Below are positions 1-64,000 of a stretch of 64,000 nt of DNA, piece by piece. The stretch spans positions 32,001-96,000 of the forward strand of contig CAVYKI010000012.1 in assembly GCA_963769025.1 (NCBI GenBank), read 5' to 3'. Made by a program: the position numbers and the translations under genes. Numbering within the stretch: the stretch's first letter is position 1; each line of letters begins with the position of its first letter. This DNA is from an uncultured Verrucomicrobiae bacterium. GTDB taxonomy: Bacteria; Verrucomicrobiota; Verrucomicrobiia; Chthoniobacterales; Chthoniobacteraceae. The notes beneath the pieces were generated by a model. It worked only from the letters and a program-made list of their open reading frames with translations. It made no database searches and was not told where the DNA came from.

Positions 1-278
1 GCGATATCTGCCGCACTCCGGCTTCAATCTGATGCGGCCGCAGCCGCGCGACTGCCTTTTTGATCAAGTTGCCCGACGATCGCGTCGTAGAGCGCGACCG
101 CCAGCAGCGCGACGACGACGAGCGCCCGCCCGCGAAATCCGCCGAGCACGAGCACGGCCAGCACGAGCGCCACGAGCGGCACCGTCCAGAGCGCGGAACT
201 CGATGCGACGGTCATCACCCGGTCGAGAACCGCGCCGGTCCATTCACGGTTGATGAGAAAAAGTAGCTTTTGATCCAT
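1..278 (-). CDS. PAP2-family (type 2 phosphatidic acid/undecaprenyl-PP) phosphatase; runs off the window edge; +1 frameshift near 72
   Basis: N-terminus MDQKLLFLINREWTGAVLDRVM followed by TM helices. Removing one G from GTCGGGCAAC gives VGNLIKKAVARLRPHQ, the PAP2 K-x6-RP motif. Confidence 0.8.
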
Positions 279-305
279 CCGGAGTAGGCGAAGGTTCGCG
301 AGCCT

Positions 306-1016
306 ATGGTCGCCCTACTCCGTGTAAAGAGCATCCTCGCCGCCTCATTCCTCACCCTCGCGCTTGCAATCGCGCCAGCCGTCGGTGCCGACGATCCGCC
401 GCCACCCGCGCAGGACCTGCTGCGGTCCGTCCGCATCGCGCAGTCCTCGCAGGATTGGAAACTCACCGGCCGCCTGCGCGTCGGGAGGGACAAATTCCCG
501 TTCCGCCTGACGCTGGAGAAGAACTCGATCCGCTACGAGTTCACCGCCACCGGCGACACCATCACGCTGCGGCTCGGAGAAAAGACATCCACGCTCGAGG
601 AAACGAAGGGCGGCAAGACCGGACGCGTCTCCACCGCGAAATTCGACGCGCCGGTGCTCGGCACCGACATCAGCTACGAGGATCTCGCGATGCGATTCCT
701 CTACTGGCCGAATGCCAGCGTGGTCGGCACCGGCATGATCTCCGCGCACAGCTGCTGGAAAGTCGAGGCGCGTCCCGCCTCCGCGAACGACTCCCAGTAC
801 GCGCGCGTCGTGCTGTGGATCGGGCGCGACGATGGCGCGCTGATGAAGGCCGAAAGCTACGATGCCGCTGGCAACTGGGTGCGCCGTTTCACCGTGACGA
901 CCGTGATGAAACGCGAGGGCTACTGGCTGCTGAAGCAGATGCGCATCGAAAGCGCAAAGGGCAGGAGCACCGATCCAAAGCCGACGTATCTCGAAATCGA
1001 GGACGCGGAGAAATAG
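306..1016 (+). CDS. Outer-membrane lipoprotein-sorting (LolA-like) periplasmic protein
   Basis: Signal peptide; family motifs GTDISYEDL and YARVVLWIGRDDGALMKAESYD. Confidence 0.75.
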   Translation: MVALLRVKSILAASFLTLALAIAPAVGADDPPPPAQDLLRSVRIAQSSQDWKLTGRLRVGRDKFPFRLTLEKNSIRYEFTATGDTITLRLGEKTSTLEETKGGKTGRVSTAKFDAPVLGTDISYEDLAMRFLYWPNASVVGTGMISAHSCWKVEARPASANDSQYARVVLWIGRDDGALMKAESYDAAGNWVRRFTVTTVMKREGYWLLKQMRIESAKGRSTDPKPTYLEIEDAEK

Positions 1017-1021
1017 CGCGG

Positions 1022-1918
1022 CTACTTCGGAATCGTAGCGATGATCTCGCTGGCCACGCGCCGGTTGATCTTCACCGCGACATCGACCTTTTTCCCGTCG
1101 AACTCCTCGATGCCCGCCGCATCGACCTCCAGCTTCGCCATGCCCTTGGTGCGCCCGGCCGTGGAAGTCGGATCCACCGGCACATCCATCTCCACGGTGT
1201 ATTCCGAGTGGAAATGGCGGCCCTTCACGTTCTCGGGAAGGTTCGTCAGCGACACGCCCTTGCCCTCGATCTTCGCATCCATCCGCACGGAATACGCAGG
1301 CTGCTTCTCGAATTCGCCGAGCATCAAAAGTTTCGCGTGCCCGCTCACGCCGGAAGGATCGAGGCCCGTGACACCGTTCTGCGCCAGCGAGGCGACCGCG
1401 GCCTTTGCATTCACCGGCCATTCCGCGCCGATCGCGACTTTTTCCGACGTGCCGAAAATATCCTCGTCGCTCACCTCGTCCTCCGCCTGCACCGTCAGCA
1501 GCGACTCGATGATCTGGGCCTGCACATCGTCCGCGGCCTCGCCATTCACCTGCGCCTCATTCTCCGGTTCGTCCCGGCGGAGGAAAAGTTCGTCGCCGTC
1601 GCTGAAAATTCCCACGGGCTGTCCGCCACGCACGCACTCGACAGTTTTCACCTTCAGCCGCATCGCGCTCGGCAGGCCCTTCTTCGTCACAGCGAGGACG
1701 GTGAGCGCGCCCGTCAGCCGGCAAGCCACGATCGTCTCATCCGACTCCACCTCGCGTCCGTCGATGCTCGTCTTCATGCTGTCTTCGTAGGCGACCTTTG
1801 CCGAAATGTCGAAACGGTCACCGGCCTTCACCGGCCGCAGCAGGCGAATCTGATGCACGTCCGCCGCAGCGGCCGTGGAGATGAACAGGCAGAGGGCGAG
1901 AAACGTGCGTGCGATCAT
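1022..1918 (-). CDS. Secreted hypothetical protein, beta-rich
   Basis: 298-aa ORF with signal peptide MIARTFLALCLFISTAAAA and typical codon usage. Confidence 0.75.
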   Translation of the reverse strand: MIARTFLALCLFISTAAAADVHQIRLLRPVKAGDRFDISAKVAYEDSMKTSIDGREVESDETIVACRLTGALTVLAVTKKGLPSAMRLKVKTVECVRGGQPVGIFSDGDELFLRRDEPENEAQVNGEAADDVQAQIIESLLTVQAEDEVSDEDIFGTSEKVAIGAEWPVNAKAAVASLAQNGVTGLDPSGVSGHAKLLMLGEFEKQPAYSVRMDAKIEGKGVSLTNLPENVKGRHFHSEYTVEMDVPVDPTSTAGRTKGMAKLEVDAAGIEEFDGKKVDVAVKINRRVASEIIATIPK

Positions 1919-1990
1919 GCGCCTTCCTTCGCAGAAAACGCGCCATGCGCCAGCGCAGATTCGTCCCGGACGCCCGGCGAGTCGCCCGCC

Positions 1991-3108
1991 TTACGCCGGC
2001 ACCGGCTCGGCGCCCGCGTACTTTCGCCATCCACTCGCGGTGCACCTTCGGCGAAATCTCGCTCGGCTTGATCTCGCTGCGCCCGCCCCAGAAGACGTTC
2101 GTGTAGCTCACCGGGATTCCGCACGCCTCGAGATGATCGTCGATCGCCTTCTTGTGCAGAAAGCACGCGCTCCTTCTCCGTGCCGTGGCAGACCGCCATG
2201 ATGTTCACATTCGCAAAATCCGGCCCGCCCTCGCGCCAGTAGCAATGCGTGAGAATCTCGTGCCGCCCGGCCTCCGCGCCCGCGCGCTCCTGCATCCCCT
2301 CCGGCACACGCCAGTGGAAGAGCGCGTTGAATTTCGTCACCCGCTGCCCGCCCTGCGACGGCTTCACGTGTTCGAGGAACGTGCTGAAGCGCCCGATCAC
2401 CTGGCGCTTGTTCAGATCCTCCGCGACGCGGCAGAACGTCTCCACGTCCACGCCGATTTCCTTCGCGCGATCCGCCCACAGGCCCGTGCGGATCTCGTCC
2501 GGCGAAAGTTCGCGCTTCAACGCCAGCAGCACCTCCCACTCCAGGTCGCTCAGCTTCACGATCCCCACCGGGATCATCCGCGCAGGCTCCGGTGACTTGT
2601 CGCCGGGCTCGATCACCTTCCGGCGCACATGCCCCACGCCGAGCGCGAAGATTCCCTTCGCCGGCATCAGCTTGAATTTCGTGCAGCCTGTGTGGCGCAT
2701 CAGCACGCGCGCATGTTCCTCCATGTTCGTGCCGGTCGGCGTCTTCAGCGTCGTCCAAAGGCGGTACATGCTGCCCGTCGTCTGCCCGTCGGTGCTGCGC
2801 ACCACCACATGACCGCTGAACGGATCATTCTTGAACATCCAGTCAAACGCGTCGTTCAGCTTTTCCTCCGGCACCTGCCACGCGACGAGCGCGCCCTCGG
2901 CGAGATTTGACGCCACGAGCGTCTGCCGCACGCGCCGGATCGTCCCCGCCGACAGCATCGTCCGGATCCGCTCCAGCACCGTCTCCAGCGGCACGCCGCT
3001 CTTCTGCGCGATCTCGATGAATGGCTCGCGCACGAAGCCCTGAATCTTGTCCTCCGAGGTGGCGAGGATTTGCGAGTTGATGGGATCGCTGTGTTCGATG
3101 CTGGACAT
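1991..3108 (-). CDS. Tandem Lrp/AsnC-fold protein resembling a fused AhbA-AhbB (NirDL-type) siroheme decarboxylase; two +1 frameshifts (about 2160 and 2022)
   Basis: Two HTH+RAM halves (EPFIEIAQKSGVPLETVLERI; LWADRAKEIGVDVETF); GHVVVR and THCYWR motifs. The corrected C-terminus reads ...YTNVFWGGRSEIKPSEISP...KYAGAEPVPA* with the stop at 1991. Confidence 0.65.
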
Positions 3109-3228
3109 GGGACGTGAGCCTTAACCCATCCGGCCCCGCCGCGCCACTTAGGAATTGCCACGCTTTGCCCCAGTATTGGCGCGCGGAAAACCTGACGGGC
3201 GGCAGAGCCTCTTAAACCCGATCGGCAC

Positions 3229-6200
3229 TCAAGCCGCAGCCATCTGCCGACGACGCCGTGCCGCGAAAAGCCGCCCGGCAAGCGCGAGCAGCACCGCCAG
3301 CCCTGCAAAAATCGCGACCCGCATCCAGCGCTCGGCGATCTGCGGATCGGCGAAGGAAACTTCGAGCACCGCGCTGGCCTTCGCCTTTTGGAAATGGTGC
3401 ACGCGGCCCGCCAGCGGAAAATCCACCGCAAGCGAGAGCCGTCCCATCTGCTGCACGGCCTGGAGTTCCGCATTCATCGAAACACCCGCGCCCGCAGTCG
3501 GCACGGTCGCCGCCGCCAGCGCGCCGGGACCGGTTACGCCCATCCGCACGGTTCCTCCGTTCGCGGTTGAAAATGACATCGTCGTCCTCGGCTGCGCGGT
3601 GACGACGGGCGGCAGGTTCGGCGTGGTTGGCGCCGGGGTACTCTGAGGCGGAGTCTCGGCTGTCGGCCTTGCCACCGGCTGCGGTGCGCTGGCATTCGAA
3701 AGCACCTGCGCCTGCTCCATCTGCTGCTGCCGGTTCCCGCGGGCGAGATTCAGCGTCCGCAAATTCTCCCCGTCGCTCTCCGCATCCTTCCTGCCTTTTT
3801 CCTCACCGGATGCGACCTTCTTCCCCTCCTGATCGTCCCCCATCACCTTCAGCTTCCCGGCGATGTCCATGGGTTCCGCAATGTCGGCGGGCTTCCCTGG
3901 CTTGCCATCCGCACTCTCCTTCACACCCCCCTTGAAATTGCTCGCGCCAGTCAGTTCCAGCGTCCCCGCGCCGCTCTTGTTCAGGACAGCGACACCCTTC
4001 CCGGTCTTCGCCTGCTGCAGCACGATGTTGTCATTCAGGTAAAAATTCCGCTTGTCCCCGGCCGTCGCCTCCTCGGGTGCCGTGGGCTGCGCCGGGGCCT
4101 TGTTTGCAGGATTCTCAGCCCAGCGTGTGTTCTGGACATTCGAGACCGCGCTGTTGCCCTGAATACCGAGAGCACCATTGTCGAACTGCTGCGCCACGCC
4201 GCCCTGCCCGGCGACGACCGTCCCGTTGGTGATCACAATGTTGTTCCCAGTCGTCGCGTTGCTGTTGAGCGTCCCCGCATTGATGTTCGTCCCGCCCGAG
4301 TACGTGTTGTTCCCGAAAAGCAGCACCTGCGCGCGATTCTGATTCATCGCGCCCTGCTGCACCTGCAGGCCATTCGCATCCGTGAGCGCGGCGGCCTGCT
4401 GCTGCGGAAGGTTGCTCTCATTGGACTGCCCCTCCCGCTGCTGCTCGATGCGCCTGTTGTCCGCCTCCACCTTCGCGAGCTGCTGGCCGACATAGGTGTT
4501 CGTGTCGCTCAATTTCTGCACGAGCGCCTGCTGATCCTTCCCGACCTCGTCCCGCTGACCCGATGAATAGCGGTCCACCCGCAGCACGTCGCTGTTATAT
4601 GCCACCTGCTTCTGCACCTCCGCGCATTTCATCGCCCAATTCAGCTTCGCGTTTGCGCGCACCTCCTCGCTCACCGTCGGGTCGGCGATGATCCCATTGA
4701 GTGCCGCCAGTTCGTCCACCGCGCTGCGCGCCTTCTCGACTTCGCGTGCCACTGCCACGACTTCCGCCATGTTCCCTTCGCTCTTTGTCAGCGAGCGGCT
4801 GTCCGGCAGCCATACGGACCAGAATGTCTGCTCCACCGTGATGCCGATGAGTTCCGCGTCGTGAAAATTCCGCTTGTCCCGCGGCGCGAGCTTCGCGCCC
4901 GACTGCTTCCACACCACCTCCACATCGTAGCTCACATCGCCCGGCCGCGTCTTGATCAGCGGGATGAGGATCGCCTCGCGCCCGTTCACCTTCCCCGAAT
5001 CAGCCCGCACTCCCTGCCCCGCGACCTTCGCGCTCACGAGCACCGCGCCGTCCGGCAGTTTCACCGGGAGGAATTGCAGCGAGCGGTTTTGCAAATGCCA
5101 CACCGCCTTGTGCCACTCCGTGCCGTTCTCGCGCAGCGCCGTCGTCATTTCCGCCCACGCGCAAAATGCCGTCCGCACCTCCGCCTTTTCCAGCCGCTCC
5201 AGCACGAGCGCGACCTTCCACACCGGCTGCACGCGGAAAATCCCCGCGCTCTTCGTCACCGACGGCAGCCACGGAATCGCCGACGCCTGCGCGGGCTCCG
5301 CGCCATCGGTCTCCAGCTTCAGCTCGTACTCGCTCGCATTGTCCGCGATCACGTAGCCGGTCGTCAGTTGCGACTCGGGAAATTCCGGCGCGGGCAGCGC
5401 GATCTCGTTCACCTTGCGCCCGTCCGGCTTCTTGCCCTCGGCCATCGTCAGATCCACGTCCACCGTGAAGTCCACCGTGTCGTACACATCATTCTGAAAC
5501 GCCACGTCGTAAATCCGCCGCTCGCCCTCCACGCGGGTCCGCGTCTCGCGCACTTCGGGGCCCGTCACCTTCGCTTCCGGCAGCGCAGCGGGGAGTGAAA
5601 AGGTCGTCCGCTCGATGCTCCCCTGCCGCAGCGTCACCTGCACCTTCATGCTCCACGACACCCACGACTCGAACGCCTGCGCGTGCATCATCCAGGTCGT
5701 GTTCTGCTTCACCGGCAGCGCCGCGAGCGTCACCTGACCGGAGAATTTCTGGTTCTTGAATTCAAACCCGCGCTTCCGCTCCAGCGGCGGCAGGATTTGG
5801 AAATCCGGCGCAGCCTTCGCCGGGTCCACTTCCTTCGCTGCATCCACCGCCTCCGCACCGTCGAGCGAGAGCGAAGCGCTCACGCCCTTGTGCGCCGCGA
5901 TCACCGCCTCGCCTGTCACCTTGGAAAATCCATCCAGCGCGAGAGGCTGCACATCGAGCTGCTGCGGCGCGGCGGCGTATTCGCGCACGAGATACACCAC
6001 GAGCGGCGTCATCTCCGGCGTCGCGTCCTTGAACCGCACGCGCAACTTTTGCCCGTCGCGCCACCAGTCCTGGAGGCGGACGCTGTCCACCGCCTGCACG
6101 TCGAAATTCGCCGGCAACGTGAGCGACACATCGAAAAGCGGCGCATCCTTCGCGTGCAATTGCAGCGACGCGATGAGTTCGATTTTCCGCCGGTTCACCT

Positions 6201-7434
6201 GATACACGTAATCCACGCGCGCCTCGTGTCCCGACTCCGCGAGCGAAGTGCGATAGCCCAGCGCCCCCGCTCCCGTCCACGATCCCGCGAGCTTCACGCC
6301 TTCGCGCGCCTGCTTCGCGAGCTGCACCTGCCGCAGCACCGCATCCGGCTCCGGCACGACCGCGATGCCCGCGCCCGAATAAAGCGCCAACGTGCGATTC
6401 ACACGCCGCGCCGCGGGCGAAAACTGCGGCACACTCCGCGTCGCCGGGAACACCGTCGCCTGCGCCCGCTCCGTCGCGAACGCCAGCCGGAAGCTCCCCT
6501 TCGCCGGCTCCGCAAGCTGCACTTCGAGCACCTGCTTTGAATCGCCATCCGTGAGCTTCCACGACTTCATCCCCGGCGCATCCAGCATCGCCAGCGCGAG
6601 CCCCTTTTCAAAGCTCACCGAAAACCGATCCTGCTGCGCATCCGCAAATCCGAACGCGATCTCCGTCTCAAACCGCTCATACCCCGCGAGCGCCAGCGCC
6701 GCCGTCTCCACCTCCGCAGTCGCAGGCTCCACGACCCGCGCCACGCCCTCCGCCTCGACGAGCGCCACCGAGATCCGCCCCGTCGTGCCGAGCGCCGCCG
6801 TCACCGTCTTCTTCCCATCCGTCACACGCTCGATCACACCCGCATCCGGCGCGATGCGCGCCGACCATCGCGTCTCCGGCAGCGTCAGCACCAGCCGCGT
6901 CGCTGCCGTGCGCGGGATGCCCCACGAAAATTCCCGCGCCCCCGCCGCCAGCGGAATCTCAAACGCCGCCGTGAGCGAATGCCTGCCCGGCTTCTCCACC
7001 ACGAGCGCGCCATCCGCAAATGCCGCCGGCTTCCCGTCCACCGCGAGTTCGCTGATCTGCACGCCCTCGAACGGCAGCGGCACTTTCACCCACGCCTCGT
7101 CGAACGTCGAAAACTCCAGCGTCACCGAAAACGCCGCGCGCTTTTCCTCCACGCGCCCCTCATACCGCGCCGCCCCCAGCGCAAACGCCGCCGCCGCAAA
7201 CGCCGCCTTCTCCGGCGTCCGCGTCTTCTTCGCCGCCTCCCACAATTCGAGAAAGCGATCGTATTTCAGATACACCTTGTCCGGATGCTGATCCGCCACC
7301 GGCTTCTTCGGATCGTACGGAACAATCACCGTGTCGCGCGACTCCGGCCGCATGGCCTGCGGCTTCTCCGCGCGCACACCGACGTTCCCGACGCAAAACA
7401 GCGCCAGCATCATCGAGAGCATCCAAGGTTTCAC
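3229..7434 (-). CDS. Giant exported beta-rich protein, paralogue C (about 1400 aa), one C-terminal TM helix, function unknown
   Basis: Long ORF. Likely GTG start at 7434 overlaps the upstream TGA (GTGA). Signal peptide WMLSMMLALFCVGNVGVRA; C-terminal VAIFAGLAVLLALAG followed by RRRR. Confidence 0.85.
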   Translation of the reverse strand: MKPWMLSMMLALFCVGNVGVRAEKPQAMRPESRDTVIVPYDPKKPVADQHPDKVYLKYDRFLELWEAAKKTRTPEKAAFAAAAFALGAARYEGRVEEKRAAFSVTLEFSTFDEAWVKVPLPFEGVQISELAVDGKPAAFADGALVVEKPGRHSLTAAFEIPLAAGAREFSWGIPRTAATRLVLTLPETRWSARIAPDAGVIERVTDGKKTVTAALGTTGRISVALVEAEGVARVVEPATAEVETAALALAGYERFETEIAFGFADAQQDRFSVSFEKGLALAMLDAPGMKSWKLTDGDSKQVLEVQLAEPAKGSFRLAFATERAQATVFPATRSVPQFSPAARRVNRTLALYSGAGIAVVPEPDAVLRQVQLAKQAREGVKLAGSWTGAGALGYRTSLAESGHEARVDYVYQVNRRKIELIASLQLHAKDAPLFDVSLTLPANFDVQAVDSVRLQDWWRDGQKLRVRFKDATPEMTPLVVYLVREYAAAPQQLDVQPLALDGFSKVTGEAVIAAHKGVSASLSLDGAEAVDAAKEVDPAKAAPDFQILPPLERKRGFEFKNQKFSGQVTLAALPVKQNTTWMMHAQAFESWVSWSMKVQVTLRQGSIERTTFSLPAALPEAKVTGPEVRETRTRVEGERRIYDVAFQNDVYDTVDFTVDVDLTMAEGKKPDGRKVNEIALPAPEFPESQLTTGYVIADNASEYELKLETDGAEPAQASAIPWLPSVTKSAGIFRVQPVWKVALVLERLEKAEVRTAFCAWAEMTTALRENGTEWHKAVWHLQNRSLQFLPVKLPDGAVLVSAKVAGQGVRADSGKVNGREAILIPLIKTRPGDVSYDVEVVWKQSGAKLAPRDKRNFHDAELIGITVEQTFWSVWLPDSRSLTKSEGNMAEVVAVAREVEKARSAVDELAALNGIIADPTVSEEVRANAKLNWAMKCAEVQKQVAYNSDVLRVDRYSSGQRDEVGKDQQALVQKLSDTNTYVGQQLAKVEADNRRIEQQREGQSNESNLPQQQAAALTDANGLQVQQGAMNQNRAQVLLFGNNTYSGGTNINAGTLNSNATTGNNIVITNGTVVAGQGGVAQQFDNGALGIQGNSAVSNVQNTRWAENPANKAPAQPTAPEEATAGDKRNFYLNDNIVLQQAKTGKGVAVLNKSGAGTLELTGASNFKGGVKESADGKPGKPADIAEPMDIAGKLKVMGDDQEGKKVASGEEKGRKDAESDGENLRTLNLARGNRQQQMEQAQVLSNASAPQPVARPTAETPPQSTPAPTTPNLPPVVTAQPRTTMSFSTANGGTVRMGVTGPGALAAATVPTAGAGVSMNAELQAVQQMGRLSLAVDFPLAGRVHHFQKAKASAVLEVSFADPQIAERWMRVAIFAGLAVLLALAGRLFAARRRRQMAAA

Positions 7435-10400
7435 GCCAGCACCTCCTTCTTCACCCGGAACACGCACCACGCCCCGACCCGGTTCAGCACCAGCCCTGCG
7501 AGCCAGCCGCCGAGCAGCGCATTGCACACCGGCATCCACGCCACGCTCACACACAGCGGCACCGCGGACAGCACGAGCACCGCCCACAGCGTCCGCCACC
7601 ACGGTCGTCTCGACGCCACGAGGTAAAATGCGACCCCTCCCGCGACGAACCAGATCCACAACGCCCGCGCGCGGCTCCACCAATCGTCATACCGCATCTC
7701 CAGCCGCTCCGGCGCATACAGCCCGTCAAACACCAGCGCCGGCCCCGTCTTCGGAAGATCGAGCGTCACGGGCAGAAGACCCGCGGTTTTTCCTCCGCGA
7801 TACCATCCGCGCGCGCCCGATTCGGGAAGTCGGGATTTCAAGGTTTGGAAATTGCTCACGTCGTCCGTCTTGGTTTGCGGCTTCGCCGGAGCCGCCGGTT
7901 CAGGTTGCGCAGTTGCGGTCTGCGGAGCCGGCGCCTTCGGGGCGAGTTTCCCGTCCAACTCGCGAGCCGCCAGTTCGCTCTTCGTACCTTCCTGGGCGGC
8001 CTTCCGCCCATCTTCAAACCGCCCTCTCATGCTTCCCGGCAGTTTCTCCAACGCCTTTGCGCGATCCAGTTGGTCTGCATCCACGTTCATGTCGGTTATT
8101 CCCGGACGGTGCGACTGCGCGGCAGGCATCTCTTCGTTGTCCCACATCACCTGTCCTGCCGATTCACGCGCAGCCTTCAGCGTTCCCAAACTGAGCTCAC
8201 CCAGCGCGCCGAGCGACACGCGCCCAATCGTCCGCACCAGCAATTCCTCATGCGGCGCTTCCGGCACCGGCAGGTTGCTCTCGATGTCCGAGAACGAAAA
8301 TCCCTCCGGCACCCACACGCGCCACGTGCTCTTCAGCACCGGGATGCCCGTGGCGATGGATGGCGCGTTCAGCGCGAGCTTGCCGCGATTTTTCCAAGCA
8401 CCGCCCGTCGTCTCGTACACGAGCGCAGCGATGACTCCGGTGTTCGCGTCGCGCTTCGCCGGGAGCGGGAGACGCACGCTGCCGGGGCGATCCTCCACCG
8501 TCACGGGCTTCACCGCGGTGCCGTCAATCGCCGCCGAGAGCAGCGCCGCGCCCTGCGGCAGAGCCACGTCGAAGTATTCCACGCCCGAGGCGCGCAGCCG
8601 GTAGATGGCCTCGTGCCGGTGCGTGCCGCTCGTGGATATCACCGTGTTCAGTTCCAGCGCGTCCACCACGGCCGCGAGCATCCCCGCGGGCGCGTGCCGC
8701 ACGCCGTTCAGCGTGAGCGCGTAGTCCGCGCCGAGCCAGCCGAAGACGCCGATGACGCGGTGCCGCGGCGCGTAGTCCGCGAGCTGCGGCGCGAGCAGCG
8801 AGTCGAGTTCGTTCATCCCGACCGCGTCGAAGCGAATCTCCGTTTCCGTGTTCGCCTCCACCGCCCACAGCCCGCTCGCGCGCACGACATCGAGCGGCGA
8901 AATCACCGGCACCTTCACCGCAAACGAATAGCCCTTCGCGCCATTTTTCCCGTCGCCCGCCTGCTTCCCCACCGGCACCTGCGCGGCGATGCTCAGCGCA
9001 TAGTTCCCCGTGAGTTCCTTTTGGAAAGTGACCGTCCACACGTCGCCGTCGAGCGCGCGCTCGGCGACTTGCGGTCCTTCAAAATGGAAGTTCTGCGCGA
9101 TGTCCTTCGGCACGCGAATCTTCACCGCGCGCGTGCCGCCGCCGAGGAACTGGTAGTTCATCACCGCATGCACATCGAGCACGCCTTCGAGCGGCAGGAC
9201 GTAGCCCGTGAGCGCCGCGAGCACCTCGGACGGACGCCGCGCGATCTTCGACCGTAAGATCGAACGCATCGCGCCGGAACCACGCATACTCGCCCTGCAC
9301 CGGTGTGCTGCGCCCGTCGCGCCGCTCCAGCGTCTCGCCCGGCTGCGCCTCGATGCGAAACGCCGGGTCCGCCGTGAGCGCGATGTATCCCGTAACCTTC
9401 GCCGAGTCCGCGATCTTCGCATCGCCGAGCGTGATCGAAATCCCCTCCGCCGGAAGCTGCGTCCATTTCTCCGGCTCGATGCGCGTGCGCACGCGGAACA
9501 CGCGCGGCTTCACGGATTCGTCGCTCCACTTGATGAGCACCCTGCCGCCCTCGCGCGTCCACTCCGGCTCGGTTTCACTGCCCGCGATTTGGCCCGGCAG
9601 GATTCCCTGAGCCGCAGGCTGGCCCGCGACAGGCTTCACTTCCTCGATGCGCCGCACGTCCAGAAACTCCTCGCTCGCAGGGAGCGTGATCGCCGCGGAA
9701 AAGCGACGCCCCTTCTGCTCCCGCAGCGTCAGCGTGCGCGTGACGAAAATCGCGTCCGAACGAAACTCCACGAGCGTGTCGAGGTCGCTCTCCAGCCCCG
9801 GCACCGCGCGCTCGATGACCACCTTCGGCGCAACGCCGCTGCCGGAAAATTCATACGCGCCGAAGAACCCGCGCTCGCCGCGATCCTCGGGAGTCGGCAT
9901 CCGCCGCATCCGCGCATCGGCGGTCACGTCCTTGATCGTCACATTGTCCGCGCCCGCGATGTGCAGCTCGCCATCGAGCCGCGACGCGCCCTGCAACACC
10001 GGCATCGGCAGCACCGTCGCCGCCGCGTCCTTCCCGATCAGCGGCTGCAACTCCACACCAATTTCCAGGTCGAGTTCCTTCCGCGCACCGTCCTGAAACT
10101 TCGCGACAATCTTCCCGCCCGCCGCCTCCCACCCGCGCAATTCACCCGCGCGCACCGCGAGCACCTTCACCCCCGCAGGCAGCGCAAACTCGAACGACAG
10201 CGGCAAATCGCCGAGCGGAGCTTCGAGGTGAATCCGGTAACTGCCCGCGATTTTCTCCGCATCAATGTCGTAGCGCACGAGCGCCTGCGCGCGCACGGGA
10301 ATCTTCCCGTCATTCTCTGCGCCGCCCTTCCACGCAAACGCCACCGCACTCCGCGCCGGCGAAAGCGCGACGGTCGCCGTGGTGGATTCCGCAGTCTTCG

Positions 10401-11160
10401 TCACCCGCACCGCATCGCCGAGTTTTTCCATCGTCGCACCCGCGGGCAGCGCGAGCGTGAAGGAACCCGCCGCGACGCCCGGCACACCGAGCGCCAGCGT
10501 GCTGATCCCGCCCGCTCCCGCGATCGGCGCGGTGATTTCCAGCGTGACCTTGTGCTCGCCGCGTCCGCGCAACAGCAGGAGCGCGGGCCTCTCAGGCGCG
10601 ATCATTTGTTTCCCGCTCTGCGGCTGCGCGGCCTGCGGCGGCGGCGCATCCCGCAAGACCGGATTCCGAGCCGTGAGCACGCCTTCGCCGTCGAGCTTCA
10701 CCTCGCCGATGGCCGCGCCCGCAAAGTCGAGCGGCAACGAACTCCAGCCGTTGCGCAGCACGTTCACACGGAGTTCCGCATGGATCACCGCCGTCTTCCC
10801 ATCCGGCACCGCGCGAAATTCCGCGCTGGAAATCGCAGCCGCAACGGGCGCCTCGGATTCCGGCTTCTTCTCGCGCTCCGCATCGCGGAGAAGCGCCTCG
10901 TACTGCTCGCGCGTCAGCAGCACCGCATTCTTGTCGAGCACATGCCCGAGCTTGTCCACCGGCACCCAAAGCTCCCGGCGATCCGGCGGCTTCGGCGCGG
11001 CGGGCTCCGCGCGCGCCGCGATGGATGGAAGCACCAATGCGATCAGCAGCGCGACGAAAACATGTAGCCGCGCTTGTAAAAGCGCGGGCACTCTTTGCAT
11101 TCGCGCGGGAAAATCAGCCCGCGCCTTTACAAGCGCAGCTACGATCGGTTTCGCACTCAT
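7431..11160 (-). CDS. Giant exported beta-rich protein, paralogue B (about 1240 aa), C-terminal TM helices; +1 frameshift near 9250
   Basis: Joins ORFs 9079..11448 and 7431..9422 (DAFDLTV/KIARRPSEVLAAL). ATG 11160 overlaps the upstream TGA; an alternative start lies at 11100. Signal-like segment VFVALLIALVLPSIAARA. Confidence 0.8.
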
Positions 11161-14100
11161 GGCTGCGCGGGCGGCTCGGTAGGTTTCGTTTCCTGCGCAG
11201 CCTGCCTTGCCGCAAATCTCTCCGCGCGCTTCTCCGCCTCCTCGGCGGCGAACTTCGCGGCCAATGCCTGGCGCTCGCGCCGCCGCTCCATGCACGCGGC
11301 CAGCCAGGCGCGGATTCCGCAGATCAGCCAGATGCCCACGCCTGCGAACACGCCGATGGACGCCATCTGCCACGGCCCGGCAGAGCGCGGATTCACCGTG
11401 CCGGAAACGACCAACGCGCCGAGCCCGACGAAAATGAAATACGCCCACTTCGCTCCGCGCTCGCGACGCAAGAGCGCGATGGCCCCGGCAAACGCCAGCA
11501 GCGCCGCCATCGCCTCGACGAGGAACGCGAACGTCTTTCCGCGATGCGACACACTCACCGTCGCGGGCGCATCCATCCGCCGCAGATCCGCGCGCACGCC
11601 TTCCTTGCGGAGTTGCGTGTCGAAGCCCGCGCGTTTCGGCGGCGGCATCGGCGGCGTGGCGACATTCTGCACGTTCAGCGCGGACGGCGCAGCCGGGCCG
11701 ATCTGCGGGAGGTAAAACCGCAGCCCGCGCGCAATCCGTTCCCAGCCGAACGCGCCCACGTCCTCGCGCATCGCCCCGCCAAAATCCACGTAGCGCTGCG
11801 AGGCCGGCAGGAAGAGCGTCCAGTGCGTCTGCAGCACCTTCACGTCGGAGAGCCGCGGCGGCTCCAGGTCAAAATTCCCGCGCCAGCCGAACTTTTCGCC
11901 CGGCTTCGCGCTCGGCACTTCATAGACGAAACGCACGGGGAATTCCGCATTGCCGTCCTGCCGCGCTGGCAGGCGGATGAGCACTTCGTTGCGATCCGGC
12001 CGCTTGCTCGGCTGCTGCGGTTCGCCATTTACGAACGCATCGCTCAGGAGCCGCGCCTGCTTCCCGCCGCGCGACGGGAGCTGGATGCTGAAGAACTGCT
12101 GCGAGTTGTTTTTCACCCAATAGATCACCTCGGTCGTCTCCGCCGCGTCCTCGGCGATCACGCTCGTGAGCACCGCGCTCGTCACGATGGCCTGCGGCAC
12201 GTCGAGGTAGAGATTCTTCGACACGCTCAGCGAGAGCGACACGGGATGCTGGCTGTATTTGTAGGCGAGGAAAATCCCGTCGCGTTGCAGCGCGGCGTTC
12301 AGCTCCTTCGGGTCAATCGTCTCCAGCCCCTTCGAGTCCGTCTTGGTGAATTCGAGGTTGCCGTCCTTCAGCACCGCGACCTGTCCCGTCTCGCGGAAAA
12401 CGCCGGGCGTCTTCACCTCGTGCAGCGTCACGGGCAGCACCACGCCGGGCTTTTGCTCCGCGCGCGCCGCGTCGTGGGAAAAGGTGAGCGTGTGCGCGCC
12501 GAGCACCTTGTCCTGCAGCACGACGCGCCAGATCACCGCGCCCGTCGGCTGCCCCGCGGCATCGAGCGCGTCGCTCTTGATGCGCTCCTTGATGTTCGCA
12601 CCCTCGATTTGCAAATCGTCCGCGATCGCCTTCGGCACCTCGACGCTGAACTCATTCACGCCCGGCAAACTCCACGTTGAAATTCACAATCCACGAATGC
12701 CGCGTGAGCGTCTCGCGCACATCGAGCAGCGTGAGCACATCGGCGGACACGCGCGGCTTGCGCAGCTCGAATGCGATCTGCGCCGCCTTCACCGCCGCCG
12801 CCGACTGCGAGCGATATCGGAAGCCGATCGTGAGCGGCGTCTGCGCGGGATTCGCCGCCACCATGCCTTCGAGATTGCGGATGTCCTCCTCGCGCATGTC
12901 GCCCTTGTCCGTCGTGTTCGCCTTCAGGCTCAGGTGAATGGCGAGGCCCACCTTTGCATCGTGGCGCTCCGCGGCGAGCGGATTGAAAACGGGCACCGTC
13001 ACCGCGTCGCCCGCATTCGCGCGCGGCGCATCGGCCGTGAGATGAAATTGAAACACACCGAGCTGGCGCGACTTGAACTTCACGCTCATCACGCGCTTGC
13101 CGCCCGACCTCCGCCACCGTGCTGCTCTCGACCATCGGGCCGACCGCCTCCTCATTCCGATACCCGGCCGGCAGCTCGATCTGCACCCCGAAGATGCCCG
13201 CCTTTTTCACCGTGTAGCTGAAGCGCGTGTTCAGCGTCAGCGTCTCCGTGCCGACCGTGAGCAACGACAGACTCGCCACTTCCACCTGCGGTTTTGCCTC
13301 GGTGACATTCAGCACGCCCGCGTACGGCAGGCGCAGATAGCGGTAGCTGCCCACGAGCCCCGGCTGCGTTTTTCCGTCCTTCGTCAGCGCGACGCCCTGC
13401 TGCGTGAGGTTCTGGAGATCCGACGGCTCGACGACCAATTCCGCGTCCGCATTCACCGTGATGCTCCCGCTCTGCCGCTCGACATTCAGCGCCGACACGA
13501 CCGGCAGCGCGGGCTTCTGCGGCAGCGCGCCGAGCGCGGCTTCCAGCGTGAGCCGCAGTTGATACGAGTCCTTCGCAGGAGTGTGCAGCTCGATGTGAAT
13601 GCCCTGCCCCGCCTGCCCCGCGACGCCCGCCGCCGGCTTCCATTCGCGGATATTCGCGCCCTCGACGCTGAGCACCTGCTGGTCCAACGGCACCGTCACG
13701 TCAAACGCACTCACACCTGTGCGCAGGATGCGGTAGCTCATCGTCACGTCCGTCCGCAGCGCGCCGCCGCCCACGCGCACGACCGTCTGCGCATCCGCAA
13801 AAAGCAGCGCGGGCAGCGCCGTCTCGCCGCCCTTCTTCGCCCAGGAAATCGTCACCTGCTGCGAAGCGCCGAAATACACCGAGAGCTTCGTCCCCTCGCC
13901 CTGCTCCACGGCGCTGAACGCCGACGCCGGCGTGATCGTGAACTCCAATCCCTTCTCCGGGATCGTGAGTTCAAACTGCGACACCGCCGTGCCCGGCAGC
14001 TTCAGCGGCAGCGTCGCGCGCCCCTTGTCGCGCGTGACCTTTCCAAAGATGACCGCATCGAGCGTGTATGCGCCCTTCTTCGGAAAAATGATCGTCTGCC

Positions 14101-14551
14101 CGTCCTTCGTCGCATTCAGCAGCGCCGTCGTCTTTGCCTCCGCGAGCGCGAGATCCGTCCCGAGCGAAATCTGCGACCAGCCCTCCTTCAGCGCCTCGAA
14201 GTTCACCTTCGCCTTTATCTCCGCAAGATCGCCCTCCACTTTCCCCGAGTAAGTCGCGCCCGCCACCACGCCATCCACCGGCGGCTCCGTCTTCTTCAGC
14301 TTGTCCGGCAAATTCACCTTGTTCCACATCTCAAGGAATTCGCGGTACGGCAAAAACACGCCCTGCTCCTGTCCGGCGAAAACTTCCTCCAGCTTCTCGA
14401 ACGGCACAAAAATCGTCTGCTCCTTCGTGATGACCTTCGGCGGCTGCACGGGCGCAATTGGTGGCGCAGGCGGCACCGGCGGCGGCTCCTGTGCGGACGC
14501 GATCACGAGCAGCGCCGGAAACAACAGCGCGAGGAGACGGAGGATTTTCAT
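11157..14551 (-). CDS. Giant exported beta-rich protein, paralogue A (about 1130 aa), C-terminal TM helices; +1 frameshifts near 13105 and 12661
   Basis: Joins ORFs 12656..14551, 12652..13155 and 11157..12668 (AEVG/GKRVMSV; VEFAG/VNEFSV). Signal peptide MKILRLLALLFPALLVIASA. Confidence 0.8.
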
Positions 14552-14987
14552 GCGGAGGGAATCTTGCCGAAAGTGCTCCGGCGATTGTCAGGTTTTGGAG
14601 CGGCGGTTGTAAAAGAATTGTCAGTCCGCGGCGAGACATTCCATCCGCGGGCGTCATCCGCGGAATGAGGACCACGCACCGCGTTACGCACCACGCCCAT
14701 GCGCACCGCACCCGGCTGGGCCAGGCGCCGGACGTTTCCCCAAACGCCCGGCGCCCTCCCCGCCTTTCGCGGGATGCCCCCTTGTTGACGGATCGTGAGA
14801 ACGCTCCCTCACCTCCCGGATACCGCGTTTCGCGCCGTTTGTTACCGAGGTTGAGCAAAAATCTTCGTGGACCGGCTCATTTTGAGGTCACTCCGGCTCT
14901 TTTGCCCGGAACAGAGCCCGCGAAGCGGTTCGTCGCCCAAATTCACCTTGCCCGACCCGGCTCCCGCTTTAAGTATCCTCCTCCGAC

Positions 14988-15514
14988 ATGAGCACCACCA
15001 CACCGGCCGCCTACGACTCGAAGATCGAGGGCAACATCATCTTCACCAAGGTCGATGCCGCCATCAACTGGATGCGCAAAAACTCGCTCTGGCCGATGCC
15101 GATGGGCCTCGCCTGCTGCGCCATCGAGCTCATGGCCACCGGCGCGTCGCGCTTCGACATCTCGCGCTTCGGCGCGGAGGTCATGCGCTTTTCGCCGCGG
15201 CAGAGCGACGTGATGATCGTCGCCGGCACCGTCACCTACAAAATGGCGCTCGCCGTGAAACGCATCTGGGACCAGATGCCCGAGCCGAAATGGTGCATCG
15301 CCATGGGCGCCTGCGCGTCAGCAGCGGCGGCATGTATCGCAGCTACGCCGTGCTCCAGGGCATCGACCAGCTCATCCCCGTGGACGTCTATATCTCCGGC
15401 TGCCCGCCGCGCCCCGAGGCGCTCATCGAGGGCCTGATCCGCCTCCAGCGGAAGATCGACGGCGAGAAGTCCTTCCTCGCGCAGAAGCCGGAGCTGGTCG
15501 CCGCCTTGAGTTAA
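14988..15514 (+). CDS. nuoB: NADH-quinone oxidoreductase subunit B; frameshift near 15318
   Basis: [44 protein letters not shown], then [15 protein letters not shown] in the shifted frame. Confidence 0.95.
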
Positions 15515-15528
15515 GAAGATTTTGAATC

Positions 15529-15593
15529 AGGAAGGCATGAAGGCAGGAAAAGAGCATGTGAAAATGTGGGTTTTCCTGCCTTCCTGCCTTCCT
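15529..15593. repeat. 23-bp inverted repeat (1 mismatch, 19-nt loop) built from 8-bp GGAAGGCA units, between nuoB and nuoC
   Basis: AGGAAGGCATGAAGGCAGGAAAA (15529-15551) and TTTTCCTGCCTTCCTGCCTTCCT (15571-15593). Confidence 0.9.
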
Positions 15594-15640
15594 AAGTTTC
15601 TTCACCCCACGATCTGCAACTGAGCACTCACCTTTTCAAA

Positions 15641-16231
15641 ATGGCCATCAATCTCGAAGTCCCCGCATCCACCAAGAAGGACGCCGCCGCGCTCGCCGCG
15701 AAATTCACCATCGTCTCGCAAAAGGAATTCCGCGGCGAACTCACGCTCACCGTGAACCGCGCGCAGTTCCACGACATCGCCGCATTCCTCCGCGACCAGC
15801 TCGGCTACACGTATCTCATCGATGTCAGCAGCGTGGATCACTTCGGCCAGGAGCCGCGCTACGAGGTCGTCTATGAGCTGCAGAACTTCGAGCGCGCCGA
15901 CCACCTCCGCGTGAAATACACCGTGAGCGAGGACGACGCCACCGCGCCCACCGTCACCGACCTCTGGGCCACCGCCGACTGGCACGAGCGCGAAGTGTAC
16001 GACATGATGGGCATCCGCTTCACCGGCCATCCCGACCTGCGCCGCATCCTCATGTGGGAAGGCTACCCGTTCTTCCCGCTGCGAAAGGACTTCCCGCTCG
16101 CCGGCAAGGACAGCGACACGCCCGACGTGGCCTTCTCGCGCGCCGCCCCGCTCGCTGGCGGCCCCTTCGTCACATCGCCCACCGGCGGCGACACGCAGGA
16201 CCGCGAACCGCGCTCGCGCGAGATGGAGTGA
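15641..16231 (+). CDS. nuoC: NADH-quinone oxidoreductase subunit C
   Basis: LWATADWHEREVYDMMGIRFTGHPDLRRIL...FPLRKDFP signature. Confidence 0.95.
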   Translation: MAINLEVPASTKKDAAALAAKFTIVSQKEFRGELTLTVNRAQFHDIAAFLRDQLGYTYLIDVSSVDHFGQEPRYEVVYELQNFERADHLRVKYTVSEDDATAPTVTDLWATADWHEREVYDMMGIRFTGHPDLRRILMWEGYPFFPLRKDFPLAGKDSDTPDVAFSRAAPLAGGPFVTSPTGGDTQDREPRSREME

Positions 16232-17031
16232 ATGTAGAACCTGATCTTCAGGACACATCATCCGGGACTGGCCGACCCGGACAGTGGTGGATCGCTTCAC
16301 TGGTGGCGCTCGTGGTATTTGCCAGCTTGGGTTTCGTTATTGGCGTCACGCAACGGGACTGGATGGCCTTCTATGTTTATTCGGTATACGGCTTTTTTAC
16401 CGGAGCGTCGTTGTGCGTGATTTTTGCGATCATTTCGTTCGCGAGAAATGAAACGCATCGCGTGTGGGCCGCCATCCCCGCACTTGTCATGGTGTTTTGG
16501 GGCCTGTCCAAGCTCACCCAACAATGGCAGTCCGCCCGAGATTTTAAGTCGTACCGCGCATACATTGAGCAACTCAAGGCCGACCCCGAGATCGCCCTGC
16601 GGGAACACTGGCCCTCGAACCGGGCCACAGTGCAATCAAGGGCATTCTTCGATGCCGTCTGGGCGCCGTATGTGGAATTCTCCGCAAGCCAAGTGGAGCG
16701 AATCTACGCGGAAATGCCCGAGTTTCGCGAGGTGGTATTCAATCAAGTTTCCTGCACACCCGGATTTATCCGCGCCCATTTCGATGAAGCCCCCGATTTA
16801 GCGCGCAAGAAATCCCCACACATGCTGGAGAAAATAGTCCACAACCGGAATACTCCGATTGAACTGCTGCAGCGGGTCATTTTTTATCGGAAACAGCTAC
16901 CATTCGAACCGCCTCATCAGGCCGAGCGCATTTCGTCGCATCCCGTGCTCGGCTACGGGATGTCGCCCGAGCAGGCATTCGGCGTGTTGCGGAAGTTGCT
17001 CGCGGTTCCGACGCATCGTTTCGTTGGTTGA
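16228..17031 (+). CDS. Hypothetical membrane protein (3 N-terminal TM helices) whose 3' end runs into a PIN-toxin relic
   Basis: GTG overlaps the nuoC TGA; hydrophobic helices; visibly more AT-rich codon usage. Confidence 0.6.
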   Translation: MNVEPDLQDTSSGTGRPGQWWIASLVALVVFASLGFVIGVTQRDWMAFYVYSVYGFFTGASLCVIFAIISFARNETHRVWAAIPALVMVFWGLSKLTQQWQSARDFKSYRAYIEQLKADPEIALREHWPSNRATVQSRAFFDAVWAPYVEFSASQVERIYAEMPEFREVVFNQVSCTPGFIRAHFDEAPDLARKKSPHMLEKIVHNRNTPIELLQRVIFYRKQLPFEPPHQAERISSHPVLGYGMSPEQAFGVLRKLLAVPTHRFVG

Positions 17032-17190
17032 TTTGAGCTGTGAAGGCCGCGTGCCGCTCACCGGACGCATCCCGGGTGCAAACAATGTCACCGGTCACTA
17101 CCTCGCCGCACGGGCCCGCCAGCATGGGCTGAGCTTTGATGAGCCATTGACCCGCACGTTTCCCGACGGACCGGGATTGATGGAACTGGT
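16927..17190 (+). pseudogene. Decayed VapC/PIN-domain toxin, C-terminal two-thirds
   Basis: RISSHPVLGYGMSPEQAFGVLRKLLAVPTHRFV /shift/ DLSCEGR...GANNVTGHYLAARARQHGLSFDEPL resembles the VapC pattern RISSHP...HRF..DD...VTDxYLxALA..HG..LATFD. Confidence 0.6.
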
Positions 17191-17326
17191 GACTCAGCGA
17201 GAACAGGGGGAGCACTGTAGCCTGACCCTTGTTCCTTGACGTTTTGATCGCGCATCGCCATCCGGTGCAGAGCGGATGCGGAAATGAACTCTTGCTTAAA
17301 TACCGATGCGAACGACTGTTCGCGCC

Positions 17327-17402
17327 CCTCGGCTGGCCGTGATGGTCGGTCGAGGCAGCCCACAAGGGCAATTTTAACCCGGCGAAGGTCCCGAAACCCG
17401 CC
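17327..17402 (+). promoter_or_regulatory. Putative structured 5' leader of infA (three hairpins)
   Basis: 12-bp stem with three G-U pairs (17327-17355), GCCC-ACAA-GGGC (17358-17369) and GGCG..GGT..ACCCGCC (17381-17402). A TTGCTT -35-like hexamer lies at 17292. Confidence 0.4.
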
Positions 17403-17426
17403 AATTCAAACGCAAAAATCCAATCC

Positions 17427-17648
17427 ATGCCTGTTCAAGATGATGTCATCGTAATCGAGGGAAAAATCACGTCGGTCCTTGCCGGAACCATGTTTCGTGT
17501 CGAGCTAGCCAACAAGCACCTCGTGCTCGCACACATCTCTGGCAAGATGCGCAAGCGGTTCATCCGCCTCGCAATGGGAGACCGCGTGAAAATGGAGATG
17601 TCGCCCTACGATCTCTCGAAGGCGCGCATCGTTTATCGTCTCGGGTAA
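17427..17648 (+). CDS. infA: Translation initiation factor IF-1
   Basis: [26 protein letters not shown]...[21 protein letters not shown]. Confidence 0.97.
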
Positions 17649-17742
17649 GGCAATGCACATCCGTGGAGGCGCAGCAGGAAGGCTGAAGCCGTGATTTTTC
17701 CGGGGGCTGGTTCCCCGGGTCCAAGAAGACATCCGCAATCGA

Positions 17743-17875
17743 AACGCCGATACCGGACGCATCGTCCGCACCCTCAAGGAGGACCTCATCTGCCCCCGCG
17801 ACCGGTTCAGCTTCCATGAACTCCGCGCGGCCCTCGCCCGCTGGTTCCGCTACTGCAGCCACAACTTCCGCCGTA
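17743..17875 (+). pseudogene. Relic of an IS3/IS481-like DDE integrase core
   Basis: No start codon; NADTGRIVRTLKEDLICPRDRFSFHELRAALARWFRYCSHNF matches N-A-x2-E-R-x2-RTLKxE...ELxxAL..W...YN with the catalytic E read as G. Confidence 0.55.
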
Positions 17876-17944
17876 TCTCACCCCTCCTCATCCGCCTCTC
17901 CTTGATTTTTCCTCGCCTTAGCCGGGGGCGGCCACGGCTCGGGC

Positions 17945-19603
17945 TCACGACACCATCCGGCCGAGGCACTCGATGAGGTAGGGGAGGAGCTGTTTTTTAC
18001 GCGAGACGATGCCGTCGAGCTGCCAGATGAAGGACGGGTGAATGACGGGCGATGGGATGGTGGAGAGGAAACGCTGGTCGCCGCGCACGAGGAGGAGGCT
18101 GCTGTGCGTGGTGATGTCCGTGACGAGGAGCGCGGCGAAGAGCAGGCCCTCGCGCTTTTGCCGGGCCTCGAGCGCGGCGAGGAGGGCGTCGCGCTTTTCG
18201 TGGAAGTGGACGAAGGTGAGTTCCTCGACCTGAGCGACCACGAAGCGGTGGCCGTTCTCGGTGTAAGGTTTTGAATCGGCGTTGATGGCCTCCTCGGCGG
18301 AGAGCGTGAGCAGCGGGCTGCCGACGCTGAAGAGTTCCTTCGCGTAAATATCCGGGTCCACTTCGGCGGCCTTCGCGAGTTCGTCGCGGATTTTCCGGTC
18401 GGTCGGAGTCGTCGTCGGTGAAGTCAGGTTCAGCGTGTCGCTGATGAGCCCGGAGAGCAGCACGCCCGCGATTTTCCACGGGACGGGGATGCCGGCATAC
18501 TGGAAGCAGAGCGCGACGATGGTGCTCGTGCTGCCGACGGGGTTGTTCCAGAAATGCACGGGCACGCGGCTCGTGAAGCCGCCGAGGCGGTGGTGGTCGT
18601 AAATTTCCACGATGGGGACCTGCTCCGCGCCGGCGACGGCCTGGTCGAGCTCGTTGTGATCGACCAGGATGAGCTGGCGCGGAATTTCCTTGATGAAATC
18701 GGACTTCGAGAGGATGCCGCAGAGCTTGCCGTGGTCGTCCACGACCGGGAAGACGAACGCGCTGCTGTCCGCGGCCGTGCGGCGCGCCTCGGCGAGCCGG
18801 GTGTCGCGGCGGTAGGAAAGGAAATTCGTCTCGACCATCCGGCCGGCACGCACGGCACCGCGGCTCATGAGCACGGTGGTCGCGGTGTCGGTCGGCGAGG
18901 AAAGCAGCGTCACTCCCGCGGCGCGCGCGGCGATTTCCACCTCGGGCTCGACGGCGTGCGCGCCGGTGACGACGATCGCGTGCGCGCGAAGCTCGATGGC
19001 GAGCTGCTGGATGTGCGGACGGTCGCCGACGAAGACGACGACCTTGCGGCCCTCCTCGGCGTAGCTTTTCAGACGCGGGCCGAAGCTGTCCTGCCGCATC
19101 GCGCCGACGAGCAGGAAAAGCTCCTCTTCCACGGTGGAAAGTTCGCCGCAGATGAGCTGTCCGCCGACGGTGCGCGCGATGTCCGCAAGCGACGCGGTGA
19201 CGATGCGCGCCGCGCCCGCCCCTTCGCGTGGCGGGAAAAGGTGGTGCATGATCTTGTAGGCGTTCAGCAGGCCCATGCAGCGATGGCGGTTGTCCACGAC
19301 CGGCAGGCCGCGGAGCTGGCGACGGTCGATGAGCTGGATGGCGTCGTAAATCGGCGTGTCCACATGCACGCTCACCACGTTTGGCTGCATCACGTCATTC
19401 ACGCGCGGGCTCAGGTCGCTGAGCAGCATGGGCGCCTCGGTGCCAAAGCGCTGCAGTGCAAAATCGATCCGCGGATTGGTCGGCCCGCAGCGCGCGGCGA
19501 TCACGTCGAGCCAGCCGCTCAGGCGCTTGAGTTCCGCGCAGCCGATGGCCGAGCAGATGGAATCCATGTCGGGATTCTTATGGCCGATGACGATGGTTTG
19601 CAC
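17945..19603 (-). CDS. ppaC: Family II Mn-dependent inorganic pyrophosphatase with CBS-DRTGG-CBS insert
   Basis: GHKNPDMDSICS, two CBS domains, VGDR (DRTGG), LVDHN, DHH, GSTSTI, LISDTL and DHHA2 end GIVSRKKQLLP. GTG start at 19603. Confidence 0.92.
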   Translation of the reverse strand: MQTIVIGHKNPDMDSICSAIGCAELKRLSGWLDVIAARCGPTNPRIDFALQRFGTEAPMLLSDLSPRVNDVMQPNVVSVHVDTPIYDAIQLIDRRQLRGLPVVDNRHRCMGLLNAYKIMHHLFPPREGAGAARIVTASLADIARTVGGQLICGELSTVEEELFLLVGAMRQDSFGPRLKSYAEEGRKVVVFVGDRPHIQQLAIELRAHAIVVTGAHAVEPEVEIAARAAGVTLLSSPTDTATTVLMSRGAVRAGRMVETNFLSYRRDTRLAEARRTAADSSAFVFPVVDDHGKLCGILSKSDFIKEIPRQLILVDHNELDQAVAGAEQVPIVEIYDHHRLGGFTSRVPVHFWNNPVGSTSTIVALCFQYAGIPVPWKIAGVLLSGLISDTLNLTSPTTTPTDRKIRDELAKAAEVDPDIYAKELFSVGSPLLTLSAEEAINADSKPYTENGHRFVVAQVEELTFVHFHEKRDALLAALEARQKREGLLFAALLVTDITTHSSLLLVRGDQRFLSTIPSPVIHPSFIWQLDGIVSRKKQLLPYLIECLGRMVS

Positions 19604-19692
19604 GGCGCGGAGGAAAGCTGCGACCGTGCCAGCGGGGAAGGACAAACCGCGCAGGACCGGTCCGATCTGCCCGCCGAGCAGAGCAGATCGAC

Positions 19693-20247
19693 CTACGCGA
19701 CCTTGCGCCGGGAGGCCTTCGCTTTCGAGGCGTAGCCCTTCGGCGTTTTGGCTTTCGCTTTCACCGCGTGGGAGGCGTGTTTCACCACCGACTTGCCGGC
19801 GCTTCCCTCCTTCTTCGCGGGCTTCGTGGCTCCCGCCGGGAACTCGTCGATTTTCACGATGGTCGCCGGGCGGCTGACGTAGAAGGACACCTGCGATTCG
19901 ACCGGCTGCGTGGGAAGCCACACGGGGGTCGAGAGCCGCTCGGACATGATCCACCATGGATTCGCCGGCGTGCAGCAGTCGCGATAGATGACGGCCGTCT
20001 CCTCGCCTTCGGGGTTGAGGCGGAGCCGCGAGCGGTAGCGGAATTTGAAAGTGACGACCTTGTGCTCGACGTTGGCATCCTGCAGCGCCTTGTGCAGATT
20101 TCCGGCGTAGGCCACATCCGGGTTTTGCACGCCGGGGCCGATGCGCGGCACGGCCCGGACCGTTTGCCAATTGCGTGAGGGCTGCGGAGTCCCGCAGCCT
20201 GCGAGGAAGATGGCGGCCGCGGTGGAGAGGAGGACGAACTTTTGCAT
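19693..20247 (-). CDS. Lipoprotein of unknown function with Lys/Ala-rich tail
   Basis: Lipobox FLAGC; basic C-terminus. Confidence 0.75.
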   Translation of the reverse strand: MQKFVLLSTAAAIFLAGCGTPQPSRNWQTVRAVPRIGPGVQNPDVAYAGNLHKALQDANVEHKVVTFKFRYRSRLRLNPEGEETAVIYRDCCTPANPWWIMSERLSTPVWLPTQPVESQVSFYVSRPATIVKIDEFPAGATKPAKKEGSAGKSVVKHASHAVKAKAKTPKGYASKAKASRRKVA

Positions 20248-20302
20248 CGAAGTGGTGGAATGATGTCGCGGCGAGTGGGCAAGGCTGCCGCGCTCCCGCC
20301 AC

Positions 20303-21697
20303 TCAGGCCAGGTCGAGGCGGTTTTTCAATGCCCAAGTGTGCGCCTTGAGCGTGAGCTCGAACATGTTGAACGGCTTTCCGAGCAGGTCGCTCGCGCCTT
20401 TGAGCATGCCGCGCTCGCGGTTGTTTGCGGAATCGTCGCCGGTGACGAAGAGGATGGGCGTCCGGTCGTGCTTCGGCAGGGCGTGGATGCGGGCGCACAT
20501 GTCGAGCCCGCTCATGTCGGGCAGGCCGATGTCGAGCAGGATGACGTCGAAGGGATGTTCTTGGAGCAAGTCGAGCGCGGTGCGGGCGTCGGCGCAGCCG
20601 GTCGTGACGAGGTTCGCCGATTCGAGCGTGGCGACGATGATGGGGAGCAAATCAACGTCGTCGTCCACGGCGATGACGCGGGACTGCGGGAGCTTTTCCG
20701 CGCGGGAGAGGACATCGTGCGCGAGCAGCCGGGTGAGGAATTCGAACGTGTGCGCCGACGTCTGCACGGTGCGCTGGCTCACGGGACCGGAATGCTGAGC
20801 GGCGTCCTGGAGGAGCGCGTCGAGATGCGCGGTGACGGTCGCGACCGGGTGCTGGCCGAGGATCGCAGCGAGCTGGCACATCTCCTTCACACGCGAAATG
20901 ACCTCGGCGAATGTGTTCCGGTCCGAAGGGTGCAAGGCGAGGGTCGCCGCCTGGTCGCGGAGGATCGCGTTGATGTTGGCGACTTCGTAAAACGGTGAAT
21001 CGAGCGGCGGCGCAGGCAGCACCGCGAGCGGCGAATGGCCAATGCCCCCCTCCCCCGTGGGCGCCATGAACACGCTCTGCACGAAGCTTCCGCCGGAATT
21101 CCCGCCCGCGACGCGGCGCGCGACGTGCACCGTGGCGCCGCGCCCGGTGAGCACGCGGAGTTCGTGCAGTTCCTCGGCCAGCGCCTTGTTTTCCACCATC
21201 AGGGCGTCGCGCTGGGACACGAGTTCCTTCACCTGCTCGCGGAAGGCGCTCAGCTCGGATGTCGCGCCGCGCGTCATCAGCTTCACGTTGCCCAAAATGT
21301 CAATTTGGTTCTTCTGCTCGATGACCTTGGCGATCAGCTCGTCGTTCTGGCGGCGGAGCACGCCGACGTTCTTTCGCAGCGCGTCAGTTTCGTCCGGGAG
21401 GGCTTCCACATTGTCCGGCAGAAAGTCGCACTCCACCGTCCCGAGCACGAGCCGGCAGGCCTGTTCGAGGGCCGCCTCGATGAACATGACGCCGCCGATG
21501 TACGAGTGGTTCGTCGATTCGAGGTCGCGCATGACGTAGTGGCCGCCGACCTGGACGAGCTCCGCGTGATGGCCTGAAACCGTCGTGTGCCGGATCTGGA
21601 TGGTGTTGTCCGAATGCCGCCCGACGGTGATCCGTTCACCGCTGAGGGTGAAAGTCAGATCCCCTTCGTCGGGATGTCTTACGAGTAATTTGGGCAT
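20303..21697 (-). CDS. FHA + coiled-coil + helical bundle + C-terminal receiver domain protein
   Basis: FHA motifs VGRHSDN, VSGHHA, DLESTN; REC motifs VDDD, LLDIGLPDMSG, FVTG, KPF. Confidence 0.88.
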   Translation of the reverse strand: MPKLLVRHPDEGDLTFTLSGERITVGRHSDNTIQIRHTTVSGHHAELVQVGGHYVMRDLESTNHSYIGGVMFIEAALEQACRLVLGTVECDFLPDNVEALPDETDALRKNVGVLRRQNDELIAKVIEQKNQIDILGNVKLMTRGATSELSAFREQVKELVSQRDALMVENKALAEELHELRVLTGRGATVHVARRVAGGNSGGSFVQSVFMAPTGEGGIGHSPLAVLPAPPLDSPFYEVANINAILRDQAATLALHPSDRNTFAEVISRVKEMCQLAAILGQHPVATVTAHLDALLQDAAQHSGPVSQRTVQTSAHTFEFLTRLLAHDVLSRAEKLPQSRVIAVDDDVDLLPIIVATLESANLVTTGCADARTALDLLQEHPFDVILLDIGLPDMSGLDMCARIHALPKHDRTPILFVTGDDSANNRERGMLKGASDLLGKPFNMFELTLKAHTWALKNRLDLA

Positions 21698-21728
21698 GTG
21701 CTCGGCGCGGGTGCGTTGATTTCTGGAA

Positions 21729-21737
21729 ATTATAGCA
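21729..21737 (-). promoter_or_regulatory. Perfect extended -10 element (TGcTATAAT) upstream of the FHA-REC gene
   Basis: The reverse complement of ATTATAGCA is TGCTATAAT, 31 nt upstream of the ATG, in an AT-rich patch. Confidence 0.65.
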
Positions 21738-21830
21738 CATATAATGCCTGCACTGGATTAAGTATCGGCCTTCCCCACCTCCCGAGAGCCCAAGCCGCAA
21801 TTCACCAGCCCCGCGCCGCGAGCGCGCCTA

Positions 21831-22720
21831 GAGCGTGTCATGCACTTTGACGGAAGAGCGAGCCGAGCATGAGGGTAATGAAGGCCAGCCAGTGAAGGCC
21901 GGCAAAAGTTTGGGGCAATCGTTCGTAGTCCTTGGCCAGTCTGCGGAAGCGCGCCATCCAGGCGAAGGAACGTTCCACCACCCAGCGCCTGGGCAGGAGG
22001 ACAAACCCGCGCTTGGCCGTGCTGAGTTTGACCACTTCGAGCTGGATGCCCTGCGCTGCGGCGGCGTCCGCCGCGTCCCGGCCGGTGTAGCCTTGGTCCA
22101 CATACGCCAGCCCGACGCTCTGCCCGGTGGCTTGCTGCACTTCTTTGGCCAGCGCCTCGACTTGCGCGCGCTCCTGCTGGTCGGCGCTGGTCACGCGCAG
22201 CGCCAGCAAATGTCCGAGCGTGTCCACCGCGATATGCACCTTCGAACCCTTGCGCCGCTTGTGCCCGTCATAGCCCGCGCGCGCCCCGCTCTCGGGCGTG
22301 GATTGCACCGTCCGTCCATCAAGGACCACCGCGCTCGGCTCCTCCGCGCGTTCCAGGATCAAGCGCAGGATGCGCCGCAGGTCCGCCGCCATGTCCTCGA
22401 AAATCCCCGCCGCGATCCAACGCAGCGTCTGCTGCTGGATCGCCTGCCAGGGCGGCAGGTCGTGCGGCAGCATCCGCCACGGGCAGCCCGCACGCACCAT
22501 GTAACGCAGCCCGTTGAACACCGTGCGCAATGCATGCTTTCTCTGCGCAGCTTCCTCATTCATCAGCGTCAGGTACGGTGCGCAAAACGCCCACTCCTCG
22601 TCGGTGACGTCGCTCGGATACGTTTTCTTTTGGTCAGTTTTGTGTGCCATCCCGAGCCTGATGCCGGGATGTATTTACAAAGTACAGACCTTTCTTTCAA
22701 CCCAAGTGCATGACACGCTC
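21831..22720 (-). mobile_element. Complete IS5-family insertion sequence, 890 bp
   Basis: Perfect 17-bp TIRs GAGCGTGTCATGCACTT (21831-21847) and AAGTGCATGACACGCTC (22704-22720); TA duplicated in a CTAG target. Confidence 0.95.
21838..22650 (-). CDS. IS5-family DDE transposase
   Basis: YPSDVTDEEW, GCPWRMLPHDLPPW, VVLDGRTV, GYDGHKRRKGSKVHIAVDTLG, VDQGY, RWVVERSFAW. Confidence 0.96.
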   Translation of the reverse strand: MAHKTDQKKTYPSDVTDEEWAFCAPYLTLMNEEAAQRKHALRTVFNGLRYMVRAGCPWRMLPHDLPPWQAIQQQTLRWIAAGIFEDMAADLRRILRLILERAEEPSAVVLDGRTVQSTPESGARAGYDGHKRRKGSKVHIAVDTLGHLLALRVTSADQQERAQVEALAKEVQQATGQSVGLAYVDQGYTGRDAADAAAAQGIQLEVVKLSTAKRGFVLLPRRWVVERSFAWMARFRRLAKDYERLPQTFAGLHWLAFITLMLGSLFRQSA

Positions 22721-23761
22721 TAGCCTTTTTCGCCCCGGCAAATCCGCCAGACTTCGCGGGCCCGCGAGATGATCTGCTTCAGGACTTCGGGGGTCACCGC
22801 CTGCTTTGGGTCGTCGCCGATGCCCTTTGCCGGGCTGGATGTTGCACTCGATGCACAAGCCATCCGCACCATACGCGATGGCCGCCAGCGACGCGGCCGG
22901 GACATACATCGCTTTGCCGGTGGAATGCGACGGGTCCACGACGACCGGCGCCCATGAGCGCTCCTTGAGCAGCGGGACCACGCTTTCGTCCGGGTGGTTC
23001 CGGTAGCCATCGAGCCCCGGCTGCGTGCCGCGAGGGCAAAGCATCACGTTCGGGTTCCCGAATTGGACAATGTATTCCGCCGCCGAGATGAACTCCTGCA
23101 CGGACCCCATGTGCATCCCGCGCTTCAGCAGCACGCTCGTCTCCCGTCCGGCGATCGCCTGGCCGACCTGCCGGAGAAGGGCGTAGTTCAGCGAATTGCG
23201 CGTCCCGATCTGAAGGCAGTGCGCGCCTGCCTCGAGCGCGAGGTTGAGCTGTTCCTCGTCCATCACCTCGGTGTCCACGGGCAGGCCGGTCTGGCGGCTG
23301 GCCTCCATGAGGATGAGCAGCGCCTTCGCGTCGCCCTGGTAGCTGTAGGGATTCGTCCGCGGCTTCCACACGCCGCCGCGCAATGCATGCGCCCCGGCCT
23401 CCTTCACCGCGTGCGCGGTTTCGATGGTCAGGTTCGGGTTCTTCGGGTCGATCGTGCACGGTCCCGCGCAGAAAAACGGCTCCTTCCCCAGTTCGATCCC
23501 GCCGACCTTCACCCGGTGCGTCGAAAGGCTGGAACGGATGTCCATGAGCTTGTGCGGGCTTTGGATGCGATCCACGCGGTCCACGTACGGCAGTCCTTCG
23601 AGTTTGGTCACCATATCATCGTTTCGCTCGTCGCCGACGATTGCGTAAATGCACCGCTCCTGCCCCTTGATCACCATCACCTTGCTCCCATACGCCGTGA
23701 GGATGTCGGTCACTTCCTTGAGCTGCTCGTCGGAGAGCACGTTGACGTTGGGGATGATCAT
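22720..23761 (-). CDS. aroF: DAHP synthase (class I-beta, N-terminal regulatory domain); +1 frameshift near 22830
   Basis: AGPC, RGGVWKPRTNPYSYQG, LQIGTRN, VLLKRG, VVVDPSHSTG; corrected end GIGDDPKQAVTPE...GEKG*. Confidence 0.9.
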
Positions 23762-23902
23762 GGCCGGAAAAAATGGGTCGCGAAGCTAGCCGTCCGCCGT
23801 GCAGCGGCAACGGTTTTCTTCCTCCGCCGCCGGCTCGCCGGACAAAAAAGACCCGTGGCAGGGCCGGGATCTGCTTTTTGGAAAGCCAAATCTCCTACTC
23901 AC

Positions 23903-24169
23903 ATGGCGCGACAAATCAAACTCAGCGGCCGCGAACTCGGCGTGATGCGCACCATCGGCTTCGGCCTCGGCATGCGGGGCTCGGAGATCCAGGAACGCAC
24001 CCAGATCGACCCCGAGGACCTCTGCGATCTCCTCAACACCCTCCTCGACGTCGGCTATCTCGAGACGACGACGATGAAGGAACGCATCCCTTTTCTCGAC
24101 TACCCGACAGAGCTCTTCGAGATCAATCCCAGCTACGCCTCCGACCTCAAGGTCGCGATGCGCCGCTAA
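23903..24169 (+). CDS. Small hypothetical protein, possible winged-helix
   Basis: MARQIKLSGRELGVMRTIGFGLGMRGSEIQERTQIDPEDLCDLLNTLLDVGYLE; strong codon bias. Confidence 0.7.
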   Translation: MARQIKLSGRELGVMRTIGFGLGMRGSEIQERTQIDPEDLCDLLNTLLDVGYLETTTMKERIPFLDYPTELFEINPSYASDLKVAMRR

Positions 24170-25157
24170 GCACCGGCGCGACCGGGCCGTGCTCGGCGAA
24201 GAGCTGGCGGATCACATCCTCGACCGGCGGTTCCTGCACAGTCAGGTCCGTCACCGGAAAACGCCCCAGCACCTCGCGGCACACCTCCGTCGCCTTGGCA
24301 CGCGGCACGCGCAGCCGCACCGTGTGCGAAGTCTTTTCCACGATCTCGCCAAACGCCCCGAGGTCATGCGCCGCCGTGTCGCCAAACGTCAGCCCGAGGA
24401 TCTTGTGCGTCGCATAGCGCTCGATGACCCGCGCCAGCGGCCCATCGAAGAAAATCTTCCCGTGGTCGATGATGATCACCCGCGGGCACAGCGCCTCGAT
24501 GTCGCCCATGTAGTGGCTCGTGAGCATCGTCACGATCCCGTGGCCCTTGTTATACTCGCGGAGAAAATCGCGCACCTTCTGCTGCGAAGTCACATCCAGC
24601 CCGATCGTCGGCTCGTCGAGGAAGAGCACCTTCGGCGAATGGAGCAGCGCGGAAATCAGTTCCAGCTTCATCCGCTCGCCGAGGCTCAGCTCGCGCACCA
24701 TCACGTCCAGCTTGTCCTTCACATCCAGCATCTCCGTGAGCCCCCCCACCACGTCGCGGAACCGCTTTTCGTCGATGCCATAGATCGTCCGGTTCAACTC
24801 CAGTGACTCCCGCGCCGGCAGGTCCCACCACAGCGCATTCTTCTGCCCCATGAGGAGGGAAAACTGGCGCTTCAGCGCATCCTCGCGCTTCCACGGCACG
24901 TGGCCGAGCACGAGCGCGTCGCCGCTCGTCGGATGCAGCAGGCCGCTCAGCATTTTCAGCACCGTCGTCTTGCCCGCCCCGTTCGGCCCGAGGAACCCGA
25001 CGAACTCGCCCTCCTCGATCGAAAATCCCACGCCATCCGCCGCCCGCACCTCCTCGTAGTCGCGTTTGAAAAGCCCCCGCACCGCCCCCGCGAGCCCGGG
25101 GCGTTTCTTGTAAGTGCGGTAGATTTTCGTGAGACCGCTGGCAGTGATCGCGGGCAT
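24147..25157 (-). CDS. ABC-2-type transporter ATP-binding protein
   Basis: GPNGAGKTT, LSLGERMK, LFLDEPT, LTSH. Confidence 0.93.
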   Translation of the reverse strand: MPAITASGLTKIYRTYKKRPGLAGAVRGLFKRDYEEVRAADGVGFSIEEGEFVGFLGPNGAGKTTVLKMLSGLLHPTSGDALVLGHVPWKREDALKRQFSLLMGQKNALWWDLPARESLELNRTIYGIDEKRFRDVVGGLTEMLDVKDKLDVMVRELSLGERMKLELISALLHSPKVLFLDEPTIGLDVTSQQKVRDFLREYNKGHGIVTMLTSHYMGDIEALCPRVIIIDHGKIFFDGPLARVIERYATHKILGLTFGDTAAHDLGAFGEIVEKTSHTVRLRVPRAKATEVCREVLGRFPVTDLTVQEPPVEDVIRQLFAEHGPVAPVLSGASRP

Positions 25158-25460
25158 GCCCGCCAGTTACCGGAACGCGCCGCGCCAGCGCGAGGGGAAA
25201 TTTTCCCCGCCGCCCGCCAGGCACGAACCGTTTCCGGTTTGACTCAGCCCCCCGCCCCGCAACACTCCCCACCCATGACGCCTCCCCTCCCGCGTAGGCC
25301 GAGGAAAACGGAGCCCCGACTCGGTCCCCTCCGATGTTAGGCCTCTCCCCATGAACTTCAGCGAACGAGACCTGATTCAATTCCGGAAGGACGTCGAACG
25401 TATCCGGAGGCACGAAGCGAATCGTTTTTCCAGAGCCGGGTCGCCAGGAACCCAACCGAT

Positions 25461-25814
25461 ATGAACACCAAAAGAATAGTGCCTGACATCACATCGCACC
25501 GCATGGACGAGAGCCGGAAGTTTTATACGGAATTTCTCGGACTCGAGCTGGCGATGGACATGGGATGGATCCTGACGTTTGTATCGCCCAGCAATCCGAC
25601 CGCTCAGATCACGCTGATGCAGGCGCAGACGTCGGCCGTCCCGAATCCGAATGTATCCATGGAGGTCGAGGACGTTGATGCCGTGCACGCCAAGGCCGCC
25701 GCGCTCGGCCTGCCGATTGTTTACCCTTTGACGGACGAACCGTGGGGCGTTCGCCGGTTCTTCGTGAAAGACCCGAATGGCGCGGTGATCAACGTGATGA
25801 GCCATCGCCAATGA
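25461..25814 (+). CDS. VOC/glyoxalase family protein
   Basis: SRKFYTEFLGLE, SMEVEDVDAV, DEPWGVRRFFVKDPNG. Confidence 0.9.
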   Translation: MNTKRIVPDITSHRMDESRKFYTEFLGLELAMDMGWILTFVSPSNPTAQITLMQAQTSAVPNPNVSMEVEDVDAVHAKAAALGLPIVYPLTDEPWGVRRFFVKDPNGAVINVMSHRQ

Positions 25815-25853
25815 ACCGGCCTGACGCCGGGAGGTTCCCCGCGTCTCACTCGA

Positions 25854-26312
25854 ATGACACCTTATGAGCCACGCCCCATCCGGTTCCTCGACCTTTGGCG
25901 CGTGGACGACTGGCGCATCAAGCTCTACGGCATCGCCTACGCCCGTCCGCAGCCGCGTCCCGGGCTGGTGACGGCGGCCAGGCGCGTCGCATCGCAGCAC
26001 CTTCGCTCGTTGCCGGCCGGCCTCCGCCATTACCATCTCGGCTTTCTCGGCGTTCATGACGGCCGCACTTCCAACTTCGTCTTCCTCGACTTCTGGGCCG
26101 ACGAGAACGAACTCCATCACCATGTCTTCGTCTCGCCGGGTGCGCAGCCCGATCAGTTCACCTACGTCACGCCCACCGGCCTTTCGGCGTGCGTGTGGGA
26201 CCTGCGGCTCCAGGCATTCGAGCGCGACGCGTGGGTTGCCCACGTCTTGCAGCGCAGCGCGGCACCGGACTTCGACGGCTACCTCGCAACCACGCTCAAT
26301 GCCGATGTCTGA
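25854..26312 (+). CDS. Conserved-looking hypothetical protein
   Basis: 152-aa ORF with WRIKLYGI, WADENELH, CVWDL...FERDAW. Confidence 0.7.
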   Translation: MTPYEPRPIRFLDLWRVDDWRIKLYGIAYARPQPRPGLVTAARRVASQHLRSLPAGLRHYHLGFLGVHDGRTSNFVFLDFWADENELHHHVFVSPGAQPDQFTYVTPTGLSACVWDLRLQAFERDAWVAHVLQRSAAPDFDGYLATTLNADV

Positions 26313-26472
26313 GCACGTGGAAACGAGCCGCGACCGGCACGGGGCGGGACGCGCTCACCACATTCCGAAAGGAAAGCGCGTCCGTGAGCGGGCGGCCCGA
26401 CGGCGCTTGCGCGTCGGAGCGGTTGCGCTACTTACTCCGGGATGACTCGGCCAATCCCCCGGTGGAGCAACG

Positions 26473-28278
26473 ATGAGCTATAAGCCGATCGAGTCGTATG
26501 GCGTGATCGGCGACCTGCACACGGTCGCCCTCGTGGGGATGGATGGTTCCATCGACTGGTGCTGCCTGCCGCACTTCGATTCGCCCAGCGTGTTTGGGTC
26601 GATCTTGGACGACGAGAAGGGCGGATTTTTCAAAATCGCGAGCATGTTCGAGTCCGAGCACAAGCAGATGTACCTGCCGGACAGCAACGTGCTGGTCACG
26701 CGATTCCTGAGCAAGGAAGGCGTGGGCGAGGTGGTGGATTTCATGCCGATCCACGATGCGGCGCGGGGCAAAAAGGTTCACCAGATCGTGCGGGTCGTGC
26801 GGGCGGTGCGGGGCGCGGTGCGGTTCCGCCTCGAATGCAGGCCGGCGTTCGACTTCGCCCGCAAGCCGCACGAGATCATCCTCGCCGGCCGGGGTGCGAT
26901 ATTCGAATCCGAGGGGATCAAGCTGTCCCTCGTCAGCAGGTTCCCGCTGGCGCGGCAAGGGGACGGCGTGGCGGTGGAGTTCGTGCTGCATCCGGGGGAG
27001 ACGTCCACTTTTCTCCTGCAACAACTCGAGGACGAGCACGACGACGAGCTGCTGGAGACCCGCATCATCGGCACGGAACTGCTGACGCAGACGCTGGAAT
27101 TCTGGCGGCGGTGGGTGAAGCAGATCAAATACAGCGGCCGCTGGTGGGAGATGGTGCACCGCTCCGCGCTCATGCTGAAGATGCTCACCTTTTCCCCGAC
27201 CGGTGCCATCGTCGCGGCACCGACGTGCAGCCTGCCCGAGGAGATCGGCGGCGTCCGGAATTGGGACTACCGCTACACGTGGATCCGCGACGCAGCATTC
27301 ACCCTGTACGCGCTGATCCGGCTCGGGCTCACGTCCGAGGCCGAGCACTTCATGGGCTGGCTGGAAAAGCGGATCATCGAGGGCGCAAAGAACGGCCCGC
27401 TCCAGATCATGTACGGCATCGACGGCCGGCACAGGCTGACGGAAGAAACGCTCGACCATCTCGACGGCTACCGCGGATCGCGGCCCGTCCGCGTCGGCAA
27501 CGGCGCAGCAGACCAGCTCCAGCTCGACATCTACGGCGAGATGATGGACGCGGTGTATCTTTACGACAAACACGCATCGCAGATCGGCTACGACAGCTGG
27601 AGCCACATCCGGAAAATCATGGACTGGGTGGCGGACAATTGGGAGCGGCCGGACGAGGGCATCTGGGAAGTGCGCGGCGGCCCACAGCAGTTCGTGTATT
27701 CCAAGGTGCAGTGCTGGGTGGCGCTGGATCGCGCGCTGCGGCTGGCGCAAAAGCACAGCCTGCCTCTCGACCACACGCGCCTGCTCACGGAGCGCAACCG
27801 CATCTACGAGGCGGTGATGAGCAAAGGCTACAACCCGAAACGCCGGACGTTCGTGCAGTACTTCGGCACCGACGCGGTGGATGCCTCGAATCTCATCATG
27901 CCGCTGGTGTTCTTCCTCTCGCCGACCGATCCGCGGATGCTCGGGACGATCGACCGCACGATGTCGGAGCTGATGTCCGACAGCCTCGTGCACCGCTACG
28001 AGATCGGGAAGGGCGCCGGCGACGGACTCACCGGCAAGGAGGGCACGTTCAACATCTGCACCTTCTGGATGGTCGAGGCGCTGACCCGCGCGGGACGGCT
28101 GGAGGAGGCGCGCTTCGTCTTTGAGAAAATGCTGACTTACGCGAACCACCTCGGCCTTTTCGCGGAGCAGACCGGGCCGTGTGGCGAAGCGCTCGGAAAT
28201 TTCCCGCAGGCATTCACGCACATCGGCCTGATCAGCGCGGCGTTCAATCTCGACCGCAAGCTGGGACGCGAGGATTAG
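26473..28278 (+). CDS. Glycoside hydrolase family 15 (trehalase/glucoamylase-like)
   Basis: [32 protein letters not shown]...[10 protein letters not shown]. Confidence 0.93.
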
Positions 28279-28281
28279 CCT

Positions 28282-28767
28282 ATGCCCGAGCCGCTCACCA
28301 AAGCCACGCAACCCGGCTACCTCGGAATTACGGTCTCCGAGTGGATCAGGGTCCTCCACAGCAGCGACCCGCTTGATCGCCGCCTCGCCACCCACGCCCT
28401 CGCGGAGCTCGCCCCAGACGCAATGGAAGCAGTGCCGGCCCTTCGCGCAACGCTCGACGACCCGGTCGCCTACGTGCGCGTTTGGGCCGCGGCCGCCCTC
28501 GCGCGGATCGATCCATCCCACAGCGAATCGCTCGCAGCGCTCATCGCGGGGACCCAGGAGAAGATTCCTTTCATCCGCAGCCTCGCCGCGTGGCACCTCG
28601 GTCGCCTCGGCCCGGAGTTCCCCGGCATCGAGCACTCGCTCGCAGCCGTCCGCAAAATGCTCGGCGACGAAAATCCGAGCGCGTGCACGGAGGCCCAACT
28701 GGCGCTCCGGAGCCTCGAAGGCAAGGGTGCCCCGCCTCTGGAACTGTGGTCGCTCTCGAAGGGCTGA
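28282..28767 (+). CDS. HEAT-repeat protein
   Basis: AVPALRATLDDPVAYVRVWAAAALARI-type repeats. Confidence 0.8.
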   Translation: MPEPLTKATQPGYLGITVSEWIRVLHSSDPLDRRLATHALAELAPDAMEAVPALRATLDDPVAYVRVWAAAALARIDPSHSESLAALIAGTQEKIPFIRSLAAWHLGRLGPEFPGIEHSLAAVRKMLGDENPSACTEAQLALRSLEGKGAPPLELWSLSKG

Positions 28768-28819
28768 CGCGATCCCGCCGGTGCAACAACGGGCACTGCA
28801 AACGCGTCCGCCGCCCGAC

Positions 28820-29443
28820 CTACTGCTCCTTCCAGCGCGAAAGCGAAGCGCGGAGGATTTCCCGGGCCCGGTGAAGTCGCGTTTCGACGGCCTTCCTCGT
28901 GCAGCCGAGCGCGGCGGCAATCTCCCCGTAGCCCAGGTCGTGATATTCAAAAAGGAGCACGGCGGTCTTGAGTTCGTGCGGCAGCGCGCGGATGTGCTCG
29001 CGGACGGCATCGGCAAGATCGTCGCGTTCGGCATTGGCCGCCGGAGTGTCCCCGGGCGCCGGGACGGTGTCAGCAAGGCTCGGCGCGCCTTCCTCGGCCT
29101 CCATGGTGACGGTGGGATGGTGCTCCCGCCAGCGCGCCTGGTTGCGGCAGAGGTTCGCGGCGATGGTGAAAAGCCACGTGGAAAATTTTCCGCGCGGCTC
29201 GTAGCTCTCGCGGTGCTCAAAGACGCGGAGAAACGCTTCCTGCGTGAGATCGAGGGCGTCCTGTTCGTTGCCGGTGTAGCGAAGGATGAAGCTCGCGAGC
29301 GGATGCTGCCAGCGCTCCATCAGCGCATTGAGCGCGAAATCGTCTCCGGCTTTCAGACGCAGCATCGCCTGAGCGTCCGGGTCGCCGTTTCCCGCGGGGT
29401 CGGGAGTGCGCGGGCGGGCGGGAGACTGGCCGGCCGGTTTCAT
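28820..29443 (-). CDS. ECF (group 4) sigma-70 factor
   Basis: DALDLTQEAFLRVF, FSTWLFTIAANLC, YGEIAAALGCTRKAVETRLHRAR. Confidence 0.93.
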   Translation of the reverse strand: MKPAGQSPARPRTPDPAGNGDPDAQAMLRLKAGDDFALNALMERWQHPLASFILRYTGNEQDALDLTQEAFLRVFEHRESYEPRGKFSTWLFTIAANLCRNQARWREHHPTVTMEAEEGAPSLADTVPAPGDTPAANAERDDLADAVREHIRALPHELKTAVLLFEYHDLGYGEIAAALGCTRKAVETRLHRAREILRASLSRWKEQ

Positions 29444-29716
29444 TTTTCGGGTTTCGAATTCAAGGTCTCAAGGCTCGTGCCGGGCTCGACAACCGGCGTC
29501 CGCAGACTTGCGGGGAACTCGCTGAAATCCAAGGGGTTCATGCCCACATTTTACACCGCCATTCCACGGATCTCCTGCATTTTCATCTGCCGCCACAACG
29601 CCGCGGTCCGGAGTAAAAAAGTCCGAGGGTTTGGCGGCGTCTCCGGGGTTTAACGGGTTAGCGACCGGTTCACGCCGGGCGTGGAAAGCAGTCGAAAACC
29701 ACAGCAACCAACTCCT

Positions 29717-30007
29717 ATGAAAACATTCACCAAGTTTACGATAATCGCCGCAGCCCTTGCAGCATTTGCGAGCAGCGGCGCGCTCGCACACGAGCGTTAC
29801 ATGGGGCAGCGCCTCGCGTGGCACTGGGTCCACGGTCAATACACGCCTTTGTACGTGCCCGATACTCCAAAGACCATCGCCGTCTATGCAGGTCGCACGG
29901 GCATGAGCGACCGGACCATGATGGATCGCGAAACGCCAAGATCGCGCTTCGTCTTCCGCTTCAACGCGCACGGCGACCGCACCGGTTTCTACGTGTTCGA
30001 CAAGTAA
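29717..30007 (+). CDS. Small secreted hypothetical protein
   Basis: Signal peptide MKTFTKFTIIAAALAAFASSGALA. Confidence 0.75.
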   Translation: MKTFTKFTIIAAALAAFASSGALAHERYMGQRLAWHWVHGQYTPLYVPDTPKTIAVYAGRTGMSDRTMMDRETPRSRFVFRFNAHGDRTGFYVFDK

Positions 30008-30226
30008 GCAGTGTCCGACACGCGTAGGAGTAGGACTGTCCCAGCCGCCCATTGCAGGGCGGTTGGGCAGAATGGGATTTTGCATCGGCGCATGACGCCG
30101 GAGTGATGGCGGAGAGGTTTGGCTCCGAGGAGCGTCACGCGCCGGTCGTACGCCGCTTGCGTGGCGTTTTCAGGACAAAAGCAGCACGCCGTTGTTTCCA
30201 CTGAAATTTGTGCTAAACGGTGCGCC

Positions 30227-31063
30227 GTGCGTTTCGGCCACCTTTTTTCGATTCCAACCCTCGCGTTCCTTTTCTTTGCGAACCATCTGTCCGCCGCGAC
30301 CACGGTTCCATGCCAGTTCCGGGACGGCATGGTGTGGCTGAAAGTTGCCGTCGCGGGAAAGAGCGAGCCGCTGAATTTCCTGCTCGATTCCGGTGCCGGC
30401 GCAAGCGTGCTCGATCTGGCCGCCGCGGGACGCCTCGGGCTGAAACTCGGCGCCAGCCAGCACGTGCAGGGCGTCCACAGCCGCAGCGTCGCCTACCGCG
30501 TGGAAGGCTTCGCCGCCCGCACCGCCGGGGTGGAAATTCCCTCCTCGCTGCTCGCCATCGACCTGAGCGGGCCCAGCCGCGCGTGCCACCAGCGCATCGA
30601 CGGCCTGCTGGGAGCCGACTTCTTCCGCGACCACATCGTGCAGATCGACTACGCGGCGCGCGCGATCCGACTCTTGCAGCGCAGCGAAGTGAGCACCGAA
30701 GGCTGTGAAGTGCTCCCGCTCACGACTCGCAACGACGCATTTTGCGCGCGCGTCTCCGTGAATGGAAACTCCCGCGAATGGCTGCGCATCGACACGGGTT
30801 GTAGCACCGCGCTCGAATGGGTCGTGACCGGCGACCGGGCCAAAAAGCTCGGCCTCACCACGCTCGGCCTCAATCGCGGATCGGTGCGCGAAATCCAGAC
30901 GGACGTGCAACTCGGTGCGACACGCATCGCCTCCGTCAGGACCGGCGTCCACACCAGCCAGATGTTTGCCGACGAAGCGGGGCTGATCGGCAACGGCCTG
31001 CTTTCCCGCTTCACCGTCACCATCGACGCCGCGCGGCGCCGCTGCCTCCTCGGCCCCCGCTGA
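30227..31063 (+). CDS. Secreted two-domain retropepsin-like aspartyl protease
   Basis: FLLDSGA and IDTGC catalytic motifs, GLLGADFF and GLIGNGLL; the start codon is uncertain. Confidence 0.85.
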   Translation: MRFGHLFSIPTLAFLFFANHLSAATTVPCQFRDGMVWLKVAVAGKSEPLNFLLDSGAGASVLDLAAAGRLGLKLGASQHVQGVHSRSVAYRVEGFAARTAGVEIPSSLLAIDLSGPSRACHQRIDGLLGADFFRDHIVQIDYAARAIRLLQRSEVSTEGCEVLPLTTRNDAFCARVSVNGNSREWLRIDTGCSTALEWVVTGDRAKKLGLTTLGLNRGSVREIQTDVQLGATRIASVRTGVHTSQMFADEAGLIGNGLLSRFTVTIDAARRRCLLGPR

Positions 31064-31124
31064 GCCCCCTCAGCGCCCAACCCTTTTCTTCCGGGTCACG
31101 GCAGATTTGCCTCCGCCGTGAGGC

Positions 31125-32672
31125 CTACTTCAGCCAGCCGATGATGTCCTCGCGCAGCTTGGCGGCGTCCTTGTCGAGGAGGTACATCATGTGGCCGCTG
31201 TCGTAGGTTTTGATGGTGATGTTCGCGCGAAGGCTGTCGGGGATGGGGAGGTGGTTCAGCGAGTAGTTCATCGCGTCGGGCGGGACGGCGAGATCGCGCA
31301 GGCCCTGGCAGACGAGGACGCGGAGGAGCGGATTCGTCTTCATCGCATCGGCGAGGCGCGGCTCGAGGCTCGCGTAGCGGTTCGAGAAGCGGGAGTAATT
31401 CCACGGCAGCCCGGCGAGGATGCGGTAGGGCTGGTCGTTTTCGTAGCCGAGCACGCCGCGCGTGTAGGCGTTCGCCGCGGCGCTGAACGGGCCGACGATG
31501 AAGGTGTAGCTCGGGTCGAATTCCGGGCGCGGATCGGACGGGTCGGCATCCTCGGCGACGACGCGGCCATCGAAGCGGCCGATGATTTTTCCCTCCTTCT
31601 TCAGCAGCGCCTTGCGGAACGCGCTCGGCGAGACACGCAGGTCGTTGTCCTCGACGAGCTGCTGCGGGAGGCCGGTGAAGCGCGCGAGTTTCCCGGCGAT
31701 GGCGCGGCGTTCGTCCGCGGGCAGCGTGCTGCCTTTGAGCAAAGCGGTCGCGTATTCGCCGAAGGCAAACGTGCGGACCTCGGCGAGCGTCTTGTCGAGG
31801 TTCGCGGAAAGTTCGGGCGCGAGCTTGCCGTGGAACGCGGCGGTGGCGGTGAGCGTCGGCAGGAAGCAGAGGAAGGGCAGATCGTTCGCGGTGTCGGGGC
31901 CGAGCGTCTGGAAGTTGAGCAGGCCGCTGACGATGATTACGCCGTTCAGATACATGCCGTGTTTGCTTTGCAGGAAATCCGCGAGGCCCGCGGCGCGGAT
32001 GCCGCCGTAGCTTTCGCCGCAGAGGAATTTCGGCGACATCCAGCGCTGCTCGCGCGTGGCGAAGAGCCGGATGAATTCACCGCACGCCTCGACGTCTTCC
32101 TCCACGCCCCAGAATTGCTCGCCCTTCTCGCCCTTCGCCGGCCGGCTCGCTCCGGTGCCGACGGGATCGATGAAGACGAGATCGGCGACATCGAGGATGC
32201 TCATCGGGTTGTCGGTGATTTTTCCGAGTACCTCGGGTGTGCGACCGTCGGGCGGGAGCGAGATTTTTTTCGGGCCAAGTCCGCCGAAGTGCAGCCACAC
32301 GGCGCTGCTGCCGGGCCCGCCGTTGAAGCAGAAAATGATCGGGCGCGCGGTGTCGGCGGAGGCGAGCGGCTTCCCGTCCTTCCCGGTGCGCGCGTAGTAC
32401 ACGAAGAACACGTCCGCACGCGTCGCGCCGTCGTCCTTCAGCAGCGGAAGCGTGCCGGTCTTCGTGGCATAGGTGACCTCGGCGCCCGCGATGGTCACGC
32501 TGCCCTTGCCCTCCTTCGGCTTCTGCTCCTTGGGCTTTTCGTCCTTCTTGTCGTCCTTCTTTTCCGCAGGTGCGTCCTTTTTCTCCTCGGGCTTTGGCTC
32601 GTCGGCACGCAGCGGCGATGCGGCGAGTGCCGCGGAGAAGATGGCGACGAGGGGGAGCGGGAGTTTGAACAT
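31125..32672 (-). CDS. Peptidase S10 serine carboxypeptidase, exported
   Basis: FNGGPGSS, VFIDPVGTG, GESYGG, YDSGHMMY; signal peptide. Confidence 0.93.
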   Translation of the reverse strand: MFKLPLPLVAIFSAALAASPLRADEPKPEEKKDAPAEKKDDKKDEKPKEQKPKEGKGSVTIAGAEVTYATKTGTLPLLKDDGATRADVFFVYYARTGKDGKPLASADTARPIIFCFNGGPGSSAVWLHFGGLGPKKISLPPDGRTPEVLGKITDNPMSILDVADLVFIDPVGTGASRPAKGEKGEQFWGVEEDVEACGEFIRLFATREQRWMSPKFLCGESYGGIRAAGLADFLQSKHGMYLNGVIIVSGLLNFQTLGPDTANDLPFLCFLPTLTATAAFHGKLAPELSANLDKTLAEVRTFAFGEYATALLKGSTLPADERRAIAGKLARFTGLPQQLVEDNDLRVSPSAFRKALLKKEGKIIGRFDGRVVAEDADPSDPRPEFDPSYTFIVGPFSAAANAYTRGVLGYENDQPYRILAGLPWNYSRFSNRYASLEPRLADAMKTNPLLRVLVCQGLRDLAVPPDAMNYSLNHLPIPDSLRANITIKTYDSGHMMYLLDKDAAKLREDIIGWLK

Positions 32673-32772
32673 GGCGGAGAACAGACACCAGAAGGCGGCA
32701 TCCGCTCAATCACCATCGCATCCGCCGGAACTCGGGCGCGACTTTGCCGCGCCGTGCGGGTTCATGTGCGGA

Positions 32773-33372
32773 ATGAAACGCCTGCTCCCCCTCCTCCTCG
32801 CCCTCGCCACCGCCACATCCCTGCGCGCCGCGGACCAGCCCATCGACATCGAACGCGCGAAGGAGCTCTTCCAGCGCTCGCAGTCCGGCGGGAAGCTGAC
32901 GGACGACGAACAGAAATACCTCGACGAGGCGAAGCGCCAGCGCGCGGGTGGCGGCGACGCGATGCGGGAGAAAATGAGGGGCATCGAGGAGAAGATGGAT
33001 CGCGGCGAGACGCTGACCGAAGAGGAACGGAAGCTCGTGGAGGAATTCCGCAAACGCGCGGCCAGCCAGCCCGGCGGCGCGGAGATGGAACGCGCGCGTT
33101 CGCTTTTCGAGAAAAAGCAGCGCGGCGAAACGCTGACTGCGGACGAGGAAAAGCTCCTCGGTGAAATGCAGGCGCGCCGCATGGCCGCGGAGCAGGCGGC
33201 TGGAAAGCCCGGTGAATTCACGTGGCCGAGGGCGCAGGCGGCGCACGCGAAGGAGCAGCGCGGCGACACGCTCACGGATGACGAGAAGAAGCTGCTCGCC
33301 GAGGCGCGGAAGCGCTTTGAGGAAGGCCGCGGGCCGGATCAGGAACCGGCAACGCCAAAGCGACCGCAATAA
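32773..33372 (+). CDS. Secreted all-helical protein with four internal repeats
   Basis: Signal peptide MKRLLPLLLALATATSLRA; four G[ED/G][TK]LT..E.K units. Confidence 0.75.
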   Translation: MKRLLPLLLALATATSLRAADQPIDIERAKELFQRSQSGGKLTDDEQKYLDEAKRQRAGGGDAMREKMRGIEEKMDRGETLTEEERKLVEEFRKRAASQPGGAEMERARSLFEKKQRGETLTADEEKLLGEMQARRMAAEQAAGKPGEFTWPRAQAAHAKEQRGDTLTDDEKKLLAEARKRFEEGRGPDQEPATPKRPQ

Positions 33373-33481
33373 TCCCGCCGCGACCGTTCCCCACGATCCC
33401 GCCTACGAAGCGCGGCGCTTGGGGATTGCACCCTGCGACCCTTTCCGAGACAAACCCCTCCCCTTCCCACACCAACCAGCC

Positions 33482-34710
33482 ATGAAACTCGCAGCCGTTC
33501 TCCTCACCCTCTCCCTCCCCGCGCTCGCAGCCGACTGGCCGCAATGGCGCGGGCCGAACCGCGACGAAAGCTCGACGGAAACCGGCCTCCTCAAACAGTG
33601 GCCGGCGAGCGGGCCGAAAAGCGTGTGGGTCTTTGAAAACGCCGGCCAGGGCTACAGCGGCTTCGCGGTCGCGGCGGGCAAGCTCTTCACGCTCGGCACG
33701 CGCGACGGGAAGGAAATCCTCCTCGCGCTCGATGCGAACACCGGCAAGGAACTCTGGGCCTCGCCGATCGGCGACATCCTCGGCAACGGCTGGGGCGACG
33801 GCCCGCGCAGCAGCCCGACGGTGGACGGCGACCGCGTCTATGCGCTCGCCGGAAAGGGAAATCTCGTCTGCGCGCAGGTGACGGACGGCAAGGTGCTGTG
33901 GACAAAATCCATGCACGATCTCGGCGGCAAGACGCCCGGCTGGGGATACTCGGAATCGCCGCTCGTCGACGGCAAGCTCGTCGCTCGCCACCCCCGGCGG
34001 CGACAAGGGCACCGTGGCGGCCCTCGACAAAATGACCGGCGCGCTCGTCTGGCAGAGCGCCGACATCACCGAGGGCGCGCAGTATTCGTCCATCATCCCC
34101 GCGACCATCAACGGCAAGAAGCAATACGTGCAGCTCGTGATGCAGACGCTCTTCGGCGTGGACGCCGCGACGGGCAAACTCATCTGGCGCGCGCCCTGGT
34201 CCGCGGGCCGCACGGCGGTCATCCCGACGCCCATCGTGAAGGGCGACGAGGTCTTCATCAGCAGCGGCTACGGCGCGGGCTGCATGAAGGTGAAAGTGAA
34301 CGGCAGCGAGGCTCCCGTCGTCTTCATGAACAAGGATCTCGAAAACCACCACGGCGGCGTGATCCTCGATGGCGGCTACCTTTACGGCCACAGCAAGGAC
34401 GGCTGGACGTGCATGGACTGGACCGACGGCAGCGTGAAGTGGAAGGAAAAGGGCGCGCTCGGCAAAGGCGCCATCAGCCATGCCGACGGGATGTTTTACT
34501 GCCTCGACGAAAGGAGCGGCAACGTCGCGCTCATCGAGGCGTCGCCGAAGGCCTGGAGCGAGAAAGGGCGCTTCAAACTCGATCCGCAGTCGAGCATCCG
34601 CAGCCCGAAGGGCGCCATCTGGACGCACCCCGTCATCGCGAACGGCAAGCTGTATCTGCGCGACCAGAATCTCATCCACTGCTACGACGTGAAGACGGCC
34701 GACGCCGTAA
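33482..34710 (+). CDS. PQQ-like beta-propeller repeat protein; frameshift near 33983 and probably near 34700, so the end is approximate
   Basis: ADWPQWRGPNRD, GPRSSPTVDGDRVY, YSESPLVDG, WTHPVIANGKLYLRD. Confidence 0.85.
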
Positions 34711-34743
34711 TCCACCTCGGAAAACCTCACCCATATCCAACCC

Positions 34744-35259
34744 ATGAAACTCCTCACCTCCATCCTCGCCACCGCAGCCCTCACCTCGTTCACCTTCGCC
34801 GCGGATGCGCCGCTCGCCGTCGGCGCCGCTGCGCCCGCGCCCAGCGCGAAGGATCAGGACGCGAAGACTGTGAACTTCAAGGACGTTTACGCAAAAGGCG
34901 CGACGCTCGTGTATTTCTACCCGAAGGCGGACACCGGCGGCTGCACGAAGCAGGGCTGCTCGCTCCGCGACAATTGGGACGCGCTCACGAAGAAAGGCAT
35001 CCAGGTGCTCGGCGTGAGCGGCGACAAGCCCGAGGCGCAAAAGGCGTTCCGCGACAAGAACACGTTTCCCTTCCCGCTCATCGCAGACGATGACGGCAAG
35101 GTCGCCGCGGCCTTTGGCGTGCCCGCGATGAAGCCGGGCATCTACAAGCGCACCTCGTTCCTCGTGAAGGACGGCAAGATCGCCTGGAACATGACCGAAA
35201 AGACCACCACGGAGACGCACGCCGCCGACGTGATCAAGGCGGTCGAGTCGCTGAAGTAG
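34744..35259 (+). CDS. Peroxiredoxin (BCP/PrxQ type) with signal peptide
   Basis: YFYPKADTGGCTKQGC, VLGVSGD, FPLIADDDG, RTSFLV. Confidence 0.9.
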   Translation: MKLLTSILATAALTSFTFAADAPLAVGAAAPAPSAKDQDAKTVNFKDVYAKGATLVYFYPKADTGGCTKQGCSLRDNWDALTKKGIQVLGVSGDKPEAQKAFRDKNTFPFPLIADDDGKVAAAFGVPAMKPGIYKRTSFLVKDGKIAWNMTEKTTTETHAADVIKAVESLK

Positions 35260-35363
35260 CGGAATCCCAGCGGCGGAAAACGCGGGCGCATTCGGGCGTT
35301 GCGCGAGGGCTATCCGCGGGCAATATCCCGCGAACCCCTCCCCTGCCCGCGCATCACATTCCC

Positions 35364-36719
35364 GTGAAGACCCTCCGCACCCTCGCAATCCTCGCCGCGC
35401 TCCTCGTCGCCCCGCCGCTGCTGCGCGCGCAGACTTCCGGCTCCGCGTCCACCGCTCCGGGGGTGATGCTCGACGCGCTCATCACGGGCGAAAATCCGTG
35501 GGAGGTGACCCCGGAGCAATTTGAGACGACCTTCAAGACATCGCGCCCGCAGTGGCTCACGGCGCAAAAGGATCAGGCGCGGCTCTTCGGGAATTACGGG
35601 CTGTGGGCCGGCGCGATTCCGGTGAAGGAGGCGGTGGTCGAGTTTCAAGGCGGAAAACTGGCCCGCGTGAACCTCTCGATTTTCAATCGCGGCGACAGCG
35701 GCAGCGGTTTCGCGAGCCGCGCCGAGTTTGAAAAGCAGCTCGAGGCATTCAAGGCGACCATCACCTCGAAGGTCGGCGCGCAACCCGTGGATCTCGGCCG
35801 GCAAAGTGCCAGCGCGGTGAAGGCGATGGGATTTTCATGGTCGAAGGCGCCGTCCATTTACCTCCTCGAATACAGCTACCAAAAGGACGCGAAGGCAACA
35901 GGCGTACAGTTCAAGCCGGAGTTTGTGCGGCTCCGCGCCGCGCCTTTGCCAAAGCAGCTCGGCCTCGGCTCGGCGGTCGCTTCCGCGCCGTCCGCCGGCC
36001 AGCGCGTGAGCAAGGCCTCGCTGCTCGCAAACATCACGAAGGATCCTGGCGGCGACGTGTTCATCAAGAACGTGCCGATGGTGGACCAGGGGCCGAAGGG
36101 CTACTGCGCCGTCGCGACCGCGGAGCGCGTCTTCCGATACTTCGGCATGCCCGTGGACCAGCACGAGATGGCGCAAATCGCCAACACCGGCGCCGGCGGC
36201 GGCACGAATCCCGATGCGATGCTCAAGGCGCTCACCGCGCTGCAGGGCCGGCTTCACGTCCGCGTGCGCGCGATTTCGAGCTGGGACTATGCGGAGTTCA
36301 GCCGGATGATCGCGGACTACAACCGCGAGGCGAAGCGGAACAAGAAGACGGAGATCAACCTCGCAGGCATGCGCACGATCGACATCGGAGCGATCTACGC
36401 TTCCATGGATCCCGATTCGCTGAAGGAGTCGAAGACGGTGAAAAAGAAGGGCGACTTCGAGAAGTTCAAGCGCGCAGTCTTCGAGAAAATCGACCAGGGA
36501 ATCCCCGTGATGTGGAGCGTGTCGCTGGGCCTGTATCCGGAGGCGGAGATCCCGCAGGCACGGGGTGGCCACATGCGGCTCATCATCGGCTACAACAACA
36601 AGTCGAACGAACTCATCTACTCCGACTCGTGGGGCGCTCAGCACGCGATGAAACGGATGCCGAGCGATAACGCCTTCTCGATGACGACCGGGCTCTACTA
36701 CATGGCGCCCTTCGAATAG
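35364..36719 (+). CDS. Secreted protein with C-terminal C39-like papain-fold cysteine peptidase
   Basis: VPMVDQGPKGYCAVAT, GGHMRLIIGY, YSDSWG; signal peptide. Confidence 0.8.
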   Translation: MKTLRTLAILAALLVAPPLLRAQTSGSASTAPGVMLDALITGENPWEVTPEQFETTFKTSRPQWLTAQKDQARLFGNYGLWAGAIPVKEAVVEFQGGKLARVNLSIFNRGDSGSGFASRAEFEKQLEAFKATITSKVGAQPVDLGRQSASAVKAMGFSWSKAPSIYLLEYSYQKDAKATGVQFKPEFVRLRAAPLPKQLGLGSAVASAPSAGQRVSKASLLANITKDPGGDVFIKNVPMVDQGPKGYCAVATAERVFRYFGMPVDQHEMAQIANTGAGGGTNPDAMLKALTALQGRLHVRVRAISSWDYAEFSRMIADYNREAKRNKKTEINLAGMRTIDIGAIYASMDPDSLKESKTVKKKGDFEKFKRAVFEKIDQGIPVMWSVSLGLYPEAEIPQARGGHMRLIIGYNNKSNELIYSDSWGAQHAMKRMPSDNAFSMTTGLYYMAPFE

Positions 36720-36811
36720 GGTTGCTCCGTTGGCGCCATCGCCAAATGCACGACTTTGGTCCCCGATTTCCGCATCCATCGCGGGCCGCGGAACGTCACG
36801 CGATCAAGCGT

Positions 36812-37183
36812 TCAGGCGGCGACCCGCACCAGGACTTGCCTCACCGTCGCGAGCAAGACGTCGATGTCCACCGGCTTCGAGAGAAAGTGACAGCCGCCGC
36901 GCAAACCGCCTTCCTGCATTGTCACGAGTGATGTGACGAAAATGACCGGCGTGGCTGAAAGCTCCGGAGCGGCGCCCAGTTCCGCCGCGATGCCGCCGCC
37001 ATCCTTGCCCGGCATGTCCACATCGAGAAGGGCGAGGTGCGGGCGGAATTCCCGCGCTGCGGTGAGTGCGGCGAAAGAGCGGTTTTCTTCCCGTACCTCG
37101 TACCCGTTCTTCCGGAGAATGCAGCCCAGCAAAGCCGAGATTCTCGCGTCGTCGTCAACTATCAGGATTCGCTTTTTGCTCAT
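36812..37183 (-). CDS. Single-domain response regulator
   Basis: ILIVDDD, LLDVDMPGKDG, FVTS, SKPV. Confidence 0.88.
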   Translation of the reverse strand: MSKKRILIVDDDARISALLGCILRKNGYEVREENRSFAALTAAREFRPHLALLDVDMPGKDGGGIAAELGAAPELSATPVIFVTSLVTMQEGGLRGGCHFLSKPVDIDVLLATVRQVLVRVAA

Positions 37184-37511
37184 GCCAGCGATCCAAGCAG
37201 GCGCCATTCACAGGCGGGTTGGCGGAAATCGGTATTTGTCAGGAGGGAAAATCCCGGGAGCGAATCCAACCCGTGTCCATAAATGCGTTGCGCGTCCTTC
37301 CCGAGCGGACGAATTCTTAAATGCGGATTGTTCCCATGACTCAGCACTGGACATTTTTTTGGGGGGTGAGCACCGGGTTCCGTGTGATTCAGAACCGCAG
37401 CCGGACCGGGAGCAGGCGGCCCCGACATGCCCCAGCCGGTGTGAAACACAGTGTCATAGGCATGTCACTCATCGTCTGTTCACACCCGCGATAGTATCCA
37501 CACTCACGTAG

Positions 37512-38192
37512 ATGAAGATGAAACCTGTCGAATTCAAATCCTCCTTTGGCAATGCGGTCAAAATGACCCGCTCGGAGCTGCATTTCTCGCAGGAAGAACT
37601 GGCGGATCGCGCAGGACTTCACCGCACCTATGTGTCCGACGTGGAACGCGGCAGGAGGAACATTTCCTTGGAGAACATCCAGAAGCTGGCCAAAGCGCTC
37701 AACCTCTCCGCGTCGGCGCTTTTCCAGCGTGCAAATGACGGCAATGGAAGCGCGCACCCGGTGGCAATCCTGCTCGTCGAGGATGAACCCGCGGACTTGG
37801 AACTGGCGCTGCGGGCCTTCAAGAAGGCGAAGATCACGAATCCGGTGCATGTCGCGCGGGATGGAGCTGCCGCGTTGGAATTCATCTTCGAGCCCACGCG
37901 CGTGGACGAATGGCACAATCAATCCTCGCTCTTGATTTTGCTCGACCTCGCTCTGCCGAAAGTGAGCGGCCTGGAGGTGCTGAGACGCATCAAAGCAGAC
38001 CCCCGCACGCGCGGGCTTCCGGTGATTGTGCTGACGGCTTCGCAGCAGGATCGCGACGTCGCGGAGTGCCGGCGACTGGGCGTCTCCAATTACATTGTGA
38101 AGCCGGTGGGCTTCCGGAATTTCAGCGAGATCACTCCCGGTCTTGAACTGGAATGGACCCTGACGAGGTCTTCGGGCCACCGGGCAGCATGA
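37512..38192 (+). CDS. XRE (Cro/C1) HTH fused to an Rcp1-like receiver domain
   Basis: SQEELADRAGLHRTYVSDVERGRRNISL followed by LLVEDE, LLDLALPKVSG, VLTAS, YIVKPV. Confidence 0.9.
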   Translation: MKMKPVEFKSSFGNAVKMTRSELHFSQEELADRAGLHRTYVSDVERGRRNISLENIQKLAKALNLSASALFQRANDGNGSAHPVAILLVEDEPADLELALRAFKKAKITNPVHVARDGAAALEFIFEPTRVDEWHNQSSLLILLDLALPKVSGLEVLRRIKADPRTRGLPVIVLTASQQDRDVAECRRLGVSNYIVKPVGFRNFSEITPGLELEWTLTRSSGHRAA

Positions 38193-38208
38193 GGAGAGCA
38201 CGCCGGAA

Positions 38209-41200
38209 GTGAACCCCGCGGACACCCAAAAGCACTCCCCCGACCGAGCCCTGAACCTGCAGATTGCAGGAGGGCGTCAGCCGGATGAACTCTTCCGGCT
38301 GGTCGTCGAGGCCACCCCCAATGCGATCGTGCTGGCCAACGCACAGGGGCTCATCCTCCTGGTGAACTCGGAGGCTGAAAAGCTCTTCGGCTATGACCGT
38401 GAGGAATTGGTCGGGAAACCTGTCGAGATGCTCCTGCCGGACCGGTATCGCGCGGCGCACCCGGGCTATCGCTCGGCCTACGCCGGGCAGCCGGAGACGC
38501 GGGCGATGGGCGCGGGGCGCGAACTTTTCGCACGGCGCAAGGACGGGTCGGAGGTGCCCGTCGAGATCGGCCTCAATCCCGTGGCCGGGCCCCAAGGCAC
38601 GCTCATCCTGAGCGCGATCATCGACATCACGGAACGCAAACAGACGGACGACCGGCTGCACGCTTCGCTGAAGGAGATCGGCGATCTGAAGGCGGCGCTC
38701 GACGAGCACGCCATCGTGGCGATCACGGATCCGCAAGGTCGGATCACGTTTGTGAACGAGAAGTTTTGCGCAATTTCCAAATACTCGCGCGGGGAACTGC
38801 TCGGGCAGGATCACCGCATCATCAATTCCGGCTTTCATCCCACGGAGTTCATCCGCGATCTCTGGACGACGATCACGCACGGGCGGGTCTGGCACGGCGA
38901 AATCAAGAACCGCGCGAAGGACGGGTCGTTTTATTGGGTGGACACGACCATCGTGCCGTTCCTCAACGAGCAGGGGAAGCCGCGGCAGTATGTGGCCATC
39001 CGGGCCGACATCACGGAACGCAAGCGCATCGAGGATCAGCTTCGCGCGTCGCTCAAGGACATCGGGGATCTGCAAGCGGCGCTCGACGAGCATGCGATTG
39101 TGGCGATCACCGATCCGCAGGGGCGGATCACCTATGTGAACGACAGGTTCTGCGCGATCTCGAAGTATTCACGCGAGGAATTGCTCGGGCAGGACCACCG
39201 GATCATCAACTCGGGCTTCCACCCCACGGAATTCATCCGGGACCTGTGGACGACGATCGCGCACGGGCGCGTGTGGCGAGGGGAAATCAAGAACCGCGCG
39301 AAGGACGGTTCGTTCTATTGGGTGGACACGACCATCGTGCCGTTCCTCAACGAGCAGGGAAAGCCGCGCCAATATGTGGCCATCCGCGCCGACATCACCG
39401 AGCGCAAGCGCGTCGAGGGGCAGCTCCGCGCATCACTCCAGGAGGTGAACGACCTGAAGGCGGCGCTGGATGAGCACGCCATCGTGGCCATCACCGATCC
39501 GCAGGGGCGGATCACCTACGTGAACGACAAATTCTGTGCGATCTCGAAATACTCGCGCGAGGAGCTGCTCGGCCAGGATCACCGCATCATCAACTCCGCC
39601 TTTCATCCCACGGAGTTCATCCGCGAGCTGTGGACGACGATCACGCACGGGCGGGTCTGGCACGGCGAAATCAAGAACCGCGCGAAGGACGGGTCGTTTT
39701 ACTGGGTGGACACGACCATCGTGCCGTTCCTCAACGAGCAGGGGAAACCGCGCCAGTATGTGGCGATCCGGGCCGACATCACGGAGCGCAAGCGGGCCGA
39801 GGAAGAAGCCGCGCGGCTGGTCGCCATTGTCGAATCCTCCGACGAAGCCATCATCGGCAAGGATTTGAACGGGATCGTCACGAGCTGGAACACGGGGGCG
39901 GCGAAGATCTTCGGCTACTCCGCCTCGGAGATGATCGGCCAACCGGTCACGCGCCTGATTCCGCCGGAGCGCCAGGACGAGGAGGTGCGGATTCTCGAGA
40001 ATATCCGGCACGGCGAAAACGTGCGGCAATTCGAGACGGTGCGGGTTCGCAAGGATGGGAGCACTTTCGACGTCCTGCTGACGGTGTCCGCGATCAAAGA
40101 CCGGGAAGGCAGAATCGTCGGTGCCTCGAAGGTGGCGCGCGACATCACCGACCAAAAGCGGGCCGAGGCGGCGCTGCGCGAGAGCGAGGACCGGCTGCAC
40201 CGGTCCGTCGAGGAGTCGCCGATCCCGATGATCATCCATGACGAGGACGGCCGCATCCTGCTGCTGAGCAAGGGCTGGACGAAATTCTCGGGCTACACGA
40301 TCGATGAAATACCGACGATGTCCGACTGGACGGAGAAGGCGTATGGCGAGCGCAAGGAAACGGTGAAGGCGTATATCGACGAGCTCTTCGCCATCGGTGA
40401 AACGGTGGCGAACGGCGAATGGACCATCACGGCGAAGGACGGGGCGAAACGGATTTGGGATTTTCAGACAACGCCGCTCGGGCAGTCGAGTGCGGGCCGG
40501 CGGGTGCTGCTCAGCCTCGCGGTGGATATCACGGATCGGAAGCGGGCCGAGGATGAGATTCGCCAGCTCAATACGGAACTCGAACAGCGCGTGATCCAGC
40601 GCACGGCGGAATTGGAAGCGGCGAACAAGGAGCTGGAGGCGTTTTCGTATTCCGTCTCGCACGATCTGCGCGCGCCGCTGCGCGCGGTGGACGGGTTCGC
40701 GCAGGCGGTGGTGGAGGATTACGGTCCGCAGTTGCCGGAGGAGGGCCGGCGTTACCTGCAGACCATCCGGCACGGGGCGCAGAAAATGGGCGCGCTCATT
40801 GACGACTTGCTGACCTTCTCCCGCCTCAGCCGCGCGCCCCTGAACAGGAAGGAAGTGAACACGGGAAGCCTCGTGCAGGGGGTTCTTGAAGACCTGCGTT
40901 CCCAGCATGCCGGGCGGAAGATCGAGCTGCGAATCGGGGAACTGCCGGCTTGCGGCGGCGATCCCGCCTTGCTCAAGCAAGTCTGGGTCAATCTCCTGTC
41001 GAACGCATTCAAATACACGCAGAAGCGCGAGGCCGCGGTGATCGAGATCGGCTGCGAGGCAAAGCCCGAGGACGATGTCTGGTTCGTACGCGACAACGGC
41101 ACGGGGTTCGACATGCGCTATGCGGACAAGCTCTTCGGAGTCTTCCAGCGGCTGCACCGCGCGGAGGATTTCGAGGGCACGGGCGTCGGCCTCGCCATCG

Positions 41201-41304
41201 TGCAGCGGATTATTCACCGCCACGGCGGACGTGTCTGGGCCGATGCCGCCGTCGGGGGCGGAGCGACCTTTTATTTCACCCTCAAAGGAGAAACCAAACC
41301 ATGA
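38209..41304 (+). CDS. Cytoplasmic multi-PAS sensor histidine kinase (six PAS/PAC)
   Basis: PAS domains ending DITERK; H-box [14 protein letters not shown] box [10 protein letters not shown] boxes DNGTGFD and GTGVGLA. Confidence 0.95.
38677..39795 (+). repeat. Three tandem 384-bp (128-aa) near-identical PAS-PAC coding repeats
   Basis: Units start at 38677, 39061 and 39445 ([24 protein letters not shown]...[13 protein letters not shown]). Confidence 0.95.
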
Positions 41305-41753
41305 GCGAAACCACCCATATCGAAATCCTGCTGGTCGAAGACAACCCTCAGGACCTGGAACTTGCGCAGCGCGCGCTGCGCAAGGCCAATGTCACAAACC
41401 GAATTCATATCGCCCGCGACGGTGCGGAGGCGCTGGAGTTTATTTTCTGCGAAGGGCCGCACGCCGCGCGGAAGATCGAGGATTCGCCCAAGGTGATCCT
41501 GCTGGATCTGAAGCTGCCGAAGGTGGACGGACTCGAAGTGCTCAAGCGCATCAAGGGCGATCCGCGCACCCGTGCGATCCCGGTGGTCGTGCTCACTTCC
41601 TCGAAGGAACAGAACGACGTGGTGGAAAGCTACGATCTGGGCGTGAACAGTTACATCGTGAAACCGGTGAATTTCGAGGGGTTTGTCTCGGCGGTGCAGC
41701 AGCTCGGGATGTACTGGCTGCTGCTCAACCAGCCACCAGCGCTGGAAAAATAA
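41301..41753 (+). CDS. Rcp1-like single-domain response regulator
   Basis: [36 protein letters not shown] overlap with the kinase. Confidence 0.93.
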
Positions 41754-44060
41754 ATGGCGCAGCCGCTGCGAGTCTTGATTGCCGAGGATAATCCCGCCGA
41801 CGCCGAGCTGGTCGTGCTTCAGTTGCGCCGCGCCGGATTTGAACCCGAGTGGGAACGTGTGGATACCGAAGCCCGGTATCTCGAACGGCTCCAGACGAAC
41901 CCCGACGTCATTCTTTCAGACTACAACATCCCTGGCTTTGGCGGATTGCGGGCGCTCGACCTGTTGCAGGCGGGCGGGCGCGAGATTCCCTTCATCATCA
42001 TCTCCGGCACCATCGGCGAGGAAACCGCCGTGGAGGCCATGAAGCACGGGGCCGCGGATTATCTGCTGAAGGATCGCCTGGCGCGCCTCGGATCAGCGGT
42101 CACCCGGGCAGTGGAACAGGCCCGCTTGCGCAGGGAGCGAAAGGAGGCCGAGGCATTGCTTCGCCGGAGTGAGGCCGAGTTCCGCGGGATGACGGAGGCG
42201 TCGCCGTTGGGGATTTTTGTGGCGGATTGCGACGGGCTCATCACGTACGCCAATTTCACGCTGCGGCGGATGCTGGATGTCGGTTTCCGGGAAGTTGTAG
42301 GCAGCGGATGGGTCCGATCCGTCCATCCGCAGGATCGGAACGAGCTGCGGGCAAAATGGCAGGAAGCCATCGCCGGGAAGCAACGGTTTGAATCCGATGC
42401 CCGCTGCGTGCGTCCCGATGGCACGACGATCCATGTGAACGTCAGAACCGCGGTGATGCGGGAGGACGAGCACATCCTCGGCTACGTGGGCGCGGTGCAA
42501 GACGTCACCGAGCGAAAGCGTGCCGAGGAACGCATCCGCGAACAGGCCTCGATGCTCGATCACGCGCACGACGCCATCATCGTGCGCGACATCCACACCG
42601 GGCGGATCACTTTCTGGAACAAGGGTGCGGAGGGGCTGTATGGCTGGACTGCGGCGGAAGCGGAAGGCAGGGACATCGGGGAGCTGCTCTTTGCGGATCC
42701 CGGCACGCTGGACGGCATCACGGGGGAATTGCTCACGACCGGTGAAAGCCGCGGTGACCGCAAGCACGTGACGAAGGCCGGGAAGGAACTGACGGTGAGC
42801 AGCCACGTGACGCTGGTGCGCGATGACACGGGAACTCCCAAGTCGGCGCTGGTAATCAACATCGACATCACGGAGCAGAAGAACCTCGAGGCGCGGATGC
42901 TGCGCGCGCAGCGGATGGAAAGCATCGGAACACTCGCCAGCGGCGTCGCGCACGACCTGAACAACATCCTGGCGCCGATCATGATGTCCGTGCCCGTGCT
43001 TCGCATGAAGAACTCGGATGCGGAGCGGGAAAGAATCATCTCCACCATCGAGATGAGCGCCGAGCGCGGCGCGCAGATCGTGAAGCAGGTCCTCACCTTT
43101 GGCCGCGGCATCGAAGGCGAACGCCGGCGCCTGCAATTCGGCCCGCTGTTCGGGGAGATCGTGAAGATCGTGCGCGGGACGTTCCCGAAGAGCATCACGA
43201 TCGACAGCACGATCAAACCGGACGCCTGGCCGGTGCTCGGCGACGCGACGCAGATGCACCAGATCCTGCTCAACCTCTGCATCAATGCGCGCGATGCGAT
43301 GCCCGCGGGAGGCAAGCTGCGCCTGGGCGCGCGGAATCTCCTGCTCGATGCCAGCTTTTCCAGCATGATGCCCGGCACCACGCCCGGGCCTTACGTACTT
43401 CTCGAAGTGAGCGACAATGGGACGGGCATCCCGCCGGAGATCATCGAGCGCATCTTTGACCCGTTCTTCACCACCAAGGGCATCGGCGACGGGACCGGAC
43501 TGGGCCTTTCGACCGTGCTCGGGATCGTCAAGAGCCACGGGGGACACATCACCGTGGCGAGCACCCCGGGCACGGGCACGACCTTCCAGATCTACCTGCC
43601 GGCTTCCGCGGATGCCGAAGAGGGCCAGACCGTTCCCGACCCGGGCACACCTCCTCCGCAGGGACACGGGGAATGCATCCTGGTGGTGGACGACGAGGCA
43701 GCCGTGCGCGCCACAGCGCAGGATGTCCTCGAGATGAACGGCTACCGTACGCTGCAAGCCGCCGATGGCACCGAAGCGCTCGTGATCTTTGCACAGAACT
43801 CCGAGACCGTCGCCGCCGTGCTCACGGATCTCATGATGCCGCTCATGGACGGCATCGCATTGATCCGCGCCTTGCGAGCGATGGTGCCGCACCTGCCGAT
43901 CCTCGCTTCGACCGGGCTTGCCGAGAAGACGCGCACGAGCGAACTGGAGGCGATGAACGTAAAATGCGTCCTCGCCAAGCCGTACGGTGCGAATGCCCTT
44001 TTGCATGCCATCGACGGGGCGTTGCACCCGGGGGCGGTTCAGGCGGATCGCGCTCCGTGA
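41754..44060 (+). CDS. Hybrid sensor kinase REC-PAS-PAS-HisKA-HATPase-REC
   Basis: LASGVAHDLNNIL, LNLCINARDAM, IFDPFFTTK, GTGLGL; receivers at both ends. Confidence 0.95.
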   Translation: MAQPLRVLIAEDNPADAELVVLQLRRAGFEPEWERVDTEARYLERLQTNPDVILSDYNIPGFGGLRALDLLQAGGREIPFIIISGTIGEETAVEAMKHGAADYLLKDRLARLGSAVTRAVEQARLRRERKEAEALLRRSEAEFRGMTEASPLGIFVADCDGLITYANFTLRRMLDVGFREVVGSGWVRSVHPQDRNELRAKWQEAIAGKQRFESDARCVRPDGTTIHVNVRTAVMREDEHILGYVGAVQDVTERKRAEERIREQASMLDHAHDAIIVRDIHTGRITFWNKGAEGLYGWTAAEAEGRDIGELLFADPGTLDGITGELLTTGESRGDRKHVTKAGKELTVSSHVTLVRDDTGTPKSALVINIDITEQKNLEARMLRAQRMESIGTLASGVAHDLNNILAPIMMSVPVLRMKNSDAERERIISTIEMSAERGAQIVKQVLTFGRGIEGERRRLQFGPLFGEIVKIVRGTFPKSITIDSTIKPDAWPVLGDATQMHQILLNLCINARDAMPAGGKLRLGARNLLLDASFSSMMPGTTPGPYVLLEVSDNGTGIPPEIIERIFDPFFTTKGIGDGTGLGLSTVLGIVKSHGGHITVASTPGTGTTFQIYLPASADAEEGQTVPDPGTPPPQGHGECILVVDDEAAVRATAQDVLEMNGYRTLQAADGTEALVIFAQNSETVAAVLTDLMMPLMDGIALIRALRAMVPHLPILASTGLAEKTRTSELEAMNVKCVLAKPYGANALLHAIDGALHPGAVQADRAP

Positions 44061-44073
44061 GGAGTTTCCAACC

Positions 44074-44727
44074 GTGAAGAAGAAGACCCGGATCCTAATC
44101 GTTGACGATCACGAGATCGTCCGCCGCGGGATCCGGACGGTGATCGAGACGGAGTGGGGCTGGGAGATATGCGGGGAGGCCGAGGATGGCCGGCGGGCGG
44201 TTTCCATGGCCCTGGAGCTGAAGCCGGAGATCGTCATCGTGGATGTCGCGATGCCGGAACTCGGCGGCGTGGAAGTGACGCGCCAGATCAAGCGCGGTTT
44301 GCCGGGGACTGAGGTGCTGGTCTTCTCCGGCCAGGAGAATGAGACCTTGGTGCATGAGATCCTCGCGGCAGGCGCCCGGGGATTCGTGCTCAAGACCGAG
44401 TCGGCCGCGCATCTCATCCCGGCCATCAAGGCGCTCAGCGATCACCAGCCCTACTTCGGCGGGCACGTCTCGGGCATCGTCTTCGGGCGGTACCTGAAGG
44501 GATCGATGACTCCCGCCGAGGCCGCACCCGGCGGCATCACTCCGCGCGAGCGCGAAATCGTGCAACTGCTTGCCGAGGGCAAGAGTAACAAGGACGTGGC
44601 TGCCGTACTCGGCATCAGCGTCAAGACCGCGGAGACGCATCGCGCGGCCATCATGCGCAAGCTGGGCTTCACGGCGTTCAGCGAACTGGTGCGCTACGCG
44701 GTCCGCAATCACCTCGTGCAGCCCTGA
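44074..44727 (+). CDS. NarL/LuxR-family response regulator
   Basis: ILIVDDHEIVRRG; ITPREREIVQLLAEGKSNKDVAAVLGISVKTAETHR. Confidence 0.93.
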   Translation: MKKKTRILIVDDHEIVRRGIRTVIETEWGWEICGEAEDGRRAVSMALELKPEIVIVDVAMPELGGVEVTRQIKRGLPGTEVLVFSGQENETLVHEILAAGARGFVLKTESAAHLIPAIKALSDHQPYFGGHVSGIVFGRYLKGSMTPAEAAPGGITPREREIVQLLAEGKSNKDVAAVLGISVKTAETHRAAIMRKLGFTAFSELVRYAVRNHLVQP

Positions 44728-44736
44728 AGGGCCACG

Positions 44737-44826
44737 GGCATCGGGATCGCCGAAAGCCACCAAGGTTTCCTCGATGTCTGGAGCGCGGCGGGCAAAGGCA
44801 CGATGTTCGAGAGCTTCCTGCCTGCC
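44737..44826 (+). pseudogene. Relic of a histidine-kinase HATPase C-terminus
   Basis: No start codon; GIGIAESHQGFLDVWSAAGKGTMFESFLPA aligns with LGIVKSHGGHITVASTPGTGTTFQIYLPA of the upstream hybrid kinase. Confidence 0.55.
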
Positions 44827-44984
44827 GTTAATGAAAGTTTGCAGTTCCCAAGCCCTTCAACACAGGGACTCTCATTTCCAAGCTCGACGAAGCGATCTCA
44901 TCGCAGCCCGACAGCCGCCCGAACCCGGAACGGCCCTGCGCGTGAGCGGAATCTGAATTGCCGAAGTTCGCGATAGCCTGCGGA

Positions 44985-46136
44985 TCAGATCGCTGCGCCG
45001 AGGATTTCCAGGCCGCGGACCAGTTCGGATTCCGACGCCTTCGCGCAATTCAGCCGCATGAATTTCCCGGGGGCCTGCGCCGGGAAGAACACGTCGCCGG
45101 CGCAGAAGACGACGCCCTTCTCGCGGGCGCGCACTTTCACCTGCGCGGGGTCGGCGGTGTCGGGGAGCTGCACCCACAGCATGTAGCCGCCGACCGGCTC
45201 GGCGATGCGCGTGCCCGCCGGAAAGCTCCGCGTGATCGCGTCGCGGGCGAGCGTGCGGCGGCGCTGGTTGCGCTCGCGGAGGCGGGAGAGGTGCGACTCG
45301 ACCTTTCCCAGCTCGAAGAACGCTCGCAGCGTTCCCTCGCTGAGCACGGAGCCGTGCATGTCGTCCTGGCATTTCAACGTCGCGGCCTGCTCGAAGAGCG
45401 AGCCCGGCACGCAAAAGCCCGCGCGGAGTCCCGGCGAGACGCTTTTCGAAAAGCTCGTGACGTAGGACACGGTCGAGCCGTCGTCGAAGGCGAGCATCGG
45501 CTTCGGCGCGCCGCCATCCACGAGCTCGGCGTAGATGTCATCCTCGATGATGCGCACGCCGAGCCGCCGGCACACCTCGACGAGCGCCATGCGCGCGGGC
45601 TCGGGCATCGTCGAGCCGCTCGGGTTCGAGAGCGTCGTGCAGACGAAGAGGCACTTCGGTTTCCAGCGTTCGAGCAGTTCCGCGACCTCGGCGACGTCGA
45701 ACCCGTCTCCGCTGCGCTCCGGCAGCGGCAGGATGCGCGCGCCTTTCGCCGCGATGAGCTCGAGCAGCGCGTAGTATGCCGGGGTCTGGCACGCGACGAT
45801 GTCGCCGGGCTGCACGAGCACCGAGAGCATGAGCTGCAGCGCCTGCTGGCAGCCGGTGGTCGTGAGCACCTGCGGGCCGGTCACTTTCGCGCCACGCCGC
45901 GAGAGCCGCTCGGCAAAGAGCGCGCGGAGGCGGTGGTCGCCCTCGGGATGGTGATACGCGAAGAGACGCGCACCGTCGTCCGTGCATGCCTTTTCAAACG
46001 CGGCGCGGAGTCCCGCGACCGGCAGCGAATCGGTGGCGGGGACGCCCGCGGCGAGATTGATCAGGCCCGGCTCGTCCGCCTGCCGCATGAAATCCACGAG
46101 GCGTCCGGAGGCTTGGAAAAGGAAAGGTTCGGTCAC
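44985..46136 (-). CDS. PLP-dependent class I/II aminotransferase (MocR/LysN-like, no HTH)
   Basis: INLAAGVP, TTGCQQAL, NPSG, IIEDDIY, SFSKSVSPGLRAG. Confidence 0.9.
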   Translation of the reverse strand: MTEPFLFQASGRLVDFMRQADEPGLINLAAGVPATDSLPVAGLRAAFEKACTDDGARLFAYHHPEGDHRLRALFAERLSRRGAKVTGPQVLTTTGCQQALQLMLSVLVQPGDIVACQTPAYYALLELIAAKGARILPLPERSGDGFDVAEVAELLERWKPKCLFVCTTLSNPSGSTMPEPARMALVEVCRRLGVRIIEDDIYAELVDGGAPKPMLAFDDGSTVSYVTSFSKSVSPGLRAGFCVPGSLFEQAATLKCQDDMHGSVLSEGTLRAFFELGKVESHLSRLRERNQRRRTLARDAITRSFPAGTRIAEPVGGYMLWVQLPDTADPAQVKVRAREKGVVFCAGDVFFPAQAPGKFMRLNCAKASESELVRGLEILGAAI

Positions 46137-46181
46137 AAGGGAATCAGCGTAGGGCTTGCGCGGCGAAAATCCAACCCGCGC

Positions 46182-47414
46182 TCACTGCGCGCTCCATTCG
46201 TGCGCCCCGTCGGCGAGCCCAAGATGCGCGAGCGCCTCGCCCGCGAGGAAAAGCGAGCCGGCGATGAGGATGCGTCCGTCTTCCGCCCGCGCCTCCGCGA
46301 GCGCGGCGGCAAGAGTGTCCGCGACGCTCACCGGAATGGCCGGCGACTGCGCGCCGATCACCGCAGCGAGGTCCGCCGGTGGCAGCGCACGCGGACTTCG
46401 CACGGGGACGCAGACGATGCGCGCGGCGATCGGCAGCAACTCGGAGACGAAACCGGACGCGTCCTTGTCGGCGAGAATGCCGAGGATGAGCGTTGCCTTC
46501 TGATCGCCAAATTCCTCGCGCCATGTCGTCGCGAGCTGCACGGCGGCGGAGGGATTGTGCGCGCCGTCGATGATGAGGCGGTCGTCCACGCGCTGAAACC
46601 TCGCCGGCCACTCGGCACCGGCAAAAGCCTCGCGGACCGCGCCCGGCTCGGGACGCATTCCGGATGCAATGAGCGCGGCAAACGCGAGGGCCGCGTTCCA
46701 CCGCTGATGGCTGCCCGCAAGCGCGAGCGGCCATTCGGCGCCGAGCGGCTGGCGGGTGAACTTCAGCGACGCGCCCGCTGCTTCCGCCACGGTGCGCAAG
46801 ACAGTCTCCACCTCCGGCAATTGCGGCGCAGAAACGACCGGCACGGATGGCTTGATGATGCCTGCCTTTTCCCCCGCGATCGCGGCGAGCGTGCCGCCGA
46901 GATATTGCATGTGATCGAGGCCGACCGGCGTGATGACCGAGACGGCGGGCGTGACGACGTTCGTCGCGTCGAGCCGCCCGCCCATTCCGGTTTCGAGGAT
47001 GACGATTTCCGCGCGCTGCTGCTGAAACCACGCGAGCGCGAGCGCGGTCGTCACTTCAAAGAAGGTCGGCGTGTGATCCCATCCTGCGGTGATGTCGCGG
47101 ATTTTGCCAAGGCCCTCGGCGACGTGCTCCTCCGGAATGCGATTCGGCCCGAGCCGGATGCGCTCGCGGAAGCTCACGAGGTGCGGCGACGTGTAGAGGC
47201 CGGTGCGGCGCTTCGCCGCGACGCAGACGGCGGCGAGCAACGCGCACACGGAACCTTTGCCATTCGTGCCCGCGACGTGGATGAACTTGCACTTCTCGCC
47301 GCTGGCGGTGTCGATGCCCAGCGCGTCGCAGAGACGGCGGATGTTTTCGAGACCGAGCTTTATCCCGTGGACCTGCAGGCCGTAGAGCCAGTCTAGCGCC
47401 TCGCGGTAATTCAT
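46182..47414 (-). CDS. folC: Bifunctional folylpolyglutamate/dihydrofolate synthase
   Basis: IHVAGTNGKGS, YTSPHL, ETGMGGRLDATN, IAGEKAGI, IDGAHN. Confidence 0.95.
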   Translation of the reverse strand: MNYREALDWLYGLQVHGIKLGLENIRRLCDALGIDTASGEKCKFIHVAGTNGKGSVCALLAAVCVAAKRRTGLYTSPHLVSFRERIRLGPNRIPEEHVAEGLGKIRDITAGWDHTPTFFEVTTALALAWFQQQRAEIVILETGMGGRLDATNVVTPAVSVITPVGLDHMQYLGGTLAAIAGEKAGIIKPSVPVVSAPQLPEVETVLRTVAEAAGASLKFTRQPLGAEWPLALAGSHQRWNAALAFAALIASGMRPEPGAVREAFAGAEWPARFQRVDDRLIIDGAHNPSAAVQLATTWREEFGDQKATLILGILADKDASGFVSELLPIAARIVCVPVRSPRALPPADLAAVIGAQSPAIPVSVADTLAAALAEARAEDGRILIAGSLFLAGEALAHLGLADGAHEWSAQ

Positions 47415-47535
47415 CGGAGGAAGCCGCGCGGGTAGCGGCGCACCGTTCCCTCAGAAACGAGCTCCTTCGCTCCCCCAGGAATGAGCGCGCGGCACCGATG
47501 TGCGATCCGCGGAAGACGGCCGTTGCCTGCGTCCA

Positions 47536-48378
47536 TCACGCCGCGGCGGGCGCGAGGTAGGCGAGGAGGCTGGCGAGCGTCTCCTTCATTTTTTTGCGAT
47601 GGACGATCATGTCCACGAGGCCGTGGTCCACGCAAAATTCGGCGGTCTGGAATCCCGGCGGCAGTTCCTGGTGCGTGGTCTCGCGAATGACGCGCGGGCC
47701 GGCGAAGCCGATCATGCAGCGCGGCTCGGCGATGATGATGTCGCCGACGCTCGCGTAGCTGGCCATCACGCCGGCGGTCGTCGGGTCGGTGAGGACGGAA
47801 ATGTATGGCAGCTTTGCATCCGAATGCCGCGCGAGCGCGCCGCAGGTTTTCGCCATCTGCATGAGCGAAAGCATGCCCTCGTACATCCGCGCGCCGCCGC
47901 TGGCGCTGACGATGATGACCGGGAGCCGCTGCGCGGTGGCACGCTCGATGGCTCGGGTGATTTTTTCGCCGACGACGCTGCCCATCGTCGCGGCGAGGAA
48001 TCCAAAATCCATCACGGCGATGCTCACCTTTTTCTGCTCGATCGCGCCGGTGCCGGTGATGACCGCATCGAGAAGCCCCGTGGACTTCTGATACTTTTTC
48101 AAGCGATCGGTGTAGCTGGCCTGACCGGTGAATTTCAACGTGTCCACGGACACGAGCTTGGCGTCGTGCTCCTCAAATGTCCCCTCGTCGATCAGCAGTT
48201 CGATACGCCCATGCGCCGTGAGCGAGAAGTGGTGCTCGCATTTCGGACAGATGCGGACGTTGCCCTCGATTTCGAGGTTGTGGATGATCTCGCTGCAGCG
48301 GGGACATTTCGTCCAGAGGCCGGCCGGGAGTTCGCGTTTCTTGCCGGACGTGAAGACCGGTTTGGAGAAGATTCCCAT
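47536..48378 (-). CDS. accD: Acetyl-CoA carboxylase carboxyltransferase beta subunit
   Basis: LWTKCPRC...CPKC zinc finger, MGSVVGEKI, SGGARMYEG, PTTAGVMAS, IGFAGPRVI, FQTAEF. Confidence 0.96.
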   Translation of the reverse strand: MGIFSKPVFTSGKKRELPAGLWTKCPRCSEIIHNLEIEGNVRICPKCEHHFSLTAHGRIELLIDEGTFEEHDAKLVSVDTLKFTGQASYTDRLKKYQKSTGLLDAVITGTGAIEQKKVSIAVMDFGFLAATMGSVVGEKITRAIERATAQRLPVIIVSASGGARMYEGMLSLMQMAKTCGALARHSDAKLPYISVLTDPTTAGVMASYASVGDIIIAEPRCMIGFAGPRVIRETTHQELPPGFQTAEFCVDHGLVDMIVHRKKMKETLASLLAYLAPAAA

Positions 48379-48499
48379 GGGATTTTGAGGGTCAGAGGCT
48401 TTCATGGACAGCACGGGATTTGCGGGGCTTCCGTTGGGCTGCCTTGGTTTTGAAGTGGCGGGTGATGATGGATTGCGGCGTCAGCATTTTGCTGCGGCT

Positions 48500-49231
48500 C
48501 TAGCCGCGGGCGACTGTGATGACTCTCACGGAGGAGGCACCGGCGTGCAATAGCACGCGGGAGCACTCCTCGACGGTGGAGCCCGTCGTGAAAACGTCGT
48601 CAACGAGGACGAGGTGTCGGTCTTTCACGCGCGCATTGTGGCGCACTCGGAAGGCGCCACGCAAGTTTTCCATTCGCTCGGCGCGGTCGAGCTTTGTCTG
48701 CGTGGAGGTGTAGCGGGTGCGCTTCAGCGCGTTCCACGCGGGAATGCCGCACCGGCGCGAGACGAGCGCGGCGAGTTCGGCGGCCTGGTTGAACTCGCGT
48801 TCGCGAAAGCGGATGTGGTGGAGCGGCACGGGCACGAATGCGTCGAACGGGCGCGAGGCAATGCGCGGATCATCGAGCGCCTCCGCGAGCCAGCCCGCGA
48901 GCGGATGCCGGAGATGGAACTGATGCTCGTACTTGAAGGCGTGGATGAAATCGCGGACGACACCGCGGCTGAGGAAAGGTGCGACGGCGCACTCGAAGCG
49001 AAGGTCGCGGCCGGCGCAATTCGAGCAGGTGAACTCCTGCGTGATCGCGCCGTCGAACTGCTGCGAGCAGCGCTGGCAGAATGGCGCCTCGATGCGGCGC
49101 GCCGTTTTCGCGCAGTCCGCGCAAAGGTGGATGCCCGGCTCCGTCGCGGCGCGGCACGCGGCGCAGTGCGGCGGGAAACAGAGCGTGCCGAGCGCGCTGA
49201 AAAAGTTACGCGCCGTCCTTGCGAGTCCCAT
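48500..49231 (-). CDS. comF: ComF family protein (zinc ribbon + PRTase)
   Basis: Cys pairs, VPVPLH, REFNQA, VLVDDVFTTGST. Confidence 0.9.
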   Translation of the reverse strand: MGLARTARNFFSALGTLCFPPHCAACRAATEPGIHLCADCAKTARRIEAPFCQRCSQQFDGAITQEFTCSNCAGRDLRFECAVAPFLSRGVVRDFIHAFKYEHQFHLRHPLAGWLAEALDDPRIASRPFDAFVPVPLHHIRFREREFNQAAELAALVSRRCGIPAWNALKRTRYTSTQTKLDRAERMENLRGAFRVRHNARVKDRHLVLVDDVFTTGSTVEECSRVLLHAGASSVRVITVARG

Positions 49232-50102
49232 AGGCGAGGAAAACGCGGCAAACCAGGCCGGTGAGGATGACGGTGATGAGCGGCGCGATGCCGACACGGA
49301 TGTCGGCGCCGATCCACGGCAGTTTGTCGGGGGCGAAGTAGGCGAATTTTCCGAAGCCCTGCACGCAAAACACCCAGCCCGCGTGCAGGCCGATGCTGAG
49401 CCAGAGCGAGTGCGTGCGCTGCGTGGCCCAGCCGAGCACCCATCCGACCGCAAGGAGGGTGGTGAACGACGCGGCGACCATCACCGGCTCGCTCCACTGG
49501 CCGAACACGGCGGGAATCAATTCGAAGCCGGAGGACCACGTGACGTCGGCGGGCGCGATGCCGGTCTTTACCGGCTTGATGAAGTGCAGCACTGCGAAGA
49601 ACACCGAGCTGGCGAAGAGTGCCCCGAAGCGCGACATCGAGCGCTGGAACAGGCCGAGGAACGCGCCGCGGAAAATGCATTCCTCGATGAAGCCCACGCT
49701 CGCGGCGGTGAAGAGCACCTTGGGCAATTCGCCGGGGAGCCGCTCTGCGGGCGGACGGAAAATGACGCCGCCAAATGCGAACAGGATTAGCGACATCACG
49801 GCCATGAGCGCGATGGCGGCGGCGAAGCCGAAGGTCAGCCGCCGTGCCCACTGCGTATCCCAGCGCAGGCCGAGCTCGGCGAGCGAGCGCACGCGCAACG
49901 AACGTGCGAGCGGCCACAGGAGGAGGACGGCGACGATTTCAACGATGCGGGTGAAATAGCGATGAAAACCCTGCCCCGTGATGGCCGGAAAAATGCCGCG
50001 GTCGGCGAGCGAATGGCCGTACTTGAACACAAGCGGCGCGAGCAGTGCGCCGATTGCGAGCGACGCGGCGAGGTAGAGCAAGAGCTTGCGAAGATCCTTC
50101 AA
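49206..50102 (-). CDS. CPBP (CAAX/Abi) intramembrane glutamic metalloprotease
   Basis: EECIFRG, FAVLH, SIGLHAGW; multiple TM helices. Confidence 0.88.
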   Translation of the reverse strand: MKDLRKLLLYLAASLAIGALLAPLVFKYGHSLADRGIFPAITGQGFHRYFTRIVEIVAVLLLWPLARSLRVRSLAELGLRWDTQWARRLTFGFAAAIALMAVMSLILFAFGGVIFRPPAERLPGELPKVLFTAASVGFIEECIFRGAFLGLFQRSMSRFGALFASSVFFAVLHFIKPVKTGIAPADVTWSSGFELIPAVFGQWSEPVMVAASFTTLLAVGWVLGWATQRTHSLWLSIGLHAGWVFCVQGFGKFAYFAPDKLPWIGADIRVGIAPLITVILTGLVCRVFLAYGTRKDGA

Positions 50103-50140
50103 AGTGGCGTCTATCTCTCAGAAATCGAAACCCCGCTCCA

Positions 50141-50422
50141 TTGAAAATCCGTTCCCGAAACATTCACGCCTGGAAGCACACCACGGACGACGGTGAAAAA
50201 CGCGAGGTGCGCGCGGAGAAATTTGGCGGCAGGTGGCGCATCCAGGCGAAGCTCCGCGACGACGAGTCGTGGACCTATTACGACGCGCCGCTGATGGACG
50301 ATCTCCTCGAACTGCGGCGCGTGCTTTGGAACAAGTATCAGCGGAAGCATCTCGCTTTCGAAGATGTCGCCGCGGTGGACAAGATGATCGTGGACCAAGG
50401 CGGCACGGTGCCGGAGATGTGA
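50141..50422 (+). CDS. Small conserved-looking hypothetical protein
   Basis: HAWKHTTDDGEKREVRAEKFGGRWRIQAK...LWNKYQRKH; start uncertain (TTG at 50141). Confidence 0.65.
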   Translation: MKIRSRNIHAWKHTTDDGEKREVRAEKFGGRWRIQAKLRDDESWTYYDAPLMDDLLELRRVLWNKYQRKHLAFEDVAAVDKMIVDQGGTVPEM

Positions 50423-50449
50423 CGGCATCGGCGGGAATGCGGCCCGCAT

Positions 50450-50884
50450 TCAGCTGAAGATGCGCTTGTAGAGCTTCTCGTTCGTGCCGAGGTAAAACCA
50501 CGCGGCGATGATCAGCAGCGCGAAGACGTTGAGCCAGAAACCCCACGTCGCGCGCCGGCGGCCATGCGGCCATCTGCCGATCGCGCGGTGCTCGGCGATG
50601 GCGGCGAGGGCGATGCCGGCGCTGAGCACGTGAAAGAATGTGGACGTAACGATGGTCCAGAACGCGCCGGTCTCCGTTCCGCCGCCGAAGGTGCGCACCA
50701 TCCACACGGCAGCCTCGATGAGCAGCGCGATGAAAAACAGATTCGTCGCAATGCCGGACTTCCGGTTCATGTCCTTGGAGTGGAGGGACGCCACGTTGAT
50801 GATGAGCCCGACGACAATCATGCCGACGGGCACCAGGCCAATCCACGCGTAGGTCTGGTCGATGGCCGCGAGGAACGTGTTCAT
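50450..50884 (-). CDS. Hypothetical 4-TM membrane protein
   Basis: ATG overlaps the holB TGA; four hydrophobic segments. Confidence 0.7.
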   Translation of the reverse strand: MNTFLAAIDQTYAWIGLVPVGMIVVGLIINVASLHSKDMNRKSGIATNLFFIALLIEAAVWMVRTFGGGTETGAFWTIVTSTFFHVLSAGIALAAIAEHRAIGRWPHGRRRATWGFWLNVFALLIIAAWFYLGTNEKLYKRIFS

Positions 50885-51849
50885 GCGGCGAAGGCGTCCA
50901 TGAATGCGACCTCCACGGCAAGCTGCTCCTGCACGTTGCGCCCGAAATTTTCCCGCAACCCGCCGATGGCTGCGGCGCGGTCGATCACGTCGGAAACGGG
51001 GAGACGGCCCGCGAGGGCGGCGGTGTCGGCGGAGAAATCCGGGAGGTCGAGATGGGAGGCGTGCTGCTGCTGGCGGAGGACGTCGGCCCACCAGCATTCC
51101 AGCGTGTCCACGAGCACGCCGCGCTCGTTGCGATAGCGGGCTTCGGCGAGCGCCTTGTGGAAATCCTCGCGGTCATCGAGCCAGCCGGCACCCACGCCGC
51201 TGGCCTCGCGATAGCGTTTGGACTCGGCCTTGAACGCCGCTTCCGTCTCGTCGGAAATCGTCTGCCGCGCCTCGGCCAGGAGCGCCTGCACTTCGCGGAC
51301 GAGGCCGAAAATCTGCGGGAGTTCCGGGCGGGGTACGGTGAAGTATCTGCGCAGCGATTCGGCGAGCCGGCGCTGGCGGTCGGAGAGCCCGCGGCGGACG
51401 CCGGGTGCCAGCGGGATCTCGATGCAGCGGGAGAGGATTGTTTCGAGCAGCAGCTCCGGAAAATTGCTGACGAGGAGGATGTGGGAATTGCGCGGCGGCT
51501 CCTCGAGGGTCTTGAGAAATGCGTTGGCAGCCTGCTCGCCGAGCCGGTCAGCGTCGAAAATGATGACGACCTTGCGCCCGCCGCGCAACGCGCGCATCTG
51601 CAATTCGCGCTCAAGGTCGCGCACCTGGTCGATCGAGATGCGCCGCGACTTCGACTCAGGCTCGGCGATGTGGACATCCGGGTGCTTCAATGGCGCGGCA
51701 GAGTCGCCGACGAGGATGCCGGTGAGCCCGGCGGCGACCTCGCGCGTGCCGCTGCCGACCGGGCCGGTGATCAGGTAGGCGTGCGCGAGGCGGTCGTTTG
51801 CCTGCGCTTTGCGGAGAAGGGTGAGGGCTTGGTCGGCGGAAAATGCCAT
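50881..51849 (-). CDS. holB: DNA polymerase III delta-prime subunit
   Basis: AHAYLITGP, HPDV, ISIDQVR, AANAFLKTLEEPP, TILSRC. Confidence 0.9.
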   Translation of the reverse strand: MAFSADQALTLLRKAQANDRLAHAYLITGPVGSGTREVAAGLTGILVGDSAAPLKHPDVHIAEPESKSRRISIDQVRDLERELQMRALRGGRKVVIIFDADRLGEQAANAFLKTLEEPPRNSHILLVSNFPELLLETILSRCIEIPLAPGVRRGLSDRQRRLAESLRRYFTVPRPELPQIFGLVREVQALLAEARQTISDETEAAFKAESKRYREASGVGAGWLDDREDFHKALAEARYRNERGVLVDTLECWWADVLRQQQHASHLDLPDFSADTAALAGRLPVSDVIDRAAAIGGLRENFGRNVQEQLAVEVAFMDAFAA

Positions 51850-51916
51850 CGGGCCGCGACTAGATGCGGAATCGCAACGGCCGGCGCAAAGAGAAAAACC
51901 GCGGGCGCGCGGGGCG

Positions 51917-52801
51917 CTACTTGGTCACCACCACCGGCAGGTCGTCCCCGGAGGCCGGACGGTTCGTCTTTTCCGCCTTGGCGAGCCGGGTCTGCTTGCG
52001 GCGCGCGTCGATCACAAAGGTGTTGTTTTCACCGTACCGCGACCACGGACCCGGCGGGATGTCGGAGTATTCGACGAATTTCCAATCCACGACATCCGTG
52101 CCAGCCATGCCGAGGTGGTCGCGCACCGCAGGCGACACATCCAGCCCCGCGCCGCGGTTCAGGTTCCATTGGGGACGCTCATTCCCAAAGACATACTGCC
52201 AGTGGTCCGTGCGGAACGGCCCGCAGTCCGACCATTGCGCGTAGCAGACGCGGGTGCCCTTGCGGATCATGATCCAGCGGTCGCGGCAGACGGATCGGCC
52301 CTCCTGCTCAAAGATGGCGTTGAACCAAGGGATGACCTTGCGTGCCTCGGGCTTGTGGCGCCCCTGGCTGACGTCGTTATACGGCAGCGCGAAGTAGAAT
52401 GGGTTCCCCTGCGGGATGAATGCAGCCGGAATGGTGCCGCCGCCGGGCAATTGCCGGCGCGCAGCGGGGGCCGGGTTGTCGAATCCGCCAAATGTGTTGT
52501 GCCAGTACAGATCCCACGAGCTGGAAAAATTATGCACCGGGTTGTTCACCGTCGCGTGCTCGCCCACCCAGAAGGTCGTCGTGACGATGTTCAGCTTCCA
52601 CGGGTAAAGGCCGCGGACGCCGTCCTTATTGGACTCCGTGGGCACGATCACCTGCGGTTCCAGCCGGAGGATGGATTCCTCACGCAACTTCATCGCGTAC
52701 CGGGCGAAGTCCGTGCTGCTCTGGTAAGGGGTTTGAGCGGTCGCCCATCCCGTCATGGCCAGAAGCCATGCGAATGTGACGAAAGCCTTGGTGATAATCA
52801 T
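51917..52801 (-). CDS. Secreted protein, possible double-psi beta-barrel (RlpA/expansin-like)
   Basis: Signal peptide; TTFWVGE, NPFYFALPYND, WSDCGPF, GLDVSPAV. Confidence 0.65.
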   Translation of the reverse strand: MIITKAFVTFAWLLAMTGWATAQTPYQSSTDFARYAMKLREESILRLEPQVIVPTESNKDGVRGLYPWKLNIVTTTFWVGEHATVNNPVHNFSSSWDLYWHNTFGGFDNPAPAARRQLPGGGTIPAAFIPQGNPFYFALPYNDVSQGRHKPEARKVIPWFNAIFEQEGRSVCRDRWIMIRKGTRVCYAQWSDCGPFRTDHWQYVFGNERPQWNLNRGAGLDVSPAVRDHLGMAGTDVVDWKFVEYSDIPPGPWSRYGENNTFVIDARRKQTRLAKAEKTNRPASGDDLPVVVTK

Positions 52802-53025
52802 TTGGGGAATGCGCCAACCTAGGAATGAAGCGGGCAGGCGCAAGCTGGAATTTCCCAGCGTGGTGCAGAACGGGCGTGACATGGGCTGATATCTCCAGAG
52901 AGACAAAGCAGCGATGATGCCTGAAAAGCGTCACGCGCGTGTTAATCGAATCGACCTCTAATTTTCGCGGCGACTCCCGGCTTTGAACATTCGCCCGTTC
53001 GCCGCGTCGAACTGCCAGCCAAACC

Positions 53026-54192
53026 ATGCATCATCGCTCCCATTTCGGCCCGACGCCCGCTGCGTTCGACTGGCAACCCCGCACACGGATCGTCTTCGGC
53101 CCGGGATCTCTGGGAAAAGTCGGCACACTGGCTGCCGAAATCGGCGCGAAGCGTGCGCTGATCGTCACGGACAAGGGCATCGCCGCCGCCGGACACGCCG
53201 AGCACGCCCGCGCCGCGATGGTGGCCGCCGGGGTGGAAGTCACGGTTTTTGACGCCGTCCACGAAAACCCCACGACCAGCGACGTCCGGCGCTGCATGGA
53301 GGCCGCGGCCGCGGCGAACGTGGACCTTTTTATCGGCCTCGGCGGTGGCAGCAGCATCGACACGGCAAAGGGGTGCAACCTCCTGCTGACCAATGGCGGC
53401 GAGATGAAGGACTATTGGGGCGTCGGCAAGGCGACCAAGCCGCTCCTCCCGCTCATCGCCATCCCCACGACCGCCGGGACGGGCAGCGAATGCCAGTCCG
53501 CCGCGCTCATCATGGACGAGGTCACCCATCACAAGATGGCCTGCCTGGACCCGAAAATCTCCGCGCGCGTGGCCATCCTCGACCCGGAACTCACGCTCAG
53601 CCAGCCGGCACGCGTGACCGCTTGCACGGGCATGGACGCGATTTCGCACGCCGTCGAGACCGCCGTCACCCGCAAGCGCACCGCGATGAGCGCCATTTTC
53701 TCCCGCGAGGCGTTCCGGCTGTGCTACGAGTCGTTCTCCCGCATCCTCGCCAATCCTTCGGACCTCGCCGCCCGCAGCCAGATGCAGCTTGGCGCGGCGC
53801 ACGGGGGGACGGCCATCGAGTGCTCGATGCTCGGCGCGGCGCACAGCGCGGCAAATCCGCTCACCTCGCGGCACGGCGTCGTCCACGGCCAAGCCGTGGG
53901 GCTCCTCCTGCCGTCCATCGTGCGTTTCAACGCCTCCGAACCCGCCGCCGCCGCGGGCTACATGGAGCTCTGCCACGCCGCCGGCCTGCCGGACATCGAG
54001 TCGCTCGCCCAGGCGCTCGAGGAAACGCTGCGCCTCGCCGGCCTCGCCGCGCCGCTCGCCAGTTTCGGGATCAAACGGGAATCCATCCCCACCCTCGCGC
54101 TCGAAGCCTCCCGCCAGTGGACCGCCACCTTCAACCCGCGCGCCATCACCCCCGCGGACTTCGCGAAAATCTACGAGGCGCTGCTGGGGTGA
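53026..54192 (+). CDS. Iron-containing alcohol dehydrogenase
   Basis: GGGSSIDTAK, IPTTAGTGSE, GMDAISHAVE, GAAHSAANPL, HG. Confidence 0.93.
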   Translation: MHHRSHFGPTPAAFDWQPRTRIVFGPGSLGKVGTLAAEIGAKRALIVTDKGIAAAGHAEHARAAMVAAGVEVTVFDAVHENPTTSDVRRCMEAAAAANVDLFIGLGGGSSIDTAKGCNLLLTNGGEMKDYWGVGKATKPLLPLIAIPTTAGTGSECQSAALIMDEVTHHKMACLDPKISARVAILDPELTLSQPARVTACTGMDAISHAVETAVTRKRTAMSAIFSREAFRLCYESFSRILANPSDLAARSQMQLGAAHGGTAIECSMLGAAHSAANPLTSRHGVVHGQAVGLLLPSIVRFNASEPAAAAGYMELCHAAGLPDIESLAQALEETLRLAGLAAPLASFGIKRESIPTLALEASRQWTATFNPRAITPADFAKIYEALLG

Positions 54193-54201
54193 TTCACGCG
54201 C

Positions 54202-54230
54202 TTGCCGCGGACCAAACGGCGGATTAACTT
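54202..54230 (+). promoter_or_regulatory. Putative sigma-70 promoter for a leaderless antitoxin mRNA
   Basis: TTGCCG-N17-TAACTT-N6-ATG; no Shine-Dalgarno. Confidence 0.5.
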
Positions 54231-54236
54231 CGCGCC

Positions 54237-54461
54237 ATGCTCAAGGAGGCCATCCCACGTTTCGCCGAACTCAGTTCATCCGAGAAACTCCTGCTGCTGG
54301 AGGAGCTTTGGGACGACCTGGCTGACCATCCTTCGGAGGTTCCCGTGCCGGACTGGCAGAAGCGCGAGTTGGAAAAGCGCTACGAGGAATATCTCCGCAA
54401 TCCCGCAGAGGGATCGCCGTGGCCCGAGGTGCGGGAGCGTCTTCTGCGGAATTTTCAATGA
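54237..54461 (+). CDS. Addiction-module antitoxin (TIGR02574-like)
   Basis: LSSSEKLLLLEELWDDL...PDWQKRELEKR...PWPEVRERL. Confidence 0.88.
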   Translation: MLKEAIPRFAELSSSEKLLLLEELWDDLADHPSEVPVPDWQKRELEKRYEEYLRNPAEGSPWPEVRERLLRNFQ

Positions 54462-54781
54462 GCCATGCGCTCATCATTCGCCGCCGCGCGGAGCACGACA
54501 TGGCGGAAGCGGGCCTTTGGTATGAATGCCGCCGCATTGGGACGGGGCTCCATTTCATCCGGTGTGTGGATGCCGCGATTGCGCTCATCACCCGCCATCC
54601 CGAAACCGGGCCGGTGCAGTTTGGGAAATTTCGCCGAGCCCTCGTCTCCCGGTTTCCCTTTGGCGTTTTCTACACGATCGAATCGGACACCGTGATCGTT
54701 CATGCCGTTTTTCACTCCTCGCGTGATCCAAACAAGATTCGCAAATTGCTGGAGTCCGAGAGCGATGAACCAACAGTATGA
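54458..54781 (+). CDS. RelE/ParE-family toxin
   Basis: AEHDMAEAGLWYE...RRALVSRFPFGVFY...AVFHSSRDP; ATGA coupling to the antitoxin. Confidence 0.88.
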   Translation: MSHALIIRRRAEHDMAEAGLWYECRRIGTGLHFIRCVDAAIALITRHPETGPVQFGKFRRALVSRFPFGVFYTIESDTVIVHAVFHSSRDPNKIRKLLESESDEPTV

Positions 54782-54899
54782 AGTCGCTGCGACAGCAAAG
54801 CGCGCAGTTCAACTCGCGCTCGATCATGCTGACGGATTTCGCGTGGATCTTTGAATCCATGTCTGGTGTTTTTTCCGAACCCTGTAGGAAATTCCCACA

Positions 54900-55679
54900 A
54901 TGAGCTTCTCGTCTACAACTCGCGCGCGTCTTGGCCACTACGTCTATGCGCTCGTGGATCCGGCCTCGAACGTGATCTTCTATGTTGGCAAGGCGAGCGG
55001 CAACAACCGCGCTTTCAATCACCTCGCCGCGAAACAAGACGAAAGGGAGAAGCAGCAGCGAATTCGCAAAATCCGTGCTGTCGGCTGCGAGCCATCCGTC
55101 GAAATTCTTCGCTACGGCCTCACCTCTGCGGAAGCGGCACACGACGTTGAAGCGGCTATAATTGATTCGCTCGGCGTTGAAAACCTCACAAATGAAGTTC
55201 GCGGACACGGTGTTGCTCGCGGTCGTCTCACAGCAAAAGAGGCGGAGCGCTTGCATGGCTCAAAGCCAGTGGAGATCAACACGATCCGCGAACCATCCAT
55301 TCTCTTTTTCCTCAATCAAACCTACTCTCCCACGCTGAGCGAACAGGATCTCTACGACTGCGCTCGTCAGTTCTGGGGTGTTGGAACGGAATCCCGCGAC
55401 CCCACTGCCTACGGCCTGCCTTACAAGGTGGCGCTCGCGATCGCAGACAGCGTGGTCGTTGGTGCCTATTCGATTGCTGCCTGGTTCCCGGCAGGAACAA
55501 CGTTGTCCACGAGGAAGTATGAACGGGGGCAGCGCAAAAAGTGGGAGTTTGTAGGAAACGTTCTGCCAAAACATAAGTTGGTGGGTCGGCGGTTAACCGA
55601 TGGCGGCAAACCTCTGCCTGCCAGCCAACGTGGCTTTGGTTACATTCCGCCGAAATCCACCACATTAGCGCAGCGATGA
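54900..55679 (+). CDS. LEM-3-like GIY-YIG nuclease domain protein
   Basis: YVYALVDP..IFYVGKASGNNRAFNH...VEAAIID...LTNEVRG; AT-richer codon usage. Confidence 0.8.
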   Translation: MSFSSTTRARLGHYVYALVDPASNVIFYVGKASGNNRAFNHLAAKQDEREKQQRIRKIRAVGCEPSVEILRYGLTSAEAAHDVEAAIIDSLGVENLTNEVRGHGVARGRLTAKEAERLHGSKPVEINTIREPSILFFLNQTYSPTLSEQDLYDCARQFWGVGTESRDPTAYGLPYKVALAIADSVVVGAYSIAAWFPAGTTLSTRKYERGQRKKWEFVGNVLPKHKLVGRRLTDGGKPLPASQRGFGYIPPKSTTLAQR

Positions 55680-56827
55680 ATTTCAATATGACCTCAAATT
55701 TTCACCGCTCTCTTCGACTAAGCATCTTCCTCACTTTCTTCGCCGTCCTCGCGATTTCGCAAAGCCTCGCCGCCGACTGGCCGATGCACCGGGGCGGGCC
55801 TTTGCTGCAGGGGCGGGCGGATGAGGCGGCTCCGGCGCAGGCGGCCCTGCGGTGGACTTTCAAGGCGGGCGCTCCGGTGAAGGGAGGCGCGGCCATCGTC
55901 GGCGGGCGCGTTTATTTTGGCGATGACGGCGGCGCGGTGCACTGCGTCGGGCTCGCGGATGGGAAGGAGGTCTGGACCTTCAAGACCGAGGGCGGCATCG
56001 AGGCCACGCCGCTGCTGCTCGACGGGCTGTGCTACATCGGCGCGTCGGACGGATTCCTGTACGCTCTCGACGCCGCGACGGGCGCGCTGAAATGGAAGCA
56101 TGAGACCCAGGACAAAATCCTGGGCGGCGCGAACTGGACCAAGGCGCCGGATTCGGACGCCAAGTGGGTGCTCGTGGGCAGCTACGATTTTGCGATGTAT
56201 TGCCTCGATGCGAAGACCGGGAAGGTCGTGTGGAAGCTCGAGACCGAGAATTTCATCAACGGCACGCCGACCATCACCGCCAAGGGCGAGACGGTCTTTG
56301 GCGGGTGCGATGCGCTCCTGCACGTCGTGTCGGTGAAGGACGGCAAGGAGGCGCGCCAGATCGAGGCCGAGGCCTACATCCCAGGCAGCGCGGCGGCGGA
56401 TGGGTCGATGGTCTATTTCGGCAACCACGCCAATTTCGTCTTCGCGTTTGACATCGCGACCGGGAAGAACCTGTGGAAATACCGCGAGCGCAGCTTCCCG
56501 TATTTCTCCTCGCCGGCGATCAACGACGACGTCGTGCTCATCGGCGGACGCGACAAACGGCTGCACTGCATCGACCGCAAGACCGGCGACGGTCGCTGGG
56601 TTTTCGCCACGCGTGGAGAAGTGGACAGCTCGCCGGTGCTCTGCAAGGACGGCGGCATCATCTTCGGCAGCGGCGACGGGCGGCTCTACTGCGTCAATCT
56701 GGCCGACGGCAAGGAACGCTGGGCCTACGAAATCGGCTCGCCCATCACCGCCAGCCCGGCGGTGGCGGACGGCGCGATCGTCATCGGGGCGGAAGATGGC
56801 AATGTTTACTGCATCGGGGGAAAGTAG
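55676..56827 (+). CDS. PQQ-like beta-propeller (BamB/AfsK-like) exported protein
   Basis: ADWPMHRGG; repeated SSP...YxG..DG.LYALD..TG..W units. Confidence 0.88.
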   Translation: MNFNMTSNFHRSLRLSIFLTFFAVLAISQSLAADWPMHRGGPLLQGRADEAAPAQAALRWTFKAGAPVKGGAAIVGGRVYFGDDGGAVHCVGLADGKEVWTFKTEGGIEATPLLLDGLCYIGASDGFLYALDAATGALKWKHETQDKILGGANWTKAPDSDAKWVLVGSYDFAMYCLDAKTGKVVWKLETENFINGTPTITAKGETVFGGCDALLHVVSVKDGKEARQIEAEAYIPGSAAADGSMVYFGNHANFVFAFDIATGKNLWKYRERSFPYFSSPAINDDVVLIGGRDKRLHCIDRKTGDGRWVFATRGEVDSSPVLCKDGGIIFGSGDGRLYCVNLADGKERWAYEIGSPITASPAVADGAIVIGAEDGNVYCIGGK

Positions 56828-57065
56828 GGCGGGCGGAAGGGTTGCGGCGCGAACCCATTCCCAAACTTGCTCCATTTCCGGACGCACAGACTCAACCCGG
56901 ATTACGATTCAGAGCTGGACGCGGAAAATGCGCCGAATCGAGATGCGGCACCGGACGGCTGCTTCACCGCGCCAATCCGGCCCACTTTTCACGGCAGCCT
57001 AAATACAGAATCCCTTGCAGCCCCGCCTTGCGCGGGGACGTTTCCACCGTTACATCCGCCCCCCC

Positions 57066-58508
57066 GTGCAACCCACCATCCTCATCGTCGACGACGAAAA
57101 GCATACCCGCGAAGGGCTGCGCGCGTCGTTGGAGGATTCGTTCGATGTGTATATCGCGCCGGACACGGCGGGCGCGCTCGCGGTGCTGGAATCCGAGCAT
57201 GTGGACCTCATGCTCACCGACCTCCGGCTGGGCGGCGAGGACGGCATGGTGCTCATCGAAAAGGCGCTCGCCCGGCCGCATCCGCCGATCGTCATCATGA
57301 TGACCGCCTACGGCGGAGTGGACACGGCGGTCGAGGCGATGAAGCGCGGCGCGTATGATTTCGTCACCAAGCCGCTGAACATCGACCGGCTGGAAATCCT
57401 CATCCGGCGTGCCCTGCGTTCGAAGCACGTGGAGAAGGAAGTCGTCGAGCTGAAGCAGAAGGTGGAGACGAAATACGGGCTCGAAAAACTCATCGGCCAC
57501 GCCCCCGCGATGGAGGAGATTTTCGAGACCGTCCGGCAGGTCGCGCCGAGCCGGGCGGCCGTGCTCATCACCGGCGAGAGCGGCACGGGGAAGGAACTCA
57601 TCGCGCAATCCATCCATGCGCTCAGCGGGCGGCCGAAGGAAAAATTCGTACCCGTTCACATGGCCGCATTTTCGGCGCAGCTCCTCGAGAGCGAGCTGTT
57701 CGGCCATGAGAAGGGCGCATTCACCGGCGCGAGCGAGCGGCGCATCGGGCGGTTCGAGCAGGCGAACGGAGGGACGCTCTTCCTCGATGAAATCGGAGAG
57801 ATCGACAAGAACACGCAGGTGAAGCTGCTGCGCGTCCTCGGCGAGGAGCGCAGCTTCGAGCGCGTCGGCGGCAACACGCCCATCAAGGTCGACGTCCGAC
57901 TCATCGCCGCGACGAATCGCGAACTCGAAAAGATGGTCGGGGCCGGGGAATTTCGCGACGACCTCTATTTTCGCCTCAGCGTCATCCGCATCCACATGCC
58001 GCCGCTGCGCGAACGCACGGAGGACATCCCGCTCATCGCGCATCATTTCCTGCGCGTCGCCGCGGAGGAAAACGGCAAGCCCGTCCGCGAGATGACCTCC
58101 GACGCGATGCAACTGCTCGAGCGCTACCCGTGGCCGGGCAACATTCGCGAGCTGCGCGCCGCCATCGAGCGCGCCGTCGTGATGGCCGGCGGGGCGAAAA
58201 TCACCATCCGCGATCTCCCGCAGACGGTCCGCGAGGGCGCCTCAGCGATCCCATCGACCATCGCCGGCCTGAAGCTGCCGGCCCTTTCAAAATCCGGCCA
58301 TCACCTGAACCTCCAAGAGACCGAGCAGCGGATGATTCTTCGCGCGCTGGACGAATCCGGCGGCAACGTCACCAAGGCCGCCCGCGCACTCGGCATCAGC
58401 CGGCGCACCCTGCACCGGCGGCTGAGGGAACTCCGCGACTCGGAAACCGCGGAACACGCAATCCCCGGCGGCGATCCTGCCGCACTGAAATCCCAAGATG
58501 GCGTCTGA
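57066..58508 (+). CDS. Sigma-54-dependent response regulator (NtrC/AtoC family)
   Basis: REC, GESGTGKE, ESELFGHEKGAFTGA, LFLDEIGE, WPGNIREL, Fis HTH. Confidence 0.95.
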   Translation: MQPTILIVDDEKHTREGLRASLEDSFDVYIAPDTAGALAVLESEHVDLMLTDLRLGGEDGMVLIEKALARPHPPIVIMMTAYGGVDTAVEAMKRGAYDFVTKPLNIDRLEILIRRALRSKHVEKEVVELKQKVETKYGLEKLIGHAPAMEEIFETVRQVAPSRAAVLITGESGTGKELIAQSIHALSGRPKEKFVPVHMAAFSAQLLESELFGHEKGAFTGASERRIGRFEQANGGTLFLDEIGEIDKNTQVKLLRVLGEERSFERVGGNTPIKVDVRLIAATNRELEKMVGAGEFRDDLYFRLSVIRIHMPPLRERTEDIPLIAHHFLRVAAEENGKPVREMTSDAMQLLERYPWPGNIRELRAAIERAVVMAGGAKITIRDLPQTVREGASAIPSTIAGLKLPALSKSGHHLNLQETEQRMILRALDESGGNVTKAARALGISRRTLHRRLRELRDSETAEHAIPGGDPAALKSQDGV

Positions 58509-60372
58509 AGTCAAAGCGCAAGAGCTGGTCCATTCCCTCGAGCACGGGCGCGGGCGCCGCTGGCTCGTGCTGCTGCTCATCATCGCGTTTGCGCTGTTCC
58601 AGGCCGTCGCGCACATCCTGATCAACCCGATGAACCGCGGCGGCGGGCAGGCGGCGATTTTTGTAGGCCTCACGCACCCGAAGGGCATGGAGCAGGCCGT
58701 CATTTCCCGTGAACTCGCGCGCGGCCACGGCTTTTCCACGAAGGTGATCAAACCGGCGGCCATCGCCCTCACGGAAAAAAACAAGGGGGCCGACGGCTTC
58801 TCGTCCCTCCTCGATCCGAACGGTCCGACCGGCGGCAACATCCCGGACATCTACCACGCGCCGCTGAATCCGTGGATCAACTCGTGCGCGCTCTTCACCG
58901 CCGCCCGGATCAGCGACGCACTCTCGCTGCGCGTGGATGAAAAGGGACGGAACGATTTCTGGACGCTGCAGAAAGGCGAATACATCCATCCCGCCGACCG
59001 CATCATCGCGGGGGTCAGCGTGCTGTTCTTCCTCGTGGCGGTGTGGGTGAGCTTCCTCACCGCACGGATGCTTTTCGATGAGCGCCTCGCGACGATCACG
59101 GCCGTGCTGATGCTCGTGTGCAATGAATTCTGGCGGTTCAGCTCATCCGGCCTGCCGCAGATGCTCATGCTGATGCTTTTTAGCGTCGCCATTTATTTAT
59201 CGGCCCGCGGCCTCGCGGCGCGGGAAATCGGCGACCGCACGTGGCCCTGGCACGCGGCTGCCGGGCTCGCCTTTGGCCTGCTCGCGCTCGCGCATCCGCT
59301 CACGGCTTTCATCTTCGTCGGCGCGCTCATTTACACCGCCGTCGCTTTTTCCCCGAGAGGCCGCGACGCCCTCGTGATGCTGCTCGTCTTTCTCACATGC
59401 CTGAGCCCCTGGCTCGTCCGCAACGCCCGCGTGTGCGGCTCCCCGTTTGGCATCGCGGGACAGACGCGCCTCGTCGGGCCCCGCGGCACCGAATCGCAAA
59501 TCATGCGGACCCTCGACAAACCGGACGACACGGTCCCGGCGTATTTTTTCCGCAGCAAGCTGCAATCCCAGTTGCTCGGCCAGATCGGATCCCTCGTCGG
59601 CCGGCTCGGCAAGGTCGTCGTGGCGCCCCTTTTCTTCCTCGCGCTCCTCCATGCGTTCCGGAAAACGGAGACCCGCAGCTTCCGGTGGGGCTTCCTGCTC
59701 ATGATCGGATCCGGCGCGATCGGAATGGCGTTCTTCGGTCTGGCGGATTCCTCGTTCCAGACCGACCTGGACTCGAACGATCTGTATCCCCTGTTCATCC
59801 CCCTCACCACGGCCTACGGCCTCGCGCTCCTGCTCATCATGTGGAGCCGCGTGCAGGTCGCGGGCCGCGATCTCGCGTCCATCCGCCAGATCAATGTCGC
59901 CTTTCACAGCCTCATCATCTTCGTCAGTTCCCTGTCGCTCGTTTACGTTTACACCGATCCGCCGAAGGTTCCCTTCGTCTGGCCCCCTTACTGCCCTCCC
60001 GCTCTCAGCGACCTCGACGACTGGTATTCCAAGGACGACATCATCTGCTCCGACATGCCGTGGGCCGTCGCCTGGTATTCGGACCGCAAAAGCCTCTGGC
60101 TCCCTCTGACCATCGCCGATTTCAACGACCTCAACGAATTCCGATTCGGCGGGAAAATCACCGGCCTCCTGGTCACCCCGATGACCGGATTCCGCGGTCT
60201 CCTCAATGACGTCGGCGTCGGCGAATTCCGCGACTGGCGCGCCTTCATCATGCGCGACCCGCGCGCCGCGACCAATTTCGCCCTCAAAGTTGCGCACCCG
60301 ATTTTCCTCATGGGTGCCTCGCACTACCTGCTCTTCGCCGACCGCGACCGCTGGACCGAGCGGAACAACTGA
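58498..60372 (+). CDS. GT-C fold (ArnT/PMT-like) polytopic membrane glycosyltransferase
   Basis: Many TM helices; DIYHAPLNPW, SPWLVRN..VCGSPFG, CSDMPWAVAWY. Confidence 0.7.
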   Translation: MASEVKAQELVHSLEHGRGRRWLVLLLIIAFALFQAVAHILINPMNRGGGQAAIFVGLTHPKGMEQAVISRELARGHGFSTKVIKPAAIALTEKNKGADGFSSLLDPNGPTGGNIPDIYHAPLNPWINSCALFTAARISDALSLRVDEKGRNDFWTLQKGEYIHPADRIIAGVSVLFFLVAVWVSFLTARMLFDERLATITAVLMLVCNEFWRFSSSGLPQMLMLMLFSVAIYLSARGLAAREIGDRTWPWHAAAGLAFGLLALAHPLTAFIFVGALIYTAVAFSPRGRDALVMLLVFLTCLSPWLVRNARVCGSPFGIAGQTRLVGPRGTESQIMRTLDKPDDTVPAYFFRSKLQSQLLGQIGSLVGRLGKVVVAPLFFLALLHAFRKTETRSFRWGFLLMIGSGAIGMAFFGLADSSFQTDLDSNDLYPLFIPLTTAYGLALLLIMWSRVQVAGRDLASIRQINVAFHSLIIFVSSLSLVYVYTDPPKVPFVWPPYCPPALSDLDDWYSKDDIICSDMPWAVAWYSDRKSLWLPLTIADFNDLNEFRFGGKITGLLVTPMTGFRGLLNDVGVGEFRDWRAFIMRDPRAATNFALKVAHPIFLMGASHYLLFADRDRWTERNN

Positions 60373-60429
60373 GCGGAACCCGTTCGGCTCCGCGAATCCA
60401 TCCCTCGAAAGTGCGCGGCAAGCGTGTTG

Positions 60430-61729
60430 CTACGCGATCAGTTCCTTGATCACACCCGAGCTGTCCCCGTGGCGTTCAGCCTCGACGCCGATGCCGCGGA
60501 GCAAGGTGAGCCAGGCGTTGCAAAGCGGGGTGTCTTTCGACGCCACGATATTTTGGCCGAGCTTGATGCCCGCGCCGCCGCCGGTGAGGAGCGTGGGGCA
60601 GTTGTCGAGATTGTGCTCCGTGCGGATGTTGCTGCCGTAGGCGAGCGCGGTGTGGTCGAACAAACGCGAGCCGTCGGCTTCCTTGGTGGCCTTGAGTTTG
60701 TCGATGAGACCGGCGAGGAGTTCGCTCTGGGCGAGGTCGCGGCGCTGCGAGGCATCCAGCTTTTCACCGAGGGTGGAGTGGTAGTGGCTCATGTCGTGCG
60801 GCGCGACTTTGATGCCCATGCTCGTGAGCAGCGTGCTCACGGGCTGGCGATAGGTGAGCACGCGCGTGCTGTCCGTCTGAATGGCCGCGAGGATGATGTC
60901 ATACATGAGCGCGATCTCCTCGCGTCCGGCGAGGCCGGGCTGCGGCTCGGGCAGCGGCGCCTTGGGCTGCGGCACGCCGATCCATTGCTCGTCCTTGCTC
61001 AGGCGCGTCTCGATGTCGCGGATGCCTTGGAAATATTCGTCGAGCTTGGCGCTGTCGTTTTTGCCGAGGCCGCGTTGCAGCGTCGCGCGCATTTTCCAGC
61101 ACGGTGTCGAGCACGCTGCGCTTCTGCGCGAGCATGGCCTTCTGCTGCTCGATGGGTGTGGTGTCCTTGGAAAAAAGCCGATGAAAGGCTTCCACGCGGA
61201 CCCTTGTGTCCGCCGACCGGTTTGCCGCTGATGTCCCATGCCATCGAGAGTCCGGGACCGTGCCCGGACGACTCCGCATTTTCGCCGCCATTGAGCTGCA
61301 TGGAGGCAAAGCGCGTGTTCAGGCCGAGCTTCGCAGCCGCCACCTGATCGGCGGAGATGCTGTTGTGAAAGGTCTGTCCCGGTTCCGCAAAACGGTTCGC
61401 GCCGGTGAGCCACATCGTGCTGCCCCAATGCCCCTCGTTGGAATATTTGTTGCAGAGTCCCTGCACGATCGTGAAGTCCTTCCTGTGAGCCGCGAGCGGT
61501 GCGAGGCCGTCCGGCAGGGTGTAGTCGGCGCCGGGTTGTTTGATGTCCGGATACCAGCTCTCGGTGCGTGATGCCCCAGCCGAAGCCGAGGAAGATCAGC
61601 CGCTTCGGCGGCGTGACCGGAGCCGCAGCGGAGGCAAAGCGGCGGAAGCCGAGCGAAGCGAGCGCCGGCAGCGCGATGAGCGCGGTGCTGGAGCGGAGGA
61701 AGTGGCGGCGCGGTGAGTGAGGTGTTCAT
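60430..61729 (-). CDS. DUF1552-family Tat-exported protein; several frameshifts
   Basis: Corrected N-terminus MNTSLTRRHFLRSS; LAPLAAHRKDFTIVQGL, SISADQVAA, KLDEYFQGIRDIETRL, TDSTRVLTY, TPLCNAWLTLL. Confidence 0.85.
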
Positions 61730-61744
61730 GGCTTGTCATGCGGA

Positions 61745-64000
61745 TTACTTCGTGTGAAACTCTTTGCTGGCAACCAGCGCGTGGATGAACTCGCGCATCG
61801 CGAGATCTTTCTTGCCGGCCTGGTGCAGCATGTCGGCGACGAGCGTTTCGTCGCGAAAGCCCAGCGGTCTCCCGAGCGCATATTCGATCAGCGCTTCGCT
61901 GAAGCCGCGGGCAAAGGCGTCGGACTTCGATGCGATGATGTCGCGCAGGCCGAAGTAATCTTTGAACGCGGGGCCTTTGTGCAACTGCGCGGCGGCCTCG
62001 ATGGTCCAGGTCTTCTTCGTCTTGGGATCAGGCTTGCCGCTGGCGTTGATGGCCTCGTAGCTGTCCTCGGTGCGCCATTGGCCCGCGGCGTCGAAATTCT
62101 CCAGGCCAAATCCGATGGGGTCGATCTTGCGATGGCAGCTCGCGCATTGCGGATCTTCCTGGTGCGCCAGCAAACGCTCGCGGGTGGTGAGCACCTTCCC
62201 CGCGAGCCGCGTGATCGCCGGGACATTCGCAGGCGCGGGCGGCGGCGGATCGTTGAGCAGCTTGCGCAGCACCCATGCACCGCGCTCGACGGGGCTGGTG
62301 CGTTCGCCATTGCCGCCCATGAAGTGAATCGCGGCCATCCCGAGCAATCCCCCGCGCGGCGAGCCTGCCGGCAGCGCCACCTTTTCGATACCCGTCGCCC
62401 TTCACACCCGGGAGGCCATAGTAATGCGCGAGCACGCGGTTAATGACCACGTAGTCCGACTTCAGCAGGTCGCGCAGGCTCGCGTTGTGCCGCAGCAGGA
62501 ATTCGACGGTCTCATACACCTCGTTCTTCGCTGCGACCTTCGTCCCGTCATCGAAACGCGGATACAGCGCACGATTGATCTCGAAAAAGTCGATCCGATC
62601 CAAGTCCGAGCCACTGGTGGACGAAGGCGCGGATGAATCCCTCCGAGCGCGGATCATCGAGCAGTCGTTCTGTCTGCGCAGCGAGCACTTCGGGCTTCGT
62701 CAAATCACCACGCTGCGCGAGATCGCGCAGCGCGGCATCCGGCGGTGCGGACCACAGGAAATACGAGAGCCGCGTGGCGAGTTCCGCGCCCGTGAGCGGC
62801 CTGCGTTTTTCATCCGCAGTCGGCTCGGCGAGGTAGAGGAACATCGGTGACGACAGCACGACCGACAGCGTCTCCTTCAGCGCCGCGCCCGGTTTGTCGC
62901 CCGCTTTCCGGCGAACGTCGTAAAGCGCGAGCAAGCGATCGATGTAGCTCGCGGGCGGCACATTTCCACGGAACGCCTCCTTGGCAAAACGCTCCAGCGC
63001 AGCCCGCAGTTCAGGCATCGTCGGCGCAGGCGATTTGTCATCGAGCGGAATGCCCAGCGCCGCGATGCCGGGCGGCTTGGGCTTGTCCGCATTCGGCACG
63101 CGCTCGATTTCCATCCAGTCGATCCACAGCGCCACCTCGGGCCCGATGCCGTTGCGCTTCACCGCTTCGCTGCGTTTGCGTCCGCCTTCCTCGTTGGTGT
63201 CCCAACTGCCCTTTTCACGGATGAACAGCGTGCGGTTTTCGCGGCTCGCGTTGCCGCGGGTCAGCGTCAGCGGAATCTCGATCACCTGCGGCGCGTCCAG
63301 CGTCCCGGTGATCTCGTGCGTGCTGCATGACCTTCCCCGTCCGCGCATGAATGCCGAAGTCGAGAAACCGCCGCTCCGGAGGCGCATCCTCGGCCGCCGC
63401 CGCACGGATGCGCACGATGTATTCACCCACCGGCCAGCCGAACGGCACGAGAAGCTCGATGTAGCCGACGTTCAGCTCGGCCGGATGCCGCGTCTGCGTG
63501 CCGAGGTAAGCCCCCCGATCCACTGCGGGCTGCCGGAGATAATACTGGTGATACGCCAGCCACCCCGCTCCCAACGAATCATTGGCCAGGTCAGCGTCAT
63601 TCTCCCCCTTCTTGTCGAATCCAAACGATCTCGGCGAAGGTGCTCCGGGGATCTTTTCCCACGAACGGCGAAAGATGGAATCGTTCTTCGATTCCTTCCG
63701 GATCTTGGCGACGATCTCCGAGTTTTCCGGCCGCGCCGCGGCCTCCTCCACGGCTTTCACCCAGCGCTGCGCCCGCTCCCTCGCGTCAATTTGGTGCGCC
63801 ACAAATTTGGTGACGATCGGTGTCGTGGTCTCCGCTTCGTAGCGCAGCTTCTTCTCCACACCCGCCGCCGCCTGCCAATCAAACGCCTCCTCCAGAGCCT
63901 CGCGTCCGAGCGCCTGATATTGCTCAAGCTGGTTGCCCGACATGAAAAGATTCGCCCCGATCGTGTCGAAGCCCCCCGAGCTGCTGTCCCCCGGCAACTC
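61745..64000 (-). CDS. DUF1587/1595/1592/1588/1585 planctomycete cytochrome-associated protein; 5' end outside the window; several frameshifts
   Basis: GGFDTIG, VLSSPMFLY, ELATRLSYFLWSAPPD, RGGLLG, TSPVERGAWV, CASCH..IDPIGFGLENFD, YALGR. Confidence 0.9.

Follow-up and report, generated by a model that had tools for sequence, protein, structure and literature searches.

Three collinear paralogous genes, designated A, B and C, occupy positions 3229-14551 on the minus strand of the window, the 64,000-nucleotide stretch of DNA from an uncultured Verrucomicrobiae bacterium that was analysed here. We regard their products as anciently diverged copies of one module and, as a leading but tentative interpretation, propose that they assemble into a non-enzymatic structure of the cell envelope. 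Conserved synteny and gene fusion speak for a joint function of A, B and C, which is well supported; a complex and its subunit ratio would go beyond that evidence, and the physical assembly, stoichiometry and role of the three proteins are put forward in conditional terms. As the trio is kept together in many Verrucomicrobia and Planctomycetes and, judging from sequence searches, belongs to no described family, it probably builds a so far undescribed part of the cell envelope.

Organization of the locus

The genes, the open reading frame (ORF) pieces into which two of them fall and the signals at their borders are as follows.

11157..14551, minus strand: gene A, about 1130 aa once two +1 frameshifts are read through, 3395 nt
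12656..14551 (coding ends near 13104), 12652..13155 and 11157..12668, minus strand: ORF pieces of gene A, each in-frame
7431..11160, minus strand: gene B, about 1242 aa once one +1 frameshift is read through, 3730 nt
9079..11448 and 7431..9422, minus strand: ORF pieces of gene B
3229..7434, minus strand: gene C, 1401 aa, intact; ORF open up to 7683
11157..11160, minus strand: ATGA at the A/B junction, shared by the stop of A and a possible start of B
7431..7434, minus strand: GTGA at the B/C junction, where the stop of B overlaps the GTG start of C
7442..7448, minus strand: AAGGAGG, followed after a 7-nt spacer by the GTG of C
14584..14613, minus strand: sigma-70-like site TTTACA-18-GACAAT, 33 nt ahead of the start codon (ATG) of A

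A sequence-only reading of the window had proposed three genes of about 1130, 1240 and 1400 aa after three repairs, and the lengths obtained here (1130, 1242 and 1401 aa) agree with it. It had also described stop/start overlaps at both junctions; the GTGA stands and so do the letters of the ATGA, but a start of gene B at 11160 is only plausible, as an alternative in-frame ATG lies at 11100. The A/B overlap is therefore plausible rather than proven, because the ATG 60 nt downstream yields a more ordinary signal peptide. With start codons assigned by a heuristic, 4-nt overlaps were seen in related loci at 7 of 40 A/B junctions and at 9 of 44 B/C junctions, and 10 more B/C junctions lack a stop altogether. 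The sigma-70-like site was the only one in the scanned region against 0.8 expected, which is the chance level, and a terminator scan of the region likewise gave counts at the chance level. The neighbouring genes encode LolA-like, siroheme-decarboxylase-like, NuoB and NuoC proteins, in keeping with the earlier statement that neither a secretion ATPase nor a beta-barrel lies nearby.

Paralogy and shared motifs

Profile comparison places the paralogy of A, B and C far beyond chance. Pairwise hhalign alignments were collinear at a probability of 100% for A-B (2.3e-64 over 847 columns), A-C (8.5e-53 over 836 columns) and B-C (3.3e-51 over 845 columns), and BLASTP among the pieces gave values of 4e-17 to 9e-9. 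The ancient collinear paralogy that had been read from the letters is thus upheld in all three pairs over some 840 columns. Off-register hhalign matches at 97% point to internal repeats and hence to a history of duplication. Every motif quoted in the sequence-only reading is present in the translations, including the following.

14324..14362, minus strand: N-terminal helix motif of A, GVFLPYREFLEMW, the stretch that varies least between A orthologues
11805..11837, minus strand: late motif of A, VLQTHWTLFLP, which closes the shared core
8307-8339, minus strand: late motif of B, VLKSTWRVWVP
4804-4836, minus strand: late motif of C, VEQTFWSVWLP

The counterparts of the N-terminal helix motif are AVLLTREQYEALL in B and KVYLKYDRFLELW in C; the model confidence of this motif was low in an A orthologue and moderate in C. 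The features by which we define the family are all present, namely a collinear core of about 850 aa extending from the N-terminal strand-helix motif to a late W-x-[VL]-[WFY]-[LV]-P, C-terminal transmembrane (TM) helices and the A-B-C gene order.

Integrity of genes A and B

Searches by tblastn with intact orthologues located the frame changes at approximately 13104 and 12661 in gene A and at approximately 9247-9257 in gene B. Every break shifts the frame by +1 (from -3 through -1 to -2 in A, from -1 to -2 in B), and the lengths of 3395 and 3730 nt fit two extra bases and one extra base, respectively. In related loci gene A was a single ORF in 47 of 47 cases and gene B in 56 of 58. Four of the five A and B pieces have a GC3 of 0.80-0.86; the first pieces of A and B fell below one coding filter and scored 100 and 71 in a GC3-based scan.

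The concentration of three frameshifts within the 7.1 kb of A and B, next to an intact C, could be taken as a sign of decay, with A and B being true pseudogenes in this organism and C alone functional. This is quite improbable, given that three other genes of the window, namely nuoB (break near 15300), one BamB-like and one PSD/PSCyt gene, are split in the same way (found by the GC3-based scan and then Pfam), that a strong coding signal and 60-84% identity to intact orthologues are kept in the A and B pieces, and that all three breaks sit within G/C-rich runs; the 601-kb contig would also fit an error-prone long-read consensus. Since nuoB and two other genes of the window are broken likewise, the frameshifts are most simply explained as consensus errors of the assembly, and genes A and B are probably intact in the organism. 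Both should accordingly be annotated as frameshifted genes (probably through sequencing error) rather than as five ORFs, on a contig that carries a noticeable indel error rate.

Gene order, fusions and the wider family

Related loci were gathered by a genome-contig search with C as the query; 70 homologues of C were found, and Verrucomicrobium sp. BvORR106 and BvORR034 are among the sources of the retrieved loci. Among 79 Verrucomicrobiota genomes the A-B-C order on one strand was kept in all 51 loci with enough upstream DNA, which span at least two orders, and the remaining 28 all begin inside B or C at the end of a contig or locus. The labels 'BABC' (L008) and 'B' (L050) are artefacts of paralogue cross-hits and of a missed tblastn match, a full C following B in L050. 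The module is present once per assembly in the 79 retrieved genomes, and there is no fourth conserved gene beside it, the best other neighbour cluster being found in 8 of the 79 loci. The three-gene order which the sequence-only reading had suggested as a check is therefore conserved, and homologues in the loci examined do not occur singly.

In 10 loci a single unbroken ORF covers both B and C (no stops and no N over 2427-3229 aa), in which the TM helices of B run straight into the signal-peptide-like segment of C, with a consistent topology. Fusion of the two genes fits a joint function and an equal dosage of B and C.

The wider family comprises 7509 representatives (clusters at 50% identity) at E<=1e-3 and 2451 at E<=1e-30, with named members in Limisphaerales, other Verrucomicrobia, Pirellulales, Planctomycetaceae and Thermoguttaceae. 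Two-unit proteins account for 51 of the best 150 of the 7509 representatives and are common in Limisphaerales and Planctomycetota. A tree of 82 core units, built with FastTree only and flagged for long branches and uneven composition, resolved an A clan (17 A and 10 single-unit proteins; support 95), a B clan (17 B and 7 first units; 99) and a C clan (18 C and 7 second units; 98), whose internal branching orders mirror one another. Three two-unit proteins of the Limisphaerales type (P0100, P0113 and P0124) form a clade of their own outside the B and C clans. In the databases, members are named 'hypothetical', 'autotransporter-associated beta strand protein' (as are some C orthologues) or, by way of an insert, 'DUF1559/PulG-like'.

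Protein architecture and predicted topology

All three proteins have a signal-peptide-like segment, the N-terminal strand-helix motif, a beta-sandwich core of about 850 residues and C-terminal hydrophobic helices (three in A, two to three in B, one in C) with basic residues after them. These features agree with the export and C-terminal anchoring that had been proposed from the letters; TM and signal-peptide calls were made by hydropathy scan and inspection rather than by a dedicated predictor. The C-terminal regions are as follows.

11304..11537, minus strand: TM region of A, with three hydrophobic helices on visual inspection
7455..7670, minus strand: TM region of B, with two or three hydrophobic helices
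3262..3339, minus strand: single TM helix of C, then RRRRQMAAA
3340..4794, minus strand: C-specific extension, with a helical stretch, two autotransporter-associated repeats and a Pro/Ala/Gln-rich low-complexity tether
4264-4314, minus strand: one autotransporter-associated beta-strand repeat of C

At a threshold of 1.6 the hydropathy scan returned two TM segments in the A of the window (382-400 and 434-452 of piece A3), and the scan scored a TM segment in 18 of 24 C orthologues. The TM region of A bears a weak LiaF-TM likeness, below the cut-off.

Distances from core to membrane, measured from the alignment at 24 loci, differ between the paralogues. In A the core is followed by a fixed spacer of about 91 aa (89-99 aa in 24 of 24 orthologues), a beta-hairpin, the three TM helices and a cytoplasmic tail. 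The spacer of B ranges from 22 to 1016 aa with a median of 368 (23 of 24 orthologues), and that of C is long and variable. In C the shared core covers aa 30-880 and leads into the C-specific extension of about 490 aa and one TM helix; TIGR02601 matched two stretches of C at 34.3 bits (cut-off 19.85), and PATR reached 24.7 bits, below its cut-off of 27.

Modelling resolved the cores into eight to nine beta-sandwich modules in series. The model of an A orthologue (L001; pLDDT 80) was all-beta at residues 89-950, mostly at pLDDT 80-93, with the hairpin and three helices at 992-1123 (pLDDT 84-92; helices 1012-1123), and that of aa 1-930 of the C of the window (pLDDT 85.7) was all-beta, with a helix at 894-929 within the C-specific extension. 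The pTM values were low (0.39 and 0.45), so that the overall shape may be either a rod or compact. Complex prediction for the N-terminal 300 aa or so of A, B and C together, from 36-row alignments, gave 0.53, 0.53 and 0.49; the partner-replaced controls gave 0.00 and 0.00, and 0.45 where B was replaced, so that the prediction speaks neither for nor against binding.

Relation to known families and systems

Sequence searches of Pfam, NCBIfam, PADLOC and the PDB returned no family match to the shared core, and the full-length match to a characterised family that would have spoken against the sequence-only reading was not found in any of the four. The PADLOC anti-phage defence models gave no family for the five pieces at E<=0.01. 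Against PDB sequences the A profile had no match at E<=10, and the C profile had five, all at E>0.02 and in the low-complexity tail (ribosomal protein L19 and similar). All clusters that C 1-930 retrieved from the ESM Atlas at 0.93-0.94 were unnamed and from Acidobacteriota; the closest cluster with a name scored 0.81, which is the chance level. No catalytic family, ATPase or barrel was detected in A, B or C with Pfam, NCBIfam and PADLOC, and the neighbouring genes encode no ATPase or barrel either. Literature searches found no paper on the family; passages of PMC10632474 mention DUF1559 paralogues and not the A/B/C genes.

The best fold matches to the A and C models were Ig-like stalks, i.e. 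the legs of integrin alpha chains, Enterococcus PrgB and the C-terminus of Streptococcus AgI/II (8t2v_A at 3.2e-10, 8beg at 8e-10 and 4.2e-9, and 3qe5_A). Both sides consist of serial beta-sandwich modules and the match is generic, with TM-scores of 0.10-0.24 and an identity of 6-12%. Integrins share with A/B/C a membrane-anchored ectodomain, a C-terminal TM helix, a short tail and related subunits that are encoded together. In contrast to the Ig-stalk proteins, A/B/C are three paralogues of a diderm periplasm and have no propeller, VWA domain, lectin head, sortase/LPXTG signal or sequence-level relation; there was no FG-GAP or VWA match in Pfam, and only the leg-like part of integrins aligns (TM-score 0.10-0.17).

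Ost1/ribophorin I, itself a membrane-complex subunit without a catalytic role, was a recurrent fold match (6s7o_E, 6ezn_A and 7oci_A; E 3e-8 to 1e-7), with about 430 of some 900 core residues aligned and a TM-score by target of 0.25-0.33. It resembles A/B/C in its signal peptide, beta-sandwiches outside the cytoplasm and C-terminal TM helix; Pfam gave no Ribophorin_I match, and no glycosyltransferase of the STT3/PglB type is a conserved neighbour. Likeness to autotransporters is confined to the passenger-associated repeats (TIGR02601), which are present in C only and in the tether, not in the shared core; Pfam and NCBIfam gave no autotransporter barrel for any of the three proteins at E<=1, and the C termini are hydrophobic helices.

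Proposed mechanism and alternative explanations

In the assembly that we propose, the three proteins would be exported by Sec and anchored by their tails in the cytoplasmic membrane, with the N terminus at the far periplasmic end. A would form the membrane-proximal base, to which B and C, on long tethers, would be joined. Through the invariant N-terminal strand-helix motif the subunits may dock to one another or to a distal partner such as the wall or outer membrane, and the whole would be a strut, a spacer or a platform for binding, neither an enzyme nor a channel. A wide and variable periplasm is typical of PVC bacteria. A bolder version is possible yet doubtful: the locus would be the Chthoniobacteraceae copy of an undescribed three-subunit envelope organelle that is older than the divergence of Verrucomicrobiota from Planctomycetota. 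A beta-sandwich strut rooted in the inner membrane, with A as its fixed base and B and C (often one polypeptide) tethered, would dock to the wall or outer membrane through the invariant amphipathic N-terminal motif, would set or sense the periplasm and, in some lineages, would be coupled to a pseudopilin-like module.

Single-chain adhesins and receptors supply the stalks that the fold searches matched (the Ig-like part of PrgB, AgI/II, integrin legs), which would suit independent tandem paralogues, that is, separate membrane-anchored proteins, adhesin-like or wall-associated, that are adjacent only through tandem duplication and do not assemble. Internal repeats do reveal a history of duplication (the off-register matches at 97%). 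The copy number of tandem families that evolve freely tends to vary, whereas each of the 51 informative loci has a single A, a single B and a single C in a fixed order; this, a deep clan for each paralogue with mirrored branching, recurrent B-C fusions and paralogue-specific spacer rules make such independence unlikely. Little credence can be given to the idea that the complex is an accessory that serves type IV filaments or a type II secretion-like apparatus and docks a pseudopilus or pilus base. The idea comes from two-unit B-C relatives of 2100-2800 aa, whose units are joined by a membrane linker that carries a GspG-like N-terminal helix and a DUF1559/H-X9-DG domain, and which sources name 'pseudopilin PulG', 'type II secretion system protein' or 'DUF1559 family PulG-like'. 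The matches are strong in P0156 (DUF1559 1.4e-52, GspG 3.3e-6, HX9DG 4e-10), and P0248, P0252 and P0235 have weaker or partial pilin/DUF1559 matches below curated cut-offs. The domain that gives these proteins their names is, however, an insert of about 200 aa in a bulk of unnamed core; it is lineage-specific and could be a mere membrane anchor with an added domain. The A, B and C of the window have no match to a pilin-like helix, DUF1559 or H-X9-DG in Pfam or NCBIfam, and no pilus or type II secretion gene is a conserved neighbour in the 79 loci.

The large size, inner-membrane anchor, periplasmic location and distal N-terminal helix, amphipathic by inspection, would also be in line with a periplasm-spanning conduit for lipids, polysaccharide or protein, one of the roles suggested by the sequence-only reading. 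That suggestion is not supported: the models are made of discrete beta-sandwich modules with no continuous groove or tunnel, AsmA/TamB, MCE and Lpt proteins are absent from Pfam matches and from the best fold hits listed for each of the two models, and no conserved ATPase, permease or outer-membrane partner lies nearby, which together leave a conduit very unlikely. Bacterial alpha-2-macroglobulins of the ECAM/YfhM type are long periplasmic beta-sandwich chains with an inner-membrane tether, as is known for the E. coli protein, and both bacterial and human members gave weak fold matches (5a42, 4u4j, 4ziq and 6tav). A protease trap of this kind is hardly credible for A/B/C, with Foldseek probabilities of 0.30-0.57, TM-scores of at most 0.08, C-terminal helices as the anchor, no lipobox and no A2M or MG domain in Pfam; the identification failed on the defining CxEQ thioester, which is absent from the window pieces and from all 147 orthologues searched.

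Significance

How the cell envelope of PVC bacteria is built has been debated for decades, and to our knowledge few of its lineage-specific structural components have been identified. The A/B/C proteins belong to a very large family with no relative in Pfam, NCBIfam or the PDB, and the family follows a strict genomic grammar of three paralogues in fixed order with recurrent B-C fusion. If the trio does form a heteromeric envelope structure, it would offer cell biologists working on PVC bacteria a concrete, deletable target and would bring thousands of giant orphan genes under a single family definition.

Gene structure and reading-frame breaks

The three genes were resolved as follows:

14551 to 11157, minus strand: gene A, in three frames, 3395 nt, about 1130 aa after repair
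11160 to 7431, minus strand: gene B, in two frames, 3730 nt, about 1242 aa after repair
7434 to 3229, minus strand: gene C, a single intact ORF of 1401 aa with a GTG start, on a contig of 601 kb

The sequence-only reading had expected proteins of about 1130, 1240 and 1400 aa after three repairs; 1130, 1242 and 1401 aa were obtained, and all the motifs it quoted were found in the translations. It had also proposed overlaps at both junctions. The GTG of C, with AAGGAGG 7 nt upstream, does overlap the stop of B as GTGA. An ATGA is present at 11160-11157 (stop of A, possible start of B), where an A/B overlap is plausible and not certain because an alternative in-frame ATG 60 nt downstream gives B a more ordinary signal peptide.

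Using tblastn with intact orthologues, the frame changes were placed at approximately 13104, 12661 and 9247-9257. All three are +1 shifts with a G/C-rich run at the break, and the lengths of A and B fit two and one extra bases, respectively. The ORF is uninterrupted in 47/47 related loci for A and in 56/58 for B. Three further genes of the window are broken:

14867-15514, plus strand: nuoB (complex I 20-kDa subunit), frameshifted, break near 15300 in a G/C-rich stretch
33137-35090, plus strand: BamB-like PQQ_2 repeat protein, split over two frames, frameshift near 33990
61745-64000, minus strand: PSD/PSCyt-type gene (DUF1587-DUF1595-DUF1592-DUF1588-DUF1585), at least two breaks

In nuoB, directly upstream of nuoC (15641-16231), positions 1-88 of the Oxidored_q6 profile lie in ORF 14988-15437 and 80-127 in the frame of 14867-15514. 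The PQQ_2 profile is similarly divided in the BamB-like gene (41-102 in 33137-34744, 81-232 in 33882-35090), while in the PSD/PSCyt-type gene DUF1592 positions 1-66 and 64-128 fall in different frames and DUF1588/DUF1585 in a third ORF. Since these genes are broken likewise, the simplest reading of the A and B frameshifts would be an indel-prone consensus and not selective decay of the two genes. An intact AhpC/TSA gene (34711-35259) follows the BamB-like gene.

Other features recorded in the window were:

1022-1918, minus strand: ORF without family, joined by ATGA to the following gene
1915-3108, minus strand: siroheme-decarboxylase-like gene (AsnC_trans_reg2 and NirDL HTH), downstream of C, with a candidate frame change near 2160 hinted at by a GC3 scan
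21838-22674, minus strand: IS4/IS5-family DDE transposase (DDE_Tnp_1 and DUF4096), between DAHP synthase and FHA/response-regulator genes

Paralogy and phylogeny

BLASTP between in-frame pieces gave collinear matches for A-B (E-values 1e-13, 4e-17), A-C (8e-14, 9e-9) and B-C (4e-10, 2e-12). Profiles of 24 orthologues per paralogue were compared using hhalign, and every pair matched at 100% probability over residues ~40 to ~920: A-B at 2.3e-64 (847 columns), A-C at 8.5e-53 (836 columns) and B-C at 3.3e-51 (845 columns). By sequence comparison A, B and C are thus paralogues, and the common ancestry put forward from the sequence alone holds for all pairs. Off-register matches at 94-98% probability, shifted by ~170-350 columns within columns ~250-850 of the cores (the shared ~850-aa beta-sandwich regions), show that the core grew through duplication of its own sandwich modules. 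In some representatives of 1230-1360 aa the HMM ~290-480 block is present in one additional copy.

A FastTree phylogeny of 82 core units contained clan A (17 A and 10 single-unit representatives, support 95), clan B (17 B and 7 first units of two-unit proteins, support 99) and clan C (18 C including that of the window and 7 second units, support 98), with mutually mirrored branching within the clans. Taken at face value, the tree would place the A/B/C triplication before the divergence of the lineages sampled, with fusions keeping the B-then-C order. Three two-unit proteins of Limisphaerales type (P0100, P0113, P0124) form a separate clade in which units 1 and 2 are sisters; possible causes are a separate duplication, gene conversion and an artefact of long branches. 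Deep placements are provisional, as the tree carried warnings for long branches and for uneven composition.

Distribution and gene order

In a large protein set, C had 70 homologues, in Chthoniobacterales and other Verrucomicrobia plus one partial Planctomycetota protein, which are unnamed or called 'hypothetical' or 'autotransporter-associated beta strand protein'. The species-representative genome scan returned 79 loci from 79 assemblies (by accession prefix), every one from Verrucomicrobiota: Chthoniobacterales, Verrucomicrobiales (including Prosthecobacter and Verrucomicrobium) and Akkermansiaceae-labelled MAGs. The gene-order survey, by tblastn with window pieces, found A-B-C on one strand in 51 loci and no other arrangement among the 79; the remaining 28 are cut off inside B or C by the end of the contig or locus, and in one locus (L050) C is present after B. 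There was no conserved fourth neighbour, the best other cluster occurring in 8/79 loci. With start codons set heuristically, 4-nt stop/start overlaps were counted at 7/40 A/B and 9/44 B/C junctions.

Protein anatomy

The closest intact A orthologue (locus L001) was modelled using AlphaFold2 with a 42-row alignment (mean pLDDT 80, pTM 0.39). Residues 89-950 are predicted to be all-beta, in eight to nine sandwich modules (pLDDT mostly 80-93), followed by a low-confidence linker, a beta-hairpin (992-1011) and three long helices (1012-1123; pLDDT 84-92). The first 90 residues, including the family's most invariant motif, were modelled at low confidence. Residues 1-930 of the window's C (50-row alignment; pLDDT 85.7, pTM 0.45) were likewise predicted to be all-beta.

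A signal-like segment begins each protein (hydropathy scan and inspection). By eye, A has three C-terminal TM helices, B has two or three and C has a single one; the scan at a threshold of 1.6 counted two, two and one. The spacer between the shared late motif and the first TM, measured in 24 orthologues per paralogue, was 89-99 aa in A (24/24), 22-1016 aa in B (median 368, 23/24; its two 22-aa values probably reflect a hydrophobic segment wrongly scored as TM) and 294-538 aa in C (median 433, in the 18/24 with a TM at threshold). In C the spacer comprises a helical segment, two beta-strand repeats of autotransporter type (TIGR02601, 34.3 bits) and sequence rich in Pro, Gln and Ala.

Fusions and two-unit relatives

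B and C form one ORF of 2427-3229 aa, with no stop and no N, in 10 Verrucomicrobiales loci (L047, L048, L053, L054, L056, L059, L063, L064, L072, L076). Two to three B TM helices precede the C signal-like segment, consistent with both ectodomains lying outside. The A profile searched against 1.84 billion representatives matched 7509 at E<=1e-3 and 2451 at E<=1e-30; the best 150 of the 7509 included 82 single-unit (1000-1500 aa) and 51 two-unit proteins (2093-2822 aa). Named two-unit examples come from Limisphaerales and other Verrucomicrobia (621 matches) and from Pirellulales, Planctomycetaceae and Thermoguttaceae (103 matches).

In two-unit proteins of Planctomycetota and Limisphaerales, the inter-unit linker holds a TM helix, a GspG-like pilin helix, a DUF1559/H-X9-DG domain and more TM helices, and databases name such proteins 'PulG' or 'DUF1559' because of this insert. 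It is clearest in P0156 (aa 1006-1462: DUF1559 1.4e-52, GspG 3.3e-6, HX9DG 4e-10; one TM just before, more after) and weaker in P0245, P0248 and P0252. The insert is a pseudopilin-like module in the periplasmic loop of a B-type anchor. Extra domains occur in some two-unit relatives (P0232, P0235, P0313), either a LamG/Laminin_G_3 domain at the N terminus or, within the linker, a DUF5122 beta-propeller repeat together with Calx-beta; the scaffold accepts lineage-specific binding modules.

Comparison with known families and proposed role

Pfam and NCBIfam searches returned nothing for A and B and, for C, only the short repeat in its tail. Window proteins had no PADLOC match, a sequence search of the PDB found no relative and the ESM Atlas no informative one. 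Foldseek against the PDB gave 199 and 166 matches at E<=1e-3 for the two models (TM-score 0.05-0.33, identity 6-12%); integrin alpha legs, PrgB Ig-like domains, Ost1/ribophorin I and AgI/II were generic fold matches only. Such generic, low-scoring matches point to a predicted fold class of Ig-like sandwiches arranged in series on a membrane anchor, without a specific relative. No paper on the family was found in the literature searched, and it appears to be undescribed.

A, B and C are deeply conserved paralogues that share a layout and are passed on as a unit, often in fused form, and no enzyme, ATPase or barrel was found for the trio. We tentatively favour, as a possible explanation, that they associate into one non-catalytic structure. 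The tandem paralogy could also be read as that of proteins that remain unassembled, which we consider unlikely; gene order, fusion and phylogeny support the co-functioning subunits of the sequence-only reading, whose 1:1:1 trimer is a candidate arrangement. A pilus or T2SS accessory, as the pseudopilin-like module might suggest, is improbable, and the window's A, B and C lack that insert. True pseudogenes, to which the breaks in A and B could point, are rated equally improbable.

The conduit suggested earlier is without support; no lipid-bridge or tunnel protein was among the best Foldseek matches listed, and we regard it as very improbable. An alpha-2-macroglobulin-like trap is scarcely credible: alpha-2-macroglobulins gave weak fold matches, the ectodomains have no cysteine, and neither a lipobox nor a CxEQ motif occurs in A, B or C.

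In the favoured structural assembly, the three proteins would be exported, with their tails holding them in the cytoplasmic membrane. The fixed 91-aa spacer of A would set a membrane-proximal base, which B and C would join on long tethers, and the invariant N-terminal strand-helix motif may be the docking element. The role of the assembly would be structural, as a strut, spacer or platform.
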